A stretch of 64,000 bases of DNA from positions 102,325 to 166,324 of the forward strand of contig CAVPHV010000017.1 in assembly GCA_963704825.1 (NCBI GenBank). The letters are read 5' to 3'. Below, one piece after another: positions 1 through 64,000 of this stretch. The position numbers and the translations under genes are program-made. The notes beneath the pieces were generated by a model. The model had not been told where the DNA came from. It did no database searches and saw nothing but the letters and a program-made list of their open reading frames with translations. Position 1 is the first letter of the stretch. The number at the start of each line of letters is the position of its first letter. Source of the stretch: an uncultured Acidimicrobiia bacterium (lineage in GTDB: Bacteria; Actinomycetota; Acidimicrobiia; Spongiisociales; UBA5794).

Positions 1-5
1 GCGAC

Positions 6-2567
6 GTGCGCGGCTTTGTGATTGCGGCAGCCGGACTCGGCCTTGTGCTCGCCGGCGTGTTTGTTCCAGACCGCAATGGCGGCAACGTGGCCGCGGTCGG
101 CCACGTCGTGGCTCTTTCAGCATTTGCCTTCGGCCCGCAGTCGTGGTGGCTGGTCGGCGTGCTCGCAGGTTGGGTGGCGGGTTGGGCGGCCGAGGTTGTC
201 ACTGAAGACCGTTCTCCACTGCAGCGGCTCAGTGGTGCCGAGGTGTCCGCAACCGACGTGAGCTGGGTGCAGGCGATCGTGCTCGTACTGAGTGTTCCCG
301 TCCTTGCCGCCTTCACGGCTCTCGAGATCTGGCCAGACGCGGAGTTCGTTGCCCTCACCTGGACCGCAGCCTTGCTCGGTATCGGGTACGCCGGTTGGGC
401 GGGATTTGTCGCGGTCCGGCCCCGCCTCGGAGAGATTGCCGCCGTCGGCAGCATCATTCTCACGATCGCCGCGATCGGCGTGGCCTTCGCTGAGTTTGAT
501 GTGCTCGTGGCGTCCGATCGGGTCATTCAGATGAGCGCCCTCACCTCCGGCATCGTCGCCGTCGGACTGGTCGGCGGGCGCCGCCGCCTGTGGATGCATT
601 GGTACGCCTGGTTCCTGTCCTTGCAGCTGACAGTTGTCGCTGCGATGGCGCTCGGCCTGGCGGAAGCGGATGTGCACTGGGCCCTGATTGGGTGGGGCGG
701 CGTGGCGTTGATCGGGTCGCTGGCCACGGACGAGATCCGTTGCGGGATCCGGCCGATCCGCACCGTGATGCGTGACGCTCGCCTCTGGCCACCACTCGTG
801 TTTGGCGCCGTCGCTTTTGTTGCCGGCATCGCCACCGGACTTGTCGTTCCCATCGAATCGGCATGGCCCGTCGCCGTCGCCGGACTGGCCGTCTCGGGCC
901 TCGTCTCCCTCCAATTGCGGTTGGGCGTCCTCTCTGCGCCGACCTGGGCGCTGGCGGCCTATGCCACCGCCTCTGGCCTCATCGCCGGCGGATACGACCT
1001 CGTTGCTGATCCCTGGCTGCTGGTGGCGCCGACCCTGGCGCTCCTCGCGGCTGCGGCGATGCTGCCGGGCCGCGGCGACTGGGCCATTCGCTGGGACCTG
1101 CCGCCATTGGTGGTCGGCCTACTGCTCGGTACTGCCACCGTCGGGCTTGGCTACGAAGCGGCATCCACTGCGACGACCTGGGTACCGATCGGGGTCGGCC
1201 TCGGTTTGGTAGCCCTCGTCAAGCGGTGGTGGGCATTGGCCCCGTTCGGTTTCCTGCTCGTATTGGGTGCGGCCTACCTGGCCGGCCACGGCTGGTTCGC
1301 CGCCGCTCTGGCCGCAACGATGATTGCCACCGGAATCGCCGCCCGGTTTGCCGAGGGGGAGATTGCCGCTGCGCTGCAGTGGTTGTCGGCCGGGTTCGGG
1401 GCCGCCGCCTGGGTCGAGCTCACGCTTGCTCTCGGTTTGTCGGAAGACGAGACCTTGACGGCGAGCGCCGTCGCCAGCGCAGTGATCGCCGTTCTCGTCG
1501 CCGGGGTCGCCTGGACCCGACCCAGCGGAGAACGACTGATGCGTTGGACGGTGCCGTGGGTGTCCGTCGCCTGGGTCGGCTACGCCTTTGTCGCCTTGGT
1601 CGCCGTCTCCTTGGACGTCCCGTCCGCAGTGGCGGCGACGGTGGCTGCGGCCGGCTGGGTCTGGGCGCTGGCTGTGGTCGTGAGCGTGGTTCGGCTCGAC
1701 GTGTCCGAGTTGCAGATCCTCGCCGTGGGCCAGACCTTCGTCGCTATTGGATTGACCGGCTGGAGCCTCGGCCTCGACGCCATCGGCTGGGTGACCTGGC
1801 TGACCAGCGTCGCCGCCGTGAGCACTGCAACCATGATGGCCGTGTCGCTGCGGGCCTCCTCGGCTCGCTGGGTTCCTGCAGTGGCCTCAGTCGCCGGTGG
1901 TTCGTTGATTGCCGCAGGGGGGGCGGCAGCAACCCTGTGGCCGGAGCGCGGCTCGCTCATCACCGTGCTGATCGCCGCCACCGGTTTCACCTTGGTGGCC
2001 GGGGTCGCCACGCGGGATCGCCGCTGGTTCTACCTTGCCCCCGGGCTCGTCTTTGCCGCCTGGGCCATCTTCGCCTCCGAGGCGATGGGAGGGAACGTCC
2101 AGTGGATCTCAACCCCGCTCGCACTCGCCCTGCTCGTCGACGTCGAGCTTGCCCGTTACGACCGGCGCCGCCGCGGCCTCGAGGCTTCGAGCCAGGAACT
2201 CGTGCTTGTCGAGTTGATGGCGATGGCGCTGTTTGTCGGACCGGCGTTGGCCCAGACTCTCCTGGTTTCGACCGCCTACGGGTTGCTCGGCATCGTCCAA
2301 GGCGTTCTGCTCGCCATCTGGGGCACGGCAACCCGGGTACGGCGCAGGGCCTTGGGTGGATTCCTGGCCGCCGCGGTGGCGGCGTTGCTGATGATCGCCG
2401 TGCCGTTGGCCGAGCTGATCCCGCAATTCCGTGGCCCGGCCCTGTGGGCCACCATCTTCGGGATCGGTGCCGTCCTCATCGTGATTGCATCGACCATCGA
2501 GCAGACTCGGCGCCGCTTCGTTGAGATCCGCACCTCCGTCGAGTCGATGATGCAGGGGTGGGAGTGA
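6..2567 (+). CDS. Large polytopic integral membrane protein (more than 20 predicted TM helices), function unknown; may be 5' partial
   Basis: 853-aa ORF beginning with GTG at the window edge with no upstream stop. It is uniformly hydrophobic and Ala/Gly/Leu/Val rich with regularly spaced charged loops. No recognisable catalytic motif. Many overlapping antisense ORFs are high-GC artefacts. Confidence 0.45.
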   Translation: MRGFVIAAAGLGLVLAGVFVPDRNGGNVAAVGHVVALSAFAFGPQSWWLVGVLAGWVAGWAAEVVTEDRSPLQRLSGAEVSATDVSWVQAIVLVLSVPVLAAFTALEIWPDAEFVALTWTAALLGIGYAGWAGFVAVRPRLGEIAAVGSIILTIAAIGVAFAEFDVLVASDRVIQMSALTSGIVAVGLVGGRRRLWMHWYAWFLSLQLTVVAAMALGLAEADVHWALIGWGGVALIGSLATDEIRCGIRPIRTVMRDARLWPPLVFGAVAFVAGIATGLVVPIESAWPVAVAGLAVSGLVSLQLRLGVLSAPTWALAAYATASGLIAGGYDLVADPWLLVAPTLALLAAAAMLPGRGDWAIRWDLPPLVVGLLLGTATVGLGYEAASTATTWVPIGVGLGLVALVKRWWALAPFGFLLVLGAAYLAGHGWFAAALAATMIATGIAARFAEGEIAAALQWLSAGFGAAAWVELTLALGLSEDETLTASAVASAVIAVLVAGVAWTRPSGERLMRWTVPWVSVAWVGYAFVALVAVSLDVPSAVAATVAAAGWVWALAVVVSVVRLDVSELQILAVGQTFVAIGLTGWSLGLDAIGWVTWLTSVAAVSTATMMAVSLRASSARWVPAVASVAGGSLIAAGGAAATLWPERGSLITVLIAATGFTLVAGVATRDRRWFYLAPGLVFAAWAIFASEAMGGNVQWISTPLALALLVDVELARYDRRRRGLEASSQELVLVELMAMALFVGPALAQTLLVSTAYGLLGIVQGVLLAIWGTATRVRRRALGGFLAAAVAALLMIAVPLAELIPQFRGPALWATIFGIGAVLIVIASTIEQTRRRFVEIRTSVESMMQGWE

Positions 2568-2586
2568 CTGCGGCACTGCTTCGGGC

Positions 2587-3648
2587 ATGCGGACACGTAT
2601 GCTCGGGCGTATGACCGACTGGCCATTTGCCTCACCGATCAAACCCATGAAGGCCCGGGTGAAGGAAACTCCGCCGCAGGGCGAAGGTTGGGTGTACGAG
2701 CCCAAGTGGGATGGCTTTCGCGCCATCGCCTGGGGTGGGGCCGAACCAATGCTGGAGAGCCGCAACGGCAAGCCACTGCTGCGCTACTTCCCCGAGCTGC
2801 TTCCGGCGCTCGAGCAACTTCCGGCCGGGACGGTGATTGACGGCGAGGTCGTGGTGGTGGTCGACGACGTCACCCAATTCGACCAGCTCCAACTTCGGAT
2901 CCATCCGGCCGCCTCGCGGATCGAGAGGCTCTCCGGCGAGATCCCCGCCGAGTTGGTGGCCTTCGATCTGCTTGCCGTTGGTGGAGAAGACCTGCGCGCC
3001 ACGCCGTGGGTCGAACGTCGGGAGCGGCTCGAGGAGCTCTTCGCCGGGCTCGAGCTCCCCTGGCATCTCACGCCGGTGACCAGTGACTTCGCTGAGGCCG
3101 AGCGGTGGTTCTCCGAATACGAGGGCGCCGGCTGCGACGGGATCATCTGCAAGCTCGACGACGGCGCCTACGTCGAGGACAAGCGGGTGTGGATCAAGTG
3201 GAAACACCGGCGCGATTGTGACTGCGTGGTCGGCGGCTACCGGGTCCACAAAGACGGTGACAAGATCGGGTCGATTCTGCTCGGTCTCTTCAACGACGAA
3301 GGCAACTTCCACTTCATGGGCCATTGCTCCGGATTCTCCGACCACGACCGGGTCGAGTTGTTGCGCCAATTCGAGCAGATCCGTTCAGACGAGAGCTTTG
3401 GCGGCGATGACGACGTCAGGGTGCCGGGCGCCCAGAGTCGATGGTCGACCGGCAAGGAACTCGACTGGATCCCGGTCACGCCCGGTGTTGTGGTCCAGAT
3501 CAGCTACGACCAGCTCGAGGGTGGCCGGTTCCGTCATGCCACCCGTTTCGAGCGGTGGCGTCCCGACAAGCCGGCCGACGAATGCACCCTGGACCAGTTG
3601 GAACGACCCGAAGGGGCCGGCTTCGCCGAGGTGGTCGATACCTCGTAA
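2587..3648 (+). CDS. ATP-dependent DNA ligase, stand-alone ligase domain (LigC/LigD-ligase-like)
   Basis: Lysine-adenylation motif EPKWDGFR (KxDG) near the N-terminus. Length and motifs fit nucleotidyltransferase plus OB domains. The true start may be an internal Met (MTDWPF...). Confidence 0.8.
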   Translation: MRTRMLGRMTDWPFASPIKPMKARVKETPPQGEGWVYEPKWDGFRAIAWGGAEPMLESRNGKPLLRYFPELLPALEQLPAGTVIDGEVVVVVDDVTQFDQLQLRIHPAASRIERLSGEIPAELVAFDLLAVGGEDLRATPWVERRERLEELFAGLELPWHLTPVTSDFAEAERWFSEYEGAGCDGIICKLDDGAYVEDKRVWIKWKHRRDCDCVVGGYRVHKDGDKIGSILLGLFNDEGNFHFMGHCSGFSDHDRVELLRQFEQIRSDESFGGDDDVRVPGAQSRWSTGKELDWIPVTPGVVVQISYDQLEGGRFRHATRFERWRPDKPADECTLDQLERPEGAGFAEVVDTS

Positions 3649-3706
3649 CGCAGAACGACCCGCCCGACGTCTGGCATGGTCGAGCGGGTCGTCGTGGTTT
3701 GCTACT

Positions 3707-5005
3707 TCACGAAGAGTCGTCGCCGCCGGCCGCTGCGTTGCTTGCAGCTTCGGCGTCGGTCGGCGGAGGATCGCCGGCGTCGGCTTTCGCTAACGCCTCT
3801 GGATCGTCGTAGATCGACGTGTACACGACCGGTTGTACGGTCCGGTAGTGCGACAGGAAGGACGTGATCAGCGCCGCGACCGGCAGGGCCATGAAGGCGC
3901 CCATCGGCCCGGCAATTGCACCGCCGGCCAGGGCGGCTCCAAAGGCGACCCCGCCGTTGAGTGTCATGGTCTTGGCACTCAACCTGGGACTCAGCCAGTA
4001 GTTCTCGACCTGCTGATAGATCAGCACATAGGCCAGCACGATCAGCGCCTGAATGAAGCCCTGGAGGGCCAGGGTCATCAGCACCGGGACGGCGCCGCCG
4101 ATGTACGTGCCGATGGCGGGAATGAACTCGGAAACAAACCCGGCAAAGATCGCAAGTGGTATGGCAATCAACACCGGCAACCCGACGAGGACCATCGTGA
4201 AGAAGAAGCCGAGGCCGTTGATCCCCATCAGGATGATGCGGGAATAGAAGTAGCCACCGGTTTGCTCGATCGCCTGATCAAACGTCCACCCGAGCCGTTC
4301 CTGATGTTTCGGCGGGAACATCGAGAGAACCAATTGCTCGATCCGCTGATGGTCGGCGGTGAAGTAGAACGTGAACAGCGCGATGGTCATTGCGCTGAAG
4401 ATGAGACCGATCCCGGTAGCGAAAACCCCGACGATGCCACCGAGGGCTTGCTTGGCCCAATCCTCGGCGGCTCCGGCCGCATCTTCGCCTGCGGCGGCCG
4501 TCGATGAGGTGTCGCTGAGGCTGACGCCGAAGGTGTCCGCGAGCCAATCGTTGGCATTGTTGACCCACTCCGACCAGTTGTCGCCGATGGTCTGCGCGAC
4601 TTGGACGATCATCGGGATCAGGAAGACCACCATGACGATCATGAAGAGTGCGCCGGCGGCATAGACCACGCCGACGGCGGCCCCACGTTTCCAGCCGCGC
4701 TTACGGTGGATACGTTCGACGAGTGGAATCAGCGCCAGACTGAAGAAGATCGAGATGATCAGCATTCCGACGAGATCGCGAGCACGATCGAAAATGATGT
4801 AGCCGGAAACGGTGAGCAGGACCGCACCGATCACCCGCCAGATCGATCTGGTGCTGATCTCGTACACGATTGGCGGTGGCGCGGCCGGTGGACTCGATGG
4901 AGCGGCAGACACCGCTGCATCGTCGGATGGTGTCGTGCTGTGCGGATCGCTCATGTCACCTCGAGTGTTGACGTTGACTGCATTCTGGCTGAATGCTCGC
5001 CGCAT
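3707..5005 (-). CDS. AI-2E family transporter (PerM/UPF0118 family permease)
   Basis: Seven or eight TM helices with the characteristic C-terminal core (GLPVLIAIPLAIFAGFVSEFIPAIGTYIGG...QQVENYWLSPRLS). The N-terminal region is Pro/Ala-rich. Confidence 0.8.
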   Translation of the reverse strand: MRRAFSQNAVNVNTRGDMSDPHSTTPSDDAAVSAAPSSPPAAPPPIVYEISTRSIWRVIGAVLLTVSGYIIFDRARDLVGMLIISIFFSLALIPLVERIHRKRGWKRGAAVGVVYAAGALFMIVMVVFLIPMIVQVAQTIGDNWSEWVNNANDWLADTFGVSLSDTSSTAAAGEDAAGAAEDWAKQALGGIVGVFATGIGLIFSAMTIALFTFYFTADHQRIEQLVLSMFPPKHQERLGWTFDQAIEQTGGYFYSRIILMGINGLGFFFTMVLVGLPVLIAIPLAIFAGFVSEFIPAIGTYIGGAVPVLMTLALQGFIQALIVLAYVLIYQQVENYWLSPRLSAKTMTLNGGVAFGAALAGGAIAGPMGAFMALPVAALITSFLSHYRTVQPVVYTSIYDDPEALAKADAGDPPPTDAEAASNAAAGGDDSS

Positions 5006-5036
5006 TTCCTCTCACGGCGCGGGCGTTGCTGCGCGC

Positions 5037-6035
5037 CTACTCGTCTTCCCAGTTCTCGGCCCGCTTTTTCGAGGGCTGCACCCGGGGCGGCTCGCCGGGC
5101 ATCTTGGGGTAGTGCGGTGGCCAGGGGGCATCGCCGATGCCCTGTTCCTCGTCGGCGGCAACCAGGGCCATGGCGGCCTCGAGCGAGCAGGCAGCCTCGT
5201 CGATGCCCTCGGTGAGGTCGCCAACCTCGGCCCAGCGCTCCTTGAACGCCATGATGTCCATCGCCCGGTGGTCGATGGTGGCGAGTTCGTTCCAGCGGAA
5301 TGGGGTCGACACCCATCCGGTGTGCCGGATCGAATAGGCGCTGGCGATGGTTTTGTCCCAGGCGTTCTGGTTGAAGTCGAGGAAAACGCCGTCGCGCTCC
5401 TCCTTCCACCATGCCGTGGTGGCCAGCTCGTGGCGGCGTTCCACCTCGCGGGCGATGGCGAGTCCGGCACGGCGCAGCTCGAAGTAGTCCCAGGATCGTT
5501 CGACTCTTGTGTAGATGTGAATCCCGCGGTTCCCCGATGTCTTGGGCCAGCCGATCAGCCCGAGTTCGTCGAGTACCTCTTTGACGATGGCGGCGACCTC
5601 TCGGGCTGCCTCGAAGTCGTAGTCGTCGGTCGGGTCGAGATCGATCCGCAGCTCGTCGGGATGATCGATGTCGTCGGCGCGGGCGTTCCACGGGTTGAGG
5701 TCGATGCAGTTCATCTGTGCCATCCAGATGACGTCGCCCTCATCCAGGGGAGCGAACATGCGCCCCGGCCGAGCTGAGGGAAACCGGACGTCGACCAGGT
5801 TGCTGGCGCTCTTGGGGCGCTTCACGAACAGGGGTGGCTCAGTAACGCCGCGGTTCCAACGTTTGAGCAGCGACGGCCGGTTATAGACCCCGCGCAGCGC
5901 TCCGGTGGCGCACATCAGGTAGTGCTCGACGACATCGAGCTTGGTCCAGCCCTGTTCGGGGAACATGACCTTGCTCGCGCTCGAGATTCGAATCTCCCGC
6001 CCGGCGGCCTCAACAAAGGTCTCGTCTGAGGCCAC
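5037..6035 (-). CDS. Stand-alone LigD-type polymerase/primase domain protein (NHEJ PolDom, archaeo-eukaryotic primase fold)
   Basis: Motifs KTSGNRGIHIY and DFNQNA are typical of the LigD polymerase domain, as are the length (~330 aa) and acidic residues. Confidence 0.8.
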   Translation of the reverse strand: MASDETFVEAAGREIRISSASKVMFPEQGWTKLDVVEHYLMCATGALRGVYNRPSLLKRWNRGVTEPPLFVKRPKSASNLVDVRFPSARPGRMFAPLDEGDVIWMAQMNCIDLNPWNARADDIDHPDELRIDLDPTDDYDFEAAREVAAIVKEVLDELGLIGWPKTSGNRGIHIYTRVERSWDYFELRRAGLAIAREVERRHELATTAWWKEERDGVFLDFNQNAWDKTIASAYSIRHTGWVSTPFRWNELATIDHRAMDIMAFKERWAEVGDLTEGIDEAACSLEAAMALVAADEEQGIGDAPWPPHYPKMPGEPPRVQPSKKRAENWEDE

Positions 6036-6041
6036 GATCGG

Positions 6042-6368
6042 TCAGTTGCCGTACTGGAGGGTTTCGGGCCGTTCGAGCAGCACGGCGTGCGCTGGGGCGT
6101 CGGCTATTGGGCGGTGCTCGACTCCGGCGGGAACCACAACGACATCACCGGGTGCGAGGGCGACTGGTTCCGAGCCTTCCATCTCGATGCGGAAGGTGCC
6201 GTCCCAGCACAAGAAGAGCTCGTCCTCTTCGTGGTGATGCCAGGGAAACTCGCCGTCGAGGCGGGTGACGCGGACGACGGCGTCATTGACCCGAACGACA
6301 TCGGCCGGCTGCCACGGTCCCTGCAGGGAGCCGATGAGGACGGGAAGGGAAACCACACGACTGTTCAT
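6042..6368 (-). CDS. Cupin domain protein
   Basis: 108-aa product with a two-His/Glu cupin motif (FPWHHHEEDELFLCWDG...PAGVEHRP). ATG at 6368-6366. Confidence 0.7.
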   Translation of the reverse strand: MNSRVVSLPVLIGSLQGPWQPADVVRVNDAVVRVTRLDGEFPWHHHEEDELFLCWDGTFRIEMEGSEPVALAPGDVVVVPAGVEHRPIADAPAHAVLLERPETLQYGN

Positions 6369-6403
6369 ATGGCGAGCGTAGCGATCGCTTCCGGCCCAAG
6401 CCG

Positions 6404-6841
6404 CTACGTCAGCGAGTAGCGGTAGACGTTGGTCTCGCGTCGTTCGAAGCCCATCCGCTGGTACAGCCGATTGGCGGCTTCGCGGCTCGGACGGGAGGTG
6501 AGACCAACCGACTTGGCGCCGGCGTTGCGGGCCCGCTCGATCGCCTCTTCGGTGAGGAGGGCGCCGACGCCGCGACCTCGCACCTCGCCGTCGACGACGA
6601 CATCCTCGATGCGGGCCTGGAGCCCGGTCGGGATGCGGTAGAAGGCAAGGGTGAGGCTGCCGACGAACCGTCCGGTGTCGGTATCCCGAGCCACCAGAAG
6701 ATGCGTATGCGGATTGGCTGCCATGTCGGATAGGGCGTCTGCGTCCGGCGGCGGATTCGACGACGAGAGCTGAGGAATGAGTTGGGCAAAGGCGGCGACG
6801 ACCTCGTCGGTGACGTCGACGATCTCGGTGACGTGGATCAT
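6404..6841 (-). CDS. GNAT family N-acetyltransferase
   Basis: Acetyl-CoA binding motif VVVDGEVRGRGVGALLTEEAIERAR. Start chosen at the internal ATG (MIHVTEIV) at 6841. Confidence 0.75.
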   Translation of the reverse strand: MIHVTEIVDVTDEVVAAFAQLIPQLSSSNPPPDADALSDMAANPHTHLLVARDTDTGRFVGSLTLAFYRIPTGLQARIEDVVVDGEVRGRGVGALLTEEAIERARNAGAKSVGLTSRPSREAANRLYQRMGFERRETNVYRYSLT

Positions 6842-6962
6842 GGCCCGGCAGTGTACGGGAATCGGGACACGGTGGGGCAAACGCGACGGCGTGCAACGGA
6901 GACGGCCCCCGCTCGAGTGGAGCGGGGGCCGTCGGTACAGCGGTGTGGGAGGGAGGGGAGAA

Positions 6963-7379
6963 CTACCGCTGAACGTCCACAGTCACCCTGCGGGGCAGGA
7001 CTTCTGGCTTCATCGGAACGACGATCTCGAGAATGCCATCGTTCGAACTGGCCGCGATGGACTCCTGGTCGGCGCCTTCGGGCAGGACGATGGTCCGCTT
7101 GAAGTCGCCTTCGAAGATCTCCTTGCGGCGATAGCCGTTGCCGGCCTCTTCGGTCTCGAAGCTGCGGGTGCCGGCAATGGTGAGGGTGCCTCCTTCGACG
7201 GTCACCTCGACGTTCTCGGGATCCACGCCGGGCAACTCGGCCCGGATGACGAGTGCGTCGCTCTTCTCGAAGACGTCGACCCGTGGCATCCACGGTCCTG
7301 TGGCAAACCCCTTGTCCTCGAACAAACGATCAAACTCGGTCATGAAGCCCCAGGGGTCAAAGCGCACCAGATTGGCCAT
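6963..7379 (-). CDS. hsp20: Hsp20/alpha-crystallin family small heat shock protein
   Basis: 138 aa with an alpha-crystallin domain (VDVFEKSDALVIRAELPGVDPENVEVTVEGGTLTIAG...GILEIVVPM). Confidence 0.9.
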   Translation of the reverse strand: MANLVRFDPWGFMTEFDRLFEDKGFATGPWMPRVDVFEKSDALVIRAELPGVDPENVEVTVEGGTLTIAGTRSFETEEAGNGYRRKEIFEGDFKRTIVLPEGADQESIAASSNDGILEIVVPMKPEVLPRRVTVDVQR

Positions 7380-7433
7380 GTTGTGGTCCTCCTTGTTGGA
7401 CAGTCAAGTTCTACTTATCATACAACATAATGA

Positions 7434-7458
7434 AATCTGAGTCTATTCCACTCAGATA
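7434..7458 (-). promoter_or_regulatory. HAIR-like inverted repeat (candidate HspR operator) in the hsp20 promoter region
   Basis: aTCTGAGT-ctattcc-ACTCAGAt has an 8-bp perfect inverted repeat with a 7-nt spacer. It matches the HAIR pattern CTTGAGT-N7-ACTCAAG. It lies ~55-80 nt upstream of the hsp20 start in a locally AT-rich stretch. Confidence 0.55.
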
Positions 7459-7500
7459 AGCAGAAGAGCGCAAGTGGCGAAAGGTCCGAGTGCGCACAGA

Positions 7501-7530
7501 GAGGGGGCCCCGTCGCTGACGGGGCCCCTC
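7501..7530. terminator. GC-rich hairpin, probable terminator of the upstream 798-aa gene that insulates the hsp20 promoter
   Basis: GAGGGGGCCCCGTC-gctg-ACGGGGCCCCTC is a perfect 12-14 bp stem directly after the stop at 7558. A T-rich tail is present only on the plus strand. Confidence 0.5.
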
Positions 7531-7557
7531 TTGTCTTGGTGAGTCGGGTCGACCGGT

Positions 7558-9954
7558 TCAGTTGGTCACGATCGAGAACCGGCGATTGGCCTTTTGGGGG
7601 TCCTTGTTGCCGGCCCGGTCCACAACGTGGGCGAGGACCTTGAAGTTCCCGTCCTTCTTCAGGTTGCGGGTGAAGGTCCACGTGGTATCGGTACCGCCGG
7701 GATCGGCCAGGGTGACCCTCGGCAGCTTGACCTTCGGTCCCCACGACCCGTCGGGCTGCAGATACTTTCCGGTGTTGGTGTCCTTGACGATGAGTCTGAC
7801 AAAACCAACCCCGAGGTTGTCGGTTGCCCTTCCCTCGAACTGCACCGTCCGGGATGACAACGTCTGGTCCTTCTTGGGCTTCTTGAAGGTGGCGTTGGGA
7901 GCCGTCGTATCGACGCTGAAGGTGGCGGAGGCCTTGGCAGGGTCTTTGTTGCCCGCCAGGTCCTTGACCTGGACCCACACCTCGAAGTTGCTCTCCGGGA
8001 GTGTGCCATTCCAGTCCCAATTCGTTGTCGGTGTGTTGGGGGATGTCAGATTGGCGGGGACCGCGTTCCAGGCTCCCCAGGTGGTGCCGTTGTCCTGGAG
8101 GTAGTCACCCGTCTCCTTGTCCTTGATGATCAGGTTGACCTCGGCGACCGCAATGTTGTCGGTGGCACCGCCGCTCATGGCGACCGAGGTCGTCGCGAAC
8201 GCTTGGTCCGGGGCCGGGACATCGAGTGTCCCGTCCGGCTCAACCGTGTCGTTGCCGGAGGTCACGACGAACGATCGCGTCGCCGGCGAACCATCCACGT
8301 TGCCGACGATGTCTTCGGCCCTGACCGTGACGGTGTAGCTGCCGTTGGGGAGGTCGCCCGACCAGCCGAACGCGGTCGATGTGGCCTGATACTCGTGGAC
8401 GAAGGAAGGAATCTGGGCCCACGTCCCCGCCCACGTCAAGTCCGGCTGCAGATACTGGTCGTTGCCGGTGTTCTTGACCACCACATAGACCTCGGCGACA
8501 CCCCTGTTGTCGGAGGCGGTGCCGGTGACCGTGACCCGACCGTTGTATACCTGACCGTTGGTCGGCACCGTCAGGCTTCCGTTTGGTGCGGTGGTGTCGC
8601 TGGGTGGGGTCGTGCTCGGGAGCTCGAAGAGGGCGTGACGGAAGGTCTGGAGCCCGCCGAACCGTTCACCGTCGCTGCCGGCGAGGAGCCCAACCGGAGT
8701 GGCCTCGAGGGCGAGGACCCCGCGTTGGCCGGAGGCTCCCGGGTCCCATGGCAAGGCGGTGCCGTTGGCGGGATTGATGGCGCCGATCTGGTTCCGGTCC
8801 ACCGTGTTGGCAGGCTGCGTGTTGGTGTTGCCGTTCCCCCAGTCGGTCCACACCGTTCCCGGCTGCTGGAACCAGCGCATGTGGCCACCGACATAGATCG
8901 CCTCGTCGGTGATGGCGACGGCTTCGGGAGTGTCAAACATGCGAGATACCCACGTTGGGTTCACGCCGTTGCCCCCTGCGGTTGGGAAACGCACTGCGAC
9001 ATCGCATCCTGGGGCGAAGTTGCCGAGAGACGACACGGCTACGAAGTAGGAGCCGTCGGGCGAGAACTGCGCGTCGCGCATCAGCGGCCGGATGAACGAC
9101 TCGAACCACGGCTGGCAGTCGTAGTCGTAGTTGGTGGTCTTCCAGGGCAGCAGGCTGGGGGCTCCGTCGATGTCGATCAGGGCCACGCTTTGGCGCGCCT
9201 CACCGCCGACCTTGCGCGAGTTGTGGACGACCAGCAATGTCTTGCCGTCGGGGGTCACGTCGAGGGCCCGTACCGCACCTGCCCTGTTGTTGGGATCCCC
9301 ATCGATCCAGTACCCGGTTTCCTCGGTGACCGGGAAGTTGAAGTCCGCCGCGACCGCTCCGGTTTGCAGATCAACTGCGGCGAGCTTCTCGCGGGCTGTT
9401 CCGTTGACCTGTGCGAAGCCCCCGCCGAAGTAGACCCGATTGCCCGCAACGACAACGTCGTTGACCACTGCTGTGGCGTTCGCTTTGAAGGCGGTCACGA
9501 CGGATCCGTCGACCACGTTGAGCTTCACGACTCGCTTGCGGCTGAGCCCATTTACCGTGTTGAACTGGCCGACGGCGATGATTGTGCCGTCGCCGGCATC
9601 GGCCAGGGCAAAGACGGGGCCGCTCAGCTCGGGTCGGAATGCCATGTCGAGCCGGCCGGTGGCGATGTCGTAGGCAGCGAGATACGGCTGGTTGACCACA
9701 CCGAAGGTGTTGTCGCGCACCTGGGTGTAGCCCCCGCCGACGATGATGCGGTTGCCGACCTGGACGTGGCCGCGTACCTCGTCGTCGAGGAACTCGGGCG
9801 TATTGGCCCGAGGAACCTCTTTCACCACGTCACCGTGGTTGACTCCAGTGGCGGCTGCTTCGTCAATGGTCAGCGCCATGGTCAACGCTGTTGCCAGCGC
9901 CAGCACGACGACGAAGCCGGAACGAGCGCGGCCCTGTGTGAATCCGATCCCCAT
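7558..9954 (-). CDS. Secreted protein with an N-terminal beta-propeller-like region and three C-terminal ~100-aa Ig-like repeats
   Basis: N-terminal signal peptide (VVVLALATALTMALT). Three tandem repeats each contain ...TDN(R/L/I)GV(A/G)EV/FV...K(N/D)T(G/N).(D/K)YLQ(P/D)(D/N)G.W... . Confidence 0.7.
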   Translation of the reverse strand: MGIGFTQGRARSGFVVVLALATALTMALTIDEAAATGVNHGDVVKEVPRANTPEFLDDEVRGHVQVGNRIIVGGGYTQVRDNTFGVVNQPYLAAYDIATGRLDMAFRPELSGPVFALADAGDGTIIAVGQFNTVNGLSRKRVVKLNVVDGSVVTAFKANATAVVNDVVVAGNRVYFGGGFAQVNGTAREKLAAVDLQTGAVAADFNFPVTEETGYWIDGDPNNRAGAVRALDVTPDGKTLLVVHNSRKVGGEARQSVALIDIDGAPSLLPWKTTNYDYDCQPWFESFIRPLMRDAQFSPDGSYFVAVSSLGNFAPGCDVAVRFPTAGGNGVNPTWVSRMFDTPEAVAITDEAIYVGGHMRWFQQPGTVWTDWGNGNTNTQPANTVDRNQIGAINPANGTALPWDPGASGQRGVLALEATPVGLLAGSDGERFGGLQTFRHALFELPSTTPPSDTTAPNGSLTVPTNGQVYNGRVTVTGTASDNRGVAEVYVVVKNTGNDQYLQPDLTWAGTWAQIPSFVHEYQATSTAFGWSGDLPNGSYTVTVRAEDIVGNVDGSPATRSFVVTSGNDTVEPDGTLDVPAPDQAFATTSVAMSGGATDNIAVAEVNLIIKDKETGDYLQDNGTTWGAWNAVPANLTSPNTPTTNWDWNGTLPESNFEVWVQVKDLAGNKDPAKASATFSVDTTAPNATFKKPKKDQTLSSRTVQFEGRATDNLGVGFVRLIVKDTNTGKYLQPDGSWGPKVKLPRVTLADPGGTDTTWTFTRNLKKDGNFKVLAHVVDRAGNKDPQKANRRFSIVTN

Positions 9955-10036
9955 ACTCCTACCCCCGACGCGATGTAGCTGCCGTCGACCAATCCTCGTG
10001 CGGTGCGAAGCATGGCCGCCGTTGCTCCCACTCTAA

Positions 10037-10912
10037 TTGCGGAGGGGACTAGTTGGAGTGGGAGTTTTGGGGGCGCGCCGGAGGTCTAGTCTCGGCGGTG
10101 TGACGTTCTATCTGCTCACCAATGACGACGGGGTGGAGTCTCCTGCGCTTGTACCGTTTGCCCGGACATTGCGTCGCCTCGGGCGGGTCGAGGTGGTGGT
10201 GCCGGACCGAGAGCGAAGCTGGATCGGCAAGGCCATCACTCGTCACGACGAGATTCGGGTCGAGGTGGTCGAACGTGATGGGGTGCGCATCCACACCGCG
10301 ACCGGTTACCCGGCCGACTGCACCCAACTCGGGGTACATCTGCTCTTCGATGAGACGCCTGCCATGGTGGTTTCCGGGATCAACATCGGGTACAACCACG
10401 GGGCTGGATTCCTCCTGTCGAGTGGCACCGTCGGGGCGGCCATCGAGGGGTGGATCAGCGGGGTGCCGGCCATGGCGTTCTCCGCAGGAACCCGCGGGGA
10501 CTGGGACTACTGGAGTCACTTCGTGTGGACGGAAGACGCCACCGAGATGTGGAACCGTCTCGCCGGTCTTGCCACCGACATCATCGAATCGGTCATTGCC
10601 GCCGGTGGTGCCGCCGGGGCTGATGTGCTCAGCGTGAATCTTCCCGGCGACGCCGACACCACCACCCCGCGTCGGGTCACCTCGGTGGCGCGGGTGGGGT
10701 ACGACCACCTGTTTCGGCAGGTCGGCGATGGTGTCTTCAGTCACAGTTTTGGCGGTGGGTTTCGGCACATGGGTGGCCTCGTCGGCACAGATATCGAGGC
10801 GGCGGAGGATGGCATCATCTCCATCACGCCGATCCTCGTTCCCCAAGCCGGCACAATGACCCCGGACTTCGTCGCAATGTTGGAGCGCGGTGGTCGGGCC
10901 CCCGGCAGCTGA
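10037..10912 (+). CDS. surE: 5'/3'-nucleotidase SurE
   Basis: LLTNDDG motif plus conserved GINIGYNHG and SGTVGAA segments. The likely true start is GTG at 10100 (VTFYLLTNDDG). Confidence 0.85.
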   Translation: MRRGLVGVGVLGARRRSSLGGVTFYLLTNDDGVESPALVPFARTLRRLGRVEVVVPDRERSWIGKAITRHDEIRVEVVERDGVRIHTATGYPADCTQLGVHLLFDETPAMVVSGINIGYNHGAGFLLSSGTVGAAIEGWISGVPAMAFSAGTRGDWDYWSHFVWTEDATEMWNRLAGLATDIIESVIAAGGAAGADVLSVNLPGDADTTTPRRVTSVARVGYDHLFRQVGDGVFSHSFGGGFRHMGGLVGTDIEAAEDGIISITPILVPQAGTMTPDFVAMLERGGRAPGS

Positions 10913-10932
10913 GGCTCGTGCACCTGAGGGGG

Positions 10933-11021
10933 TGTTGAACAAGCGCCGTGCGGGATTGCGCCGTCGAGCAAGCGCCTGGTCTTGGACTTCGCGGCAAGCC
11001 CAAGCTGGCGTTGTTCAACAC
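10933..11021. terminator. Long imperfect inverted repeat between convergent surE and the downstream minus-strand gene (bidirectional terminator candidate)
   Basis: GTGTTGAACAAGCGCC at 10933-10948 pairs with GGCGTTGTTCAACAC at 11007-11021 (15/16) around a ~58-nt loop. Confidence 0.4.
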
Positions 11022-11023
11022 CT

Positions 11024-11776
11024 CTATGGGATGGTGGGGAGAAGTGCCCGAATCCGCTCGAGTACGCCGTCGAGAGTCACCACGGTGAAGCGGAAGGTTG
11101 GCGTCTCCGCCGGTTCGGTGGCCACCACCCAATAGCCGAGGTGTCCGGCGTCGAGCACTCGAAGTTCGGCGTCATGGTGAGAGTGGTCGATCTCGGTCCA
11201 CAGACTCGAAACACACCACGTGCGAAGCCGCGACCGATGGGCGAGCACCAGGCGCTTCGCCCAGTGGGCCTCGACGCCGGCGTCGGCGATGATTGCGGTG
11301 GCCGCGGCCGGATCGGTCATCCAGAGGTCCTCGGCGATCTCGATCGTTTCAACCGGGACGATGACCGAGCCATTGAAGCTGGGGTCGGGACGGGCGACGA
11401 TCTTGGTGAGCTGGGCGAGGTGGAACGGGAGGAGGACGGGTTCGATCGAGAAGAGTGCGAAGGCGTCATGGTCGCTCGGTTGGCCGAGGACGGCCTTTCC
11501 GTTGTGGTGCCAGATGGTTGCGATCTCGGTGTGCTCTTCCGTCACCTCGGTGGACACAACGGTGGTTGGTCCGGTCACGACCGAGAGCAGGTCGGCCGCC
11601 AGCGGGTGCAGGATGCCGCCACGGCTGATTCCGGCCCGCTCCAGCTCGGAGATCGCTCGAGTAATGGTCGGGTCTGCGTCGGTGGCGCCCCCGGTTCGCA
11701 GCAACATCGCCACCGGAACCAGGCGGCGGGGCAAGGTGAGGGCGCGTCGCCCGGCGTCGAGTATCGGCTGGGTCAC
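11024..11776 (-). CDS. Hypothetical cytoplasmic protein, third gene of the LysM/membrane-protein operon divergent from the esx-eccC operon
   Basis: ~250 aa, no TM helices. Probable GTG start at 11776 overlaps the upstream stop (GTGA coupling). EspG-like chaperone role considered but not supportable from sequence alone. Confidence 0.5.
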   Translation of the reverse strand: MTQPILDAGRRALTLPRRLVPVAMLLRTGGATDADPTITRAISELERAGISRGGILHPLAADLLSVVTGPTTVVSTEVTEEHTEIATIWHHNGKAVLGQPSDHDAFALFSIEPVLLPFHLAQLTKIVARPDPSFNGSVIVPVETIEIAEDLWMTDPAAATAIIADAGVEAHWAKRLVLAHRSRLRTWCVSSLWTEIDHSHHDAELRVLDAGHLGYWVVATEPAETPTFRFTVVTLDGVLERIRALLPTIP

Positions 11777-12708
11777 TGAGTGGCAGATCCGTGTGAGGCC
11801 GGAGGGCCGGGGAGGATGTCGGCCACTTCCCATTCGCCCCCGTTGCTGGAGAGCTCCAGTGTGTAGGCCACGACATGGACGATTCCGTTTGGCGTGGTTG
11901 CGTTGACGACGGTGCTCACGTAGGTCCGGCCATCGACAACACCTGTCGCCAGCTCAGACAGGGCAACCGCCTGATAGGGGAACGGCTCGATTGCCCGGAT
12001 GTCGCTGCCTGCGACGGTGTAACGCGACAGACGGTGCGACCCAACGAGCATGGCGTCGAGGAACTCTGCGGTGAACTCGGCCAGCTCGGCGTCGACCTCG
12101 TCTGCGAGGGGCGGGATAGGCGGCGGCGTCGGGGCGGGCGGCCCAGCAACTCGTGCCGGGATCTCGGTCACGATGAGCCGCCCATCGACCTTCATGACTC
12201 CGACTTGGTAGTGCTCGATCCCTGCCGAGACGTATCCGTTCTCGGTACGCTCCATGACCTCGGTGGCCACGGTCACATCCCAGTAGGCGCCGCCGAGCGT
12301 CCGGATCTCGATAGTGGCTGCTCGAGTCACATACCGATCGAGTGGTGACATCGCCGCCATCGTCGCCTGGGGTGCCATGAAGGTCTCAACGGACTGGCCG
12401 TTGGTCCCGCCTCCCGTCAGATAGGTCGCGATGAAGAGTTCGGCGAACCCGTCGACGCCGGAGGGCGGAGCAGGGGGTGCCGACACGGTGGCGCTCTGCG
12501 CTGCTCGGGATGCCCACAGCCCCGCCGCGGCGGCGAGCAGAGCGCCGATGGCGAGCGCGACGATGAGACCCCTGGTAGGTCTGCCCGCACGGTGTCTTGG
12601 GTACGGCGGGGCCGGTTCGATTTCCGCTTCGGTTGAGGGCTGAGTCTCCGCCCCGAAATAGTCCTCGATGTCGGTGACGGGTCTCCCAAAATCGAAGTGC
12701 GTGGTCAT
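11773..12708 (-). CDS. Single-pass membrane protein with a ~35-aa cytoplasmic N-terminus, one TM helix and a ~250-aa extracytoplasmic domain
   Basis: ATG at 12708 with GAGGA SD. It overlaps the LysM gene stop (ATGA). TM segment GLIVALAIGALLAAAAGLWA followed by a Pro-rich stretch and a globular domain. Confidence 0.6.
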   Translation of the reverse strand: MTTHFDFGRPVTDIEDYFGAETQPSTEAEIEPAPPYPRHRAGRPTRGLIVALAIGALLAAAAGLWASRAAQSATVSAPPAPPSGVDGFAELFIATYLTGGGTNGQSVETFMAPQATMAAMSPLDRYVTRAATIEIRTLGGAYWDVTVATEVMERTENGYVSAGIEHYQVGVMKVDGRLIVTEIPARVAGPPAPTPPPIPPLADEVDAELAEFTAEFLDAMLVGSHRLSRYTVAGSDIRAIEPFPYQAVALSELATGVVDGRTYVSTVVNATTPNGIVHVVAYTLELSSNGGEWEVADILPGPPASHGSATQ

Positions 12709-13487
12709 GGCTGTTCCTCGGCAACGGCGGGCAACACAACGATCTCGCCGGGATAGATGAGGTCGGGGTCGCTCGAGCGGATGACGTCTTGGTTGGCGAC
12801 GACAACGCGGTGCCAGTACTCGCCGACATCGGGCAGTTGGGCCCCCGAGGCCGCGAAGGTACCGAGGTGTTGTTCGGCAATAGTCCACAGGTTGTCGCCG
12901 GGGGCCACGGTCCACTGCGCCGGCTCGGTGATCACCATGGAGGTGGGCGCCGCAGTTGCCGGGCTGGGCACTCCTGCTGGGGTGGGGGTCCATCCGACTC
13001 GGGTGGCTCCCTGTGGCAAGGTCTCGGCCGGCTCGGGGTCTTCGCTGCCGACAAACGGCGGAATGGGGAGGCCGTCCTCGCCGATTCCTACGACGATCGG
13101 AGAGGGTCCGTCGGTGGCGATGGCGGACATGGCCGGTCCGGCGACGGTCGCGGCGACGATGGTCAGTGCCGCCGTGCCGTCAACGACCCTGCGCACCGCC
13201 GGGAGCGTTGCCCACTCGATCGCCCGTGCCGCGCCCGGAATCCTGGCCAACCGGGCCAGGGCGTAGAGCGCCGTTGAGATCGCAAGCCAGTAGGCAAGAG
13301 CCAGCGCGACGATCCGGAGTAGTGCCGGCAGCGACTCGTCGGCGGGAGTCTGCTGGAGCCAGTTTCCCAGCTGACGCCATGGAATCTGGAGCCACTCAAC
13401 CTCTCCGATGGCGTGTAGGGCCACGAGCGCGCCGGCCTCGAAGACGATCAGCGTGGCCGCCCGGACCCCTCTCGATTCTCGTTCCAT
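12705..13487 (-). CDS. Membrane-anchored LysM domain (peptidoglycan-binding) protein
   Basis: 2-3 N-terminal TM helices, a Pro-rich linker and a C-terminal LysM (WTVAPGDNLWTIAEQHLG...IYPGEIVVLP). Start ATG at 13487 (MERESRG); an upstream alternative TTG start exists at 13523. Confidence 0.65.
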   Translation of the reverse strand: MERESRGVRAATLIVFEAGALVALHAIGEVEWLQIPWRQLGNWLQQTPADESLPALLRIVALALAYWLAISTALYALARLARIPGAARAIEWATLPAVRRVVDGTAALTIVAATVAGPAMSAIATDGPSPIVVGIGEDGLPIPPFVGSEDPEPAETLPQGATRVGWTPTPAGVPSPATAAPTSMVITEPAQWTVAPGDNLWTIAEQHLGTFAASGAQLPDVGEYWHRVVVANQDVIRSSDPDLIYPGEIVVLPAVAEEQP

Positions 13488-13489
13488 TG

Positions 13490-13580
13490 AGTCATCATAT
13501 GCATTGCTAAATGTGTTTGTCAATAGTCAACAATCGTTATACTATATTGACAATTGTTAAATACCTTACATAATCTTCAA
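13490..13580. promoter_or_regulatory. AT-rich (~30% GC) divergent promoter island between the LysM operon and the WXG100-EccC operon
   Basis: Plus-strand promoter: -35 TTGACA at 13547-13552, 17-nt spacer, -10 CATAAT/ATAATC at ~13569-13575. Minus-strand promoter: -35 TTGACA (complement of 13516-13521), 17-nt spacer, -10 ATATGA (13493-13498) for a near-leaderless LysM gene. Near-palindromes TTGTCAATAGTCAACAA and TTGACAATTGTTAA overlap the -35 boxes. Confidence 0.55.
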
Positions 13581-13643
13581 CTATGACCAAGTCGACCGGC
13601 CCTGCGGTCGGTCGACTCGAGCAAGGAAGGAAGGACCAGCACA

Positions 13644-13916
13644 ATGGCGAATATGTTTGGGGCGGATCTGTCGGATCTCGCGGCCCTGCGGGGGACGTTT
13701 GAGACAAAGGCGGGCGAGGTCCAGGCGCTGACCGGAGAACTGTCGGCAAAGGTGGACCCGGCCGCAACGGCGTGGCAGGGGCCGGGCGCCGACAACTTCC
13801 GGGCGGCATGGAACGGCGACTTCAAGCCGGCACTCACCAAGCTCGAGACGGCCCTCGAGGAAGCCGCAGTTGCCGTCGGCAAGTACCGCGAGAACATCGA
13901 GGCGGCTACCCGGTAA
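13644..13916 (+). CDS. WXG100 family type VII secretion target (EsxA/EsxB-like), 90 aa
   Basis: Helical hairpin with central WQGPGADNF (WxG) motif. Size ~90 aa. SD GGAAGGAAGGA upstream. Confidence 0.85.
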   Translation: MANMFGADLSDLAALRGTFETKAGEVQALTGELSAKVDPAATAWQGPGADNFRAAWNGDFKPALTKLETALEEAAVAVGKYRENIEAATR

Positions 13917-13946
13917 CCCTGAGTCTCGAGATCGGGAGGGGAAACC

Positions 13947-14309
13947 GTGACCCCGCACCAGCTCCGGCAATTGGCCGACCGCAATCGGGCGGAGGCGGAC
14001 GCACTGACGGCGTCCGCCGCCCGACTGCGGACGACTGCCGAGTCGTTCCGCGATCTGCTGGAGGGGATTCCCGACCAATCCCGCCGGGTCTGGCAGGGAC
14101 CGGCCGCGACCGACTTCGAGGACAAGGCGCAGGCCGCAGACCGTGATCTCCGCCAACAGGCTCAGGTTCTGTTGAGCACCGCGAGCGACTTCGATCGGGA
14201 GGCGGCAGATCTCAGGGCAGCGGCCCGCGGGCTCGAGGTGCGAGCTGCTGCTGAGGAGGCGGCGACCGTTCCGGGTGAATCGGGTCCGCCTCCAACCGGC
14301 GTGTGGTGA
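13947..14309 (+). CDS. WXG100 family protein, 120 aa, second Esx-like gene
   Basis: Central WQGPAATDFE (WxG) motif. Paired with the upstream WXG100 gene and immediately followed by eccC. Confidence 0.8.
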   Translation: MTPHQLRQLADRNRAEADALTASAARLRTTAESFRDLLEGIPDQSRRVWQGPAATDFEDKAQAADRDLRQQAQVLLSTASDFDREAADLRAAARGLEVRAAAEEAATVPGESGPPPTGVW

Positions 14310-17300
14310 GTGATGCAGATCGTTGTGCACCGCGCCGGAGCCGAGTTCGAGGTGGTACTCGCCGTCGGCGACGAATCGGCCTCACTCGGCGAGATCGTGG
14401 CCGGGTGGTTCGAGGATGCCCCGGCGGCATTTGTCATCGACGGTGTGGTGCGATCGGGAGATACTCCCCTCGCAGCAAGTGGTCTGAGATCTGGATCAGT
14501 GCTCATTCCGCTGGCAGCAGCAGGCCCTATCCCCGAACTGACGGAGGGTGGGCTGGGCGCGGTCGGGCGGCCGTCCTCCTCCTCTCGCATTCCCTTCAAC
14601 CGCCCGCCGCGGCCAGAGTATCCGGTGTCGCTGCCGGCCATCGAGGTGCCGGCCGCACCGCCGGTGGCCAAAGCCTCGACCCGTTTTGGCTGGGGAGCGC
14701 TGGTCGTTCCGCTGATACTCGGACTGGTCATGGCGGTGTTCTTTCACCCCCGGATGGCGCTGTTCGCTCTCTTCAGCCCGGCCATGATGCTGGCCAACTG
14801 GATGGAAGACCGCAGGCGCAGCCGGCGCGAGCGCAGGAGCAGCCAAGCCGACCTCGATCGCAGTCTCGCCGGATTCGGGGACCGGCTCGACGACCTCGCC
14901 ACCGCCGCCGCCCGACTCAAACGCCGCGAGGTGCCGCATCCCGATGGGCTGATTGCATCTCTTGTCGCCGGGAGTCTGCGGATGTGGGAGCGTCGGGTCC
15001 ATCACCCCGACGCCATGGTGCTCGGAATTGGCAGCGGCGACGTCGCGTGGAGCCCGGCCCTGATCACCCCACCTGGGGGCGCCGCGGAGGAGGCGCTGGC
15101 ATTGCTGGCGACGCGCCGCGAGTTGCGCGGGGTTCCGGTCGAAGTCGAGTTGCGGCCCGGTGAGGTGACGGGACTGGTCGGCGATCGCCGCCGCGCCCTT
15201 GGCATGGCACGCTCGCTCCTGATTCAGGCTGCGATCCTCCACGGTCCGGCTGATCTCGAGCTCACGGTGGTCACCGACGCTCCGGATGTGTGGGATTGGA
15301 TCAAGTGGCTGCCTCACGCCGACCTCGACCCGGTGGCTGGGCTGCGCCGGCTCGGAGCCGACCGTGAGGACGTCGGCCCGGTCGTTACCGCCCTGTTGGA
15401 GTCGATTGAGCGGGATCCCGGAGGCAGCGGGCCGATGCGATTGCTCGTCGCCGATGTTGTGGATGTTGCCGCCGAAAGGTGGCAGCGGGTGCGAGAGGGG
15501 CTGAGCGCCGCGGCTCGGGGCAAGGCCGCCGCCATCGCGATTGCCCGCTCGATGAGCGAGTTGCCGTCGGTGTGTACTTCGATTGTTGCGGTTGGTGCCG
15601 GCGGGCCAGCACAGCTGCGGGCTCCCGCAGAGAATCGAAACGTCGGCGGGATTGCGCCGTGGGTCGTTGCTGCGGCGACGGCGCGCCGTGCGGCACGGGC
15701 GCTCGCCGGGTTTCGGGATCCCGATGTTGTCGCCGGTGCAGCAGAGCTTCCCCACCAGGTTCGTCTGCCTGATCTTCTTGGAATCTCCGATCCAACGCCG
15801 GACGCCATCCTGCGCCGCTGGCAGGCCGCAGGCGCCGCCCCGCGCCCGGCGGCCCCCATCGGCATGACCGCCGACGGTCCGCTTCTTGTCGACTTTGTGT
15901 CGGATGGACCCCACGCTCTGTTGGCCGGGACCACCGGCGCCGGTAAGTCCGAGCTGCTGCGCACGTTGGTCGCCTCCCTGGCGGCAACGAACGACCCCGA
16001 CCACCTCACCTTCGTGCTGATCGACTACAAGGGAGGGAGCGCCTTCGACGTCTGCGCCGACCTGCCCCACACCGTTGGTCTGGTAACGGATCTCGATGGG
16101 CACCTGGCGTCGCGGGCGCTCACCTGCCTGGAAGCCGAACTGCGCTACCGCGAGCAGCGTTTGCGCGCTGCGGGGGCATCTGATCTTGCCGCGTACTTGG
16201 CGGGTGGCGAGCCGGAGCCGCTGCCCCGGCTGCTGGTTGTCATCGACGAGTTCGCTGCCCTGGCCAAGGAACTGCCGGCGTTCATGGCGTCCCTCGTCGA
16301 CATCGCCCAGCGCGGCCGCAGCCTTGGGGTGCACCTCTTGCTCGCCACCCAACGGCCCGGGGGTGTGATCAGCGACAGCATCCGCGCCAACACCAACCTG
16401 CGGATGGCGCTGCGAGTCCAGGATGGGTCCGACTCGACCGACGTCCTGGGCATCCCGGACGCGGCAACGATTGGTCGGATGCAGCCGGGCCGTGGCCTGG
16501 TGCGGCGCGGACCCGGTGATGTGGTGCCGTTCCAGACGGCGCTGGTCACTACACCAAGGGGCGATGGCGCGGCAACCGCAGCTGCGGTGCGGCCGTTTGT
16601 CTTCGGCTACGAGCAGCCTGCGGCGGCAGGCACCGACCGCACCGAAACCGGTCCGACCGACCTGGGGGCGCTGGTCGACGCGGTGACTGGGGCGACCGCC
16701 ACCCTCGGGCTCGAGCCACCGCGTCGACCGTGGCCGGACCCGCTCGAAACCAACGTGGCCGCCAAGCTTCTCGACGCGACCCCGCCCGATCAGGTGCGCG
16801 GCGCGCGGATCGCGGTGCCGCTCGGGCTCGCCGACGAGCCCACCCACCAGCGGCAGCGGACCGCGTGGTGGTCAAGTGAGGATGGCAATCTGCTCCTGTA
16901 CGGCGTGCCTGGTTCGGGAACGACGACTGCTCTGGCGACCATCGCGCTTGGGGTGGCGGGACGCCACTCGCCGGACGATGTGCACGTGTACGTCATGGAC
17001 TTCGACGACCAGCGCTTGGCCCCATTGGCCGGTCTCCCCCACGTCGGGGCGGTGGTCGGGGCAGGGGAGCGAGAGCGTCAGCTGCGCCTCCTGCGGTTTC
17101 TCCAGGCCGAGGTGGAGGAGCGCCGGGTGGCGGTGGCGGCCGATCCGGCAGTCCTCGGGGAATTGCCCGCCCTGCTGGTGCTGGTGGACAATTACGCCGG
17201 TCTGGCGGCGGCCTTCGACGAGCCGGCCGACATGGCGGTGCGGACCATTCTCCCCCGGGTCGCGGCTGATGGCCCCGGCGTCGCCATCCATGTCGTGGCC

Positions 17301-18221
17301 ACGGCAAAACAGCCCATCGACATACCCGCCCAGCTGGGTTCTCTGGTCCCCGCCAAGCTGGCCTTTCGCCTCACCGATCGCTACGAGTACGGCGGGCTCG
17401 GCATCCCCATCGAAGAGGTGCCAAGGATCCCGGGACGCGCTCACCAATCGGGGACGGGGCAGGAGATCCAGATCGCTCGAGCCCATCCCGGTGGTGTCGC
17501 CGCGGCCGTAGACGCGCATGCCGACCAGGCAGTGGCGCGGCCACCGCATCGCATCGAGGTACTCCCCACCGAAGTCAAGGTGCCCGACATCGTCGATGCG
17601 GCGCGCGTCTTCGACCTCGAGTGGTCCCTGCCGATCGGGATCGGAGATCACGACCTCAGCCCGGTGGGGTTCGTGCTCGGCGAGGGAGATCACGTTGTGG
17701 TCGCCGGGCCGCCACGGTCGGGCAAGTCGACGGCGCTGATGACCATGGCTGCGATCGTGGCGAGCCACCGGCCCGACGTGATCATCACCGCGGTGGCTCT
17801 GCGGCGCTCTCCATTGCGAGACTGCCCGCAGGTGACGCGGCTCGTCACGGATCCTGAGCAGCTCGAGGATGCCCTTGGTTCGGTGCCCAACGGCGATGGG
17901 TCGCCCCATCTCGTGCTGGTCGATGACGCCGGGATGGTCGACGACGAGGGCGGCTGGCTATCCGCAATGGTCGCTTGCCGTCGGCCCGGGGTGCATCTGG
18001 TGGCGGCCGACCAGGCGGACACGCTGCGGGCCGCCTACGGGCATTGGACCAAGGATGTGCGACGTTCCCGTCTCGGACTCGCCCTCAAGCCGAACGCAGG
18101 CTCCGACGGGGATCTATGGCTAACGCCACTGCCGCGTCGAGGTCCGCCTCACTTCCCTCCCGGGCGGGGCTACCTGTTGGCGGATGGCCGCTGTGAGCTG
18201 GTGCAGACGGCATGGCAGTGA
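14310..18221 (+). CDS. eccC: EccC-like type VII secretion FtsK/SpoIIIE family ATPase with three P-loop NTPase domains
   Basis: 1303 aa. N-terminal soluble domain then two TM helices (~aa 125-165). Three Walker A sites: LLAGTTGAGKSE, LLLYGVPGSGTTT (degenerate) and VVVAGPPRSGKST. Start directly abuts the second WXG100 gene. Confidence 0.9.
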   Translation: MMQIVVHRAGAEFEVVLAVGDESASLGEIVAGWFEDAPAAFVIDGVVRSGDTPLAASGLRSGSVLIPLAAAGPIPELTEGGLGAVGRPSSSSRIPFNRPPRPEYPVSLPAIEVPAAPPVAKASTRFGWGALVVPLILGLVMAVFFHPRMALFALFSPAMMLANWMEDRRRSRRERRSSQADLDRSLAGFGDRLDDLATAAARLKRREVPHPDGLIASLVAGSLRMWERRVHHPDAMVLGIGSGDVAWSPALITPPGGAAEEALALLATRRELRGVPVEVELRPGEVTGLVGDRRRALGMARSLLIQAAILHGPADLELTVVTDAPDVWDWIKWLPHADLDPVAGLRRLGADREDVGPVVTALLESIERDPGGSGPMRLLVADVVDVAAERWQRVREGLSAAARGKAAAIAIARSMSELPSVCTSIVAVGAGGPAQLRAPAENRNVGGIAPWVVAAATARRAARALAGFRDPDVVAGAAELPHQVRLPDLLGISDPTPDAILRRWQAAGAAPRPAAPIGMTADGPLLVDFVSDGPHALLAGTTGAGKSELLRTLVASLAATNDPDHLTFVLIDYKGGSAFDVCADLPHTVGLVTDLDGHLASRALTCLEAELRYREQRLRAAGASDLAAYLAGGEPEPLPRLLVVIDEFAALAKELPAFMASLVDIAQRGRSLGVHLLLATQRPGGVISDSIRANTNLRMALRVQDGSDSTDVLGIPDAATIGRMQPGRGLVRRGPGDVVPFQTALVTTPRGDGAATAAAVRPFVFGYEQPAAAGTDRTETGPTDLGALVDAVTGATATLGLEPPRRPWPDPLETNVAAKLLDATPPDQVRGARIAVPLGLADEPTHQRQRTAWWSSEDGNLLLYGVPGSGTTTALATIALGVAGRHSPDDVHVYVMDFDDQRLAPLAGLPHVGAVVGAGERERQLRLLRFLQAEVEERRVAVAADPAVLGELPALLVLVDNYAGLAAAFDEPADMAVRTILPRVAADGPGVAIHVVATAKQPIDIPAQLGSLVPAKLAFRLTDRYEYGGLGIPIEEVPRIPGRAHQSGTGQEIQIARAHPGGVAAAVDAHADQAVARPPHRIEVLPTEVKVPDIVDAARVFDLEWSLPIGIGDHDLSPVGFVLGEGDHVVVAGPPRSGKSTALMTMAAIVASHRPDVIITAVALRRSPLRDCPQVTRLVTDPEQLEDALGSVPNGDGSPHLVLVDDAGMVDDEGGWLSAMVACRRPGVHLVAADQADTLRAAYGHWTKDVRRSRLGLALKPNAGSDGDLWLTPLPRRGPPHFPPGRGYLLADGRCELVQTAWQ

Positions 18222-19753
18222 GCGGCTTTCGCGGGATTGATCCCGACGGGCTCGTTGGGTTGAGCCGGATGATGGAGGGCACTGCGGCTGAGGTGCTCGC
18301 CGCAGGCAACCTGGGCTACGCGGTGCTCGTCCGCCGCGACCGGGAGTCCGCCGGCGACCGCTTCGGGATGGCGATGAGTCGCCTCGCCCGGCAACTCGAC
18401 GACGAGGCGGCGGAAATGAGCTGGCGGGCTGAGGCAATTCGACGGGGTCAGCTGATGACCTCCTCGTCGATGCCCTCGATGGTGGTTGCCGAACTCCTCT
18501 GGGAAGAGGCTGAGTTCGCCGCGGCCGCCAGGTTCACCGTCGGCGACCGTCAGGTGAGCTTCGAACAGTGGCGCCAACGCCCGCCGGTCCGCGCCCTGAG
18601 GAAGATGCGGCCGGACCAGGTGTCGGCGGCCTTGGCGGCCATGTCTCTCGCGGCAGTCGATCGCCTCCTGCTCGAAGAGCCAACCCTGGTGGGGGGGTTG
18701 GACGGAGCCCCCGCTTGGCTGCGGTGTACCGCAAACGACATGCTGATCGGGCGGGAGGTGAATCGGCTCGCCGGACTTGCCGCCGAGATCGCGGATGAGA
18801 TCAACCAGTTGGAGGATCTCGAGTGGTCGGGCCGCACCACGCAGCAGCGTCTGGTGCGCGAGGTGTACCTCGACGAACTCGAGCGGATCGAGGCGCGCAT
18901 CGCCATGTTCGGTCGGTGGTTGGCCGAGGATCGCCAGATCCTGCTGTTCGACCCTCGAGGTGACGGCCGAGTCGCTGAGGTGTTCGGAGACCTCGACCAA
19001 GCTGGTTTTGTCGCCGTGGTGGTGCCGGGGATCACCAACGACATCGACAACTTCGGTCCGATCGACGGTGGGGGGTTTCGAGCCAACGCCGGACAGCTCT
19101 ACGAGGAGGCGGCGAGGCTCGAGCCCGACGTGGCCACAATCGCCTGGCTGGGCTACGACACGCCCGATGGCGCCGATGCGGCGCTAGCCGGTGCCGCTGA
19201 GGACGGTCACCGCCACCTCGTTGCCTTCACCAAGGGTCTTGCCGCAGCGACTCCCGAACCGCACCTCACCGTCATCGGTCACAGCTACGGTTCGCTGGTC
19301 ACCGGGATGGCGGCGGGTGCCGGCATGGCGGTTGACGATGTTGTGTTCGTCGGAAGCCCCGGAACCAGCCTCGACCGGGCAAGCGAGGCGATCATCGACA
19401 GGGGGGGACGGGTGTGGGCGGGCTTGGCGCACAAGGACCCGATCGGGGCGGGCATCGATCCCCTTCCCGACTCGGCATGGGAGTTCATGCTCGGCCCAAT
19501 CGGCTCGTACGTATGGGACAGCTTTGGGACCGGTGACTACGCGACGGAGGACCTGTGGCATGGCCGCAACCCCGTTCACGAGTCGTTCGACGCCATCGAG
19601 TTCACTACCGATGGCGCCGCGGGTCATTCGCAGTACTTCGCCGCCGGCACCGAATCGTTGGCCAACCTGGCGCGCATCATCGCCGGTCTCGACTTCGCCG
19701 TCCGCTTGGTCGGTGGCGGCGAACTAGCAGCCGACTCAGTCGAAGACGATTGA
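18212..19753 (+). CDS. DUF1023-type alpha/beta hydrolase with N-terminal helical domain; candidate T7SS-associated substrate/effector
   Basis: 513 aa. GHSYGS nucleophile elbow and downstream Asp/His-containing segments in the C-terminal half. N-terminal ~250 aa helical. Start overlaps the eccC stop by 10 nt. Confidence 0.7.
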   Translation: MAVSGFRGIDPDGLVGLSRMMEGTAAEVLAAGNLGYAVLVRRDRESAGDRFGMAMSRLARQLDDEAAEMSWRAEAIRRGQLMTSSSMPSMVVAELLWEEAEFAAAARFTVGDRQVSFEQWRQRPPVRALRKMRPDQVSAALAAMSLAAVDRLLLEEPTLVGGLDGAPAWLRCTANDMLIGREVNRLAGLAAEIADEINQLEDLEWSGRTTQQRLVREVYLDELERIEARIAMFGRWLAEDRQILLFDPRGDGRVAEVFGDLDQAGFVAVVVPGITNDIDNFGPIDGGGFRANAGQLYEEAARLEPDVATIAWLGYDTPDGADAALAGAAEDGHRHLVAFTKGLAAATPEPHLTVIGHSYGSLVTGMAAGAGMAVDDVVFVGSPGTSLDRASEAIIDRGGRVWAGLAHKDPIGAGIDPLPDSAWEFMLGPIGSYVWDSFGTGDYATEDLWHGRNPVHESFDAIEFTTDGAAGHSQYFAAGTESLANLARIIAGLDFAVRLVGGGELAADSVEDD

Positions 19754-20401
19754 TTCGAGCATGGCTTCTCCCTCGGCAATCCGTTGCACGTTCAGATCGC
19801 CCTCATAGAGGAACGCGGCATATAGGGTGCCCGTTGCTGCCTCGATCAGGACAAAGCGGCTGACCGAAACCGTGCCGTCGTCATGGGAGATGGTGCGCTC
19901 CACGATATGGGCCGGAGCGCCGTCGATCGTCGCTTCCTCAGCCACGGTGACCTCGCTGGTGCCGGGGGTGGGGAAGAAGAACTCAGCGAAGAGGTCGGCA
20001 TTGGCGTCGGCGATCTCGGCTGGAGTTCCTGCGTCGGCGAAGTCGAGGTCTTCGGAGGCGAAGCCGATGAAGAGGACGCCGCCGGGCCCCTCCTCGGTGT
20101 CGATCAAGGCGGCAACACGCCCGTAGGTGATGCCGTCCTGGCGCACCACCCAGTCGCGTGGCACCGTGATCGAGATCCCGAGCGGCTCCACGGCAACCGG
20201 GTCGAGCGGGGCAGGCGCCGCGGCGCTCGACGTTGTCGGCGCCGCCGATGTCGTCGCACTGGGCGAGGCAGTGGTCGAAGTCGTCGTTGCTGTGGTTGTT
20301 GTGGTGGTGGCCGTGTCGGTTGCGGAGCACGCCGTCGCGGCGAGGACGACGACGGCGAGGGCTGCTGGCAACAACGTCCTACGGATGGGCATGGCCGCCA
20401 T
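19736..20401 (-). CDS. Secreted/lipo-protein with Thr-rich linker
   Basis: Signal peptide with LAATAC lipobox-like motif, poly-Thr linker and a globular C-terminal domain. It overlaps the yibE/F-like gene start, so the two are probably co-transcribed. Confidence 0.6.
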   Translation of the reverse strand: MAAMPIRRTLLPAALAVVVLAATACSATDTATTTTTTATTTSTTASPSATTSAAPTTSSAAAPAPLDPVAVEPLGISITVPRDWVVRQDGITYGRVAALIDTEEGPGGVLFIGFASEDLDFADAGTPAEIADANADLFAEFFFPTPGTSEVTVAEEATIDGAPAHIVERTISHDDGTVSVSRFVLIEAATGTLYAAFLYEGDLNVQRIAEGEAMLESIVFD

Positions 20402-21836
20402 CTTGGCCCGATGCGGTTCTGGCGGCGAGCCATGTGGTGATGGGCACTGCGGCTACAAGGCCGATGCTGCCAACCAGGGTCCTTACGATTTCGACGGCGA
20501 CGACCTCGCTGTTGGCGATCGACCCGAGCGATTGCTGGGCGAGCACAAAAAGGACGAGCAGCGGGAGCGAGGCTCCGGCGTAGGCGAGCAGCAGGGTGTT
20601 GACCGTCGAGGCGATGTGGTCCCGCCCGATCCTCAGGCCGCCGGCGAAGAGGCGGCCCCGGGTGAGAGCCGGGCTGGCCGCCTTCAGCTCCCACACCGCG
20701 GATGCCTGGGTCACGGTGACGTCGTCGATTGCGCCGGCGGCGCCAAGGACGATGCCGGCCAGCAGCAAACCCCGCACGTCGATCGACCCGAACAGTGTGA
20801 GGAACGAGCTCTCTTCGGTGGCGACCCCGGTGAAGTTCGCCAAGGCGACCACCACGGCGGAGAGCAGCGCGGTGAGGATCAGAGCCGACAGCGTACCGAG
20901 CAGGGCGACGGTGGTCATTCGCGAGAAACCATGGGCCAGATAGAGGGCAAGGTAGGCAATCGCAGAGGCACCGACCACGGCGACGAGCACCGGGCTGCGG
21001 CCATCGAGAATGGCAGGCAGCACAAAGAGCAAGAGCACCATCACGCTGGCGATAAGGCCGCCGAGTGCGGCAACTCCACGCAACCGCCCCAGGGCGACGA
21101 CGACCGCGGCAAAGAGCAGGGCCAGGGCGATCAGCAGCGGCCGCCGCTGGAAGTCGGCGAACTGGTAGAGGATGCTGGGGTCGACCGGCGCCACGGCGAG
21201 GATCTCGAGTTCATCGGCTTCATCTTGGAAGAACTCGATGACGGCCATGTCACCCGGCAGCAGCGTCTCGGCGTAGTCGCCGGGGAACAGTTCGTAGTCG
21301 ACATACCGGCCGGCGTCGCCATCGTCGATCAGGAGGGTGAGCGTTCGGCACACCTCCTCAGGATCGAACGAACATGGTACGTCGGTGACGTCGACCACGG
21401 TTGTGCTCGGGGAGAGGTACGACAGCACGACGGTCTGCCCGGCCGCAAAGTCGGGGATGGATCGTCCCTGGGTGTACTCCTGGACGAAGACGTACCCGAC
21501 GTCGGGCCCGCTGCTGAGCTCCATTTCGACCCGTAGGCAGGTCTCTGTTGGCAAGCCGCGGCAGGGGCGCTCCTCGGCGGTGAGCACGGTTGCCTCGTGG
21601 AACTGACTTGGCACGCCCAGGGCCACCAAGCGCTCGGCATCTCGACGCGACTCGCCGGTGGGGCGGAGGGCGATCATGCCCACGATGGTGAGGACGGCGC
21701 CGGCGATCGCGAGATAGGCAAGGACATCGAGGTCGACGCGAGGCCGCTTCTTCGCATCCGACTCTGGGGCGTACGCCATCCAGTCACCCAGGTCGGGATC
21801 GTGGGCGGGATCGTTCGGGACGTCCGGCGTCTCCAT
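20379..21836 (-). CDS. YibE/F family membrane protein
   Basis: N-terminal TM and extracytoplasmic domain, then a C-terminal multi-TM core rich in GxxxG/Ala (ILDGRSPVLVAVVGASAIAYLALYL...) typical of YibE/F. Confidence 0.65.
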   Translation of the reverse strand: METPDVPNDPAHDPDLGDWMAYAPESDAKKRPRVDLDVLAYLAIAGAVLTIVGMIALRPTGESRRDAERLVALGVPSQFHEATVLTAEERPCRGLPTETCLRVEMELSSGPDVGYVFVQEYTQGRSIPDFAAGQTVVLSYLSPSTTVVDVTDVPCSFDPEEVCRTLTLLIDDGDAGRYVDYELFPGDYAETLLPGDMAVIEFFQDEADELEILAVAPVDPSILYQFADFQRRPLLIALALLFAAVVVALGRLRGVAALGGLIASVMVLLLFVLPAILDGRSPVLVAVVGASAIAYLALYLAHGFSRMTTVALLGTLSALILTALLSAVVVALANFTGVATEESSFLTLFGSIDVRGLLLAGIVLGAAGAIDDVTVTQASAVWELKAASPALTRGRLFAGGLRIGRDHIASTVNTLLLAYAGASLPLLVLFVLAQQSLGSIANSEVVAVEIVRTLVGSIGLVAAVPITTWLAARTASGQDGGHAHP

Positions 21837-21924
21837 GGGGCAATGGTGGCACAGTCGGCGGGTGGAGTGGTCGCAAACTCCCGGTCGGGCGGGAACCCGA
21901 GGTGCGTGGGCCTAACATCCGTGG

Positions 21925-22755
21925 ATGCGACCGTCCGTTGCTGTTCTCGGAGCCGGCTCGATGGGGACCATCCTCGCCGAGGGGCTGGTGCGCGCCGGCT
22001 GGGATCCCGCCGACTTGGTGCTAGCGGTCCGGCGCAAGGAGCGGGCGGTCGAGACCGAGCGCCTCACCGGTATCACCACGCTGCTCGATGCTGCCGCCGC
22101 GGCGGCAGGCCGTGATGTGGTGGTCGTCGCGGTCAAGCCGAAGGACGTCGGCTCGTTGCTCCGCCAGGTCGCCGACACAATTACCTCCCACCAACTCGTT
22201 ATTTCGCTGGCGGCCGGCGTACCCATCTCGGTTTTCGAGGCGGCGTTGCCGGGCGTGCCGATCGTGCGGTCGATGCCGAACACGCCGGCCGCGGTTGATG
22301 AGGCGATGACGGCGTACTGCGGGGGAGCCCATACCGACGAAGCCTCGCTGGAGCTGGCGGCCGAGGTCCTCGCCGCCGTCGGCGACACCATCAACCTCAG
22401 CGAGGACCTGCTCGATGCCGTCACCGCCGTCTCGGGTACCGGGCCTGCCTACATCTTCTTGCTCGCCGAATCGCTCACCGAAGCCGCGATTCGCGAGGGC
22501 TTGCCCCATCATGCCGCGGAGCGCCTCGTCGACCAGACGCTGCGCGGCGCCGGCGTTCTGCTCCAAGGCTCGGAGAAGAGCGCCTTTCGGTTGCGGGCCG
22601 AGGTCACCTCGCCCGGCGGAACCACCGCGGCCGCAATGCACGTGCTCGAGAACGGCGGCTTTCGGGCGTTGGTCGAGGACGCAGTCCGGGCCGCCTCGCA
22701 GCGTTCCAACGAGCTGGGGGCCGCCGCGGCCGAAGCAGCCGGTGAGGAGAGCTGA
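21925..22755 (+). CDS. proC: Pyrroline-5-carboxylate reductase
   Basis: NAD(P)-binding VAVLGAGSMG motif and a conserved C-terminal P5CR segment (EVTSPGGTTAAAMHVLENGGFR). Confidence 0.9.
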   Translation: MRPSVAVLGAGSMGTILAEGLVRAGWDPADLVLAVRRKERAVETERLTGITTLLDAAAAAAGRDVVVVAVKPKDVGSLLRQVADTITSHQLVISLAAGVPISVFEAALPGVPIVRSMPNTPAAVDEAMTAYCGGAHTDEASLELAAEVLAAVGDTINLSEDLLDAVTAVSGTGPAYIFLLAESLTEAAIREGLPHHAAERLVDQTLRGAGVLLQGSEKSAFRLRAEVTSPGGTTAAAMHVLENGGFRALVEDAVRAASQRSNELGAAAAEAAGEES

Positions 22756-22757
22756 GC

Positions 22758-23675
22758 GTGACGTCGACACTGGGTCGCACCGTGTTGGCAATCACCGAGC
22801 AACCGCCCGTTCGCAAGGTCTTCACCGCTACCCGCCCCGGGCGCGCCCTGTCGACTCGCTTCGTTGCGGGTGAGACCATGGATGACGCTGTGGCGGCAGC
22901 CCTGGGGCTGAATCAACTCGGCGCCCAGGTTTCGCTCGATCATCTCGGCGAGCACGTAGCCGACACGACGCAGGCCGAGAGTGCACGTAACGACTACCTG
23001 GCGTGCCTCGATCGCATCGGGGTCGAGGGGATCGACGGCAACATCTCCGTGAAGCTCACCCAACTCGGTCTGGGCAACGACGACGGCCTCGCCGCCGAAT
23101 CGCTGGGAGCGCTGGCGGCCCGCGCCCAGGAGGTCGGCACGTCGGTCAGCGTCGACATGGAGGAGAGCGCCCTCACCGAGGCAACCATCACCATGTTCGA
23201 GCAGGTGCAAGCGGCGCACGGCAACCTGGGCCTTGCCCTCCAGGCGTATCTGCGGCGCACCCCGCGCGATCTCGATCGGGTCATCGCAGCCGGGGGCCAT
23301 GTGCGGCTGTGCAAGGGCGCCTACGCCGAACCGCCCGACCTGGCCTACCAGAGCAAGGCTGAGGTCAACGCCGCCTTCGACCGGCTGACCCGGTTGGTGA
23401 TGGGTAACGGCAGGATCTACCCGGCGATCGCTACCCACGACGACGAACGGATCGCGCTCGCCACCGAGTTGGGCCGGTCACGGAACAAGGGGTGGGAGTT
23501 CCAGATGCTCTACGGGGTCCGCACCAAGCTGCAGGAGGAGCTCCTGGCGGCCGGTCACAAGCTGCGGGTGTATGTGCCCTACGGCTCGGCTTGGTACCCG
23601 TACCTGACCCGCCGCCTCGCCGAACGCCCCGCCAACCTCTGGTTCTTCCTACGAGCCGCCGCCAGCCGGGGCTGA
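22758..23675 (+). CDS. Proline dehydrogenase (monofunctional PutA-like proline oxidase)
   Basis: 305 aa TIM-barrel PRODH signature (VSVKLTQLG...LALQAYLRR...VRLCKGAY...YVPYGSAWYPYLTRRLAERPAN). GTG start 3 nt after the proC stop. Confidence 0.85.
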   Translation: MTSTLGRTVLAITEQPPVRKVFTATRPGRALSTRFVAGETMDDAVAAALGLNQLGAQVSLDHLGEHVADTTQAESARNDYLACLDRIGVEGIDGNISVKLTQLGLGNDDGLAAESLGALAARAQEVGTSVSVDMEESALTEATITMFEQVQAAHGNLGLALQAYLRRTPRDLDRVIAAGGHVRLCKGAYAEPPDLAYQSKAEVNAAFDRLTRLVMGNGRIYPAIATHDDERIALATELGRSRNKGWEFQMLYGVRTKLQEELLAAGHKLRVYVPYGSAWYPYLTRRLAERPANLWFFLRAAASRG

Positions 23676-23685
23676 AGCCCTCCCT

Positions 23686-23739
23686 GTTCCGGCGTGGCCG
23701 AGGTACCAAAAACCGCGCCCTGGCCACGCAAGAACAGAA
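23686..23739 (+). repeat. Copy A of a ~55-nt palindromic 3'-end element
   Basis: CTGTTCCGGCGTGG...CCACGCAAGAACAG arms (11/12 bp stem) enclosing a ~28-nt core. Lies 10 nt after the proline dehydrogenase stop. Confidence 0.6.
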
Positions 23740-23993
23740 AACGCCACGTACGCCCCGGTTGTGTGGAGCGTGATGTCCGAGGCGTTGTCGAACCCTGTGG
23801 TGCCGGACTGTCGGGTCCACACCGGTTCACCATCCGTAGTGAATCTGCGGACATAGCCGTCCAGACGCCGACGTTGGTCTGGCTGGGCAGCGCCCCTTCA
23901 GTCGTCACACGGTCCTAGGACCCTGGACCGGTGGGTCAGCGCAGCCGCAGAATGCGGAGAGGACCTGCGTGGCGATCTCGTGGAGGATCTGAG

Positions 23994-25271
23994 ATGAACA
24001 CCTCAAGGGTGGCGAAGCTTCTTGTCGCGGTTGCCCTGTTGACTGGATGGATGCTGTTGCCGGGCGGGGCCGAGGCAGCCGGCGGGGACTTCGAGGGTCC
24101 CAATTTCCGTATCAGCGGCAGCTCCGACACTGGGCACGAGTGGTTCCCCTCGGTGGCCTACAACTCGACCGATGACGAGTATCTCGTCGTCGGTCAAGAC
24201 GGCAGCGGACACGTCATCGGGCAGCGGATTGCGCCCGATGGCCGCCGCTTGGGTGAGATGTTCGGTATCAGCGGCAACCGGGCTGTCGGCGTGTCCGTCC
24301 CAGCCGTCGTTCACAATCCCGTTGACAGTGAGTATCTGGTCGTGTGGTGGGACGCCCGGCGCGCCAAGGGTGGCGACGGTGACCCGACAGGCGACATTTT
24401 CGCCCAGCGGATCGCCGCCGATGGCAGTCGAATCGGGTGGAATCTGAGAATCAGCGGGAAGGAGATCACATGGCGCTGGGACCCTGATCTGGTCCACAAT
24501 GTCGTCCGCAACGAGTATCTCGTCGTCTGGGAAAGCTCGCGGGATATCGTCGGTCAACGACTCTCGTCAAGTGGCGAGCGGATTGGCAGGAGGATTCCCA
24601 TCAGCGCTGCCGACAGCGTGCAGGCGGCGTATCCATCGGTTGCCCATGACGCAGCCCACAACAGGTACCTGGTGGTCTGGCAAGACGGCAGGAACCTCGA
24701 CGTGTCCGACTGGGATGTCTATGGCCAGCGGATCGCTGCCAAGGGCAGACTCGTGGATGCCAACTTCCGGATCAGCGGTGCAGCCGCGACCGCGTCGGAT
24801 CAGTATCCGGGTGTCGGGTTCAATACCAACCGCAACCAATACCTGGTCTTTTGGCATGACGAGCGGAGAAATCGACAAGTTGGCGCCGATGTCTACGGGC
24901 AGCGACTTTCGGCCAAGACAGAACGCTTGGGCGGCAACTTCCGGCTCACCAACGACATGACGAAGTCCAATGGCTGTTGCCAGTCGCACAACGTTGCCTA
25001 CAACCCAACAAGCGATCAGTACCTGGCGCTGCTGGCGCCCATCGATCAGGCCGGGCACGTCTACGGGCAAAGGATGCGGGCCAACGGAAAGCGCCTTGGT
25101 GCTGCCTTCCGCATCAGCGGCCCAAACGCCGATGTCTTTGGATACGGTTCGAACGCCGTTACCTGCCATCCGCTACGGAACGAGTACGTGGCCGTTTGGG
25201 CCGACGCCAGGAACGTGGACACCCGGGGGATCGACATCTATGGCCGGCGAGTCACCGGGGCGGCCCCGTAG
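23994..25271 (+). CDS. Secreted protein built from ~8 tandem ~45-aa repeats (beta-propeller-like)
   Basis: Signal peptide (MNTSRVAKLLVAVALLTGWMLLPGGAEA). Repeats share the pattern NFRISG...YLVVW.D.R...DIYGQR...G.R.G. SD GGAGG 8 nt upstream of ATG 23994. Confidence 0.65.
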   Translation: MNTSRVAKLLVAVALLTGWMLLPGGAEAAGGDFEGPNFRISGSSDTGHEWFPSVAYNSTDDEYLVVGQDGSGHVIGQRIAPDGRRLGEMFGISGNRAVGVSVPAVVHNPVDSEYLVVWWDARRAKGGDGDPTGDIFAQRIAADGSRIGWNLRISGKEITWRWDPDLVHNVVRNEYLVVWESSRDIVGQRLSSSGERIGRRIPISAADSVQAAYPSVAHDAAHNRYLVVWQDGRNLDVSDWDVYGQRIAAKGRLVDANFRISGAAATASDQYPGVGFNTNRNQYLVFWHDERRNRQVGADVYGQRLSAKTERLGGNFRLTNDMTKSNGCCQSHNVAYNPTSDQYLALLAPIDQAGHVYGQRMRANGKRLGAAFRISGPNADVFGYGSNAVTCHPLRNEYVAVWADARNVDTRGIDIYGRRVTGAAP

Positions 25272-25347
25272 CCAACTCTCTCAAGAGGCGTGTGCCGCTT
25301 TTGCGCAGCACCGGTGACCGCCTCCGGGTCCGGTATCCTGTCGCCGC

Positions 25348-26719
25348 GATGACATCACTGCGCAAGTTCTCCGCCCTGCTCGTTGTTGTGTTCGTTTTCT
25401 CTGCGTCGGTGGCCGCGGCTGTCGCGGTGGAGTCCGGCGAGATCGCCGAGGAGGTATTCACCCAGGGCTTCTACGTCGAGGAGGGTGCGTCCATCACCGA
25501 CGCGGAAGCGAGCGCGATCGTCTCGGCGGCTCGCAACGAAGGCTCGCGCTATCACCTCATCGTGCTCGTGGAGACCCCGCCGGGGGGCAATACGGTCTTT
25601 GCGGAGGCGGTTTACGACTTCATGGGGATCGACTCGGGCACCGTCTTTGTACTCAGCGAGGACGACACCGGATGGGTTTCGGTTGACGAATTCAGCGAAT
25701 CCGAGCTGGAAGACGCCTTCATTCTCGCCAGCGACGCCGGCGGAAGCGACGCCGCCTATGCCGCAAACTTCACCGGTGCTCTCTTCGGGCTCGACCTCAA
25801 CGTGGGCTCCACGGCCGGTGGTTCCGACGACCGTGCGAGTTCCACCACCAGCGCGGGGGGTTCCGCCACTGGGGGTAGTTCCGACGACGGTGGCGGCGGA
25901 GGCGGCTTCCTGTGGTTCATTCTGATCGTTGGCGGTCTGGTCTTGCTCGTGTGGTGGCTGATGCGGCGCAGCAAGGCCCAGGCTGCAAGGGCCGCAGAGA
26001 GCCAGTTCGCCAAGGCGCGTTCCGAGATTCAGGTCCAGCTCGACGGCATCGCCAACGACATTCTCGAGATGGAGAGCGAGGTCCGTGGCGCCGACAACGC
26101 CACGGTTGATGCCTTGTTCGACGAGGCCGGCACCACCTACAACGAGGCCTCGGATGAGCTGGCAGAGGCGGACAGTCCGCAGGAGTTGCTGGACCTCTCC
26201 AACAAGGTCGATCTGGCGGTGTGGCAACTGGACTCGTGCGAGGCGATCCTCGACGGCAAAGAGACGCCGCCGAAGCCTCAGCCGGAGAAGCTCGTGCCGC
26301 CGCCCCAGCCCAAACCGTCCCAGCCCGCGCCCGGCGGTGCGTCGTCGGGTTCATCATTGCCACCGCGGCCCTCCTACCCGCAGTACCAACGGCGTTCGAC
26401 CCGGCGCAGCTCAGGACTCTCCCCGGGGATGCTCGAGATGCTGATCGGGCTGGGGGCCGGAGCCATGATGGGCCGTCGCCGAGGACCGTCGCGCACCGGG
26501 TACTCGAGTAGCGGCGCCCGTTCGAGCGGTGGGGTGATTCCGGGACCGTCCCAGCGGTGGCAGCTCCTCATCGCGGAGGAGCTCATCTGGCCGGTCTCGC
26601 AGCACGGGCCGACGGGTACGCGGTGGTGGCAAACGCAGGCGTTGACAGAGTCTGGGAGGGCTCTTCCGGGACCGCCTAGACTCGACACAGACATCAAGTT
26701 CAGGGAAGGATCGGTATGA
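25348..26719 (+). CDS. Membrane protein with N-terminal extracytoplasmic TPM-like domain, one TM helix and a cytoplasmic coiled-coil/low-complexity tail
   Basis: Signal peptide, then TPM-like segment (TDAEASAIVSAARNEGSRYHLIVLVETPP...FVLSEDD), Gly/Ser-rich linker, TM FLWFILIVGGLVLLVWWL and a helical region. Stop overlaps the pspA start (ATGA). Confidence 0.5.
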
Positions 26720-27438
26720 GTTGGTTCAAGCGAGTTTGGGGCTATTTCGCCACGCTCTTCAAGCGCACTGCTGAGAACGCGATGGACCCTGAGATCGAGA
26801 TCGAGCAGGCGATCAACAACGCCAAGAAGCAGGACCAACAGCTGCGCAATCAGGCTGCCAAGGTCGTTGCCCACCGCACTCAGCTCGAGAGCAAGATGGA
26901 AAAGGCCGCGGATGCGGTTGGCGAGAACCGTGAGATGGCCAAGCAGGCAATCCTGCGCGCCGAGGACGCCAAGTCCAAGGGTGACGTCGAAGGTCAGACC
27001 AAGTGGGTGAAGACCGCCCAGGCATTGGCGATGAAGCTGCAGGCGTCCGAGAACAATCTGAATACGCTGAAGGTCCAGTATGAAACCGCCGCGGTCCAGG
27101 CCGACAAGGCAAAGGCGGCGGTAACCGCGAATGCGATGAAGGTTCAGGAACTGGCCGCCAAGCAGATGGAACTGCTCGGGACGCTGCAGGCCGCCAAGAT
27201 GCAGGAGTCGGTCAACAAGGCCGTCGACACCATGTCCAACACGATGGACTACGACGCGCCGTCGTTGGCGAAGGTCGAGGAGAAGATCGAGAAGCGCCAA
27301 GCGGAAGCCATGGCAAAGGCCGAACTGCGCGACGCCACCCCGGATGGTGCTGAGGCGGAGCTCAAGGAGGCCATCAACATGGTCCAGGCCGACGCCAAGC
27401 TCGAAGAGTTGAAGGCCGAGCTCGGCATCACCGAGTAG
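26716..27438 (+). CDS. pspA: PspA/IM30 (phage shock protein A/Vipp1) family protein
   Basis: 240 aa, entirely coiled-coil. Conserved N-terminal amphipathic helix and IM30 core (MDPEIEIEQAINNAKKQDQQLRNQAAKVVAHRTQLE...). Confidence 0.85.
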   Translation: MSWFKRVWGYFATLFKRTAENAMDPEIEIEQAINNAKKQDQQLRNQAAKVVAHRTQLESKMEKAADAVGENREMAKQAILRAEDAKSKGDVEGQTKWVKTAQALAMKLQASENNLNTLKVQYETAAVQADKAKAAVTANAMKVQELAAKQMELLGTLQAAKMQESVNKAVDTMSNTMDYDAPSLAKVEEKIEKRQAEAMAKAELRDATPDGAEAELKEAINMVQADAKLEELKAELGITE

Positions 27439-27497
27439 GAGGCTGTTGGACAATCGGCGTGAGCGGCGAGTAGCCAGACGCAGCTGAAGCGACATGA

Positions 27498-27528
27498 ACG
27501 GCCCTCGGATCACCGGGGGCCGTTTCAG
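27498..27528 (+). terminator. Hairpin terminator after pspA
   Basis: AACGGCCCTCGG-atca-CCGGGGGCCGTT (11/12 stem) followed by TTCAGCAG. Confidence 0.5.
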
Positions 27529-27543
27529 CAGAAACGGAGTGCC

Positions 27544-27870
27544 ATGTACGTGATCCGGAGAGTGTGGACCGTCAAGCCCGGCGAGGCGCGCCGCGCCGCC
27601 ACGATCGTGGCAGAGATCGGCAAGCACTACGAGGCCTCGGGCAAGCGCAGCGCCAGCCGGGTCTACTTCAACAATGGCACCGTGCCTGGCGCGAAGGACC
27701 GCGTCTACATGGAGTGGACCGAGGAGTCGATCGAGTCGCCCTACCGGCCGGGCACGTCCAGCCCAGAGATGACGCAAGCATTGGGCGCCAAGCTGCGAGA
27801 GCTGGCAATCGAGAGCCAGATCGAGTTCTACGAGATGATGACGCCCGAAAAGGCGATGGATATCTCTTGA
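27544..27870 (+). CDS. Hypothetical small soluble protein (108 aa)
   Basis: Clean ORF with start ATG preceded by GGAG. No recognisable motif. Confidence 0.45.
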   Translation: MYVIRRVWTVKPGEARRAATIVAEIGKHYEASGKRSASRVYFNNGTVPGAKDRVYMEWTEESIESPYRPGTSSPEMTQALGAKLRELAIESQIEFYEMMTPEKAMDIS

Positions 27871-27912
27871 GAGAGACTGCATGTCGCTGAACCGCCCGTA
27901 GGCTGCGGTGCC

Positions 27913-29493
27913 ATGTTCACGTCCGCCTCTCTTCGCCGACTCGCTGCGAATGTGGCTGTCGCCGCGTTGCTTGGTGCGGCGTGCTCGGCAGTCGGAGCCG
28001 GTGACACGACGCTGCCGCCGGCGGACCGGGCAACCACGACCTCGGTGCCGTCGGGACCAGCGGCTGCTGCGACGACGACCACCGTCGTGTCGCCGGCGGC
28101 CACAACGACGACGACCACCTCGGCCACGACCACGACCACGACGCTCCCGGCCCGGGCGGAAGGCGAGGTTCCCCCGTGGACCGTCGGTGCACCCTGGGGT
28201 GAGATCGAGGGCTTGACGATGTTCCGCGGCAACCCGACCCGCACGTTCTACGGCAGCGGACCAATCCCGCAGCAGCCCCGGGTGCTCTGGCGCTTCCCGG
28301 AGAGCCCGATGTGTGGCACCTCATCGGTGGCGGGCGAGGCGAAACAGTGGTGCGGCTCGGGATGGACCGGTCAGCCCGTCGTGTGGGAGCGAGACGACGG
28401 GGTCACCGAGGTCATCTTTGGGGCCTACGACAAGCGGATTCACTTCCTCGATGCCGACACCGGCGAGCGGCTCCGCCCCGATTTCTCGATGGGAGACATC
28501 ATCAAGGGCTCGGTCACGCTCGACCCCGACGGGTTCCCGTTGCTCTACGCCGGTTCGCGCGATCCCAACTACCGCATCATCGCCCTCGACCGTGACGAGC
28601 CAACCGAACTGTGGTCGCTCCCGGCGTCGGCGGTCAACGGCATGTGGAACAACGACTGGGATTCGAATGCGGTGATCATCGACGACGTGCTGCTCATCGG
28701 CGGCGAGAACAGCTGGTGGTTCGCCGTCGGGCTCAACCGCGGCTACGACGCCGCCGGCAAGGTCACCGTGGATCCCGAGATCCTCTACAGCATCCCGGCG
28801 TGGACCCAGGAGTTGGTCGGCCGGGTGGGGCGGCAGCAGAGCGTCGAGAGCTCGACGGCCGTCTTCGGCACCACCGCCTATTTCGCCAACTCGGCCGGCC
28901 GGGTGGTCGGAGTCGATACGTCCCAGGTGCGCTCCGGCGAGGGTGCGATCGTCTTCGATTTCTGGATGGGCGACGACGTCGACAGCACCATCGTGATCGA
29001 TGAAGCCGGCATGCTCTACGTGTCGGCTGAGGTGGACCTCAGCACTTCACGCGGTCGCGAGGTTGGTCAATTGGCGAAGCTGGATCCCTCCCGCCCCGAT
29101 GATCCACTGGTATGGAGTGTTGCCGTGCCCGCCACCACCGTCGACGGCGGTATCTGGGCAACTCCGGCGCTGGTCGGTGACGTGCTGTATGTGCCCACCA
29201 ACCCCGGCGACCTGCTGGCAGTCGACACCAAGACGGGCGAGGTCCTCTGGCATGATGAGATCGGCGTCAACGCCTGGTCGTCACCGGTGCATGTCGATGA
29301 CACGCTCGTGGTTGCCGTCAACTGCGAACCCAGCCCGGCGCTGCGCGCCTATGACGTGAGCGACCCTTCCCGTCCCCAGTTGCTGTGGGAGCTTCCTGTG
29401 GGCGGCGGCTGTATCGAGTCAACCCCCGCCGTCTGGAACGGCCGCATCTACGTGGGCTCCAGGGATGGCTACTTCTACGCAATCGGCGAGTAA
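27913..29493 (+). CDS. Lipoprotein with Thr-rich linker and PQQ-like beta-propeller repeats (BamB-like fold)
   Basis: Signal peptide with LLGAAC lipobox-like motif and poly-Thr linker. Repeated motifs (LYAGSRD...ALD, VLYVPTNPGDLLAVDTKTGEVLW, RIYVGSRDGYFYAIG) match PQQ-enzyme-like propeller blades. Confidence 0.7.
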   Translation: MFTSASLRRLAANVAVAALLGAACSAVGAGDTTLPPADRATTTSVPSGPAAAATTTTVVSPAATTTTTTSATTTTTTLPARAEGEVPPWTVGAPWGEIEGLTMFRGNPTRTFYGSGPIPQQPRVLWRFPESPMCGTSSVAGEAKQWCGSGWTGQPVVWERDDGVTEVIFGAYDKRIHFLDADTGERLRPDFSMGDIIKGSVTLDPDGFPLLYAGSRDPNYRIIALDRDEPTELWSLPASAVNGMWNNDWDSNAVIIDDVLLIGGENSWWFAVGLNRGYDAAGKVTVDPEILYSIPAWTQELVGRVGRQQSVESSTAVFGTTAYFANSAGRVVGVDTSQVRSGEGAIVFDFWMGDDVDSTIVIDEAGMLYVSAEVDLSTSRGREVGQLAKLDPSRPDDPLVWSVAVPATTVDGGIWATPALVGDVLYVPTNPGDLLAVDTKTGEVLWHDEIGVNAWSSPVHVDDTLVVAVNCEPSPALRAYDVSDPSRPQLLWELPVGGGCIESTPAVWNGRIYVGSRDGYFYAIGE

Positions 29494-29627
29494 GCCGGGG
29501 ACCCTGCGCGGCCGTTCGCGCCAGTCGCGGACCAAGTACCGAGGTCCGCTGTGACCTCCTGCCCTAGAGCTACGCCGCCTATGGTGGTCGAATAGCGCAA
29601 AACACATCCGGTCGAGGAGCAAACGCC

Positions 29628-32600
29628 GTGTCCACTGAATCTGCACCTCGCCGCTACGTCACCCTGGACGGGAACGAAGCGGCTGCCTCTATCGCGTTCA
29701 GGACCAATGAGGTCATCGCGATCTACCCCATCACCCCGGCATCGCCGATGGGCGAGCTATCCGACGCCTGGGCGGCGCGGGGAATGAAGAACATCTGGGG
29801 CACTATCCCCGAAGTCATCGAGATGCAAAGCGAGGCCGGGGCGGCTGGAACCGTTCACGGTGCGCTGCAAACCGGTGCGTTGACGACGACGTTCACCGCT
29901 TCGCAGGGCCTACTGCTGATGATCCCGAACATGTTCAAGATCGCCGGTGAGCTGACCCCGGCCGTCTTCCACATTGCGGCGCGCACCGTGGCCACCCACG
30001 CCCTGTCCATCTTTGGTGACCACAGCGACGTGATGTCGGTGCGCAGCACCGGCTGGGCGATGCTGGCCAGCGCCTCCGTACAAGAGGCTCACGACCTCGC
30101 CCTTGTCGCGCAGTCGGCGACGCTCGAGACCCGGGTGCCTTTCCTGCACTTCTTCGATGGCTTCCGCACGTCCCACGAAGTCGCCAAGATCGAGGAACTC
30201 ACCGACGACGACATCAGGCACATGGTGTCACTCGACGCCGTACTCGAACACCGGATGCGCCGCCTCGACCCGGATGCACCCGTGCTGCGCGGCACGGCGC
30301 AAAACGCCGACGTCTTCTTCCAGGCCCGTGAGGCGTGCAACCTGTACTACGACGCCGTCCCGGACAAGGTGCAGGCGGCGATGGATCGCCTCGCCGGCCT
30401 CGTCGACCGGCAATATCACCTGTTCGACTACGTGGGCGCCCCCGATGCCGAGACCGTGATCGTGCTGATGGGATCTGGTGTCGGCGCGGCCGAGGAGGCC
30501 GTCAACAAGCTCGTCGCCGAAGGCCGCAAGGTTGGGATGATCAAGGTCCGCCTCTACCGCCCCTTCGCCTCGGGCGCCTTTGTCGCCGCCCTGCCGCCGA
30601 CGGTCCGCACCGTTGTCGCCCTCGACCGGACCAAAGAGCCCGGCGCCGTCGGCGAGCCCCTCTACACCGACGTCGTTGCTGCCATCGTCGAGGAGACCCA
30701 CGACGAGCGCACCACATGGGCCGTGATGCCGCGGGTACTCGGCGGCCGCTACGGGCTTTCCAGCAAGGAGTTCACGCCGGCGATGGTCAAGGCCGTGTTC
30801 GACGCCGCCGAGACCGATGATGCGCCGCGCGAGTTCACCATCGGCATTTTCGACGACGTGACCAATCTCAGCCTCGATTGGGACCCGGAGTGGTCGGCCG
30901 AACCCGATGGTGTGAAGGCAGTGTTCTTCGGCCTTGGCGCGGACGGCACGGTGGGCGCCAACAAGAACTCAGTGAAGATCGTCGGCGAGAACACGGATCA
31001 GCACGCCCAAGGCCATTTCGTCTACGACTCCCGCAAGTCGGGAGCCGTCACGATCTCTCACCTGCGGTTTGCTTCGCAGGAGATCCAGTCCACCTATCTG
31101 ATCACCGACGCCGACTTCGTGGCCTGCCACAACTTCGGTTTCCTCGAAAAGATGGACGTACTGGGCGTGGCCCGCTTTGGGGCGACGTTCCTCCTCAACA
31201 GCCCGTATGGGCCCGACGAGGTGTGGGACAAGATCCCGCGTGAGGTACAGGAGCAGATCGTCTCCAAGCAGCTCGACTTCTACATCGTCGATGGACACGG
31301 CGTCGCCGAGAAGGCTGGGCTCGGAGGGCGCATCAACACGGTGCTGCAGACCTGCTTCTTCTACCTCAGCGGGATCTTGCCCCGCGACGAATCAATCGCC
31401 GCCATCAAGAAGGCCATCGAGAAGAGCTATGCCCGCTTCGGCGAATCGGTGCTCGAACGCAACTACGCCGCTGTCGATGGGGCCATTGAAGCGATCCACA
31501 AGGTCGAGGTTCCGGCGAGCGCATCATCGGAAATCGAGATGCGGCCGGTGGTGCCTCCCACCGCTCCTGACTTCGTGAAGCGGGTCACGGCGATGATGCT
31601 AGAGGGCAAAGGCGACCTGCTTCCGGTCAGCGCATTGCCGGTTGACGGTACCTTCCCAACGGCGACCACGCAGTACGAGCTGCGCAGCATCGCCAGGGAG
31701 ATTCCGATCTTCGACGCCGAAATCTGCATCCAGTGCGCCAAATGCACCATCGTGTGTCCCCATGCGGCGATTCGGATGAAGGCGTTCCCGGCCGAATTGG
31801 CCGAAAATGCCCCCGACGCCCTCCAGGTGTTGCCGTTCCGCTCCAAGGAACTCGAAGGCCACGTGATGACCATTCAGGTCGCTCCCGACGATTGCACGGG
31901 TTGTGGCGTCTGCGTCAACGTGTGCCCGGCCAAGTCCAAGGAGGTGGTCAAGCACAAGGCCATCAACATGGAGCCGAAGGAAGACCACCTGGAGGTCGAG
32001 CGGGCCAATTGGGACTTCTTCAAGACGATTCCAGAGCCGGACCGCACCTTGATCAACATCAACAATGTGAAGGGCTCCCAGCTGCTCGATCCGTTGTTCG
32101 AGTTCTCGGGCGCCTGCTCGGGGTGTGGCGAAACGCCGTACATCAAGCTCCTCACTCAGTTGTTCGGCGATCGCATCATGGTGGCCAACGCCACCGGTTG
32201 CTCGTCGATCTACGGCGGGAACCTGCCGACGACGCCCTATGCCGTCAACTCCGAAGGACGGGGACCGACCTGGGCCAACTCGTTGTTCGAGGACAACGCC
32301 GAGTTTGGGCTCGGGATGCGACTGGCGCTCGATCAGGAAGTCGATGCTGCGCGGCGCTTGGTGGCGGCGCTGTCGGGCGAGATCGGCGAAGACCTCGCCA
32401 CTGCTTTGCTCGATGCGGACCAGTCGGATCAGGCGGGTCTTGACGCTCAGCGGGCCCGTGTCGCCGAGCTGGTCGGGAAGCTGAAAACCGTCGACGACTC
32501 CCGGGCCCGCAGGCTCGAAGTAATCGCAGGCACTCTGGTGCGCAAGAGCGTTTGGATCGTGGGTGGCGACGGCTGGGCCTACGACATCGGTTTTGGCGGT

Positions 32601-33233
32601 GTCGACCACGCCATGGCGTCGGGCAGGAACATCAACATTCTGGTGCTCGACACCGAGGTCTATTCCAACACCGGCGGTCAGGCGTCGAAGGCGACGCCCC
32701 GGGGAGCCGTGGCCAAGTTTGCCGCCAGCGGCAAGACCGTTGCCAAGAAGGACCTCGGTCAGATCGCGATGGCCTACAAGAACGTCTACGTCGCCCAAAT
32801 TGCCGTTGGGGCCAACAACATCCAAACGGTCAAGGCGTTCCAGGAGGCCGAAGCGTTCGACGGCCCGTCGCTCATCGTCGCCTACAGCACCTGTATCGCT
32901 CACGGGATCGACATGGAGACCAGCATGGAGCACCAGAAGGATCTGGTGAGCTCGGGATTCTGGCCGCTGTATCGATACGACCCGCGGGTGACGCTCGAGG
33001 GCAAACACGCCTTCCATCTCGACAGTCGAAAACCGACGTTGGCGTTTGCGGAGGTGGCCAAGACCGAGGGCCGCTTTGCGATGCTGATGCGGTCGGCTCC
33101 CGAGACCGCCGAGCGACTGTTTGCCATGGCGCAGGAGGACATCGACGAACGGTGGAATCTGTACGAGCAATTTGAAGACATGGACCGGACCATTCTCGGC
33201 GAGGAGGCCAGCGTGGAGGAGCCGCAGTCATGA
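29628..33233 (+). CDS. nifJ: Pyruvate:ferredoxin (flavodoxin) oxidoreductase, single-polypeptide PFOR
   Basis: 1201 aa. Conserved N-terminal PFOR domain I, two 4Fe-4S ferredoxin motifs (CIQCAKCTIVCP, CTGCGVCVNVCP) and a TPP-binding region (GGDGWAYDIGFGG). Confidence 0.92.
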   Translation: MSTESAPRRYVTLDGNEAAASIAFRTNEVIAIYPITPASPMGELSDAWAARGMKNIWGTIPEVIEMQSEAGAAGTVHGALQTGALTTTFTASQGLLLMIPNMFKIAGELTPAVFHIAARTVATHALSIFGDHSDVMSVRSTGWAMLASASVQEAHDLALVAQSATLETRVPFLHFFDGFRTSHEVAKIEELTDDDIRHMVSLDAVLEHRMRRLDPDAPVLRGTAQNADVFFQAREACNLYYDAVPDKVQAAMDRLAGLVDRQYHLFDYVGAPDAETVIVLMGSGVGAAEEAVNKLVAEGRKVGMIKVRLYRPFASGAFVAALPPTVRTVVALDRTKEPGAVGEPLYTDVVAAIVEETHDERTTWAVMPRVLGGRYGLSSKEFTPAMVKAVFDAAETDDAPREFTIGIFDDVTNLSLDWDPEWSAEPDGVKAVFFGLGADGTVGANKNSVKIVGENTDQHAQGHFVYDSRKSGAVTISHLRFASQEIQSTYLITDADFVACHNFGFLEKMDVLGVARFGATFLLNSPYGPDEVWDKIPREVQEQIVSKQLDFYIVDGHGVAEKAGLGGRINTVLQTCFFYLSGILPRDESIAAIKKAIEKSYARFGESVLERNYAAVDGAIEAIHKVEVPASASSEIEMRPVVPPTAPDFVKRVTAMMLEGKGDLLPVSALPVDGTFPTATTQYELRSIAREIPIFDAEICIQCAKCTIVCPHAAIRMKAFPAELAENAPDALQVLPFRSKELEGHVMTIQVAPDDCTGCGVCVNVCPAKSKEVVKHKAINMEPKEDHLEVERANWDFFKTIPEPDRTLININNVKGSQLLDPLFEFSGACSGCGETPYIKLLTQLFGDRIMVANATGCSSIYGGNLPTTPYAVNSEGRGPTWANSLFEDNAEFGLGMRLALDQEVDAARRLVAALSGEIGEDLATALLDADQSDQAGLDAQRARVAELVGKLKTVDDSRARRLEVIAGTLVRKSVWIVGGDGWAYDIGFGGVDHAMASGRNINILVLDTEVYSNTGGQASKATPRGAVAKFAASGKTVAKKDLGQIAMAYKNVYVAQIAVGANNIQTVKAFQEAEAFDGPSLIVAYSTCIAHGIDMETSMEHQKDLVSSGFWPLYRYDPRVTLEGKHAFHLDSRKPTLAFAEVAKTEGRFAMLMRSAPETAERLFAMAQEDIDERWNLYEQFEDMDRTILGEEASVEEPQS

Positions 33234-34240
33234 GTGTCGATCTCAGCACCACCTATCTCGGCCTGAAACTGGCGAACCCGGTGATGGCATCCTCTTCGCC
33301 GCTCACGGGATCCGTCGACACGCTCAAACAACTCGAGGATGCCGGGGTCTCTGCGGTGGTGTTGCCTTCGCTATTCGAGGAGCAGATCGAGCACGAGGCG
33401 ATGGAAGCACACCGGCTCGTCGAGTACGGGGCAGAGAGCTTTGCCGAGGCGCTCGGTGGCTACTTCCCCGAATTGGACTCGTACAACACGGGGCCCCAGC
33501 TCTATCTCGACCAAGTCTCCGCGGCCAAGGAGGCACTGTCGGTCCCGGTGATCGCCAGTCTCAACGGCACGACCCGTGGCGGTTGGGTTCGCTACGCGAA
33601 GCGAATGGAAGAGGCCGGCGCAGACGCCCTGGAACTGAACGTGTACCTGATTCCGACCGACCCGTACGCCACGTCACTCGACGTCGAGCGTCGCTATCTC
33701 GACTTGCTCTCGGCAGTTGTCGAGACCGTCGATATTCCGGTGGCGATCAAGATCGGCCCCTACTTCTCGTCGCTGGCCCACGTGGCACGCGAGTTCGTGG
33801 AGGCCGGTGCGGCCGGGTTGGTGCTCTTCAACCGGTTCTATCAGCCGGACATCGACCTCGAAGACCTGCGGGTCCTGCCCAATCTCCAACTGAGCACCTC
33901 GGCAGAGTTGCGGCTTCCGCTGCGCTGGCTGGCGATCCTCCATGGCAAGTTGCGGGCCGACATGGCGGTCACCGGCGGCGTGCACACGTCGGATGATGTG
34001 CTGAAATCGCTGCTGGTAGGTGCGGACGCGGTGATGATGGCGTCGGCATTGCTCCAGGAGGGCCCGTATCACGCCGCTGCGGTGATCGGTGGGGTCAAGG
34101 CGTGGCTCGAGGAGCACGAATACGACTCGGTTGAGCAGATGAAGGGGTCGATGTCGATGGCTTCGGCCCCCAATCCCGACGGCTTCATCCGCTCCAACTA
34201 CATGCGGGTCCTCGCCAGCTACACGACGCCCGTTCCGTAG
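33230..34240 (+). CDS. Dihydroorotate dehydrogenase-like (DHOD/DPD family) flavoprotein, PFOR-associated
   Basis: TIM-barrel FMN-binding family signature (LKLANPVMASSSPLTGS...IKIGPYF...GGVHTSDDVLKSLLVGADAVMMASAL). Start overlaps the nifJ stop (ATGA). Confidence 0.7.
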   Translation: MSVDLSTTYLGLKLANPVMASSSPLTGSVDTLKQLEDAGVSAVVLPSLFEEQIEHEAMEAHRLVEYGAESFAEALGGYFPELDSYNTGPQLYLDQVSAAKEALSVPVIASLNGTTRGGWVRYAKRMEEAGADALELNVYLIPTDPYATSLDVERRYLDLLSAVVETVDIPVAIKIGPYFSSLAHVAREFVEAGAAGLVLFNRFYQPDIDLEDLRVLPNLQLSTSAELRLPLRWLAILHGKLRADMAVTGGVHTSDDVLKSLLVGADAVMMASALLQEGPYHAAAVIGGVKAWLEEHEYDSVEQMKGSMSMASAPNPDGFIRSNYMRVLASYTTPVP

Positions 34241-34415
34241 GGCTCAAGGCTGCTGCGAGTCGTGCTGCTGAGTAGGCTTTTGTGGACCTGTCGCCGACCC
34301 AACAAGAGGGTCTCTGCTGCGGTCTTGGCGACCGTGCTGATTCCGGCTGGCTCGGCGACGGCGCTGCGCCCACAACCGGCGTGATGACCGCGTAAGCATC
34401 GGTAGAGGGGGAGAC

Positions 34416-35832
34416 ATGTCCACCAGTCAGAGTTCGCACCCAAGAACGCCTCAGCTCCAGAAGGCCGTCAGTCCGCAGGATCGCCGCGCCAAGGGGAAGG
34501 CGATTCGCAAGGCGGTGCCACGTTCCAGCCACGGCGAATGGTCGGCGCCGGCCGACCGCCAAGACCCCGTCGCTGTGATCGCGAGTCAGGATACGGAGCG
34601 AGTGCAGTGGCTGGTCCCTATTCGACACGGTCGGATGTCGGATTCGCCCTTCACGTTCTACCGCGGCGCCGCCAAGATCATGGCGGCCGACCTATCTCAC
34701 ACCCCGAGGACCGGTCTAAACGCTCAGATATGCGGTGATGCTCACCTGGCCAACTTCGGCTCCTACGGTTCGCCCGATCGTCGTCAGGTGTTCGACGTCA
34801 ACGACTTCGACGAAACCCTTCCCGGCCCCTGGGAGTGGGATCTGAAGCGGTTGGCGACCAGCGTCGTGTTGGCAGGACGCGACAATGAATTGGACGACTC
34901 CGCCATCAGGACGGCGACGCTGGGATCGGTTGCGGCGTACCGCCGGGCAATGGCGGAATTCGGGAGCGCGAGGACACTTGACATCTGGTACTCACAGCTC
35001 TCGCTCGAGCAGATGGCGGCGGCGGCGCCCACCAAACACGACCAGAAACTGGTGGAGAAGAGGGCAAGGAAGGCTCGTTCCAAGGACAGCCTGACGGCCT
35101 TGTCGAAGCTCGCGGAGAAAGTGAACGGGACCTATCGGATCAAGAGCCAGCCGCCGTTGCTGTTGCCGATCGCGCGAACTGGCCGGTTCGAGAGATCTGG
35201 ACGAGATCAGGGCTGGGGTTGACGACAGCTTGTCGAGCTACCGGTTGACCCTCCCCGACGATCGTAGGCTCCTGTTCGACCGGTTCACCCTCGTCGATTT
35301 TGCGCTGAAGGTGGTGGGTGTCGGCAGTGTGGGAACTCGCTGCTTGATCGTGCTCTTTCAAGGGCGCGACGACGAAGACCCGCTTTTCTTGCAGATCAAG
35401 GAAGCCAGCAGCTCGGTGTTGGAAGGTCACCTGCCGCGGAGCCACTACGAAGAGCACGGCAAGCGGGTGGTGGAAGGGCAGCGACTCATGCAGGCGTCGA
35501 GCGACATCTTCCTGGGCTGGACGGTCCACCTCGACTCCAACTGGCACTTCTACTGGCGCCAGCTCCGCGATATGAAGGGCTCGGCCGACGTTGCGGCGAT
35601 GGGCCCGGCACGGTTGGCGGACTACGCGAGCTTGTGCGGATGGACGCTGGCTCACGCCCATGCCCGATCGGGGGATCCCATCGCGATAGCGGGATACCTC
35701 GGCTCGGCGGACGTCTTCGATCGTTCCGTTGCCGACTTCGCGTTTGCCTATGCCGATCAGAACGACAAGGACTATCAGGCGTTCGTGTCCGCCATCAAGT
35801 CGGGCAAGATCGAAGCCGTCACCGGCGAGTAG
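34416..35832 (+). pseudogene. DUF2252 family protein split by a +1 frameshift near 35180-35230 (two ORFs 34416-35222 and 35230-35832)
   Basis: Both ORFs together look like N- and C-terminal halves of a single ~470-aa DUF2252 protein. A frame change sits next to a G-run (GGCTGGGGTT). May be an assembly indel rather than true decay. Confidence 0.55.
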
Positions 35833-35855
35833 CGCGCTGCCGTGGCAGTGTCAGC

Positions 35856-37199
35856 TCAACCGGACGTCGCCGCGCCGTGGCACATTTTGAGTTTGCGCCC
35901 GCTCCCACATGGGCACGGGTCGTTGCGCCCGGCGGTGGCGAAGCGTTGCGCCTCTTCGGCGTCGAGGACGGCCGTGACGCCGGCAGGAGCGCGGCCTTGG
36001 CGCAGCAGGCCCGACATGATTCGCATTGGGTGATCGATGTGGTTGAAGAACGTCTTGTAGCCGGCGCAAAGGTAGTTCAGGCCGGGGTCCCCTTCGGGAG
36101 TGGTGGTGAAGCGGTTTCGGGGGCAACCACCGTGGCAGGCAAACCGGACCTCGCAACCCCGGCAGAACGGCGGAAGCGTGTCCCGCTTGTCGAGGCCGAA
36201 CTGGCGTTGTCGATCGGATGCGACCAAGTCGATCATCGGAGTCTCGTTGATGTTGCCGATTAGGTAGTCAGGCTCCACGTAGTGGTCGCAGGAGTACAAA
36301 TCGCCGTTGTGCTCGAGGGCCACGGCGAGGCCGCAGGTCTCCGAGAACACGCACACCCCCGGCGGCTCGCCGTGCCAATTGGCCAGAGCCGTGTCGAAGT
36401 GCTGCACGTAGACCTTCCCGACGTCGCCTTGGATCCATTCGTCGAACACGGCGCTGAGGAATCGCCCAAACCCTTCCGGGCTGACGCTGCGTTCGGTGAC
36501 ACAGCTTCCGGCTTGCACGTAGAGCGGTCGCTTCTCCTTGCTCCCGGTACTCCACCCGAGGTTGGCCAGCGGCAAGAGCGTCTCTGTGGCACGCTCGACG
36601 ATGGGAATGAACTGGATGAACTCGACGCCCATGTCGTCGCGGAAGAAGCGGTAGACCTCGGCCGGGTGATCCTGGTTGCCGGCATGGATAGTGCACAGGA
36701 CGTTGACGTCGACGCCGGCGGCACGAAGGTGCTCGTAGCCGGCCATCACCCGATCGAATGAGCCGTTGCCGCGCTTGTCGATTCGGTACCGATCATGCAG
36801 CTTTCGGGGGCCGTCAACCGAAATGCCGACGAGGAAATTGTTCTCCTCGAAGAAGGCCGCCCAGCGTTCGTCGATGAGGACGCCGTTGGTCTGGATGGTG
36901 TAGGCGATCCGCTGGTTCGGCTTCCTGAGTTCGTCGACCAACTCAACCGAGCGGCGGAAAAAGTCGAGGCCCATCATCGTGGGCTCCCCACCTTGCCAGG
37001 CGATGGTGACCTCGGGAGTGCGGTGCGATTCGAGCAACTGGCGCAAGTAGGTCTCCAGCATCTCGTCGGCCATGCGGAACCGATCGCCGGGATACAGCAT
37101 CTCCTTGGACAGGAAGAAGCAGTACTCGCAGTCGAGGTTGCAGATCGGTCCCGTCGGCTTGGCCAGCACGTGATACGCCGGCGGTCCCCCCCGCATCGT
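35856..37199 (-). CDS. Radical SAM/SPASM enzyme of the anaerobic sulfatase-maturating enzyme (anSME) family with C-terminal SEC-C motif
   Basis: CNLDCEYCF radical-SAM cluster motif, SPASM Cys clusters (CGLAVALEHNGDLYSCDHY, CRGCEVRFACHGGCP) and terminal CPCGSGRKLKMCHG. Start at internal ATG (MRGGPPAYHVLAKP). Confidence 0.8.
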   Translation of the reverse strand, partial: TMRGGPPAYHVLAKPTGPICNLDCEYCFFLSKEMLYPGDRFRMADEMLETYLRQLLESHRTPEVTIAWQGGEPTMMGLDFFRRSVELVDELRKPNQRIAYTIQTNGVLIDERWAAFFEENNFLVGISVDGPRKLHDRYRIDKRGNGSFDRVMAGYEHLRAAGVDVNVLCTIHAGNQDHPAEVYRFFRDDMGVEFIQFIPIVERATETLLPLANLGWSTGSKEKRPLYVQAGSCVTERSVSPEGFGRFLSAVFDEWIQGDVGKVYVQHFDTALANWHGEPPGVCVFSETCGLAVALEHNGDLYSCDHYVEPDYLIGNINETPMIDLVASDRQRQFGLDKRDTLPPFCRGCEVRFACHGGCPRNRFTTTPEGDPGLNYLCAGYKTFFNHIDHPMRIMSGLLRQGRAPAGVTAVLDAEEAQRFATAGRNDPCPCGSGRKLKMCHGAATSG

Positions 37200-37633
37200 C
37201 AACACATCGTCCTCCTGGAGTACTCGTCCTTGCCGCAGGTTATCGACACCGCTATGCCAAGGAGGGGCCGCGTTGGTGGCGGTAATGGGGCCTCGGGCTG
37301 GTCTCGGCACGCGAGGGGTCTGATCTGATCGCCGACGTTGTACACGGGGCGAATCGTGAGCAGGAGGTCGGCGGCAGCGTCTTCAACCATCGGCTTGATC
37401 GTAGGGACGCCAAAGGCGAGCAAGATGACCACGATGATTGTGGCCCAGCCGACACCGACGCGGAGTACCTACACCGACGTCACGGCGGTGGCCTGATCGC
37501 CACCAGAGACGCTGCTGAAGGCCTACGCCTGGTCGCTCACGTCGGCGGGCGTCGGCTAGATGCAACGACTCGAGGTCAGCCGGCGTCGGCGACCCGAAGA
37601 GCGGGCCGCCGACGGTTCGGACTGGATAGTGGG

Positions 37634-38167
37634 TTAGGAGTCGACGGCGTCGGCGATCTCGTCGTCGGACTTCGAGATGGCTTTCTGCAGTTTGTCGTAA
37701 TCGTCTTGGCTGATCGCCTTGTTGACCCGCTTGTCGGCGTCGGTCAGCGCAGCCTCAACCCGGTCGAGATACTTGTCGTCGACGACGACAACCACCGCAG
37801 ATGAGTTCGGTGGGAAGTACTCGTCGAGCTCAACGCCGAGTTCCTTCTCTTCGTGCTTCTTGGTCAGGTGTCCGAGCAGAGCACCGATGCCGGCACCGAT
37901 CGCGGTCGAGGCAAGCAGCGGAGGAGCGAACAGGCCAACAACGAGGCCAATCCCGCCGCCGATCCACGCACCGGCCGCGGTGTCTTCGTTGGCAGCGCCC
38001 TTCTCGAGCACGTCGACCTTACCGTTGGCGTCGCGGCTCATCACCACGGCGCCCACGACCTTGAAGTCGTCGCCCTCGGCGTCTTTGAGCAGTTGGAAAT
38101 CCGACTGCGCGGACGTTGCGTCGCTGTACGCAGCTACGTACAGAACAAGATTGTCACCTTCTGACAT
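37634..38167 (-). CDS. DUF1269-like small membrane protein (glycine-zipper TM pair)
   Basis: 177 aa. N-terminal soluble domain, a central Gly-rich TM hairpin (GAWIGGGIGLVVGLFAPPLLASTAIGAGIGALLG) and an acidic C-terminal tail. Confidence 0.5.
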   Translation of the reverse strand: MSEGDNLVLYVAAYSDATSAQSDFQLLKDAEGDDFKVVGAVVMSRDANGKVDVLEKGAANEDTAAGAWIGGGIGLVVGLFAPPLLASTAIGAGIGALLGHLTKKHEEKELGVELDEYFPPNSSAVVVVVDDKYLDRVEAALTDADKRVNKAISQDDYDKLQKAISKSDDEIADAVDS

Positions 38168-38399
38168 GTATGTGTCCTTTCTCTGACACGAGTCTTCCTG
38201 TCTCCCCGCCGAGTGATGCCACGACGGAAACCTTGTTGCGTGAGGATGTGGTCATGCGATGACCACGGTGACCGGTCCACCTGCAGGATTGAGTGAGCCG
38301 TCCGAGAGGTCTACTGCGTAGCTGAGGTGTCCATTCGACAGTTGGTGGTCACTGAGGACCACGATAGTGTTGCTGACGTTGCTGACGTCGGTGACGGGA

Positions 38400-38790
38400 G
38401 AAGCGCATTTGGCGGGTTCTCCGCAATCGTGTCGTCCCCTTCACCCCACGTCGAAACGCGGTGAGACCGTGGAGGAGCACACTCATCCCTACCGTGATGG
38501 CGGCGACCGCGGTGATCGTGGCTTGGCCGGCGAGATCGGCCTCCGTGACTACGAGAGCTGCTAAAACGATTGTCACCAGTCCTCGGGGACCGAACCACCC
38601 CATGTAGAGCACGGTCGGCCCGGCCGGCTTGGTCCCACCATGGACACGGCAACCGGGCCGATTCGAGCCACCGTGAGGGCGAGCACGGCCATAGGGACGA
38701 TCTGCCATGTCATCAGATCGAAGGTGCGATTCAGCACGAGCGCGAAGCCGAGCACGCAGATGGCAACGTGGAAGATGACACGTGCCATGC
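38400..38790 (-). pseudogene. Remnant of the C-terminal end of a CPA1-type Na+/H+ antiporter (frameshifted fragment)
   Basis: Two adjacent minus-strand frames encode antiporter-like TM segments (IVPMAVLALTVARIGPVAVSMVG and VLYMGWFGPRGLVTIVLAALVV...LLHGLTA). There is no intact N-terminal ~350 aa. Confidence 0.5.
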
Positions 38791-38829
38791 CCGGCCTCGT
38801 TCGCTACGTCTGTTCTCCTCCCCGCTGGG

Positions 38830-39042
38830 TCAGGCGGCGTGCAGCTCGCGGCCCTCGTAGGCGCTTGCCGAGTACGCGGCGATGTCGGCGATGACACCGA
38901 GGCCGATGATCACATCGTCAAACCCGGTGATCACCGTTCGCCTCACTTCTCCCGAAGGATGTCTCGCATTGCCCGCTGCGACCCCACCCGTTTCGCGTGG
39001 ATATCGCCGAAGATGCGCGGTGCTCCGGGCATCTGTAGTCAT
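38830..39042 (-). pseudogene. Truncated paralogous copy of the 3' end of the adjacent small membrane protein gene
   Basis: C-terminal 30 aa (ITGFDDVIIGLGVIADIAAYSASAYEGRE) and ~70 nt of DNA are near-duplicates of the end of the 39054-39335 gene. The N-terminal part is unrelated and non-hydrophobic. Confidence 0.4.
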
Positions 39043-39053
39043 CGGTTTGCTGT

Positions 39054-39335
39054 TCAGGCGGTCATGTACCGCTCACGGTTGGTGTAGCCACTGCCGGCGT
39101 ACGAGGCAATGTCGGCGAAGATGCCGAGGCCGAGGATCACGTAGTCGAAACCGGTGATGCCACCCGGTGCTACTGATGCCCACATGAGGGTGGTCCACGG
39201 TGCGAAGATGAAGCCGACGAATGCCCACCAGAAGCTGGAGAAGGCGGCTTCCCACCGCGCCGTGTCGATCAGCCACCACACCAGGATGGCGGCGCGGGGT
39301 CCGAGGAAGACCAAGCTTGTGAAGAAACAACACAT
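39054..39335 (-). CDS. Small membrane protein (93 aa, 2-3 TM helices), unknown family
   Basis: Trp/Phe-rich TM segments. C-terminal motif ITGFDYVILGLGIFADIASYAGSGYTNRE is shared with the downstream truncated copy. Confidence 0.5.
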   Translation of the reverse strand: MCCFFTSLVFLGPRAAILVWWLIDTARWEAAFSSFWWAFVGFIFAPWTTLMWASVAPGGITGFDYVILGLGIFADIASYAGSGYTNRERYMTA

Positions 39336-39475
39336 CCGTCCCGAACCTCCGTGCTGAGCCGCCGTTTACCACAGAGACGGTACTTCCATGCTCGGGCGCC
39401 TGGCAAGCCGGTGCCTCCCCTTCACCACGTCCTCAGGTCTAGTGTGATACTGAGACGAGGCGAGGAATCACCATC

Positions 39476-39823
39476 ATGAACGGCGACCCATCGAGCGAAG
39501 ATCGTGAACGCGAGGAACGGGCGGCGCAAGCGCGGTATGAAGTAGAGCGCAAGGCCAGCCACGACCGCTACGAAGCCGAACGTGAAGCCTCCCACGACCG
39601 TCACGAGGTGGAACGACAAGCTGGTCGTGACCTCGACGACTCTGCCCAGCGCAACGAGCGGGAACGTTTCGAACGGGAGCGTCGCGAAGAGCGTGAACGG
39701 ATCGATCAGATCCGCCGCGACGAGAGAGAGCAAGCCGATGCCCTCCGTCGCGAAGAGCGAGAACGCGATGATGTGGAACGGCGCGAGGCTCGCGATCAGA
39801 GACGAGCCGACCGAGAGGGCTGA
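39476..39823 (+). CDS. Small highly charged Arg/Glu/Asp-rich protein with three 11-residue (33-nt) tandem repeats
   Basis: 115 aa. Repeats RYEVERKASHD / RYEAEREASHD / RHEVERQAGRD. Preceded by GAGGCGAGGAA SD-like sequence and a TAGTGT...GATACT promoter-like stretch. The overlapping 389-aa minus-strand ORF has no support. Confidence 0.5.
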   Translation: MNGDPSSEDREREERAAQARYEVERKASHDRYEAEREASHDRHEVERQAGRDLDDSAQRNERERFERERREERERIDQIRRDEREQADALRREERERDDVERREARDQRRADREG

Positions 39824-39914
39824 GACCTGGTGATCACGCGCCGGACGTGAGGCGGTCGACGAAGGCGTTTGCGTGGCGGCGGTCCGGCACCGTCGCGACC
39901 CTCGGCCGACTTCC

Positions 39915-39968
39915 CTGTTCTGGCGTGGCTCAGGCGCGATTTCCTGGACCCGAACCACGCAAGAACGG
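39915..39968 (-). repeat. Copy B of the ~55-nt palindromic 3'-end element (core inverted relative to copies A and C)
   Basis: CTGTTCTGGCGTGG...CCACGCAAGAACGG arms. The core GGCGCGATTTCC is the reverse complement of GGAAACCGCGCC in copy C. It overlaps the last codons of the minus-strand GNAT gene. Confidence 0.6.
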
Positions 39969-40421
39969 ATTGGGTCGAGCGAACTCCACAACGTTGATAC
40001 CTGGAGCCACCTCACGTTCGTCGGTGCGATGAAAGCCGAGGGACTCGTAGAGGGCGCATGCCGGCTCGTTGCGAGCGCCGGTCGACACGGTGACGACGGG
40101 ATGATCGAGCACGGCCTCGACCAGGGCACGGCCGATTCCTCGTCTGGCCTGGTCCGGATCGACGATGAGCCGGTCGATGTCGCAGCTGCCGTCTGGTGCG
40201 ACGACAAATCCGATGGCACCGACGATGGCGTCACCCTCGAAAGCCGCCAGCCAATCGATGGGCTGCGACTGGAGTTCGTCGACCGTCTCGTCGAGCGGCG
40301 GAATCCCGTCGTAGCCGATGAGATCCGCCTCGATTTGGTAGGCGGCGTGCTGAATCGCCAGCAGGCGGGTGGCGATGGCGGTGTCGCCGACCTCGGGGGT
40401 TTGGATGGAGATGGTGGCCAT
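39930..40421 (-). CDS. GNAT family N-acetyltransferase
   Basis: Motif RLIVDPDQARRGIGRALVEAVL for acetyl-CoA binding. Start at the internal ATG (MATISIQTPE) at 40421. The extreme C-terminus is encoded by the palindromic repeat. Confidence 0.7.
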   Translation of the reverse strand: MATISIQTPEVGDTAIATRLLAIQHAAYQIEADLIGYDGIPPLDETVDELQSQPIDWLAAFEGDAIVGAIGFVVAPDGSCDIDRLIVDPDQARRGIGRALVEAVLDHPVVTVSTGARNEPACALYESLGFHRTDEREVAPGINVVEFARPNPFLRGSGPGNRA

Positions 40422-40463
40422 CGCCGCCACCCTAGGCGGGGAATTCGCGCTTGACTGGTCGAT

Positions 40464-41633
40464 GTGATTTCGATCAACTCTGCAGAGCGAAGGGCCCGGC
40501 TCGCCGTTCGCCACCGGCTGGCGCGGCCCGCCGATAGCGTCGTTACCGCAGCAGCCGACATGGTTGGTCTGCACTCGAGCGATCCCGCCACGGTCTACCT
40601 GTCGGCGTGGGCCCGGGTGCCCGGGTTCGTTCACGGTGACCTCGAGGCAGCCCTCTACGACGATCGAGCTTTGCTGCGCATGCTCGGGATGCGGCGCACG
40701 ATGTTTGTGGTTCCTCCAGACCTTGCCGCGGTGATGCAGTCCGCCTGCACGGACGCCCTGCTTGCCCCGGAGCGCCGCCGGTTGGTCAAGATGCTGGGGG
40801 AGCAGGGCATCGCCACCGATCCCGAGGCCTGGCTGGTCGACGTCGAGTCCCGAGTCCTGTCGGCACTGGAGGGCCGTGGTGAGGCGACCGCCGTCGAACT
40901 GACCGAGGATGTACCCGAGCTCGGCACCAAGCTGATGTTTGGTGCGGGCAAGAAGTGGGGCGGGACCATAGGCCTATCAACCCGCGTTCTCTTTCTTCTC
41001 GCCACCGCCGGTTCGATCGTGCGCGGCCGGCCCCGGGGCACGTGGCTGTCGAGCCAATACCGCTGGGCGCCGACTACAACCTGGGTGGGGGCGCCGCTTC
41101 CCGAGTTGGACCGAGCCGAGGCGCAGGCCGATCTCCTGAGCCGGTGGCTGTCGGCCTTCGGCCCGGGCACGCTCACCGATCTCAGGTGGTGGACCGGATG
41201 GACGGTGCGCGACACCAAGGCGGCGCTTGCCGCCAACGGTGCGATCGAGGTCGAACTCGAGACCGGGACCGGGTGGGTGCTGCCGGACGATCTGGAGCCG
41301 GTACCGGCAGCGGGGGATTGGGTGGCGTTACTACCTGGGCTGGATCCGACCGTGATGGGCTGGAAGGAACGGGACTGGTACCTGGCCGATCACCAGGCAC
41401 TCTTGTTCGATCGCAACGGCAACGCCGGACCGACCGTCTGGTGCAACGGCCGCATCGTCGGCGGCTGGGCGCAACGCCGCGACGGTGAGATTTCGATTGA
41501 GTTGCTCGAAGACGTTGGCGCTGCCGCTGCCGCCGAGATCGAGGCCGAGGCCGCTCGCCTCCACGAGTGGCTCGGCGACACCCGGGTCACTCCGCGCTTC
41601 CGCTCTCCGCTGGACAAGCGTTTGAACGGCTGA
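40464..41633 (+). CDS. Winged-helix DNA-binding protein of the AlkZ/YcaQ family (putative interstrand-crosslink DNA glycosylase)
   Basis: 389 aa. N-terminal pattern LxRxRLxxxxD...VGLHSSDPATVYLSAWARVPGF and an overall layout resembling YcaQ/AlkZ-like proteins. Confidence 0.55.
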   Translation: MISINSAERRARLAVRHRLARPADSVVTAAADMVGLHSSDPATVYLSAWARVPGFVHGDLEAALYDDRALLRMLGMRRTMFVVPPDLAAVMQSACTDALLAPERRRLVKMLGEQGIATDPEAWLVDVESRVLSALEGRGEATAVELTEDVPELGTKLMFGAGKKWGGTIGLSTRVLFLLATAGSIVRGRPRGTWLSSQYRWAPTTTWVGAPLPELDRAEAQADLLSRWLSAFGPGTLTDLRWWTGWTVRDTKAALAANGAIEVELETGTGWVLPDDLEPVPAAGDWVALLPGLDPTVMGWKERDWYLADHQALLFDRNGNAGPTVWCNGRIVGGWAQRRDGEISIELLEDVGAAAAAEIEAEAARLHEWLGDTRVTPRFRSPLDKRLNG

Positions 41634-41652
41634 ACGCAGTGTCCGCACCGAT

Positions 41653-41703
41653 TCCTGCGTGGCCAGGGTGTCGGAAACCGCGCCTGAACCACGCAAGAAC
41701 GGG
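41653..41703 (+). repeat. Copy C of the ~55-nt palindromic 3'-end element
   Basis: TTCCTGCGTGG...CCACGCAAGAACGGG with core GGAAACCGCGCC. Lies 20 nt after the AlkZ-like gene stop. Confidence 0.6.
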
Positions 41704-41770
41704 TTCTCGCTGCAGAGGTCTGTGAGCTGCCGGGTACACTCGCTGGGAGGCCGACGGGATAGGAGGAGAC

Positions 41771-43949
41771 GTGGCAACGACCGCCACTCAGGAAGCTCCG
41801 GAGGACGCTGCCCCGAAGCAGCGCAAGATCACCGCCAGCGGAGCGCTTTTTGTGCTTTCCGGGCTCGCCGTTGTCGGCACGCTGCTGCTGTGGTGGATGG
41901 GCACGCTCCCCGACGAACCCGAGATCGAAGTCGGCCGGCTCGTCTTCGGCAACATTCCGGGGCCTGTCATCGCCCTGTTCTATGTCTCCGTTGCGGTGTT
42001 CCTCGGCGTCTCGATCTACCTGCTGGCACAGCGGGCCAAGAGCTGGGAACGCGGCTCGTGGGAGAACCGCAGCGGGATGATGAAGAAGCGGCTCCACGAG
42101 TTGCGCGAGGGTCTGTCGATGCGCACCCTGCTACGCGACCGCAACGCCGGGCTGATGCACTCGGCGATCTACTACGGGTTCATCGTGTTGTTCCTCGGAA
42201 CCGTCACGCTCGAGATCGACCACCTGCTGCCCAACAACCTCAAGTTCCTCTACGGCGCCTTCTACCAAGGCTTCTCGTTTGTCCTCGACCTGTTTGCCGT
42301 GATCTTCCTGGTCGGCATCGTCTGGGCGGCGGTGCGTCGCTACGGCATGAAGCCATGGCGGCTGCGCTCGAAGACCAAGCCGGAAGACGCCGGCATCCTC
42401 ATCACCCTCGGGCTCATCGGCGTCACCGGACTGCTGGTCGAGGCCGCCCGTGTCGCCGAGATTGGAAGACCGGACTTCGAGAAATGGTCGTTTGTCGGCT
42501 ACCCGCTGAGCTACCTCGTCCCCGAGAGCTCAGCCGCCGGCATCCATCAGGTGTTCTGGATCACCCACGTCGTGGTGTTCATCGCGTTCCTGGTGATGCT
42601 GCCGACCACCAAGCTGCGACACATGGTGTCGTCGCCGGTCAACATGTTTCTCTCGCCCCATGAGCGGCCGAAGGGCGCGATGCGGGAGGTGCCGAACCTG
42701 ATGGAAGCGACCGACATCGAGACCATCGGCGCCGCCACGGTTGGGGAGTTCACCTGGAAGCAGCTCTTCGACACCGACGCCTGCACCATCTGCGGGCGGT
42801 GCACGTCGGTGTGCCCCGCCAACACCACCGGCAAGTCGCTCGATCCACGCGAGATCGTGCTCAAACTCGGAGAGGTTGCCGACCGCACTGCGGCCGACCC
42901 CGTCTCGCCGCCGGTGTCGGTCGACCAGGCGATCACGGTGACCTCGGACAACGTCTTCGAGCGGATCACCGCCGAGGAGCTGTGGGCGTGCACGACGTGC
43001 CGGGCCTGCGACGAGATCTGCCCGGTCAACATCGAGATCGTCGACAAGATCCTCGACATGCGCCGCTACCTGTCGCTGATGGAGGCCGACTTCCCCAGCG
43101 AGCTCGGCAAGGCCTACGTCTCGATGGAGAACTCATCGAACGTGTACGGCATGGACCAGAGTTCTCGGGGCGACTGGACCGATGAACTCGGCTTCCCGGT
43201 CAAGGTCCTCGGCGAACCCGGTGTCGAAGCCGAGTACCTCTACTGGGTGGGGTGTGCCGGATCGTTCGACGATCGCAACCGCAAGGTCACCATCTCGACC
43301 GCCCGCCTGCTCAACGAGGCAGGAGTCGACTTCGCCATCCTGGGGCCCCGTGAGCTGTGCACCGGCGACCCGGCTCGCCGCACCGGCAACGAATACGTGT
43401 TCCAAGGGCTTGGCGCTGCAGAACATCGAGACGCTCAACGATCTCGGGGTGACCAAGATCATCACCCAGTGCCCCCACTGCTTCAACACGCTCGGCAACG
43501 AGTACCCGCAGTTCGGCGGCGACTACGAGGTGGTGCACCACAGCGAACTGCTGATGCATCTCGTCGATAGCGGCAAGATCACCCCGAAGTCGAACGGTCA
43601 GTCGATCACCTATCACGACCCCTGCTACCTGGGCCGCTACAACGATGTGTTCATGGCGCCGCGCGAAGTGCTCGACACCGTGGGCAGGCGGGTCGAGATG
43701 CCCCGCAACGGCACCGGCTCGTTCTGTTGTGGCGCCGGCGGGGGCCGGATGTGGATGGAGGAGCAGACCGGCAAGAAGGTCAACATCGAGCGCACCGAGG
43801 AGGCGATCGCCACCGGCGCCGATGTCATCGCGGTTGGGTGCCCGTTCTGCTTCGTGATGATCGACGACGGAGTCAAGGAACTCGGCAAGGACGAGGACGT
43901 CGAGGTGAAGGACCTGTCGATGCTGCTCGCCGAACGCTCACTCGACTGA
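41771..43949 (+). CDS. Membrane-bound (Fe-S)-binding reductase with N-terminal multi-TM domain, two 4Fe-4S motifs and C-terminal CCG (HdrD/GlpC-like) domains; frameshifted near 43400
   Basis: [12 protein letters not shown] and [12 protein letters not shown] ferredoxin motifs. CCG-domain cysteines in the downstream frame (ITQCPHCFN..., CYLGRY..., FCCGAGGG..., AVGCPFCF). Resembles the actinobacterial Rv0338c-type iron-sulfur reductase. Reading frames 41771-43570 and 43182-43949 join if one G is removed from GGG at ~43398. Confidence 0.7.
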
Positions 43950-43958
43950 ATCTGCACC

Positions 43959-44735
43959 GTGACGGAGCCCATCAGCGCTGCCGGAGCGATCGCCTCCGTC
44001 ACCCTGGTCTTGCTGGCGGCCGGTCTTTCGTGGTGGCGTGGAGTCGGGGTCGAGAAGTCGGTGCTGTGGGCGGCCTTTCGTGCGGCAGTTCAGTTGCTCG
44101 CAGTCGGCGCCGTGCTCGCCGTGATCTTCACGTCGGGCGGGGCGATGGTCTTCGCCTGGTTGTGGGTGGTCTTCATGGTGGTTGTGGCAGCAGAGACCGC
44201 CCGGCGCCGCGCTCCCGAGGTGCCCGGGCTGCGGACGACCGTGTTTCTCGCCATCGGCGGATCGGCCGCTGTGGCGCTTGCCGTGGTATTCGGGTTCCAG
44301 ATTCTCGACCTGACCCCGGTGACGGTGGTGGTGACGGCGGGGATCACCATCGGCAACACCATGCCGTCGACCGTGCTCGCCAGTGACCTGGTGGTGTCCT
44401 ATCTCCAGGACAACCGGCTCCAGATCGAGGGTCTGCTCTCCCTCGGGTTCGATGAGCGGGGTGCCTCGCAGTTCCTGGTTCGCACCACCTCCCGCACCGC
44501 TCTCATCCCCCAGATCGAGCGCACCAAGGTCGTGGGCTTGATTGCCCTCCCCGGGGCCATGACCGGGCTGCTGCTGGCAGGCGTCGAACCGATTCCCGCC
44601 GTGCTCGTGCAGCTCGTCGTGATGTACCTGGTGCTTGCTGCAGTCGTGGTTGCGGTCCTCGTGGTGGTGTCCACGATCTCCCGGAGAGCCTTCACCCCCG
44701 ACCTCCGACTCGAGTCCTGGACGGTGCGGACCTAG
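43959..44735 (+). CDS. FetB/YbbM (UPF0014) family ABC transporter permease
   Basis: 258 aa, ~7 TM helices with family-typical segments. No adjacent ATPase gene in the window. Confidence 0.6.
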   Translation: MTEPISAAGAIASVTLVLLAAGLSWWRGVGVEKSVLWAAFRAAVQLLAVGAVLAVIFTSGGAMVFAWLWVVFMVVVAAETARRRAPEVPGLRTTVFLAIGGSAAVALAVVFGFQILDLTPVTVVVTAGITIGNTMPSTVLASDLVVSYLQDNRLQIEGLLSLGFDERGASQFLVRTTSRTALIPQIERTKVVGLIALPGAMTGLLLAGVEPIPAVLVQLVVMYLVLAAVVVAVLVVVSTISRRAFTPDLRLESWTVRT

Positions 44736-44924
44736 CGGGCATGTGGGGTGGGGCCAACCGCACCGCGGGGTTGGTCGGGTGGTGGGGGTGCCCGAGGGGG
44801 CGGGCCTTGCCCCGGCCCCCTCGGCTCGATCGGCCCGGCTGAGCCGGGGCGATCGGCAATGAGGGCGGCCGGGAGGCCGCACGAATACGAGCCGGAGCCC
44901 CTTTGGGGCGGAGGCGAGAACTCA

Positions 44925-44947
44925 GAGGACAACCGGAGGTTGTCCTC
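44925..44947. terminator. Perfect hairpin between convergent FetB-like and malG-like genes
   Basis: GAGGACAACC-gga-GGTTGTCCTC, a 10-bp perfect stem 8 nt from the malG-like stop. Preceded by additional GC hairpins (CCCGGCT-ga-GCCGGG). Confidence 0.55.
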
Positions 44948-44955
44948 TGAAGGCC

Positions 44956-45882
44956 CTAGCCCTTGACGGCGCCTGAGGTCAGGCCGCCGACGAGCTGATC
45001 CTGCATCGGGACGTAGACGGCGATCACGGGAATCGACGCCAGCACCGACGCCGCGGCGAGGCCACCCCAGTTGGCGGTGTAGCTGTCGGAGATCATCAAG
45101 AACAGACCGCGCGGCAGCGTGTAGAGGTTGGTATCGGACAGCAACACCGAGGCGAGGATGTACTCGCCGTAGATGAAGACGAACGTGATGATGAACACCA
45201 CGCCGAGAATCGGTCGGGTCAGCGGCAGGATCACGCGGTAGAAGATGTCGAAGTGGCTGGCACCGTCGACGACCGCCGCCTCGTCGAGCGAGAACGGGAT
45301 GGTGTCCATGAAGCCCTTGATCAGCCAGGTATTGATCCCGATCGAACCGCCGAGGTAGACGAGGATCAACCCGAGGTGGGTGTTGAGTCCGGCGATCGGG
45401 AAGATGTCACCGATGCCCCGTACCAGCAGCAGGATGGCGACAAACGCCAAATACTGCGGGAACACCTGGATCAGCAGGACGATCAGCAGCCCAGCCCGGC
45501 GGCCGCGCCACTCCAACCGGGAGAAGGCAAAGGCGGCAGATGCCGACATGAGGACCTGGATGGTGGCCACCACAAAGGCGATGTAGAAGCTGTTCCACAG
45601 CCAGCGGCCGACGGGGAGCAAGGGGTCGGTGAACAACTCTTTGAAGTTGTTCAACGTGACCGAGGTCGGAATGAGGTTAGAGGCGCCCAGGGTGTTGAAG
45701 GTGTTGAACGCCGCCGAGACCATCCACAGCACCGGGTAGATGGCGAATGCCATCGCCACCCACATCACGGCATGACGCCATCCCTTGTTGCGCAGCCAGA
45801 CCTTGAAGCTGGTCTTGTTCTTGGTACCGAGACTTATCTGCCCGGCGACGACCTTGCTGTCGGTCGGCTTAGAGGTTGCCAT
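44956..45882 (-). CDS. Carbohydrate ABC transporter permease (MalG-like)
   Basis: Six TM helices with EAA-like loop motif (FSLDEAAVVDGASHFDIFYRVILP). Confidence 0.85.
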   Translation of the reverse strand: MATSKPTDSKVVAGQISLGTKNKTSFKVWLRNKGWRHAVMWVAMAFAIYPVLWMVSAAFNTFNTLGASNLIPTSVTLNNFKELFTDPLLPVGRWLWNSFYIAFVVATIQVLMSASAAFAFSRLEWRGRRAGLLIVLLIQVFPQYLAFVAILLLVRGIGDIFPIAGLNTHLGLILVYLGGSIGINTWLIKGFMDTIPFSLDEAAVVDGASHFDIFYRVILPLTRPILGVVFIITFVFIYGEYILASVLLSDTNLYTLPRGLFLMISDSYTANWGGLAAASVLASIPVIAVYVPMQDQLVGGLTSGAVKG

Positions 45883-47452
45883 AGAGTCTCTCCAGGCGTT
45901 TGGTGAACCGGAAACTGAAGGCCGAGATCAGAGCCACGATGATGAAGATGAGGATGGCGAATGTGGCGGCGAGCGCAAACCTTCCGGCGTTCTGCGACAG
46001 CGAGAACGTGAAGGTGATGAGGAGATCGGTTTCGCCGACCGGTACGTCATAGGTGAGTAGCTGCGGTCCGCCGTTGGTCAGGAGGAAGATGTTGATGAAG
46101 TTGTTGAAATTGAAGGCAAACGATGCGATGAGCAACGGGGCGATGATCACCATCAGCATCGGGAAGGTGACCTTGCGGAACGTCTGGAACCCGTTGGCGC
46201 CGTCGACCTTGGCCGCCTCGATCAGCGACGTCGGTATCGACTGGAGCGCCCCCATCGAGATCAGCATCATGTAGGGGAAACCCTGCCACACGGTGACCAG
46301 GATCACCGACACCTTGGCCCAGAACCCATTGGTGAGCCACGGAACCGCAAACCCCGTCCACGCCAGCAGGTCGTTGTTGATCGGTCCGAAGTTGGTGTCC
46401 ATCAGCCCACGCCAGATCAGCACCGAGATGAAGGCGGGGATGGCGTAGGGCAAGATCAGGATCGATCGGTAGAACTTGATGCCGCGCAGTTGAACGTTGT
46501 GCAGGGTCAACGCCAGCCCGAGGCCGAGCGCCAACTGGAGGAGCACAACGGAGATGGCGAAGATGACGTTCCAGGTGAACACTCGCAGCAGCGGCCCCCC
46601 TACCCGTCGGTCGGTCAGGGCATCGACGTAATTGTCGGCTCCGATGAAGATGCGCCAACCCGGAGTGAGTACCCGCCCGTCTCCGCAGACGTAGTTGCCC
46701 TCAACCGGCACACATTCGGTGTCCTCGATGTTGTCGACCATCAGGTCGCGTGCCGCGTCGTATGTGTACCGCTGGATCTGGCCGGCCTGGGCCGTGGTTG
46801 CCGTCACCACGACGGCCTCGCCGACCGGCGTGTCGATCGCAGACGCCAGTAACTCACCCTCGACTGCGATCAGGTCGATCAATCTGAGCTTGCTGAAGCC
46901 GTCGATCTCGTCGGGTGGGGCGGCCGGATCATCGAGGGGGACTGGCTCACAGGTGCTCTCGCTGGGTGGATCCGTCTTGAGGCGTGGTGCCCCGAAACAC
47001 GTAGTGCCCTCGTCATCGACGAGGAGGAATTGAAGGTCGCCGTTCGGCGCCTGATAGACGGTGAGGGCGAACTGCGCCGGATCGTCGGAGATGACCTTGA
47101 TGCTCTCGAGCGAGGCCGTCGCCTGCTCCTTGTTGACGTTGTTCGGTTGGGCGAAGTTCGTCATCGAGAGGTAGATGGTGTACCCGATGGGGTAGACGAC
47201 AAAGACGAGAAGGAAGACCAGGCCGGGTGCGATGTAGCGCAACGGGATGGCCTTGCTGGAGAAGTAGATGAAGTTGAGCCCGACGGCGCCGACCGCCAAC
47301 AGCGCCATGACGAGCCATTGCTCTTGGTCGATCAGGCTGTACATCGCCCACAGGGCCATGGCATCGACGATCGCCATCGACCCGAAGCGGAACCAGAAGC
47401 CCGGTCCCAGGCTTCCGAATCGTCCGGAACGCGCCGAGGACGGGGCCGTCAT
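45869..47452 (-). CDS. Carbohydrate ABC transporter permease with large extracytoplasmic loop (MalF-like)
   Basis: 527 aa. N-terminal TM pair, ~230-aa periplasmic loop, then a core with EAA motif (SLIEAAKVDGANGFQTFRKVTFP). Overlaps the malG-like gene. Confidence 0.85.
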   Translation of the reverse strand: MTAPSSARSGRFGSLGPGFWFRFGSMAIVDAMALWAMYSLIDQEQWLVMALLAVGAVGLNFIYFSSKAIPLRYIAPGLVFLLVFVVYPIGYTIYLSMTNFAQPNNVNKEQATASLESIKVISDDPAQFALTVYQAPNGDLQFLLVDDEGTTCFGAPRLKTDPPSESTCEPVPLDDPAAPPDEIDGFSKLRLIDLIAVEGELLASAIDTPVGEAVVVTATTAQAGQIQRYTYDAARDLMVDNIEDTECVPVEGNYVCGDGRVLTPGWRIFIGADNYVDALTDRRVGGPLLRVFTWNVIFAISVVLLQLALGLGLALTLHNVQLRGIKFYRSILILPYAIPAFISVLIWRGLMDTNFGPINNDLLAWTGFAVPWLTNGFWAKVSVILVTVWQGFPYMMLISMGALQSIPTSLIEAAKVDGANGFQTFRKVTFPMLMVIIAPLLIASFAFNFNNFINIFLLTNGGPQLLTYDVPVGETDLLITFTFSLSQNAGRFALAATFAILIFIIVALISAFSFRFTKRLERLYGNL

Positions 47453-47511
47453 TTCGACCCCGTCCTCTGGTGTCCTCCAAACATGCTGTTGGAGGTTAGT
47501 CGGTTGCTACG

Positions 47512-48859
47512 TCAGGCTCCGATCAGACCGTCGATCTGTTCGCCGGCCGCGGTGAGCGCGGTCGTCGGGTCGGATTCGCCGTTGCGGATCTGGAGCATGG
47601 CGGCGCCCCACGAGTCCCAGACATCACCGGTCATCTGCGGGATGTTGGGCATCGGCTGACCGTTGGCGATCGACTCCGTGAAGGCGGCAACGATCGGGTC
47701 ACTCGACACGGCCTCGGCCACGGTCTTGTTGGCCGGGAGGCGCGGGTCGGCGTCATAGAGTGCCTGCTGCACCTCAGGCGTGGCGGCGTAGTCGTAGATG
47801 AAGGTCTTGGCGACGAGCACCTGGGTGGTCTGCGAGCTCAGGTAGATACCCCTGTGCGCCGAAGAACGGACGGGGCGTGTTGCCCTCCATCGTCGGGATA
47901 CTGATCACCTGGATTTCGAAGCCATTCTCGGCGGCGCCGGTCTCGGCATCACCACGGGCCCACGGGCCGGTCATCCAGAACAGCGCATTGCCCTGTTGGA
48001 AGGCTTCCTGCGCATTGCCGTAGTTGTAGGACGGGATGTACCCGGCGTCGACAAGTCCGGCCATGAAGTCGGCGCCGGCGATGGACTCGGGGGAGTCGAT
48101 GCCGGCGGTGTCGGCCGTGTAGCCCGTTGCCGGGTCGAACGTGAAGATCGAACCACCGAAGGCGGATTGGAACGGGAACATGTGGTAGGCGTCGGCTGCG
48201 TCGGCGCCACCGGGCAGCGCGATGCAGACCTGGTCACCGCTGAGCACGCTGTCACACAGCGCCGTCAGGTCCTCGAACGTTGCCGGGGCGTCGGTGGTGG
48301 CAGCCAGCGTGGTGTTCATCCACATGGCGATGCCCTCCATCTGGAACGGCAAGGCGTAGAGCGAGCCACCCAGGGTGAAGGCGGTGAGTGAAGGATCGAA
48401 GAAGTCCGCGGCTCTGTCGGCCGGGAGATCGTTCATCGGAGCGATCACGCCGGCGTCCGACAGCGGCCCGGTCCAGTCGTGGGCGCCGATGAAGACGTCG
48501 GGGCCTTCGCCGGTCGGGATCAGCTGAATCGCCTCGTCGCGGATCGAGCCGAAGTCCTTCTGCACCACCTCGATGGCGACGCCGGTTGCTGCCTCGAACT
48601 CAGGTGCGATGGCGATGATGGCCGGGGCACGGCTCTCGTCGGCCCACACCACCAGCGCCTCGGCTGCTGCGGCCGTGGTTGTCGTCTCAGGGGCAGCCGT
48701 GGTCGTTGTCTCTTCCATGGCTTCGGTCGTTGTCGTTGTGTCTTCCGTGGCTTCGGTGGTCGTTGTCGTGTCGCCAGCGCTGTCATCGTCGCCACAGGCG
48801 GCAGCGATCAGAGCAAAGGCAAGAACAAGGCCAACCAGAATCCGGTACCGACTTCTCAC
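47512..48859 (-). CDS. Maltose/maltodextrin-type solute-binding lipoprotein (MalE-like), interrupted by a 1-nt frameshift at ~47848
   Basis: GTG start at 48859 with GGAGGAGG SD. Lipobox-like LIAAAC and Thr-rich linker. N-terminal part in ORF 47774-48997 and C-terminal part in ORF 47512-47820. Frames join if one G is removed from CAGGGG, giving ...GAQGIYLSSQTTQVLVAKTF... Confidence 0.75.
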
Positions 48860-48954
48860 AAGAAGTCCTCCTCCGTTATCCAATGGGGTTGCGCGGGGCA
48901 TCTCGAGTGAGTGCCTCCGATGCTGGTAGTAAACCAGCAAACGCGAGTAAAGCA

Positions 48955-49010
48955 CGTTCCTTGCAGGATTTCCAATCACTTTCTGCAAGTCTTGCAAGAA
49001 CTTGCAAAGT
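48955..49010. promoter_or_regulatory. Candidate LacI-family operators in the divergent region between the mal operon and the LacI regulator gene
   Basis: Perfect 8-bp palindrome CTTGCAAG at 48991-48998 flanked by CTGCAAG (48983-48989), CTTGCAAA (49001-49008) and CTTGCAGG (~48958). Confidence 0.5.
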
Positions 49011-49026
49011 GGGGGATAGTAGGGGG

Positions 49027-50025
49027 ATGCGTCCCAAGCTCCAGGAAGTCGCCGCGCTCACCGGCGTGAGTGAAGCCACCGTCAGCCGCGTGATGAACGC
49101 CAAGCCCGGCGTGTCGGAACACACCCGCCGGTTGGTGCTCGACGTGCTCAGCGACCTCGGCTACCGCGAGGTCCCGGTGCGCACGGCGCGTTCGGGGGTC
49201 GTCGGCATCATCACCCCCGAGTTGGAGAATCCCATCTTCTCGCTGCTCGCTCAGACCATCGAGGCGCGGTTGGCCCGCCACGGGATCATGTCGGTCGTCT
49301 GTCCGTCGACATCTGAGACGATCCACGAAGACGACTACCTGGATCATTTGGTCGACATCGGGGCCACCGGTGTCGTGGTCGTCAACGGTCGTTACGCCCA
49401 GGCCGGCATCGGATACGAACCGTACGAGCGTCTACTCGACAAGGGGATTCCGACGGTGCTGGTCAACGGGATCTTCCCCGACTGCACCGTTCCGGCCGTG
49501 TCGATCGACGTCGCCGGTGCCGCAGCGTCGGGAGTGCAACACCTCACCCGTCTCGGCCACACCACGATCGGTTGTCTGATCGGCCCCCGTCGCTACAGCA
49601 CGTCACAGCTCCTGGTCGAGGGCTACCAGGAGGCAATCGCCGCAGCGGGGCTCAGGAACGGCAGCCGTCTCATTTCCGAGACTCTCTTCACGCTCGAGGG
49701 CGGCCATGCCGGCATGGCCAAGCTGCTCGAGGCCGGCGCCACGGGAGTCATCACCGGTGGTGATCTCATGGCCATCGGCGCCATCGGCGCCGTTCGGGCC
49801 TGGGGCGCCAAGGTGCCCGACGACGTCTCGGTTATCGGTCTCGATGGCACTCCAATCGCCGCCCTCACCAACCCGGCGCTCACCACCATGCGTCAACCGG
49901 TCGATCGCATGGCCGCCGCGGTTGCTTCGATGATCGTGGCCCAAGCCACCGACCAAAGCCGTCCCCGGCCCCAATTGTTCCGCCCCGAGTTGGTGGTAGG
50001 CGGCTCTGCCGCGGCGGCGCCGTAG
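49027..50025 (+). CDS. LacI family transcriptional regulator
   Basis: N-terminal HTH (LQEVAALTGVSEATVSRVMN) and periplasmic-binding-protein-like effector domain. ATG 49027 preceded by AGGGGGA. Confidence 0.85.
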   Translation: MRPKLQEVAALTGVSEATVSRVMNAKPGVSEHTRRLVLDVLSDLGYREVPVRTARSGVVGIITPELENPIFSLLAQTIEARLARHGIMSVVCPSTSETIHEDDYLDHLVDIGATGVVVVNGRYAQAGIGYEPYERLLDKGIPTVLVNGIFPDCTVPAVSIDVAGAAASGVQHLTRLGHTTIGCLIGPRRYSTSQLLVEGYQEAIAAAGLRNGSRLISETLFTLEGGHAGMAKLLEAGATGVITGGDLMAIGAIGAVRAWGAKVPDDVSVIGLDGTPIAALTNPALTTMRQPVDRMAAAVASMIVAQATDQSRPRPQLFRPELVVGGSAAAAP

Positions 50026-50048
50026 CGATCTGCGCAGCCAAACGGGTG

Positions 50049-50966
50049 TCAGTCTCGTTCGACGCGATCGTGATCGCTGGTCACGGTGACGGGACCATGC
50101 AGGTAGGTTCGGACGGTCGGGTAGGCGAGCTCGACCCGGTCGGTGCCGTCGATTCCGTCGAGAATGGCCTCCCAGACCGCCTGGGCGATGTCACGCTGCT
50201 GGCGCGCCCCCACCAGAAAACGGCACGTGAACATCACGCCGCTGTTGTCGACCGACAGGTACACGATGGGGGTGAGCGTCCCGACCTTGATGTGGTAGTC
50301 GCGGGCCGTCTCCCGAATCCGGGTTCCAGCTACTTCCTCGACATTCGCTGTGTTGTTGATCACGGCTCGTTCGAGGATCTGGCGCGCTTCGGTCCGATCA
50401 GACTCAAAGGTGACGAGGACGGGAATCTCGTACCAGATGAACTCAAAGCCCTCCGTGTAGTTCGCCACCTTCTTGGTGAACAGCAGGCCGTTGGGGATGT
50501 GAATGAGGCGTCCCGTCGACTGATCGGCGTCGACCCAATTCCCCACTTCCATCAAGGAGAAGCGGAAGAGGCGGACGTCGATGACGTCACCCTTGGTCCC
50601 ATCGATCTCGATGCGGTCTCCGAGTCGAAACGGTCTGCGGCTCAAGATGAAGAACCACCCGGCGAGGTTCTTGAGGACGTCTGAAAGTGCAATGGCGATA
50701 CCCGCAGACAGCAGGCCGAGGAAGGTGGGCAGATTGTCAAAGGCATCTATCCAGATCCAGGCCAACGACATGAGTCCAATGATCGTGGCCGTGTAGGTGA
50801 TCATCTTGCCGGCCCGATAGGCACTCCATAGATCGTCGGAGACCTTGGGTAGGGTGCGCAGGACGAGCCATCTGCCGATGAAGAGAGCCGCGATCACGAC
50901 AACGGAAGCGAGGAGCTTGCCCTGTGTGTCCGGCGAGATTCCGAGTTGTTCGGTGATCCACTCCAT
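50049..50966 (-). CDS. Small-conductance mechanosensitive channel (MscS family)
   Basis: Three TM helices followed by the MscS beta-domain signature (FRLGDRIEIDGTKGDVIDVRLFRFSLMEVGNW). Start at internal ATG (MEWITEQLG). Confidence 0.8.
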   Translation of the reverse strand: MEWITEQLGISPDTQGKLLASVVVIAALFIGRWLVLRTLPKVSDDLWSAYRAGKMITYTATIIGLMSLAWIWIDAFDNLPTFLGLLSAGIAIALSDVLKNLAGWFFILSRRPFRLGDRIEIDGTKGDVIDVRLFRFSLMEVGNWVDADQSTGRLIHIPNGLLFTKKVANYTEGFEFIWYEIPVLVTFESDRTEARQILERAVINNTANVEEVAGTRIRETARDYHIKVGTLTPIVYLSVDNSGVMFTCRFLVGARQQRDIAQAVWEAILDGIDGTDRVELAYPTVRTYLHGPVTVTSDHDRVERD

Positions 50967-50967
50967 G

Positions 50968-51465
50968 TCACTCGTCTCCCAGGCTGACGAGAAGACGCCG
51001 CAACAGTTGAGCGAGCGCATCCCGCTCGTCGGGATCGAGTGCCGCGAGCAGGTAGTCCTGCCTATCGAGATTTGATACGAGGATCTGATCGACCAGATGG
51101 CATCCCTCATCGGTGAGGCGGATAACGAGGGCCCGTCGATCTGACGGGTCGGCATGGCGTTCCACCAGGGCGGCATCCTCGAGTCGATCGAGACGGCTCG
51201 TCATGCCGCCCGTCGTGATGAGCGCTGCTTCGGCGAGTTGCGTGGGGGATAGCTCGTGGCGAGGCGTTTGCCGGCGGAGGGCGGCCAGTGTGTCGTAGTC
51301 GCCCTTGGTGCTCAGCCCGGCCTCGATGGCGCCCTGTTCGAGCTCAGTCTGTAGGTAACTGGCCAAACGGAGGATTCTGGCAACAACTTCGGTGGTTGAA
51401 GCATCGAGATCGGGACGCGCGGCTCCCCACTCGTCGATGACTCGGTCCGTGAAGTCGCGCTCCAT
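50968..51465 (-). CDS. MarR family transcriptional regulator
   Basis: 165 aa winged-helix segment (LSPTQLAEAALITTGGMTSRLDRLEDAALVERHADPSDRRALVIRLTDEG). Stop 1 nt before the mscS start. Confidence 0.75.
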   Translation of the reverse strand: MERDFTDRVIDEWGAARPDLDASTTEVVARILRLASYLQTELEQGAIEAGLSTKGDYDTLAALRRQTPRHELSPTQLAEAALITTGGMTSRLDRLEDAALVERHADPSDRRALVIRLTDEGCHLVDQILVSNLDRQDYLLAALDPDERDALAQLLRRLLVSLGDE

Positions 51466-51519
51466 TCGATACCCCTTACCACAAGATTACTTGAGATATT
51501 ACTATCATATCCCGAGGAG

Positions 51520-53088
51520 TCAACGTGGGGTGACGAGCCGGCCGCGAAACTTCCCCCACCGCCATTCGGCCGAGGTCTGGTCGACCCGCCACTCCACCGG
51601 CGTCTGGGGCGGTTCTGCGTTCTCGACTCGAGCTCGCACCGCTGCTCGGACTCGGTCCCTGAGATCGTCGGATCCGCTGAAGCGCATCGGGACTCTGCCG
51701 ACCTCGAGACCACCGGCGAGGGCGGAGGTTGTGTGGGTCAACGCCTGCTCGGTGCCGTAGAAGATGGCGGGCACCCCGGGGAGGGCGAGCACGGCATCCG
51801 TCGCGGCGGCCAGTCGCGCCGAGTCGCCGCTCCAGCGGTGCAGGCCACGACCCATGTCGTGGTTGTCGAAGAAGCGAACCCACGAGAAGTCTTCGTGGGC
51901 GAGCACGGCAGCCGCCTCTTGCTCGACCTCGACCAAACCGGCGGGGTCCAACTCGCCCCCGAGGAAGTCACGCAACGCATAGGCGAAGAGGAAGTCGGTC
52001 ACCCCGTCGAGCACTCCGCCGTAGCGTCGACAGAATGCCGGCGTCGCGGTGGCTTCTCCAAACAGCCAGGCCTCGGGATGGGTGCGGTTGAGTTCGCTCG
52101 ACAGGTCGGCAAAGAACGATTCGCTCGGCCCGAGCACATGGTCGATCCGGTAGCCGGCGACTCCGTACTCATCGAGCCAGTGCCGGGCGGCGGCGATCAG
52201 CGCGGCCCTCGCCTCGGGATGGTTCACGTTGACCTTGGGCATCCCGGGGTTCCCGAAGAACGTGTCGTAGCTGCCGTCTTCGTGGATGAAGAACCAGTCC
52301 CGGGTATCGCCACCTCGGCGGGCTTCGGTGAACCACGGGTGCTCATTCGAAACATGGTTGGGCACGAAGTCGAGCAGGACCCGGATGCCGGAGTTTCCCG
52401 CTGCGATCACCAGGTCGTTGAGGGCGGTGTTGCCCCCGAAGCGTGGATCGACCTGGCCGAAGTCCCTGGTGTCGTACCCGTGATAGCTGCTGCAGGTGAA
52501 GATTGGGGTGAGCCAGATCGTGTTGATCCCGAGGTCTGCGAGGTAGGGGACCTGTGCGGTGACTCCGGCGAGATCACCTCCGGCCCACGCTTTGGGGTGT
52601 TCGGGCTCGGGAACGGGACCGCTTGGGGTGGCGAATCGGTCGACGAAGATCTGATACACGACCGCATCGTGAGTCCATGGGGGCGGGCGTCGTGAGGTGA
52701 CGCGGTGGGTGAAGACGGTGGCGGCTCGCTGAGGTCTGCGGCCGTCGGCGTACCAGGCGCGTTCGGTCCCGTCCAAGCTGCGCACGACGTAGTTGACGAT
52801 GGTGCCGTCCGGCATCCCCGGCATCACCGCCTCCCAATGAGACCCGACCCGTCGGGCCGGGTATTCAACGCCGCTTGTTTCGATCGCTTGGGGCGTGACG
52901 GCGGCGGGGTCATCGGCGGCAACGATGGTGACCCGGCGCGCGTCCGATGTTGTGGTGACTCGCAGCACAATCGGTCGCCCCGGCCGAGGGACACTGGGGA
53001 TCCGGTCGTACTGGTGATCGACGGCCAGGCCTTGCTGGAGGTCGAACATGCCGAAGAGGAAGGCGGCTTGGGGGCGGCGGGGGAGCAT
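51520..53088 (-). CDS. GH13 alpha-amylase family glycoside hydrolase with N-terminal extra domain
   Basis: Conserved GH13 regions (DAVVYQIFVDRFA, GYDTRDF, VLLDFVPNHVS, GYRIDHV, EATA...). Confidence 0.8.
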   Translation of the reverse strand: MLPRRPQAAFLFGMFDLQQGLAVDHQYDRIPSVPRPGRPIVLRVTTTSDARRVTIVAADDPAAVTPQAIETSGVEYPARRVGSHWEAVMPGMPDGTIVNYVVRSLDGTERAWYADGRRPQRAATVFTHRVTSRRPPPWTHDAVVYQIFVDRFATPSGPVPEPEHPKAWAGGDLAGVTAQVPYLADLGINTIWLTPIFTCSSYHGYDTRDFGQVDPRFGGNTALNDLVIAAGNSGIRVLLDFVPNHVSNEHPWFTEARRGGDTRDWFFIHEDGSYDTFFGNPGMPKVNVNHPEARAALIAAARHWLDEYGVAGYRIDHVLGPSESFFADLSSELNRTHPEAWLFGEATATPAFCRRYGGVLDGVTDFLFAYALRDFLGGELDPAGLVEVEQEAAAVLAHEDFSWVRFFDNHDMGRGLHRWSGDSARLAAATDAVLALPGVPAIFYGTEQALTHTTSALAGGLEVGRVPMRFSGSDDLRDRVRAAVRARVENAEPPQTPVEWRVDQTSAEWRWGKFRGRLVTPR

Positions 53089-53129
53089 CGGCGGAGCGTA
53101 GCTCGCGGGCGAAGCTGCGGAGTGCCAAC

Positions 53130-54746
53130 ATGGGGTCCGTGAAGGGTCGCCTTGTTTTCGTCATGCATGCCCACTTGCCCTATGTCTTGGGTCACGGCGA
53201 GTGGCCATACGGGGCGTCGTGGTTGTACGAGGCCGCGGCCGACACCTACCTCCCGCTGCTCGGATCGCTCGAGGCGCTCCAGGCCCACGGGGTGCGGCCT
53301 GCGTTGACACTCGAGTTCTCGCCGGTGCTCGGAGAGCAACTCGATGATGACCGCTTTCGAACGGGTTTGGTCGGCCACCTTGGGGCGCTCATTGCCGCCG
53401 CCATACGGAACCGAGATGACGCCGCGGCGTCGGGCGATACCGACCGGGCCGAAATCGCTGAAGGGTGGCGGGATCGGTACCAAGCGATGCAGGACGATTT
53501 CGAGCGGCGCAATCGTGACATCCTGAGCGGGTTCGGCGCTCTTGATGCTGTCGGCGCGATCGAGCTGTTCACCTGCGCCCGCACCCACGGCTTCCTGCCC
53601 CTGCTCGGCTCAGCGGAGCGCACCCGCTGCCAGATCGAGGACGGCGTGGATTGGTTCCTGGCGCGGTTTGGCCGCAAGCCGCGCGGGATGTGGATGCCGG
53701 AATGTGCGTACCGCCCTGGTGGTCCGTGGCAGCCTGCCGCAGGCCTGCCACTCGACGGTGAGCGTCCCGGAGTCGAGGCGTTCCTGCAGGCGGCAGGCAT
53801 CGACTGGACGATCATCGACGCTCACCTCGTGACCAAGGGGGCTCCGATCGGCAACTATCCGCCGTGGTCGGCGACTGCCGGGCAAGGGTTGTCACCCCAC
53901 CAGATCTACACCCTGGGAGATTCAACGGTTGCGGCGTTTCCCCGCGATCCGACGACGACGGTCCAGGTGTGGTCGGGCGACGTTGGCTACCCGGCCAATC
54001 CGTGGTTCCTCGAGTTCCATCGGCGCCATCACGAAGGTGGGCTGCGCTATTGGCGAGTCACCGATCGCGAGCTCGACATCGGTGAGAAGGCGCCGTACCA
54101 ACCAGGTCCTGCACGCGCGGCCGTTGCCGAGCAGGGCCACCACTTTGCCCGGCTCGTCGGTGAGACTATCGCCAACACGGTTGCGGCCGGAGTTGAAGAT
54201 CCTGTGGTCCTGGCGCCGTACGATGCCGAACTCTTCGGCCACTGGTGGCGCGAAGGCGTGGAGTGGTTCACCGCTGCCAGGCGCGAACTCGACGCCGCCG
54301 GGATCTCGGTTGCCACGGCCTCGGAGGCGCTCGACGCCTCAGGCACTGCCCAAGCGGTACGGGTCCCGGCAGGCTCTTGGGGGGACGGCGGCGACTACCG
54401 GGTGTGGGATGTGCCGGCGACCGCCGATCTGTGGCGCGCCATCTACGCCGCCGAGGTCGGCCTCGAACAAGCCGAGGCGGAGGATCCGGAACCGCAACGA
54501 ACGCTGCGGACCGTGCTCGACCAGCTCCGCCGGACGGTGTTGCTCATCGAGAGTTCGGACTGGGCATTCTTGATATCGACCGGTACCGCGGTCCGCTACG
54601 CCACCGAACGCTGGAGAGGGCACGCCGCCGACGCCACCTTTCTCGTCGGCCTCGCCGAACACCTGGCCGGAGGCGACGCCCTCGACGGAGACCAGGAACG
54701 TGGTCTTGCCGGCCTCGTGGAGCGAGATAGGGTGTGGCTGCCGTGA
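53130..54746 (+). CDS. GH57 family 1,4-alpha-glucan branching enzyme
   Basis: N-terminal LVFVMHAHLPYV signature of GH57 plus catalytic Glu/Asp regions (WMPECAY..., FGHWW). Confidence 0.8.
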   Translation: MGSVKGRLVFVMHAHLPYVLGHGEWPYGASWLYEAAADTYLPLLGSLEALQAHGVRPALTLEFSPVLGEQLDDDRFRTGLVGHLGALIAAAIRNRDDAAASGDTDRAEIAEGWRDRYQAMQDDFERRNRDILSGFGALDAVGAIELFTCARTHGFLPLLGSAERTRCQIEDGVDWFLARFGRKPRGMWMPECAYRPGGPWQPAAGLPLDGERPGVEAFLQAAGIDWTIIDAHLVTKGAPIGNYPPWSATAGQGLSPHQIYTLGDSTVAAFPRDPTTTVQVWSGDVGYPANPWFLEFHRRHHEGGLRYWRVTDRELDIGEKAPYQPGPARAAVAEQGHHFARLVGETIANTVAAGVEDPVVLAPYDAELFGHWWREGVEWFTAARRELDAAGISVATASEALDASGTAQAVRVPAGSWGDGGDYRVWDVPATADLWRAIYAAEVGLEQAEAEDPEPQRTLRTVLDQLRRTVLLIESSDWAFLISTGTAVRYATERWRGHAADATFLVGLAEHLAGGDALDGDQERGLAGLVERDRVWLP

Positions 54747-56080
54747 AGATCCTGATGTCGGCCGCCGAGCTCGCCCCATTCGTCCGCACCGGAGGTCTGG
54801 GGAACGCCGTCGAGGGACTGGCCGGAGCGCTGGCCCGACTCGGCCATGAGGTGACGGTCACCGTTCCCGGGTATCGCGATCTCGAACCGGAAGGCACCCC
54901 GATCGGTGGGAGCTGGTATCGGATCCCCGACCCCCTGCTCGACGTCCTTGCCTACCGAGACGCCTCGTTTGCCCGCCCCGGGGTCTATGGACCCGAGCCC
55001 GGCACCGGCTACGACGACAACTGGCTGCGCTTCGGCCGCTTCGCCCGGGCGACGGCGGACCTCGCCGGCGACTTCGACGTACTCCATCTCCACGATGCTC
55101 ACGTTGGTGCGGCGGCGCTGCTGGCGCCGGTTCCGACCGTGTTCACGATCCACAACGCGGCCCACCCGATGCTGGGGCCACTCGATGAAGCGGCCGCCTT
55201 GCTCGGAGTGGCTCCCGAGGCGGCGATGCCCGGCGGTGCCCTCGAGTGGTACGGCTCGGCCAACTATCTCAAGGCAGGCATGGTCGGTGCCGACCGGGTG
55301 ACGACGGTGAGTCCGGGGCACGCGGCTGAACTCGCCGTACCGGACACGTCGTTTGGCCTTTCCGGCATCGTTGGCTCCCTGGCCCACCCCATCGTGGGGA
55401 TCTTGAATGGGATCGACACCACGTCGTGGGATCCAACAACCGATGTCACGCTCCCGGCGCCGTTCAGCGCCGATGACCTGAAGGGCAAGAAGAAGTCGCG
55501 GGCGGCGTTGATGGGCGTGGCGGGCCTGAGCGACGGCCAGGTCTTCGGCAACGTAGGGAGGATGGCGCGCCAGAAGGGCCTCGGCCTTCTGGCGCCCACC
55601 ATCGACGATCTGGTGGCTGAAGGCTTCCGATTGGTGTTGGTCGGCAACGGCGAACTCGATGCCATGGTCGACGACTGGGTGCTGCGTCACCCGGGTGCTG
55701 TGGCTCACCTGCCCTACCAGGACTCGCTGTCGCGGCTGGTGTCGGCCGGCGCCGATGCCTACCTGATGCCGTCGGAGTTCGAGCCCTGCGGCCTCGGACA
55801 GTTGTACGCGATGCGCTACGGGACGCCGCCGGTCGTGCGCCTCACCGGGGGTCTCGCCGACAGCGTGCATGACATCGACGAGCACGACGATCGCGGCACC
55901 GGACTTGGGTTCCGCACGTTTGAGCCGGAATCGTTGGCCAAGACGATTCGCCGGGCCATGCGCTATCACCTTGGTTTGCCTCGGCTTTGGAATCGGATGC
56001 AGGTGAACGGGATGACCGTTGACTGGTCGTGGGAAGCCCGCGCCGCCGAGTATGAGGCGGTCTACGCCGCCTCCGGTTGA
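54734..56080 (+). CDS. glgA: Glycogen/alpha-glucan synthase (GT5, GlgA-like)
   Basis: N-terminal KILMSAAELAPFVRTGGLGNAV motif (KTGGL variant) and C-terminal GT-B domain. Start overlaps the GH57 gene end. Confidence 0.8.
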   Translation: MAAVKILMSAAELAPFVRTGGLGNAVEGLAGALARLGHEVTVTVPGYRDLEPEGTPIGGSWYRIPDPLLDVLAYRDASFARPGVYGPEPGTGYDDNWLRFGRFARATADLAGDFDVLHLHDAHVGAAALLAPVPTVFTIHNAAHPMLGPLDEAAALLGVAPEAAMPGGALEWYGSANYLKAGMVGADRVTTVSPGHAAELAVPDTSFGLSGIVGSLAHPIVGILNGIDTTSWDPTTDVTLPAPFSADDLKGKKKSRAALMGVAGLSDGQVFGNVGRMARQKGLGLLAPTIDDLVAEGFRLVLVGNGELDAMVDDWVLRHPGAVAHLPYQDSLSRLVSAGADAYLMPSEFEPCGLGQLYAMRYGTPPVVRLTGGLADSVHDIDEHDDRGTGLGFRTFEPESLAKTIRRAMRYHLGLPRLWNRMQVNGMTVDWSWEARAAEYEAVYAASG

Positions 56081-56172
56081 ATCTCTCCTCAGGCTGCGCT
56101 CCGGTCTGGTCGATGTTTCCTGGGAACCATGACGTGCACTTCCCCACGCCTTGACTGCGGGATGGCAGTGCG

Positions 56173-59016
56173 ATGACCTGGCACGGAGAACGATGGGAGG
56201 ACCGTCGCTTCCGGGCCTGGCTGATTCGTGCCGTCGTCTTCATTGTGCCCGTTGTGGCTGCGATCGTGGTGGCGACGGTCGTGGCCAACTCACTGCCCGA
56301 CCCCGAAGGACTCCCGGGCAGCTTGGCGTGGTGGGCGCTCGTACTCGGATCGTCGTTCGGAACCATGTGGCTGGTCGACCGCATCGCCCGGCAGCTTCTG
56401 CCGCTGGCAGCGCTCCTGCGGATGTCGCTGGTGTTCCCGGACAAGGCACCATCTCGGTTCAGCGTTGCGCTGCGGTCGCATTCGTCGCGTCGCATGCAAG
56501 CCGAGGTCGAGCAGGCGCGTGCTGCCGGGGTCGATGACGATCCCACCAGGGCCGCGGAGTTTGTCTTGGCGATGGTGGCCTCGCTGGGTGACCACGATCG
56601 TCTCACCCGCGGTCACGCCGAGCGGACCCGGGCCTATACCGATCTGCTCGCCGAGGAATTGGGCATTCCGGCGGACGACCGTGACCGCTTGCGATGGGTG
56701 GCCCTTTTGCACGATGTCGGCAAGCTGGGGGTTCCGGCCGAGGTTCTCAGCTCCGACCACAAGCTCACCGACGATGACTGGGCCCATGTCAGGAATCACC
56801 CCGCCGATGGGTTCGAGCTGACCCGCCCGATTCATGAGTTCCTGGGACCATGGGCCGTCACCATCCTCCACCATCACGAGCGGTACGACGGTTCAGGCTA
56901 TCCGGCGGGGATCGCAGGAGAAGATATCGCCTATGGTGCCAGGGTCGTCGCGGTCGGGGATGCCTACGACGCGATGACCGCGTTTCGCACCTATCAGCCG
57001 GCGCTGTCGACGGCTGCGGCCCGAAAGGAACTCGCTGCCGGCGCCGGATCCCAGTTCGACCCCCACGTGGTGCGGGCATTCCTCAGCCTCTCGATGGGAA
57101 GCCTGCGCCGGGTGGCCGGTCCGCTTGCCTTCCTCGGACAGTTGCCCTTCATTGGGGGCCTGCGGCGGCTCGGTGACACCGCGACTGCCGCTATTGCAAC
57201 CACGGCCGCATTGGGCGTAGCTCTCGTCGGCGGACTGATTCCCGGGCCAAACGGTGGAGTGAGCGTCGGCGACATCGTTCCTTCCTACGCCGGCCAGGAC
57301 GTATCCGAGTACCAGGTGAGCTGGGACGGCGACGGGACGTTCGACCCGAACAACATCGACCCCGACACGGTGTTGATCGTACAGAGCCCGACCGAAGGCG
57401 TCGTGGCGCCCAACGCCGATGGTGTCCTCGTCTACTTGCCGGGCCCGGGGCCGGTCACCGGTGACCGCTACGTGGTCAGGTTGTGCGACATGGATGGCGA
57501 CTGTGTGTCGCTTCCGGTTGTCGTACTCCCCGAAGATGACGTTGTGACCGCTCCTCCTGAGGGCGGCGCGACGCCGACCAACCCTCCGCCACCTGCAACG
57601 ACCACCACGTCGTCGACGACCACGACCTTGGCGACGACGACCACGGGATTCCCGACACCGAGCACGCTGCCTCCGCAGACGACGACCACCGCCCCGCCGA
57701 CCACAACCACGACGACGACCAAGCTTCCGCCGACCACCACGACCACCACGACAACGACGGTTCCGCCGACCACCACGACCACCACGACAACGACGGTTCC
57801 GCCCCACCACACGACCACGACCACCACGACAACGACAACCACCACAACAACGACGACGACGACGACGCTGCCACCGGCACCGCCCGATGCGGTGCCGGAT
57901 TCCGCCGCTACCGACGAGGACGTCCCGGTCGTGATCCCGGTGCTGGCGAACGATTCAGACCCCGACGGCGACCTCGATCCGGCCACTCTGGCCGTGACCT
58001 CGGCCGCGGCGCAGGGGACCGCCACCGTCGTCGGTTCGGAGATCGAATACGTCCCGGCTGCCGATATCTCGGGTGCAGATTCGTTCGACTACGAGATCTG
58101 TGACATGGGAGGCAGGTGCTCGACGGCTGCGGTCACGGTGACGATCGCCCCGGTGAACGACCCGCCTGTTGCTGTGGACGACACTGCGTCCGGGCAGCCG
58201 CGGACGGTCATCGTGATCGACGTGCTCAGCAACGACAGTGACATCGACGGCGGCCCGCTCACCATTTCTGGATCCGATCCCATATCGGCCTTGGGTGGCT
58301 CCGTTACCTGCGGCGCGCAATGCACTTACATCCCACCCGACCCGTGGACCGGACCCGACACTTTCAGCTACGTCGTGAGCGACGGCGCCGGGGGCGTCGA
58401 TGCGGCGACGGTGACGGTGACCCCTACGACGCCCGACACTGAGCTCTTTCTCCGCGCCGCCGGCGCCGGCAACCAAACCTCCACTCCGGTGCTGCCGCTC
58501 TCGACCGGGGCCGGCCCCACCAACGCGTCTCTGCCCAACTACGACACCAATCGTGATGCCGGACCGGGGCTGTTCTTGGAGCAGGTCAACGGCGGGATCG
58601 GGGTCCAAATCGCCGAGACCAACCCGGCTCGGTACCAGCTCTGGTCGTATCCGCTGGCGAGCGACCTCGTGCTCAATGGCGACGCCTCCATGGATCTCTG
58701 GGCAGGAATGGCCGCGCTCCAGTCGGGGGTGCACGGCCGGCTGCGTGTGTTCGTGCTCGACTGCCCGGCGGGTTCGATCGACGGCACAGACTGTATTCAG
58801 ATCGTGCGTGAGTATGACGACCGTGACCCGTGGACAACGGTGGATCTGCAATGGGAACGGGCCGTGTGGGATTTCGGCACACTCGCCTACACGATTCCGG
58901 CGGGCCGCTCCCTCACCTTGAAGGTGGTCGTGGCCGGCCCCAATGCCGACGACGACATGCGGGTTGGCTTTGATGCCGCCGGCTTCGAGAGCAGCTTCGT
59001 GCTCCGGGCGGGGTAG
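56173..59016 (+). CDS. Membrane HD-GYP domain protein fused to an extracellular Thr/Pro-rich linker, two cadherin-like/VCBS-type repeats and a C-terminal beta-rich domain
   Basis: Two N-terminal TM helices, then HD-GYP signatures HDVGK and HHERYDGSGYP (aa ~90-330) and a third hydrophobic segment. A long poly-Thr stretch follows. Repeats carry the motifs VPVVIPVLANDSDPDGDL and TVIVIDVLSNDSDIDGGPL. C-terminal ~180 aa domain. Confidence 0.7.
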   Translation: MTWHGERWEDRRFRAWLIRAVVFIVPVVAAIVVATVVANSLPDPEGLPGSLAWWALVLGSSFGTMWLVDRIARQLLPLAALLRMSLVFPDKAPSRFSVALRSHSSRRMQAEVEQARAAGVDDDPTRAAEFVLAMVASLGDHDRLTRGHAERTRAYTDLLAEELGIPADDRDRLRWVALLHDVGKLGVPAEVLSSDHKLTDDDWAHVRNHPADGFELTRPIHEFLGPWAVTILHHHERYDGSGYPAGIAGEDIAYGARVVAVGDAYDAMTAFRTYQPALSTAAARKELAAGAGSQFDPHVVRAFLSLSMGSLRRVAGPLAFLGQLPFIGGLRRLGDTATAAIATTAALGVALVGGLIPGPNGGVSVGDIVPSYAGQDVSEYQVSWDGDGTFDPNNIDPDTVLIVQSPTEGVVAPNADGVLVYLPGPGPVTGDRYVVRLCDMDGDCVSLPVVVLPEDDVVTAPPEGGATPTNPPPPATTTTSSTTTTLATTTTGFPTPSTLPPQTTTTAPPTTTTTTTKLPPTTTTTTTTTVPPTTTTTTTTTVPPHHTTTTTTTTTTTTTTTTTTTLPPAPPDAVPDSAATDEDVPVVIPVLANDSDPDGDLDPATLAVTSAAAQGTATVVGSEIEYVPAADISGADSFDYEICDMGGRCSTAAVTVTIAPVNDPPVAVDDTASGQPRTVIVIDVLSNDSDIDGGPLTISGSDPISALGGSVTCGAQCTYIPPDPWTGPDTFSYVVSDGAGGVDAATVTVTPTTPDTELFLRAAGAGNQTSTPVLPLSTGAGPTNASLPNYDTNRDAGPGLFLEQVNGGIGVQIAETNPARYQLWSYPLASDLVLNGDASMDLWAGMAALQSGVHGRLRVFVLDCPAGSIDGTDCIQIVREYDDRDPWTTVDLQWERAVWDFGTLAYTIPAGRSLTLKVVVAGPNADDDMRVGFDAAGFESSFVLRAG
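57726..57810 (+). repeat. Perfect 36-nt tandem repeat (2.3 copies) inside the poly-Thr linker of the HD-GYP gene
   Basis: TCCGCCGACCACCACGACCACCACGACAACGACGGT occurs twice in tandem (57726-57761 and 57762-57797), followed by a partial third copy. Encodes PPTTTTTTTTTV. Confidence 0.7.
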
Positions 59017-59526
59017 TCACCGCAGCGGGCGTTCCAGTTCCCAGACCGCTACGGCGAGCCCATCGACATCCTGGGTGCCCTGCTCGGTGCGGGTGAACTC
59101 GTGCAATTCGTAGAAGTCGAGGGCGCGTTCGTTGTCGGCTTCCGTTTTGACGATCATCTTTTGGTAGCCGGCGTCGTGACAGGAGGCCACCGTCGCCGCC
59201 ACGAGGGCGGTTCCGATGCCGTGCCCCAGCAGCGACTGCAACACCATGATCCCGGCCAACTCCACGGTGGCTTCGTCGATCCGGGTTGTGGCGGAGAACC
59301 CGACGACGCGCCCGCCCGACCGTGCCAGGAACATGCGCCGATCGGGTCCACCGAGACGCTCCACGATCGCCGCCTGGGTGGTGAGTTCGCGGATGACCTC
59401 ATCGGTGGCGCCGGCAAATCCGGGGGCGTCGGGGCCGGCCTGTTGCCACGCCTCCCAGAAGAACGCGGCGAAGGCGCCGGCGTCGTCGGCGGTGGCCTCG
59501 GCGACGGTGATCGGGCTGGCGTCCAT
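59017..59526 (-). CDS. GNAT family N-acetyltransferase
   Basis: Start at internal ATG (MDASPITVAE). Motif IMVLQSLLGHGIGTALVAATV. Confidence 0.7.
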   Translation of the reverse strand: MDASPITVAEATADDAGAFAAFFWEAWQQAGPDAPGFAGATDEVIRELTTQAAIVERLGGPDRRMFLARSGGRVVGFSATTRIDEATVELAGIMVLQSLLGHGIGTALVAATVASCHDAGYQKMIVKTEADNERALDFYELHEFTRTEQGTQDVDGLAVAVWELERPLR

Positions 59527-61070
59527 CACACGACGCGCCAGATGGACCCGGAGCGCGGTCCGATCGAGAGGCGGGCGTTGTTGTCCCCGGGTTCGACCAT
59601 GTCTTGACCCCACAGCACTTCCAGCCGGTCGCCGGCGAAATCGCTCAGCGGCAACACCAAGGTTTCGCGCTCCTCCCCGGCGTTGATGGCGACGATGATC
59701 TCCTCGCCGGGGGCGGTCCGTTCGATGACGGTGAGCATCGTGCCGTGCTGTCCGGGCGGCGGCCAGACGCGGCGGTAGTTGGCGGAGCGCAACGCCGGAT
59801 GGGCCTTGCGCAGCGCGATGAGTTGTCGGAAGGTTTCCAGCAGGTCGGTATTCCACTGCGCCTCGTCCCACGGGAAGCCCCCGCGGGAGCCGGGTTCCTT
59901 GGCACCATCCATTCCGACCTCGGTGCCGTAGTAGATGCTCGGTGCCCCGGGAAAGGTGAACAGCAGCAGGGCCGCCAGCTCGACGGTGGTGACGTCACCG
60001 CTGGCAATGGTACGGATCCGGGCGGTGTCGTGGGAGTCGAGCAAGTTGAGGTTGGCGAGGTGGGCGTGCTCGGGATATGAGGCGAGCAGTCGATCGATAC
60101 GATCGTTGTACCCGGCGGCATCGATCGGCGGCAGGATGTCGTACCACGGATTGTCGAGGGTCTGTTCGGGATCGACTCGCGAGCCGGCAGCGAAGGCGAT
60201 GATGGCGGTGGTGAGCAGGTAGTTCATCGTCCCGTCAAAGCGGGTGCCCGACGCGATGTAGTCGGAGGCGTTCGACCAGATCTCGCCGACGATATATGCG
60301 TCGGGATTGATGGCGCGAACCCGTTGGCGGAACTCCTCCCAGAAGCCGGGGGTTTGGATCTCCTCGGGCACATCGAGCCGCCAGCCGTCGATGCCGAGCC
60401 GCATCCAATGTTCGCCGACCTGCATCAGGTACTCCCGAACCTCAGGGTTGTCCGTGTTGAACTTGGGGAGTGCCTTGATGCCCCACCACGCGCCGTAGTT
60501 GGCCGGTTGATCGCCGTAGGGGTGCAGCGGCCAGTCGTAGATGTGGAACCAGTCGGCCCACGGTGAGCCCGCCCCGTTCTCCAACACGTCGTGGAACTGG
60601 AAGAAGCCACGGCTGGAGTGATTGAGTACGGCATCGAGCACGACCCGGATACCACGTTGGTGACACGCTTCGAGGAACTCGCGGAATGCTTCGTTGCCAC
60701 CGAGGAGTGGATCGACTTGGAAGTAGTCGTGGGTGTGATAGCGATGGTTGGAGCCGCTTTGGAAGATCGGGTTGAGGTAGATGGCGGTGATCCCGAGGTG
60801 GCTCAGGTGATCGAGCCGTTCGGTGATCCCGAGCAGATCACCCCCCTTGTACCCGTGGTGCGTCGGCGGTGACTCCCAATGCTCGAGCCCGTTTGGCTTG
60901 TCCAACCGAGACGAGCGGGCAAATCGATCCGGGAAGATCTGATAGAAGACTGCGGCGTTGGTGACCCACTCGGGCGGCCGGTGGAAGCGTTCTGGTTCCT
61001 GGGGGTGGGGTCGTTCGCAGTCGGCGCACCAGTGCCAACCCTCGCGGCTCCGCAGGTCTGGAGGTTCCAT
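59526..61070 (-). CDS. GH13 alpha-amylase family enzyme (alpha-glucosidase/cyclomaltodextrinase-like)
   Basis: AVFYQIFPDRFA, GITAIYLNPIF, VVLDAVLNHSS, GWRLDVPEE, GEIWS and LDSHDTAR conserved regions I-IV. Confidence 0.85.
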   Translation of the reverse strand: MEPPDLRSREGWHWCADCERPHPQEPERFHRPPEWVTNAAVFYQIFPDRFARSSRLDKPNGLEHWESPPTHHGYKGGDLLGITERLDHLSHLGITAIYLNPIFQSGSNHRYHTHDYFQVDPLLGGNEAFREFLEACHQRGIRVVLDAVLNHSSRGFFQFHDVLENGAGSPWADWFHIYDWPLHPYGDQPANYGAWWGIKALPKFNTDNPEVREYLMQVGEHWMRLGIDGWRLDVPEEIQTPGFWEEFRQRVRAINPDAYIVGEIWSNASDYIASGTRFDGTMNYLLTTAIIAFAAGSRVDPEQTLDNPWYDILPPIDAAGYNDRIDRLLASYPEHAHLANLNLLDSHDTARIRTIASGDVTTVELAALLLFTFPGAPSIYYGTEVGMDGAKEPGSRGGFPWDEAQWNTDLLETFRQLIALRKAHPALRSANYRRVWPPPGQHGTMLTVIERTAPGEEIIVAINAGEERETLVLPLSDFAGDRLEVLWGQDMVEPGDNNARLSIGPRSGSIWRVV

Positions 61071-61509
61071 GTCGCCGGGTCCCCTGTCTCGATTTCAATG
61101 ACTGCATCGGTCTTCTCGGCGAGCCACCGTAGCCAATCGACGGCCCATTGATCGAAGTCCGCCAACCGATCGCCCCACAGCGATGCCTCGGGCGACCCTC
61201 ATGACTCTCCTCGCAAGGTCGAGGAGGACCGTCTCCAGCGTTTCTGGGTCGGCTCGTTCGAGGAGGGGAGTCGGACTTCCCGCTTGGGGAGGCATACGGG
61301 TATCGAGTCGAATCGCTTCGGAATCTGACATTGTCCGGGTCGCCGCCGCTCGCAAACTGGTCACCTCAGTGTTCTACGGGATGTGTGACGGTGAGATCCG
61401 CTGCCTGAAGGAGGCGGGCCCGGGCGAGTGTCGAGACTTGGTGTTTGGAAAGGGTCTTGTGATTCTTGTCGTAAGAATCGGTGGCTGAGACCTTCTAGGG
61501 GGTGAGGTC

Positions 61510-61986
61510 GTGGAGGTGATGTTGGTTTCTTCGAAGTCCGTGGCAGTGGAGAGCTTCGAAGGGTTTTTCGCGGAGATAGAGCCGATGCTGCGGCACGCGT
61601 TGGTGGCGAGCTTGGGGTTCGAGACGGGGCGTGAAGCGGCAGCGGATGCGTTGGTGTATGCATGGGTTCATTGGGATCGTGTCGGTTCGATGGAGTATCC
61701 GGTGGCGTATCTGTATCGGGTTGGTCGCAGTGCCGCCAGGAAGTACCGGTGGAGACCGGCGGTCGTGGAACCGCCGGGGCCGGTGTCGTTGCCTTGGGTT
61801 GAGCCTGCGCTCGAACCGGCGTTGCGTCGCTTGTCGGACCGGCAGCGTCTTGCCGTGGTCCTCCGGTACAGCTTTGGGTACACATACGACGAGATCGCAC
61901 ACGTGATGGGAGTGTCGATCTCCACGGTCCAGAAGCACGCCGAACGCGCTCTGGTGAAACTGCGACGGCGATTGGAGGTGCCCTGA
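61510..61986 (+). CDS. ECF-type RNA polymerase sigma factor (sigma-70 regions 2 and 4)
   Basis: 158 aa. Region 4 HTH (LSDRQRLAVVLRYSFGYTYDEIAHVMGVSISTVQKHAERALVKLRR). Confidence 0.75.
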   Translation: MEVMLVSSKSVAVESFEGFFAEIEPMLRHALVASLGFETGREAAADALVYAWVHWDRVGSMEYPVAYLYRVGRSAARKYRWRPAVVEPPGPVSLPWVEPALEPALRRLSDRQRLAVVLRYSFGYTYDEIAHVMGVSISTVQKHAERALVKLRRRLEVP

Positions 61987-63455
61987 TGGTCCGTGACCTG
62001 ATCCAAGAGTTGGAAGGGTACGGTCACGCTGCCGAGGCGTTGGTTCCCCCGGTAGCGCTCGATGAGCTGTCGGACCGTGCGGGCGGTGCGGTGACTGGCG
62101 AGCGGACCGGGCCGACGAGAGCGACACGCGGTCCATGGTCGGGGTGGATTGTTGCGGCGGCAACGTCGGTCGTGGTGGTTGTGCTGGTTGGCGGTGTGGC
62201 ATGGTTGTGGCGTGGCGTGGGTGGTGAGGTGGCCGAGTCACCTGCTCCTCCGACGACGGCAATCGCGGTCGAGACGACCACGACCGAAACCGAGCCTGGC
62301 GAGGCTGTGACGTCGTCGGTCGATCCTTGGGGTCTTGCGGAGTTTGAGATGCCCTCGACGCAGGCCCAGGTGACGGCGGTGCTCTTGGGCATGCCGGATG
62401 AGATCGCTGGCATGGTGCGTCGGGGCGATGAGGGTGGCGACCACGTGGCGACTATCGAGTATCGCGGTGCGGGCGACGAGGCGACCTCCTTGTTCGCGCA
62501 GCCGGGGGATTCCCGTGATCGAACCCTCCCCGTTGAGTGGCTGACGATGATGGCTGAGGGCGAGGAATTGGCTATCACGTCGAGTGTCCTAGATCCGGCC
62601 AGCGACCTCGTATGGATATCGGGGTCGGTGATTCCACAAGAGGGCACCTTGTATTTCGCGGCATGGGCGAACCCCGAATCGGACTGGGTCTTCTACGTAG
62701 AAGCCGACTCGCCGCCAAGCCGCGACGCCACGGTCACTGCGTTTTCGGAGGCGAACCGAAATCGCTTGTCCGCATCCGGGGACCGGGAGGCGAAAGCCGT
62801 CACCCCAACACCTACGACAGTGCCACCCGGCTCGCTGTCGGACGAACTCATCGTGGTCGCGGACCTCCCGCCGATGGGGTCGTGGGAGATCGCTCCGATC
62901 GACCTCGAGTTCGGGGATCCGAACTCGGCCAATGCCAATGCGGTTTCGGTTCATTTCTGTGCGGACCCGACGATGCCGGAGGCGCCACGTCCTTGGAACC
63001 TCGTGGCAACGCCGCCGATGAGTGAGTTGGGTAGCGGACCGGTCGCCGTGGTATTCGAAACAGATCGTGTTGGGATCCAAGAGGTGATCTATGCCGATAC
63101 CGCACTTGCGGTCACTGCCGCGTTCGACAGCATCGTGTCTTCTTTGGAGAGATGCCTCGACCAATTCGACCCGACCTTCTCCTTCACCGACGATGCAGCA
63201 CATGAAGGGTGGCATTGGGAGGCGGACCGGCTCGACATGCTGCTTTTGGGAGACAACGTGTATGCCATTCAATTCAGCGCAGTGGATCCGGACGGCGTGG
63301 AGGGCAGCTATCAGATGGATCACAGCTTGGCGGTCGTTCGCAGTGGCGACCGTCTCGTGGTCATCGAGATGAACGAGGGCTACGCCAACGAGACGCTACG
63401 AGGCTCCGAGTTCTCCGACCTTGTCAACGCAGCGATTCAACGACTCGCAACCTGA
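61986..63455 (+). CDS. Membrane-anchored anti-sigma factor with large extracytoplasmic domain (cognate of the upstream ECF sigma)
   Basis: Start overlaps the sigma gene stop (TGATG). Short cytoplasmic N-terminus, one TM (WIVAAATSVVVVVLVGGVAWLW), Thr-rich linker and a ~380-aa extracellular domain. Confidence 0.6.
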   Translation: MVRDLIQELEGYGHAAEALVPPVALDELSDRAGGAVTGERTGPTRATRGPWSGWIVAAATSVVVVVLVGGVAWLWRGVGGEVAESPAPPTTAIAVETTTTETEPGEAVTSSVDPWGLAEFEMPSTQAQVTAVLLGMPDEIAGMVRRGDEGGDHVATIEYRGAGDEATSLFAQPGDSRDRTLPVEWLTMMAEGEELAITSSVLDPASDLVWISGSVIPQEGTLYFAAWANPESDWVFYVEADSPPSRDATVTAFSEANRNRLSASGDREAKAVTPTPTTVPPGSLSDELIVVADLPPMGSWEIAPIDLEFGDPNSANANAVSVHFCADPTMPEAPRPWNLVATPPMSELGSGPVAVVFETDRVGIQEVIYADTALAVTAAFDSIVSSLERCLDQFDPTFSFTDDAAHEGWHWEADRLDMLLLGDNVYAIQFSAVDPDGVEGSYQMDHSLAVVRSGDRLVVIEMNEGYANETLRGSEFSDLVNAAIQRLAT

Positions 63456-63479
63456 TCCGCACCGACCACACCGCCAACT

Positions 63480-63700
63480 GACCTCATCCGGCAAACCAAG
63501 CCGCCCATGCCAGGCAATATGGCGCACGCGAGTCGTGGATCGCTCCTCGGTCGCTGCGGGAGCAGGTGCGGTACCGCCACAAGTTGTCCCAGCTCCGTAC
63601 CGGGTTGAAGTCTCAGGTGCATTCGGTGTTGGGCAAACAGGGGGTGGTGCCGTCGTTGACGACGATGTGGGGTTTCTGGCGGGAACCGGTTCTTATGAGA
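63480..63700 (+). mobile_element. Possible transposase gene remnant (IS110-like central segment), degraded
   Basis: Frame encoding ...GSLLGSLREQVRYRHKLSQLRTGLKSQVHSVLGKQGVVPSLTTMWGF resembles the Arg/Leu-rich middle region of IS110-family transposases. No intact ORF; located after the sigma/anti-sigma pair at the window edge. Confidence 0.25.
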
Positions 63701-64000
63701 CACCGCTTGAGAAACCCCCTTGACATCCAAACAGGCATCGATGTGCGCGTGGGGCGGTCAGACGCTGAAGACGGGGACGGGTTGGGGGATTCCTTTGAGT
63801 GTCACTGGATCGGGCAGGGGGGTGGCTCGGATACCGGCTGCGGCGATCGTGCGCTGGCTTGCCAGGATCGTTCCAGGTTCGGCCCGGTCGCACAGTCGTG
63901 AGGCGAGGTTGACTGTGGTCCCTATGGGTGTGTAGTCGTAGCGACCTTCATATCCGATCCTTCCAAGAGTGGCATATCCAGTCGCGATACCAATCCCAAG

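Follow-up and report, generated by a model that had tools for sequence, protein, structure and literature searches.

A predicted ubiquitin-like domain fused to the N-terminus of a type VII secretion ATPase in an uncultured Acidimicrobiia bacterium

A ubiquitin-like (Ubl) module is among only three components common to nearly all type VII secretion systems (T7SS), and its role was clarified between 2019 and 2025 by structures in which it is bound to the DUF domain of the secretion ATPase. To our knowledge, a Ubl module that binds the ATPase DUF is present in every structurally characterised T7SS. The window analysed here (the whole stretch of 64,000 nt) carries an ATPase of this type beside WXG100 genes. 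The preliminary description had pointed to the first 70 or so residues of the ATPase, rich in strands and turns and placed ahead of the transmembrane (TM) helices, as a possible Ubl domain fused to this protein. The features of the locus are as follows.

11024 to 11833, minus strand: EspG-like protein, 269 aa (weak PF14011 match, 6e-4)
11773 to 12711, minus strand: TcpC-like single-TM protein (PF12642, 1e-7, 32.5 bits, above cut-off)
12705 to 13523, minus strand: membrane protein with a C-terminal LysM-like domain, 272 aa (weak LysM matches)
13644 to 13916, plus strand: WXG100 protein, 90 aa (PF06013, 1.7e-9; TIGR03930, 46.9 bits, above cut-off)
13947 to 14309, plus strand: second, divergent WXG100-like protein, 120 aa (weak WXG100 and PPE matches)
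14313 to 18221, plus strand: EssC/EccC-type T7SS ATPase, 1302 aa (PF01580 in three stretches; GC3 coding signature)
14313 to 14519, plus strand: predicted N-terminal Ubl (beta-grasp) domain of the ATPase, aa 1–69
14520 to 14678, plus strand: Pro-rich linker, aa 70–122 (12 Pro in 53 residues)
14589 to 14612, plus strand: conserved IPFNRPPR motif directly before the first TM helix, aa 93–100
14691 to 14930, plus strand: TM hairpin and stalk helix (hydropathy, AF2, Foldseek)
15018 to 15740, plus strand: DUF (degenerate ATPase-like) domain, aa 236–476 (AF2 pLDDT mostly >90)
18212 to 19753, plus strand: 513-aa protein with a C-terminal Abhydrolase_8 domain (PF06259, 1.5e-38), overlapping the ATPase stop codon

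The open reading frame of the ATPase begins at 14310 (GTG) or 14313 (ATG) and ends at 18221, and residues are numbered here from the ATG at 14313. The domain order is Ubl, Pro-rich linker, two TM helices, stalk, DUF and three FtsK/SpoIIIE P-loop domains, and the part from the TM helices onward, identified by hydropathy, AF2, Foldseek and PF01580, is that of an EssC/EccC ATPase. Hydrophobic segments were found at about aa 125–145 and 148–164, and AF2 places helices at aa 127–143 and 147–206. In Foldseek searches the stalk and DUF matched EccC3, EccC5 and YukB, the DUF matches being the EccC5 DUF (8rin, E 3e-13), EccC chains of ESX-3 and ESX-5, and YukB (9qks_G/H). NCBIfam scores were 495 bits for TIGR03928 (EssC; equivalog cut-off 778), 399 for TIGR03924 (EccCa; cut-off 509) and 291 for TIGR03925 (EccCb; cut-off 347), which leaves the protein outside the curated EssC and EccC equivalog groups. 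Judged by sequence, it is clearly a homolog of EssC/EccC; the name EccC given to it previously holds in that general sense and is otherwise a loose label, because the EssC model scores at least as well as the EccC models and all scores lie below their cut-offs. Outside the N-terminal domain the ATPase is canonical. With two TM helices and cytoplasmic C-terminal ATPase domains, the N-terminus is expected to be cytoplasmic as well.

It is the N-terminus that departs from the known pattern. The EccCa model TIGR03924 aligns only from residue 135 of the window ATPase (model position 27), and in the mycobacterial EccC match P0025 the first hydrophobic run lies near residue 48 (by eye), in keeping with the earlier statement that canonical EccC has a short N-terminus. 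The strand- and turn-rich domain was delimited to aa 1–69, and the Pro-rich linker that had been noted between it and the TM pair was likewise confirmed. Residues 70–90 of this linker are predicted to be disordered (AF2 pLDDT about 35), while aa 91–130 have block-mean pLDDT values of 73–87. The linker occupies the position at which most homologs have an FHA domain (PF00498/PF16697, about aa 88–178), and the IPFNRPPR motif, also seen in an alignment consensus, recurs in the homologs, near aa 200 where FHA is present and near aa 86 where it is lacking.

The fold predicted for the N-terminal domain is a Ubl beta-grasp, with beta-beta-alpha-beta-beta-(3-10)-beta topology, a length of about 70–80 residues and a mixed sheet around one helix, as the preliminary description had anticipated. 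Sequence searches were less specific. Pfam returned no match for aa 1–130 at E<=0.1 (PF08817 and FHA included), so that the window protein does not reach the PF08817 gathering threshold, and phmmer of aa 1–120 against PDB sequences likewise returned no match. Among 15 homologs, the weak Pfam matches were mostly to beta-grasp families, with YukD (PF08817) in 4 of the 15 (all sub-threshold, best E 0.0083) followed by SAMP2, ubiquitin, ThiS, Rad60-SLD and OTU1_UBXL; a few unrelated single matches also occurred. A profile of the domain searched against the PDB matched SAMP2 best (E 4e-4) and also ISG15 and ubiquitin, with YukD at E about 1, and NCBIfam gave SAMP2 matches, all weak. An hhalign comparison with a YukD-family alignment of low diversity (58–75% identity) gave a probability of 38% over 26 columns, a weak and partial match in a comparison that the low diversity limits. 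The likeness to YukD/EsaB and the EccD Ubl domains that had been suggested therefore stands at the level of fold; specific sequence similarity is weak.

A family profile built from 15 sequences of the domain was searched against 1.84 billion representatives and matched 445 clusters at E<=1e-3 (77 at E<=1e-10), the domain almost always opening an EssC/EccC-like ATPase of 1331–1822 aa at residue 1; the short matches were mostly contig-end fragments. A word-indexed homolog search with aa 1–169 had found two near-identical fragments only, and the wider family surfaced with an aa 1–520 query and the later profile search. In Pfam, the homologs show FHA at about aa 88–178 and FtsK_SpoIIIE, and their first 85 or so residues are without a match. 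An FHA signature (GR / SxxH / NG) is present in 54 of the 87 long profile matches. Ubl followed by FHA is the usual architecture, and the window ATPase belongs to an FHA-less minority. The fusion, which had been presented as a notable rearrangement, is real but widespread, usually with FHA next to it, rather than peculiar to this locus. The family is a large one of mostly uncultured actinobacterial ATPases.

The domain lies in a T7SS locus by virtue of its own ATPase and the two upstream genes; the WXG100 gene is kept in the related loci L001, L002 and L005, and the WXG100-like gene in L001 and L002. Partner genes of the known systems were not recognised. Across the 64-kb window, the candidate genes scanned gave no match to EccD (PF08817), EccB, EccE or the mycosin MycP, in agreement with the reported absence of EccD, and the window does not show the T7SSa (ESX) gene set. 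Neither these four genes nor a free YukD gene was found in the window or five related loci (for EccB, EccD, EccE and MycP, L005 and L007), a separate Ubl gene was found neither in the window nor in L003–L008, and the six-frame translation of the window holds no second copy of the domain. The Pfam families of the T7SSb set (EssB/YukC pseudokinase, EssA, EsaA/YueB and free EsaB/YukD) are also absent from the window, and the ATPase has no FHA domain, whereas T7SSb EssC has two, so the locus does not group with T7SSb either. Other neighbours are conserved. The LysM-like gene is kept in L001, L002 and L005; L002 and L005 also keep, 3' of the ATPase, the Abhydrolase_8 gene, whose product may be a T7SS substrate. 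The TcpC-like gene (true start uncertain within a 406-aa ORF, 11773–12993) shows tblastn conservation and has a PF12642 counterpart at the same place in L005, and the L005 counterpart of the EspG-like protein has PF14011 and is 37% identical.

The reading preferred here, drawn from computational evidence throughout and assigned a probability of roughly 0.7, is that residues 1–69 are a genuine, translated, cytoplasmic beta-grasp Ubl domain that stands in, in cis, for YukD or the EccD Ubl domain by docking on the DUF. The flexible Pro-rich linker would tether the domain to the TM hairpin and allow it to fold back onto the DUF of its own or a neighbouring protomer, where we infer that it would take the place of the missing EccD or YukD as an integral part that aids assembly or stability. 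Such Ubl–DUF contact has published precedent (PMC12637312, PMC11217815): YukD is held by the FHA and DUF of YukB, and the ubiquitin-like domains of EccD bind the EccC DUF (PMC12637312). The Ubl-FHA-TM-DUF arrangement of most family members would then be a covalent form of the YukD/FHA/DUF assembly, and in the window lineage, where the FHA domain has been lost, only the Ubl–DUF contact would remain. An AF2 model of 480 aa (pTM 0.81) fits a docked or a free domain alike.

The preferred reading presupposes that the domain belongs to the protein. In-frame GTG codons occur further downstream and the relative L002 has a frameshift deeper within the gene, so the true start might lie later, or an artefact of assembly or frameshift might have joined a small gene onto the ATPase; this is very unlikely. 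Compared with two Acidimicrobiia MAGs, dN/dS is 0.16–0.26 for the domain and 0.31–0.44 for the linker, and the domain is under purifying selection. Two independent MAGs, as well as metagenomic fragments, have the same unbroken reading frame, the TGA of the upstream WXG100-like gene (14307–14309) adjoins the start, and the domain stands at residue 1 of full-length ATPases in hundreds of clusters. Relatives open with MQIVVHR, and since the GTG preceding ATG 14313 is CGG in L001, the ATG is taken as the conserved start; the ORF beginning 'MMQIVV...' in the preliminary description is real, but counts the GTG as its first residue. The dN/dS values, the conservation of the ATG and the presence of the domain at the start of every homolog show that it is translated, and the suggestion that the true start might lie downstream was not borne out. 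Least probable of all is that the domain is an FHA, shortened or degenerate, like those of firmicute EssC. FHA domains do stand at the N-terminus of EssC proteins (PMC11217815), the nearest homologs of the window ATPase bear PF00498 and PF16697, and a C-terminal motif ('VIDG...L..GS.L.L') is superficially like FHA strands. Against this, Pfam detected no FHA in aa 1–130, the predicted fold is not a sandwich, and the homologs carry FHA as a separate domain downstream of the Ubl.

A minor but real share of the probability goes to the beta-grasp domain being genuine and having no YukD/EccD role, by way of a ThiS/SAMP-type origin, another partner or some other regulation of the ATPase. SAMP2, ISG15 and ubiquitin do outscore YukD in the PDB comparison, the NCBIfam matches, though weak, are to SAMP2, the hhalign similarity to YukD is weak, the neighbours that are conserved do not resemble the partners in ESX or Ess systems, and in T7SSb YukD also promotes YukC binding (PMC12637312). 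The domain cannot, however, be a conjugated modifier, because it is N-terminal and internal and has no C-terminal Gly-Gly, running on into the linker ('...VLIPLAAAGPIPE'). No alternative Ubl candidate exists in these loci, and in all T7SS subtypes but one a Ubl component is in contact with the ATPase, or is expected to be (PMC11217815, PMC12637312). The two explanations overlap, as a scaffold can dock on the DUF and also recruit partners; those suggested are the EspG-like chaperone, the TcpC-like or LysM membrane proteins, and substrates.

Set beside the known systems, the window ATPase shares with EssC (T7SSb) and EccC (T7SSa) the two TM helices, stalk, DUF and three FtsK/SpoIIIE domains, as well as WXG100 genes directly upstream. 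The N-terminus is where they differ: EccC has a short one and EssC two FHA domains, while members of the fusion family carry a Ubl, either with a single FHA or, as in the window, on its own. YukD/EsaB (PDB 2bps, 9qks chain A; PF08817) is a free 80-aa protein working with an FHA-bearing ATPase, whereas the window Ubl is joined to the N-terminus of an ATPase without FHA, is not recognised by PF08817 and shows weak profile–profile similarity; the EccD Ubl of T7SSa (e.g. EccD5 in 7b9f) is fused to the 11–12-TM EccD rather than to the ATPase. T7SS subtypes c–j, of which T7SSd of Actinomycetota is the most pertinent, were described by Garrett, Higginson and Palmer in 2024 (PMC11217815), and resemble the locus in having non-ESX gene sets centred on an ATPase and a WXG100 protein, in most cases with a Ubl protein as well. 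Some have EspG-like proteins or adjacent Tad pilus genes, the latter as in related locus L008. T7SSd is actinobacterial, with an FHA-bearing ATPase, and reportedly lacks a Ubl protein. In the text of that survey the Ubl is separate (TsxB), fused to EccD or missing (T7SSd), never fused to the ATPase, and the TsdC N-terminus in its supplement bears no resemblance by eye to the window domain. The TcpC-like, LysM and Abhydrolase_8 neighbours are missing from its list of components, the main text containing 0 instances of 'TcpC'. No published Ubl-EssC/EccC fusion was found in open-access papers and bioRxiv.

Tentatively, and at slightly less than even odds, this locus may belong to a T7SS subtype that is so far unclassified and is common among uncultured Actinomycetota, with the Ubl built into the ATPase (Ubl-FHA-TM-DUF-3xATPase or Ubl-TM-...) and with TcpC-like, LysM and EspG-like partners instead of EccB/D/E/MycP or EssA/B/EsaA. 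In that case the fusion would amount to natural 'Rosetta-stone' evidence that Ubl–ATPase(DUF) contact is the ancestral, indispensable core of all type VII machines, and the FHA-less variants would indicate that this contact can stand alone. MAGs of Acidimicrobiia, Solirubrobacteraceae and Pseudonocardiaceae are those named for the proposed subtype. A natural Ubl–ATPase fusion, conserved in hundreds of clusters and in loci without EccD or YukD, is independent evidence from evolution that Ubl and ATPase work together as a single unit. The domain is left unannotated by current Pfam and NCBIfam, and surveys that seek a separate small Ubl gene could therefore misscore such systems as lacking one. 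For studies of structure and mechanism, the fused ATPase provides a minimal system in a single chain, and the TcpC-like, LysM, EspG-like and Abhydrolase_8 proteins around it point to an undescribed T7SS gene set in the Acidimicrobiia.

The window (65% G+C) encodes a type VII secretion (T7SS) ATPase with the following N-terminal layout (residues numbered from the ATG at nt 14313):

nt 14310/14313-18221, + strand: T7SS ATPase ORF, with the domain at its 5' end
aa 1-69, nt 14313-14519, + strand: the domain, the stretch singled out in the preliminary description
aa 70-122, + strand: linker, 12 prolines in 53 residues
aa 93-100, + strand: conserved IPFNRPPR motif inside the linker, from homolog comparison
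about aa 125-145 and 148-164, + strand: hydrophobic segments, from hydropathy

The TGA at nt 14307-14309 is the end of the upstream WXG100-like gene. The nearest genomic relatives, in a genome-collection scan extended to close relatives only, are two uncultured Acidimicrobiia/Acidimicrobiaceae MAGs (83-86% protein identity over ATPase residues 1-520). As the GTG at 14310 is not kept (CGG in the related locus L001) while the ATG at 14313 is, and relatives begin MQIVVHR..., the protein is numbered from the ATG (1302 aa), one residue shorter than the 'MMQ...' start first proposed. The protein is an EssC/EccC-type ATPase, with three FtsK_SpoIIIE stretches (Pfam) and scores of 495 bits to TIGR03928 (EssC), 399 to TIGR03924 (EccCa) and 291 to TIGR03925 (EccCb). 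All three are below the curated equivalog cut-offs, and the protein is a clear EssC/EccC homolog yet outside both curated equivalog groups. Alignment begins at residue 96 with the EssC model and at 135 with EccCa, and the first ~90 residues are extra relative to both. The preliminary description of an added N-terminal stretch, followed by a proline-rich linker and a TM pair, is thus borne out. An AlphaFold2 model of aa 1-480 (23-sequence input, pLDDT 85.3, pTM 0.81) has the N-terminal domain followed by disorder at aa 70-90 (pLDDT ~35), helices at 127-143 (TM1) and 147-206 (TM2 and stalk), and an alpha/beta domain at 236-476. In Foldseek, the stalk and alpha/beta domain matched the stalk and DUF of EccC3, EccC5 and Bacillus subtilis YukB, as well as the EccC5 DUF crystal structure. 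Outside the N-terminal region, this is predicted to be a canonical T7SS ATPase.

AlphaFold2 modelling of the domain from an alignment of 15 homologous N-termini (pLDDT 84.4, pTM 0.71) gave the order beta(2-7), beta(10-15), helix(25-29), beta(39-42), beta(45-48), short helix(53-56), beta(63-67), a predicted ubiquitin topology that agrees with the beta-grasp fold suggested earlier. The Foldseek matches listed from the PDB were all ubiquitin-like or other beta-grasp structures, among them ubiquitin, OTU1 UBXL, NEDD8, ISG15, EccD5 (7b9f) and YukD (9qks_A, rank 5; 2bps, rank 9), with probabilities of ~1 and E-values of ~1e-2, in line with a query length of 80 residues. The N-terminal sequence of the window protein alone had no match in Pfam or among PDB sequences. 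Weak Pfam matches of the 15 homologs were concentrated on beta-grasp families (YukD in four of the 15; also SAMP2, ubiquitin, ThiS, Rad60-SLD and OTU1_UBXL), with a few unrelated single matches. Searched against the PDB, the domain-family profile found SAMP2 (E=4e-4), followed by ISG15, ubiquitin and RAD23; YukD scored E ~1. Profile-profile comparison with a YukD-family alignment, its query verified beforehand as identical to 9qks_A, gave 38% probability over 26 C-terminal columns. The predicted ubiquitin-like fold is therefore well supported, but the data do not support placing the domain in the YukD/EccD sequence family (PF08817); the likeness to YukD, EsaB and EccD originally proposed holds at the level of the fold, with weak sequence similarity.

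Selection on the N-terminal region was estimated against L001 and L002, which come from the two close MAGs:

aa 1-68, domain: dN/dS 0.16-0.26
aa 69-120, linker: dN/dS 0.31-0.44
aa 121-168, TM region: dN/dS 0.03-0.05

These values indicate purifying selection on the domain, which varies less freely than the adjoining linker. The same pattern of a conserved domain and a divergent linker is seen in a metagenomic fragment, P0002 (75% identity). Codon-position G+C is coding-like starting at 14310. Together with the conserved ATG, these data argue that the domain is real and translated, and against the possibility, raised at the outset, of a true start further downstream.

The domain profile, searched against 1.84 billion representatives, matched 445 clusters at E<=1e-3, of which 77 reach E<=1e-10; the match almost always starts at residue 1. 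Long matches (1331-1822 aa) align with the window ATPase across nearly its full length and carry the FNRPPR motif at about residue 200 and TM segments at about 225 and 250. Pfam identified FHA (about residues 88-178) and FtsK_SpoIIIE in family representatives and no match across the first ~85 residues; NCBIfam has no model for the domain. The few MAG names available place the wider family in Acidimicrobiia, Acidimicrobiales, Solirubrobacteraceae, Pseudonocardiaceae and Actinomycetota. The nearest homologs of full-length type (30-41% identity) have the same 70-residue domain, a separate FHA (PF00498/PF16697), the FNRPPR motif and TM helices, in that order; as they carry both domains, the possibility that the N-terminal domain is an FHA remnant was rejected. 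A minority lacks FHA and has the motif at about residue 86 (P0034, P0102, P0137 and the window clade); P0034, P0102 and P0137 are only 37-39% identical to the window protein. The closest relatives with an FHA region, P0003 and P0147, have a degenerate, Pfam-negative one, which suggests that the FHA domain decayed and then disappeared, perhaps on more than one occasion. The canonical phosphothreonine-binding FHA signature occurs in 54 of 87 matches of at least 260 aa, and in L003/L004 a separate, divergently encoded 221-229-aa FHA-domain protein (nt 9286-9975, - strand) adjoins the Ubl-FHA ATPase P0010. Together these hint at phospho-regulation, which the FHA-less window protein would have lost. 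In L008, the distant Ubl-bearing ATPase P0023 lies amid Tad-pilus-type genes (TadE, T2SSE ATPase, prepilin peptidase; nt 2314-6671 and 19786-20589), echoing the Tad adjacency of T7SSg/h in Bacillota (PMC11217815).

In L005 (nt 10001-14081, 712+634 aa) and L007 (nt 10001-14438, 904+576 aa), gene calling divides the Ubl-bearing ATPase in two. This may be a true division, reminiscent of the EccCa/EccCb split in ESX-1, or a frameshift. In L002 the ATPase frame is broken shortly after the TM region (nt ~10600-10620, the ORF resuming at 10620), probably an assembly frameshift. Elsewhere in the window, a DUF2252 gene falls into two neighbouring ORFs in different frames, nt 34416-35222 and 35230-35832 (+ strand; profile positions 1-191 and 202-392), which reads as a frameshift, either a pseudogene or a sequencing error.

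The neighbours of the ATPase are:

nt 11024-11833, - strand: EspG-like protein
within nt 11773-12993, - strand: TcpC-like (PF12642) single-TM protein
nt 12705-13523, - strand: LysM membrane protein
nt 13644-13916, + strand: WXG100 protein
nt 13947-14309, + strand: WXG100-like protein
nt 18212-19753, + strand: 513-aa protein with C-terminal Abhydrolase_8 (PF06259), with a 10-nt overlap at the ATPase stop codon

This gene set, from EspG-like to Abhydrolase_8, is syntenic in L001 and L002 and kept in L005, whose ATPase is only ~41% identical and retains a degenerate FHA region. The Abhydrolase_8 gene also follows the ATPase gene in L002 and L005, and its product is therefore a plausible secreted substrate. 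The EspG-like, TcpC-like and LysM genes (nt 11024-13523, - strand; L005 nt 6831-9251) are transcribed in the direction opposite to the WXG100/ATPase operon, and their products are putative partners of a T7SS that is neither ESX nor Ess. The WXG100 protein and its L001 counterpart (nt 9333-9602) are 100% identical, whereas the N-terminal half of the adjacent ATPase is only 83% identical, which is unusually strong conservation of the small secreted protein. A 798-aa protein with Big_7/Big_13 Ig-like repeats (nt 7558-9954, - strand), separated from the EspG-like gene by about 1 kb that contains a SurE gene, is syntenic in L001 and L002 but not present in L005. A connection with the T7SS is unlikely, although a large Ig-repeat component, TsdI, belongs to T7SSd. 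The candidate genes scanned across the 64-kb window included no EccB, EccD, EccE, mycosin, EssB/YukC or free YukD, in keeping with the earlier remark that EccD is absent. Six-frame translation of the window gave no second copy of the domain, and the family loci L003/L004, L006, L007 and L008 carry no PF08817 gene.

In T7SSb, YukD is essential for assembly: the FHA domains and the DUF of YukB grip it 'like a ball in a hand', and it also contacts an ATPase 1 hairpin. In T7SSa, the EccC DUF is bound by the N-terminal ubiquitin-like domains of both EccD subunits, one of which shares its DUF region with YukD (PMC12637312). The family chain, Ubl-FHA-TM-stalk-DUF, joins ball and hand, with both halves of the latter, in a single polypeptide, and the two TM helices would place Ubl, FHA and DUF all on the cytoplasmic side. 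By analogy, the domain may work like those of YukD and EccD, even though it fails the PF08817 sequence test. Its docking site would be the DUF of its own chain or of a neighbouring protomer, the ~50-residue linker being long enough to reach it. There, as part of the ATPase itself, it would promote assembly or stability, and no separate EccD or YukD would be needed. With FHA gone from the window protein, only the Ubl-DUF contact common to T7SSa would remain. The pTM of 0.81 for the aa 1-480 model fits a docked as well as a free domain. A partly overlapping explanation is that the domain, whose sequence is nearer to SAMP2/ThiS-type proteins, would instead bring in other partners, for example the EspG-like or TcpC-like protein. 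A role as a conjugated modifier was rejected, given the N-terminal internal position and the lack of a C-terminal Gly-Gly.

The gene set of the locus matches neither ESX nor Ess, nor any of the subtypes c-j, judged by their descriptions (PMC11217815; 'TcpC' is absent from its main text). Every described subtype except T7SSd has a ubiquitin-like component, free or fused to EccD (PMC11217815), and the printed N-terminus of TsdC from T7SSd looks unrelated to the window domain. According to an earlier survey, the actinobacterial YukD-like domain always comes fused to the 12-TM protein (PMC1779556), and searches of open-access papers and bioRxiv yielded no account of a fusion between a ubiquitin-like domain and the T7SS ATPase. 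The natural fusion is evidence for a Ubl-ATPase unit, and the locus may represent an actinobacterial T7SS subtype that has yet to be classified.

Follow-up and report, generated by a model that had tools for sequence, protein, structure and literature searches.

An alpha/beta hydrolase of the DUF1023 family encoded with an EccC-type ATPase is a candidate dedicated substrate of a compact type VII-like system in Acidimicrobiia

The last gene of a small operon in the window, by which we mean the whole 64,000-nucleotide stretch of DNA from an uncultured Acidimicrobiia bacterium analysed here, encodes a predicted serine hydrolase of the PF06259/DUF1023 family and overlaps the end of a gene for an EccC-type ATPase, which is itself preceded by 2 genes for small WXG100 or WXG100-like proteins (Table 1). 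The balance of the sequence evidence tips modestly toward the hydrolase being a conserved, dedicated exported substrate of a compact type VII-like system of Acidimicrobiia and not a polymorphic toxin. The gene is always the last one of the operon, and its product is therefore probably the dedicated cargo of the system instead of a variable toxin; because it is orthologous, single-copy, syntenic and devoid of an immunity partner, the protein resembles a housekeeping or system-linked enzyme, similar in this to the PE/PPE hydrolases secreted by ESX-5, more than an interbacterial toxin. The preliminary description had proposed a candidate secreted protein, and export by the EccC system is indeed the best-supported reading, suggested by the invariant linkage to eccC and 2 WXG100 genes, the export signals of paralogues, the reuse of the N-terminal head in other proteins and the presence of an EspG-family gene. 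On this best reading, the hydrolase would act extracytoplasmically, its helical head substituting for a Sec signal.

Table 1. Features of the type VII-like locus and of the hydrolase gene, in window coordinates.
Feature	Coordinates	Strand	Details
EspG-family protein, candidate chaperone	11027..11833	-	Window copy: PF14011 E 6e-4, below cut-off
TcpC-like (VirB8-type) membrane protein	11776..12708	-	PF12642 33.6 bits (cut-off 27)
Membrane protein with weak C-terminal LysM-like match	12708..13523	-	PF01476 E 2.3e-3 (below cut-off); PRK11198 E 1.3e-6
Divergent promoter region (predicted)	13494..13574	.	Includes TTGTCAA...TTGACAA inverted repeat
WXG100 protein a (WXGa)	13644..13916	+	90 aa; AWQGPGA; PF06013 38.2 bits (cut-off 27.3); TIGR03930 46.9 (cut-off 44.85); first in operon
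WXG100-like protein b (WXGb)	13947..14309	+	120 aa; VWQGPAA; TIGR03930 E 4.2e-5 and PF06013 E 1.7e-3, both below cut-off
EccC/EssC-type triple-ATPase translocase	14310..18221	+	PF01580 (FtsK_SpoIIIE) in three stretches, E 6.3e-57
Head-DUF1023 hydrolase gene	18212..19753	+	513 aa (ATG 18212) or 511 aa (GTG 18218); last in operon
Clade-specific helical head, residues 1-133	18212..18610	+	Hairpin 11-41/45-84 and helices 90-121; candidate T7SS-targeting domain
Family-wide helical module, residues 134-245	18611..18946	+	Helices 134-162, long hairpin 168-204/210-238 (AlphaFold2); precedes core
Alpha/beta hydrolase core, residues 246-513	18947..19753	+	Catalytic codons: S358 19283-19285, D409 19436-19438, H472 19625-19627

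ORF calling and translation recovered the 513-aa frame on the plus strand as originally described, and its ATG overlaps the eccC stop codon (TGA, 18219-18221) by the 10 nt reported. The alternative GTG start would reduce the overlap to the 4 nt GTGA. Among 12 orthologous loci compared, 8 have this junction, the usual one, and the true start may therefore be the GTG. With either start, the overlap with the eccC stop holds and the proposed coupling to the ATPase gene is predicted. Upstream of the WXG-eccC-hydrolase operon, a sigma-70-type promoter is predicted on the plus strand (13547-13574, TTGACA-16 nt-CATAAT) and another on the minus strand for the divergent operon (13523-13494, TTGACA-18 nt-TATGAT), both matching 11 of 12 consensus positions, and the motif TTGTCAA..TTGACAATCGTTAAA.ATCG upstream of WXGa is kept in approximately 20 loci.

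The conserved module comprises the EspG-like, TcpC-like and LysM-like genes on one strand and the 2 WXG100, EccC and DUF1023 genes on the other. WXGa is 57-100% identical across loci, and the W-x-G-P-A-A motif of WXGb is conserved in 20 loci. The EccC-type ORF matches TIGR03928, TIGR03924 and TIGR03925 with E values of 1e-86 to 1e-148, all below the equivalog cut-offs, and its role here as a working exporter is putative. The divergent LysM-like gene is syntenic in all loci (21 genome loci and the metagenome loci), PF12642 is matched by 15 of 20 TcpC-like orthologues (best E 1.3e-12) and PF14011 by 12 of 17 EspG-like orthologues (best E 9.8e-15); a search of PDB sequences with the EspG-like profile found no relatives. 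No EccB, EccD, EccE or MycP was present among the Pfam-scanned ORFs of the window. A 798-aa secreted protein with Ig-like and beta-propeller domains (7558-9954) was considered as an EsaA/TsdI-like conduit and set aside, since, apart from the closest relatives, it is kept only in unrelated Actinocatenispora loci.

The linkage of the hydrolase gene to an EccC/EssC-type ATPase and WXG100 genes, a trait of T7SS substrates, is invariant. In tblastn searches, eccC lies immediately upstream in every Acidimicrobiia genome locus with a full-length match (approximately 27 genomes), and the gene order shared with eccC and the WXG100 genes is kept in relatives of as little as approximately 40% identity. 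Conversely, when metagenome contigs were collected with the WXG100 protein alone, a query that is unbiased toward the hydrolase, the hydrolase gene followed eccC in all 13 of the contigs that extend beyond eccC. The gene is thus orthologous, single-copy and syntenic across the class, and identity across the family is 53-56% in the hydrolase part versus 27-29% in the head. No conserved co-oriented gene follows the hydrolase gene across the loci compared; directly 3' of it, most loci carry a convergent response regulator and kinase, or proC. No orthologues with swapped C-termini were seen at the eccC locus.

The C-terminal part is a predicted serine esterase/lipase-type hydrolase, its activity being deduced from the sequence and a structural model. 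Residues 247-411 match PF06259 (Abhydrolase_8) with 132.6 bits (cut-off 20.5; E 1.5e-38), bearing out the DUF1023 assignment, and all 53 homologues match the same profile. Ser358 is the nucleophile of the GHSYGS elbow noted earlier, and S358, D409 and H472, a Ser-Asp-His triad in canonical order, are invariant in the alignment of 53 full-length homologues. In the AlphaFold2 model of the 513-aa protein (pLDDT 89.1, pTM 0.86), residues 11-238 form helices only, the alpha/beta fold begins at residue 242 and S358 sits directly between strand 351-357 and helix 359-370, as expected of a nucleophile elbow. A clade-specific insertion at approximately residues 412-450 (pLDDT 61-73) is missing from the paralogues. 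Foldseek matched the model to cutinases, PET hydrolases, feruloyl esterases and dienelactone hydrolases (E ~2e-4, TM 0.43-0.51), esterase/cutinase folds being the nearest structures. The T6SS phospholipase effector model Tle3 is weakly matched by 10 of the 53 members (best E 5.6e-4). PDB sequence searches with the protein or the family profile returned no solved relatives, and a literature search found no characterised PF06259 member or known substrate.

The helical N-terminus of approximately 250 aa that had been proposed as a secretion domain is all-helical in the model, but the part that could serve in targeting is residues 1-133. Alignment with the paralogues from Actinotalea (L042) and Solirubrobacterales (L026) begins only at residue 134; the helical module that follows, with its conserved LDGAPxxxRYxAN motif, is common to Sec- and TM-type paralogues. 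In other actinobacterial DUF1023 paralogues, the position of the head is taken by a Sec signal, a TM anchor or a genuine WXG100 domain, the last exemplified by L042, whose WXG100 domain scores 36.4 bits, above the Pfam cut-off. The N-terminus of the Solirubrobacterales paralogues (GQVAAEYVG...) was considered as a Flp/TadE-type prepilin leader, but the Pfam Class_IIIsignal match reached only E 0.34 and the segment was treated as a TM anchor. With the sequence shared with these paralogues beginning precisely at residue 134, the first 133 residues stand where an export signal would be placed. Homologous heads of ~70 aa occur on orphan Acidimicrobiia DUF1023 paralogues (hhalign Prob 88%, P 2.9e-6; reversed control P 0.72), and the head is also homologous to that of a further family (P0123/P0124), in which it precedes an unrelated 450-aa C-terminus and which is encoded away from eccC, next to an ABC-2 transporter and not a T7SS. 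Residues 1-133, and only these, form an exchangeable, modular head. The locus defines a new helical head domain, which may mark further T7SS substrates in Acidimicrobiia; a profile search with the head alignment in an index of 5.8 billion proteins returned one fragment.

Neither a signal peptide nor a TM segment was found in the 513-aa protein, the highest 19-residue Kyte-Doolittle mean (1.66) falling on the buried strand-elbow, and the clade as a whole lacks both. With the triad intact as well, neither of the two observations named in the preliminary description as counting against its proposal was made. The head had been suggested to be WXG100-like or LXG-like. A helix-turn-helix hairpin typical of WXG100 proteins (helices 11-41 and 45-84) is present in both AlphaFold2 models with pLDDT >90, although WxG is absent from its turn (residues 41-45); the sole WxG, W205-S-G, belongs to the second hairpin and is shared by 6 of 53 sequences. 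YxxxD/E is absent from the window protein and found at the aligned position 172 in 14 of 53 sequences. Neither signal is thus conserved. The head of the window protein has no Pfam match, and no head among the 53 members matches Pfam WXG100 (PF06013), PPE, LXG (PF04740) or T7SS_signal. Of the 53 sequences, 28 have an L-x-G at residues 14-16, but it opens helix 1 and does not indicate homology; the LXG match, the polymorphic C-terminus and the immunity gene of LXG proteins are all missing. Comparison by hhalign with the WXG100 proteins of the locus gave P 0.014-0.02 for WXGa, N-termini in register, and P 0.002 for WXGb (reversed controls 0.12-0.2); run with the two hairpins, it was marginal for both proteins, also with the orphan heads included in the profile. 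Membership of the head in the WXG100 or LXG families is thus unproven. Helical hairpins are structurally generic.

These features suggest a possible route for the enzyme. A strong sigma-70-type promoter stands ahead of the genes for WXGa, WXGb, EccC and the hydrolase, and would drive them as a unit. As the hydrolase start overlaps the eccC stop, through GTGA or ATGGCAGTGA, the enzyme would be made together with the ATPase by termination-reinitiation. Residues 1-133, a hairpin and two helices, would then form the targeting domain recognised by EccC, probably bundling beforehand with one or both WXG100 proteins or being held by the EspG-family protein. EccC, acting with the TcpC-like and LysM-like membrane proteins, would then translocate the folded protein, and, once outside the membrane, the Ser358-Asp409-His472 triad would cleave an ester-type substrate in the envelope or surroundings of the producer.

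Such a route has to be weighed against readings in which the enzyme is not free cargo. It could be an obligatory accessory of the secretion apparatus, which either stabilises the complex, as the MycP protease does in ESX systems, or is exported and retained at the apparatus, where it would remodel the envelope for assembly or substrate passage, like EssH in T7SSb. We regard this as unlikely, and it overlaps the preferred explanation because the protein would still be exported. Its presence and coupling to eccC in every locus examined would be expected of a core component more than of an accessory effector, conservation of the catalytic domain is strong, the locus encodes a LysM-like, possibly wall-binding, membrane protein and EssH provides the precedent of a dedicated hydrolase required for T7SSb secretion (PMC13059805). 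However, the hydrolase has no TM segment or wall-anchoring domain, the esterase-type fold of DUF1023 is not a known peptidoglycan hydrolase fold and the occurrence of the head on orphan paralogues and a different family away from eccC fits a targeting signal better than a docking domain. A cytoplasmic enzyme merely sharing the operon, with coupling due to gene packing or co-regulation and an N-terminus that is regulatory or serves oligomerisation, is very improbable. The lack of a canonical T7SS motif or Pfam secretion domain in the head, the generic character of helical hairpins and the ABC-2 transporter next to the second same-headed family would agree with it. In other lineages, though, the catalytic unit from residue 134 onward is preceded by a Sec signal, by a WXG100 domain or by a TM anchor predicted to leave the catalytic part outside, and its site of action is therefore indicated to be extracytoplasmic; the synteny with eccC and WXG100 genes down to approximately 40% identity also speaks against this reading.

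The toxin reading raised in the preliminary description, an antibacterial or anti-host lipase/esterase delivered by the T7SS like S. aureus TslA or the Eat-type toxins of Actinomycetota, is disfavoured, and we consider it distinctly unlikely. A polymorphic toxin would show the reverse of what is seen here, a single-copy syntenic orthologue in which the cargo is better conserved than the head; C-terminus swapping was not seen among orthologues at the locus and the downstream genes include no conserved co-oriented candidate for immunity. A convergent lipoprotein-like gene (19739-20401) that overlaps the 3' end of the hydrolase gene could encode an immunity factor, but it is confined to the window and the 2 closest genomes (L001 and L002), and we rejected it as such. 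The combination of a helical head with a GxSxG hydrolase and the weak Tle3 matches would suit a toxin, as would the WXG100-DUF1023 gene of Actinotalea, which adjoins an integrase gene and is itself followed by a gene for a TM protein; moreover, lipase toxins of T7SSs are known (PMC10730906), and predicted payloads often include alpha/beta hydrolases (PMC13444075).

To our knowledge, no substrate is known for DUF1023, a hydrolase family widespread in actinobacteria, and the fixed linkage to a secretion ATPase provides a concrete starting point for working out where it acts and what it does. Acidimicrobiia are an abundant, almost uncultured class of marine and sediment bacteria, and the locus shows that TcpC/VirB8-like, LysM-like and EspG-like partners, together with a built-in enzyme, can accompany a T7SS-type ATPase and a pair of WXG100 proteins. 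A bolder proposal, which we put forward tentatively and with considerable doubt, is that the locus represents an undescribed Acidimicrobiia type VII subtype (EccC, two WXG100, TcpC/VirB8-like, LysM-like and EspG-like proteins, with no EccB, EccD or MycP nearby), in which the DUF1023 esterase would be an obligatory envelope-remodelling component rather than an effector, carried by a new family of helical targeting domains of ~75-133 residues that also head other Acidimicrobiia proteins. Should the enzyme prove necessary for secretion, it would parallel EssH and MycP and suggest that type VII systems repeatedly depend on dedicated hydrolases.

Compared with known systems, the small type VII-like operon is apparently undescribed. 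It differs from T7SSa (ESX) loci in that EccB, EccD, EccE and MycP are replaced among the window ORFs by syntenic TcpC-like, LysM-like and EspG-like genes. The account of T7SS subtypes b-j by Garrett et al. 2024 makes no mention of a hydrolase, TcpC, LysM or Acidimicrobiia. The subtype-specific core components of b-j include EsaA/EssA/EssB, the kinase TsxD and TsdI, and, judged by published descriptions, the composition of the present locus was not found among subtypes a-j. The enzyme itself is a member of PF06259/DUF1023, a family whose alpha/beta hydrolase fold was assigned by Zheng et al. 2005 (cited in PMC11878206): it scores far above the cut-off, keeps the triad and the GHSYGS elbow and shares the helical module preceding the core with the Solirubrobacterales and Actinotalea paralogues. 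By contrast, most family members compared carry a Sec signal or TM anchor, whereas the present clade has a 133-residue helical head, an insertion at approximately residues 412-450 and a place within an eccC operon.

Among T7SS-associated enzymes, the Eat/Tap-type toxins of Actinomycetota, in which alpha/beta hydrolases are a common predicted payload class (Benedict et al. 2026, PMC13444075), and the LXG/Lap toxins of T7SSb likewise join a helical N-terminus to an enzymatic C-terminal payload, with small WXG100-like helical proteins encoded upstream and Sec-signal "housekeeping" paralogues of the enzyme alongside. They differ in that the present gene is invariant, has no downstream immunity gene and encodes a non-polymorphic payload more conserved than the head, with the small helical genes lying upstream of eccC and not directly before the enzyme gene. 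The S. aureus T7SSb lipase toxins TslA and TslM, which have the reverse arrangement (PMC10730906, PMC13560087), are likewise described as T7SS-associated lipase/esterase-type enzymes with a helical targeting domain and small helical partners, but the targeting domain of TslA is C-terminal and the toxin is paired with the lipoprotein immunity partner TilA, whereas the head here is N-terminal and no conserved immunity gene is present. A preprint notes a resemblance of S. aureus Q2G056 to PF06259, but no connection of this protein to TslA could be made and the lead was dropped. In S. aureus T7SSb, the cell-wall hydrolase EssH, which is dedicated to the system both genetically and functionally (PMC13059805), sets a precedent for a T7SS locus with an invariant enzyme, although it is a CHAP amidase/peptidase and not an esterase-type alpha/beta hydrolase lacking a Sec signal. 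The hydrolases secreted by ESX-5, namely LipY and the PF08237 "PE-PPE" proteins PE1, PE3, PE4, PE16, PPE28 and PPE42 (PMC7028111), belong to another hydrolase Pfam family, and the present head has no PE or PPE Pfam match and no conserved YxxxD/E; the gene also lies inside the core operon of an Acidimicrobiia host, coupled to eccC and with no EccB, EccD or MycP nearby. What the two share is a helical N-terminal domain for targeting (a candidate one here), a C-terminal serine alpha/beta hydrolase and an EspG-family gene in the system, and for the ESX-5 enzymes the proposed role is in the envelope or lipid metabolism of the producer itself and not in killing (PMC7028111).

The gene following eccC encodes a 513-aa hydrolase whose codon-position GC content (0.72/0.49/0.80) is typical of genes in the window (65% GC). 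As the preliminary description had noted, the gene and the upstream ORF overlap by 10 nt: its ATG is at 18212, and the TGA of the upstream ORF occupies positions 18219-18221. An alternative GTG start at 18218 would yield a 4-nt GTGA overlap with the eccC stop; among the 12 orthologous loci in which both gene ends could be placed, 8 show this overlap, and close homologues start with MSGFRGIDP, agreeing with the GTG start. Whichever start is true, the hydrolase gene appears to be coupled to the eccC ORF. The C-terminal half scores 132.6 bits with PF06259 (Abhydrolase_8, formerly DUF1023), for which the cut-off is 20.5, and all 53 full-length homologues in an alignment keep S358 (in the GHSYGS motif), D409 and H472. 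The AlphaFold2 model built from this alignment (pLDDT 89.1, pTM 0.86) is purely helical over residues 11-238 and adopts an alpha/beta fold from residue 242, with S358 placed at a nucleophile elbow between strand 351-357 and helix 359-370. Neither a signal peptide nor a TM helix was found in the hydrolase. The family and the elbow named in the preliminary description are thus confirmed, and neither of the findings that it listed as refuting (no catalytic triad; a Sec signal or TM helices) was observed. The nearest structures retrieved by Foldseek, all weakly similar (E about 2e-4, TM 0.43-0.51), are cutinases, PET hydrolases, feruloyl esterases and dienelactone hydrolases. DUF1023 was placed in the alpha/beta hydrolase fold in 2005 (as cited in PMC11878206), and our literature search retrieved no functional study of this domain.

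The hydrolase gene closes an operon in which the genes for the WXG100 protein WXGa and the WXG100-like protein WXGb directly precede eccC, facing three genes on the opposite strand (see table). The eccC product matches the EssC and EccCa/EccCb models with E-values of 1e-86 to 1e-148, all below the equivalog cut-offs. Its residues 1 to ~95 (window 14310-14590), which precede the TM region, include ~90 residues without a Pfam match, to FHA or YukD either; the N-terminus is poorly conserved in many orthologues, with tblastn matches beginning at residue ~87-96. For the TcpC-like gene, a 406-aa ORF at 11773-12993 (-) was rejected as over-extended, since orthologues and frame-specific GC content favour the start at 12708 (MTTHFDF...). 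This start adjoins the LysM-like stop codon, and the 3' part of the TcpC-like gene is shared with the EspG-like gene over 11776-11833; the three minus-strand genes thus also look coupled. The 120-nt intergenic region contains two near-consensus divergent promoters (11/12 positions each), and the promoter region as a whole (window 13494-13640) is AT-rich amid a 65% GC genome, with -35/-10 pairs on both strands. A TTGTCAA...TTGACAATCGTTAAA motif is conserved there in about 20 loci, forming upstream of WXGa the inverted repeat TTGTCAA(N~17-20)TTGACAATCGTTAAA.ATCG, which is possibly an operator, and WXGa is preceded by a strong GAAAGGAAG ribosome-binding site. These elements are kept at loci whose proteins share only about 40% identity.

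Features of the hydrolase locus and of head-related loci (window coordinates unless a homologous locus, L, is named)
Feature	Coordinates	Strand	Characteristics
EspG-family protein	11027..11833	- (divergent)	window copy E 6e-4; PF14011 matched by 12/17 orthologues, best E 9.8e-15
TcpC/VirB8-like protein	11776..12708	- (divergent)	PF12642, 33.6 bits; 15/20 orthologues match
LysM-like membrane protein	12708..13523	- (divergent)	weak LysM match
WXGa, clear WXG100 protein	13644..13916	+	PF06013 38.2 bits, TIGR03930 46.9 bits, both above cut-off
WXGb, WXG100-like	13947..14309	+	VWQGPAA motif; scores below cut-off
eccC, EccC/EssC-type	14310..18221	+	1303 aa; three FtsK/SpoIIIE ATPase stretches, E 6.3e-57
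Hydrolase	18212..19753	+	513 aa
Lipoprotein-like protein	19739-20401	- (convergent)	221 aa; signal peptide ...LAATAC, Thr-rich linker
Second head-bearing family	L125 2531-4228; L126 10001-11743		
Orphan DUF1023 paralogues, Acidimicrobiia	L033 4220-5566; L036 9767-11104; L038 9776-11143; L067 9554-10729; L077 9644-10747		

The locus is flanked by housekeeping genes (SurE, YibE/F, ProC, proline dehydrogenase, PspA, PFOR and LigD), and no EccB, EccD or MycP domain was detected among the other window ORFs scanned. The gene at 7558-9954 (-) encodes a secreted protein of 798 aa in which beta-propeller-like repeats are combined with several bacterial Ig-like domains (Big_7, Big_13). This gene is syntenic only in the closest relatives, and the resemblance of its product to Ig-rich envelope-spanning T7SS components is superficial. 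Farther upstream, the genes for an ATP-dependent DNA ligase (2587-3648, +) and a LigD primase-polymerase domain (5037-6035, -), about 1.4 kb apart, look like split NHEJ repair functions.

A genome scan with one genome per species returned 80 loci, and eccC is located directly upstream of the hydrolase gene in every Acidimicrobiia locus matched over the full length (about 27), down to 39% identity. The whole module, comprising the EspG-like, TcpC-like and LysM-like genes together with those for WXGa, WXGb, EccC and the hydrolase, was seen wherever the contig allows; across Acidimicrobiia, it is represented by window positions 11027-19753 and by loci L001-L022, L034, L037, L045 and L081-L124. 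Because this genome sample had been chosen by the hydrolase itself, we ran the reverse test, scanning metagenomes with the WXG100 protein alone. The scan yielded 44 loci, and the hydrolase gene follows eccC in all 13 contigs extending past the eccC stop (10 recognized by tblastn and 3, with 90-315 nt left, by the conserved N-terminal motif). The gene is thus an invariant member of the module rather than an accessory.

BLASTP alignments of the hydrolase with 2 paralogues, one from Actinotalea fermentans (E 8e-48), whose WXG100 head exceeds the Pfam cut-off at 36.4 bits, and the other a TM-anchored protein from Solirubrobacterales (E 2e-62), both begin exactly at hydrolase residue 134, which led us to divide the protein into three parts. 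Residues 134-245, consisting of small helices and a long hairpin (168-238) with a conserved LDGAPxxxRYxAN motif, belong to the family-wide catalytic unit, and residues 1-133 are an exchangeable head. In its place, a Sec signal is found in Dermatophilaceae and Actinocatenispora, a TM anchor in Solirubrobacterales and a WXG100 domain in A. fermentans; the head thus holds the same position as export signals. A clade-specific insertion at residues ~412-450 (window 19445-19561), between the catalytic Asp and His, is predicted by AlphaFold2 to form a low-confidence helix (pLDDT 61-73), is missing from the WXG100-headed and TM-anchored paralogues, and may be a lid.

Paralogues outside Acidimicrobiia display other arrangements. 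In A. fermentans NBRC 105374 (L042, 9267-11628), the N-terminus of the DUF1023 protein is a bona fide WXG100 domain (AWEGDAA). Its gene comes after a 124-aa helical ORF, overlaps a downstream ORF that includes a TM helix, and lies about 1 kb from a phage-type integrase-like ORF. Unlike the Acidimicrobiia locus, this layout resembles a mobile toxin/partner/immunity cassette. Solirubrobacterales/Thermoleophilia paralogues (L023-L032, L058) open with R/K-rich residues followed by G-Q-V-[AT]-A-E-Y-[VA]-G and a hydrophobic helix; a similarity to Flp/TadE-type (class III) prepilin leaders is unconfirmed, Pfam returning only Class_IIIsignal at E 0.34.

An exhaustive phmmer search with residues 1-130 against 1.84 billion representatives retrieved the hydrolase's own family and only 2 further proteins (P0123 and P0124), which at 565 aa combine a clearly homologous head with a different, Pfam-less C-terminus of 450 aa. 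They belong to a second head-bearing family from Acidimicrobiia (P0123, P0124 and P0126-P0134; 10 clusters, about 565-620 aa, no Pfam domain), in which a region homologous to hydrolase residues 1-115 (MFRGIDPEGL...LRWRA) gives way to ~450 aa of unrelated sequence. The gene follows TetR, ABC ATPase and ABC-2 permease genes and precedes a convergent 193-aa gene in both contigs examined, where no eccC was found nearby. By hhalign (probability 88%, P 2.9e-6 over 70 columns, compared with P 0.72 for the reversed control), the first hairpin of the hydrolase is also homologous to the ~70-aa helical hairpin heads (M[FY]R[RM]IDP...AWW...) of "orphan" Acidimicrobiia DUF1023 paralogues, which lack both a Sec signal and an eccC within 10 kb. 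The head is therefore modular. A secretion signal would be expected to recur in this way on differing cargoes, including some whose genes lie apart from the machine. Pfam searches of the heads of 53 members gave no WXG100, PPE, LXG or T7SS_signal match, and hhalign against the locus's own WXG100 proteins was marginal (P 0.002-0.02); neither places the head in a known family. The T7SS signals sought in the N-terminal helices are not conserved either: YxxxD/E occurs at position 172 in 14/53 members, being missing in the window protein, and WxG at position 205 in 6/53. Thus, of the ~250-aa WXG100/LXG-like secretion domain envisaged in the preliminary description, the helical nature stands; its extent is corrected to a head of 133 aa, and the suggested family assignment is unproven.

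Taken with the head, the gene order and the lack of a Sec signal, the hydrolase is likely a secretion substrate, and we somewhat favour the reading that it is a conserved T7SS-exported esterase. One promoter precedes WXGa, WXGb, eccC and the hydrolase gene, and the hydrolase would be made by reinitiation at the eccC stop. The head would pair with the WXG100 partner(s) or the EspG-like protein and then be recognized by EccC, leading to export; once outside the membrane, the hydrolase would use its Ser-Asp-His triad to cleave an ester substrate belonging to the envelope or the environment. The invariant position after eccC would also suit an enzyme that is associated with the machine and enables secretion, as EssH or MycP do, a role that we consider unlikely for a protein whose head recurs on other cargoes. 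Given a head in the position of export signals, we regard a cytoplasmic enzyme sharing only the operon as improbable.

The preliminary description had proposed possible delivery of a lipase/esterase-type toxin or cell-wall enzyme. Its export component is retained in the esterase reading; the toxin component is rather improbable. Weak matches to the T6SS Tle3 lipase model in 10/53 family members speak for it and make lipase-like chemistry possible but unproven. However, identity across the family is 53-56% in the hydrolase core, 32-35% in the helical module and 27-29% in the head, the reverse of a polymorphic toxin. The hydrolase gene is always last in the operon, and the genes after it are lineage-dependent and mostly convergent: a response regulator and histidine kinase in most loci, a co-oriented proC in 2, and a lipoprotein-like gene together with YibE/F in the window and the 2 relatives closest to it (L001, L002). 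Hence, no conserved immunity candidate was found downstream across the loci examined. The lipoprotein-like gene, confined to the window and these 2 relatives, shares 15 nt with the 3' end of the hydrolase ORF (stop codon counted), and its product weakly matches the T7SS-associated Rv3446c model (TIGR03931, E 2e-4).

Proteins that combine a helical T7SS head with a serine hydrolase are already known. LipY and the PF08237 PE/PPE hydrolases are secreted by ESX-5, with suggested roles in envelope biogenesis or lipid uptake (PMC7028111), and TslA and TslM are T7SS lipases of reverse arrangement (PMC10730906, PMC13560087). For the Eat/Tap-type toxins of Actinomycetota, alpha/beta hydrolases are often predicted as the payload, and T7SS-headed forms exist alongside housekeeping paralogues with a Sec signal (PMC13444075). 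A text search of the survey defining T7SS subtypes a-j (Garrett et al. 2024; PMC11217815) found no mention of hydrolase, TcpC, LysM or Acidimicrobiia, and, as far as this search shows, the module is unlike these subtypes in composition. Since LipY, TslA/TslM and the Eat/Tap proteins already combine such heads with serine hydrolases, the kind is known and the variant is new, distinguished by a new head family, the invariant eccC-coupled position, the absence of an immunity gene and its unusual partner genes.

Follow-up and report, generated by a model that had tools for sequence, protein, structure and literature searches.

A previously undescribed family of dispersed palindromes at gene 3' ends in Acidimicrobiia

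What kind of element is a palindrome that recurs at the 3' ends of three genes in the DNA of an uncultured Acidimicrobiia bacterium? The first-pass annotation of the stretch analysed here (64,000 nt of contig CAVPHV010000017.1, called the window below) proposed a REP- or MITE-like repeat family, a terminator lacking a U-tract, or a 3'UTR element that stabilises RNA. The three copies are members of a previously undescribed dispersed extragenic palindrome family of Acidimicrobiia, and this family is very probably of a known kind, the REP/TRIT-like repeats. Work on gene-end hairpin repeats has, to our knowledge, dealt almost entirely with Proteobacteria (REP), with a single report from mycobacteria (TRIT). 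The new family suits two questions: how high-GC Actinobacteria, poor in canonical terminators, mark the 3' ends of their mRNAs, and whether repeats of this type live as parasites, have been domesticated by the host, or combine the two. Several of its traits are useful here: (i) arms that are identical across genera, (ii) cores that are particular to each lineage, (iii) arms that stay intact at old sites, (iv) a position that hugs the stop codon, and (v) a 22-nt phasing of tandem copies.

All three copies lie at the coordinates first noted (Table 1), as a check of the sequence, shuffled controls and a covariance model agree. The motif GCGTGG-N26-CCACGCAAGAAC matches three times in the window and not once in 100 dinucleotide-preserving shuffles. 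The covariance model of the element, built on 66 family members, finds the copies with E-values from 1e-17 to 7e-14 and gives the best other site in the whole window no more than 11.5 bits, so that the copy number is exactly three, with no decayed copies; it also sets the strand of each copy. Every copy folds as a hairpin, interrupted and ~20 bp long (-26 to -37 kcal/mol, z -2.3 to -5.4), which agrees with the palindrome first described. Three details of that description are revised. Copy 3 has the left arm ATTCCTGCGTGG instead of CTGTTCYGGCGTGG; the 12-bp stem with a single mismatch occurs in copy 2 only, copies 1 and 3 having two mismatches; and the core, put at ~28 nt, measures 26 nt.

Table 1. 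Positions of the palindromic elements and of the genes that end at them in the window; bit scores are those of the covariance model.
Feature	Position	Strand	Detail
Copy 1, palindromic element	23682-23739	+	72.4 bits on +, 51.1 on -
Copy 1, arms	23686-23697 and 23724-23735		GTTCCGGCGTGG and CCACGCAAGAAC
Copy 1, core	23698-23723		contains AAAAACCGCGCC on + strand
Copy 2, palindromic element	39913-39970	-	68.1 bits on -, 47.4 on +
Copy 2, arms	39917-39928 and 39955-39966		core on - strand is GGAAATCGCGCC
Copy 3, palindromic element	41647-41704	+	59.0 bits on +, 38.4 on -
Copy 3, left arm	41651-41662		ATTCCTGCGTGG, starts ATTC; one change from consensus
Copy 3, right arm	41689-41700		core of copy 3 contains GGAAACCGCGCC
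Proline dehydrogenase gene (Pro_dh)	22758-23675	+	TGA 23673-23675, 10 nt before GTTC of copy 1
GNAT acetyltransferase gene	39930-40634	-	3' end enters copy 2
AlkZ-like DNA glycosylase gene	40464-41633	+	stop 17 nt before copy 3

The neighbouring genes had been named correctly, Pfam confirming the proline dehydrogenase (ProDH), the GNAT acetyltransferase and the AlkZ-like glycosylase, and their stop codons stand where they had been placed: shortly upstream of copies 1 and 3, and within copy 2 for the GNAT gene. Copy 2 holds the last 12 codons and the TGA (39930-39932) of this gene, whose Pfam domain stops at residue 217 of 234. The gene that follows the AlkZ-like gene and copy 3 starts at 41771. 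Copies 2 and 3 (39913-41704) are inverted and flank the divergent GNAT and AlkZ-like pair, each in the sense orientation of its own gene; this bracket is not a recently moved composite, as its left half is conserved in the MFD03804 lineage.

The further copies that the annotation had led one to seek are present in number in related genomes. A scan for GTTC-NN-GCGTGG-N20-40-CCACGC-NN-GAAC, with one genome per species, returned at least 92 loci, mostly from at least five Acidimicrobiia metagenome-assembled genomes (MAGs) with several copies per contig; among the matches listed, some are chance matches within coding regions. The viral contigs scanned gave one chance match, inside a coding region. 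About 90 copies from 0.53 Mb of fetched Acidimicrobiia loci were aligned, and each of them is either intergenic or covers the last codons of a gene. The density in DNA not chosen by the pattern (the window, L093 and L094) is 5 sites per ~99 kb. The covariance model flags gene 3' ends and can aid the annotation of Acidimicrobiia MAGs.

Each unit is a two-part hairpin: a conserved 'clamp' at the base, topped by 26 nt of stem and loop that evolve fast. The element is ~56 nt long and reads ccY-GTTC-NN-GCGTGG-(26-nt variable hairpin top)-CCACGC-NN-GAAC-Rgg, with 50 nt from GTTC to GAAC and a palindrome that runs ~3 nt past each end (ccY...Rgg). The 20 arm positions are almost invariant, in part through ascertainment, since many loci were retrieved by exact arm matches, and the inner 26 nt are only ~70% identical among copies. 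In copies not picked by pattern, divergence from the consensus affects 9 of 240 arm positions and ~30% of the interior, so that the arms are ~8-fold better conserved. Some copies have decayed (L038 878). The NN dinucleotide of either arm is restricted to TT, TG, GT, CG and CT, with the same distribution in both arms and no co-variation between them; because the two vary independently, one or two mismatches are usual in the stem at these positions.

The fold is equally symmetrical. The mean minimum free energy is -33.7 kcal/mol per 58 nt, with no difference between the strands: neither the strand with the GAAA loop nor the mRNA-sense strand is favoured, and counts of G-U versus A-C likewise give no strand preference. 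Covariation beyond column composition is absent (82.5% of cells are paired, versus 81.7% in shuffles); the pairing belongs to the column consensus, not to compensation within single sequences. The 3' flank of the hairpin has the Rgg consensus and no T-run.

The arms are identical across lineages, whereas the inner consensus differs from one lineage to the next. It is GGTACC-AGAAAC-CGCGCC in the window, MFD03804 and co373_9; copies of MFD09779 have a perfect stem with a GAAA cap, and those of Bin.002_Pasture a perfect 23-bp stem. Some copies have a 'corrected' apical stem (GGTACC...GGTACC or GGCGCG...CGCGCC), as would be expected of template switching within a quasi-palindrome. Lineage-specific cores on identical arms suggest that each lineage amplified the family from master copies of its own.

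The age of single copies can be judged from orthologous sites. Measured against the ProDH of the window, that of MFD03804.bin.2.108 has 94% identity and that of a third lineage ~90%, and the element stands behind the gene in all three, as a tandem pair in the third. Copy 1 has orthologues at L093 10929-10980 and in L042/L094, and copy 2 at L087 7091-7140 (MFD03804). The element is retained at all of the ~11 orthologous sites that can be compared between these lineages, yet its inner 26 nt are no more than 76% identical between orthologues, hardly above the 66-71% of random copy pairs. In relatives with 66-71% ProDH identity, the element is absent behind ProDH and from 63 kb of syntenic DNA, which speaks for its gain; no convincing site is shared with the distant MFD09779/CAWBYA lineage. 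The simplest history would consist of separate amplifications in each lineage from its own master copies, the arms being required every time, and then long persistence; the arms but not the interior would have stayed constrained at each site. In one distant relative at 66% ProDH identity (L196 10930-10990), CCTGTTCTCTCGCTGGTAGG stands twice in direct orientation after the ProDH stop, and the start of this repeat resembles the left arm of the element (CCTGTTCT...).

Copies in tandem are set at a fixed distance. In a scan of metagenomes, in which the left arm of one copy could follow the right arm of the preceding one after any 10-40 nt, 19 of 21 true tandems had a gap of exactly 22 nt, and the genome set gave the same value in 8 of 9 (tandems stand, for example, at L008 1816-1937, L014 2558-2679, L042 3994-4115, L082 1391-1584, L122, L131 and L139). 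The period is 72 nt in nearly all cases, L139 having 66 nt. The copies are direct, except for one inverted pair, L022 53/125, with the 22-nt spacing. The spacers vary by locus around a weak common pattern, AGAT..GG.C.....CC.TCCY. Arrays have at most four units, and some contain plain duplications of a unit (72 nt in L131 and L045, 66 nt in L139), the outcome to be expected of unequal crossing-over. The fixed gap of the first doublet would mean either that the real unit is ~72 nt long with weakly conserved flanks, or that a hairpin already in place directs the next copy to a set distance from itself. One tandem array (L085 2607-2760) contains a run of N, an assembly gap, so that repeats of the element can break or collapse short-read assemblies. 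At L161 700-900 (metagenome contig Ga0190272_10000023) there is a tandem array of a 21-nt unit, GTTCACGCGTGGACATCCGGA, that includes GTTC-NN-GCGTGG; a protein of the same specificity might bind this array in the manner of iterons, or the likeness is a coincidence.

The position of the family relative to genes was read from the rough gene calls of a purpose-made codon-usage caller. Measured from the nearest stop codon that points towards the element, distances cluster at 2-20 nt, a few ORFs end within the element, and the upstream stop is much nearer to the element than the downstream start. Twenty-three sites lie between convergent genes, often 3-11 nt from either, and ~30 have one gene ending at the element; 'divergent' contexts are few, and at least one (L087) is a miscall. 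The first-pass annotation had the element in the orientation of its gene, which is true of all three window copies and, at the one-gene sites of the family, becomes a tendency (core sense at 20, antisense at 9, p = 0.06). Both a U-tract-less terminator and a 3'UTR stability element are compatible with this position and with the fold.

Among known repeats, the 'Tuberculosis Rho-independent terminator' motif (TRIT), reported to be restricted to Mycobacterium (Gardner et al. 2011, PMC3152330), is close to the Acidimicrobiia family. Both consist of sequence-conserved palindromic hairpins without a U-tract in Actinobacteria, in 100-200 copies that are mostly bidirectional, and both have a very narrow distribution of distances around the stop codon, which they often overlap (PMC3152330). 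The terminator role of TRIT is doubtful, and direct termination at hairpins without a U-tract has been argued against in mycobacteria (PMC3993855; 10.1101/2022.06.01.494293); the authors of one of these studies suggest that structures in the 3'-UTR may stabilise RNA, as REPs do (PMC3993855). As far as the two families can be compared by description, an invariant clamp under a variable top and tandems phased at 22 nt belong to the Acidimicrobiia family and are not described for TRIT. Rfam holds no TRIT model.

REPs stabilise upstream mRNA, and work by Liang, Rudd and Deutscher in 2015 reportedly found that those within ~15 nt of the stop codon affect translation. The Acidimicrobiia family shares with REPs and REPINs the nature of a short, imperfect extragenic palindrome in many copies with long vertical inheritance at orthologous sites, as well as the absence of target duplication, the sequence types of each lineage, the location at gene 3' ends and the higher-order clusters (PMC3116915, PMC5581495). 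The proposal of a REP-like repeat family is supported by the many copies in relatives, their retention at orthologous sites and the lineage-specific consensus cores. The likeness has limits: the 66 aligned copies lack the GTAG/GTGG-type head of REPs (their ends are ccY-GTTC and GAAC-Rgg), and the mobile REPIN is an inverted doublet, whereas the Acidimicrobiia unit is a single hairpin found in direct tandems at the fixed 22-nt gap. Inverted pairs of DNA uptake sequences in Neisseria and Haemophilus double as terminators, in the account of Kingsford et al. 2007 given in PMC3993855. They resemble the Acidimicrobiia family in having conserved inverted arms of 10-12 nt around a variable spacer downstream of genes; single uptake sequences, however, are very frequent, also within genes, whereas solo arms of the Acidimicrobiia element are not enriched.

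No target-site duplications were found, direct border repeats of 2-5 nt being at chance level, and there was no enrichment of solo arms, no IS-like end and no pair of arms 0.5-3 kb apart. Pfam profiles run on the ~47 ORFs of the window detected no transposase, integrase or cas gene, and no Y1 HUH transposase (PF01797). In ~0.8 Mb of fetched loci, ~4% of each genome, tblastn with E. coli RayT gave no RAYT but one weak spurious match, the cytochrome b subunit of succinate dehydrogenase. The genes between close copies are ordinary small ones (GNAT, SnoaL, MazF-like, DUF559-like), and clustering of the flanking proteins gave orthologous pairs only, with no protein family recurring beside the elements. 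The suggestion of a MITE-like element is not supported, for want of target-site duplications, solo arms, IS ends or a transposase in the window and fetched loci; a MITE derived from a DDE transposon was rejected on the chance-level border repeats and the lack of any IS sharing the arms.

An Rfam match had been sought for the element; the whole window has none at gathering thresholds, and relaxing the limit to E = 10 adds nothing but chance miRNA-like matches of at most 17 bits. The literature searched yielded no link of such repeats, or of REP/RAYT systems, to Acidimicrobiia. Canonical hairpins with a T-tract number 12 in the window between 22.5 and 42.4 kb, versus 10.5 expected by chance, and the scan for such terminators does not pick up the elements. 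A canonical intrinsic terminator was rejected: the hairpin is there, but the Rgg flank takes the place of the 7-9-nt U-tract that should follow it.

On balance, the reading to be preferred is that of a repeat which spread by copying without target duplication and now acts as a two-way hairpin at mRNA 3' ends, its lower stem being read by a putative protein. The role is proposed from position and conservation. Spread would have been of the copy-and-paste type that leaves no target duplication, with a single-strand, hairpin-recognising enzyme (HUH/RAYT-like) as the candidate copier, and the host would now keep the established copies. Transcription from either side would produce a 20-23-bp hairpin at the stop codon or a few bases past it, whose most likely task is to define the 3' end of the mRNA or to shield it, by blocking exonucleases or by serving as a processing site; one hairpin could serve both of two convergent genes and could uncouple adjacent cistrons. 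The hairpin alone is probably without the power to stop RNA polymerase, and a hairpin that starts inside the footprint of the terminating ribosome would be a poor co-transcriptional terminator. The lower stem, conserved in sequence, is most likely the binding site of a putative protein. A role at the level of DNA fits the data equally well, since neither the folding nor the G-U versus A-C counts are asymmetrical between strands.

A more specific version, distinctly unlikely, makes the invariant lower stem (GUUC-NN-GCGUGG / CCACGC-NN-GAAC) the site of a dedicated putative protein. Formation or processing of mRNA 3' ends would then be sequence-specific, two-way and coupled to translation termination, and either this protein or an enzyme guided by the hairpin would insert further copies in the fixed 22-nt register. 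If true, this would amount to factor-dependent punctuation of transcripts in a lineage without canonical terminators, and would provide a testable model for the unexplained TRITs of mycobacteria.

The reading that ranks next after the preferred one is rather unlikely in our judgement: a purely selfish REPIN-like element, copied as single-stranded DNA by a single-copy RAYT encoded elsewhere, with a 3'-end bias that reflects loss from other places and with no function for the host. It would account for the lineage-specific cores on conserved arms, the absent target duplication, the mismatches within the stem (a trait of the hairpins that HUH enzymes bind) and the empty site in more distant relatives, and long vertical persistence is a property of REPIN-RAYT systems as well (10.1101/2021.07.10.451892; PMC5581495). 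It is opposed by the lack of a Y1 transposase in the window, by a RayT search of ~4% of each genome that met only the succinate dehydrogenase subunit, by the missing GTAG-type head and by tandem copies that are direct rather than inverted doublets. The arms, moreover, are intact even in copies not needed for further spread. RAYT groups come mainly from Proteobacteria, Clostridia, Cyanobacteria and others, and the main text of the survey that describes them is without Actinobacteria. A U-tract-less ('I-shaped') intrinsic terminator, in which the RNA hairpin alone releases the transcript in both directions, suits a stable GC-rich hairpin right after genes, enriched between convergent ones, in a window with few canonical terminators. 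It is nonetheless improbable, because the 3' flank is Rgg and not T-rich, mycobacterial RNA polymerase requires the U-tract in vitro (PMC3993855), and predicted TRIT or I-shaped sites overlap just 2-4% of M. tuberculosis 3' ends (10.1101/2022.06.01.494293). Many copies also stand so close to the following co-directional gene (18-90 nt) that a promoter would hardly fit in between, and a plain terminator has no need of a conserved stem sequence.

Gyrase and IHF bind the BIMEs of E. coli, and the Acidimicrobiia element might likewise act as double-stranded DNA, with two inverted 12-bp half-sites (GTTC-BK-GCGTGG) for a nucleoid-associated, topological or other protein, or as a cruciform. The restricted NN set common to both arms without co-variation, the full symmetry of the strands and a tandem phasing of 72 bp, about seven helical turns, are in its favour. 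Half-site centres 38 bp apart would be unusual for a dimer, however, solo arms are not enriched, and there is no obvious reason at the DNA level for the tight link to stop codons, so that this account carries a low probability. Scarcely credible, and largely refuted, is the group formed by an attC-like cassette site, a miniature transposon derived from a DDE-type IS, and a mini-CRISPR array. attC is recognised as a folded single strand. Like the element, it is a hairpin that is defined by structure and lies where an ORF ends, and it combines a conserved outer stem (7 bp here), an unpaired spacer (2 nt here), an inner stem and a variable terminus; the locus-specific 22-nt spacers of tandem copies are a further point for the group. 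But the ends of the element read YGTTC...GAACR and not RYYYAAC...GTTRRRY, cassette arrays are absent, the window has no integrase, transposase or cas gene, and copies stand behind conserved housekeeping genes at orthologous sites. An integron attC was rejected on the same grounds: ends of the form ccYGTTC...GAACRgg, an integrase-free window and copies dispersed behind conserved genes. Also against the group stand the absent target duplication, the lack of an IS with such ends, and arrays of at most four units, some of them plain duplications with identical spacers.

Several features near the copies were noted in passing. Beside copy 2, ~1.19 kb of MFD03804 (L087 5820-7055) is missing from the window (39833-39912); it is the body of a gene for a ~400-aa membrane protein, whose two ends remain and adjoin the copy. 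The idea that the element borders variable gene segments was rejected, this difference being a simple internal deletion of the neighbouring gene. In a single case, a real difference, synteny is lost immediately 3' of the element, at copy 1 (window 23745-25326 versus L093 10990-14685 and L094 4268-5450): the 1.6 kb found there in the window carry an ORF that belongs to no known family (23931-25271), whereas MFD03804 has sigma-70, LTD, YCII and GNAT genes and the third lineage a second element copy plus YCII and GNAT.

Other loci of the window deserve mention. Two distinct genes (2587-3648 and 5037-6035) code for an ATP-dependent DNA ligase and a LigD-type primase-polymerase, which resembles a split NHEJ ligase D; no Ku gene is found among the scanned window ORFs. 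A DUF2252 gene is divided between two plus-strand ORFs in different frames (34416-35222 and 35230-35832, covering Pfam profile positions 1-191 and 202-392), and is a frameshifted pseudogene or the product of an assembly indel error. An ESX/type VII-like secretion cluster (13644-19753), with WXG100, an EccC-like FtsK/SpoIIIE ATPase of 1303 aa and Abhydrolase_8, is conserved in every relative examined.
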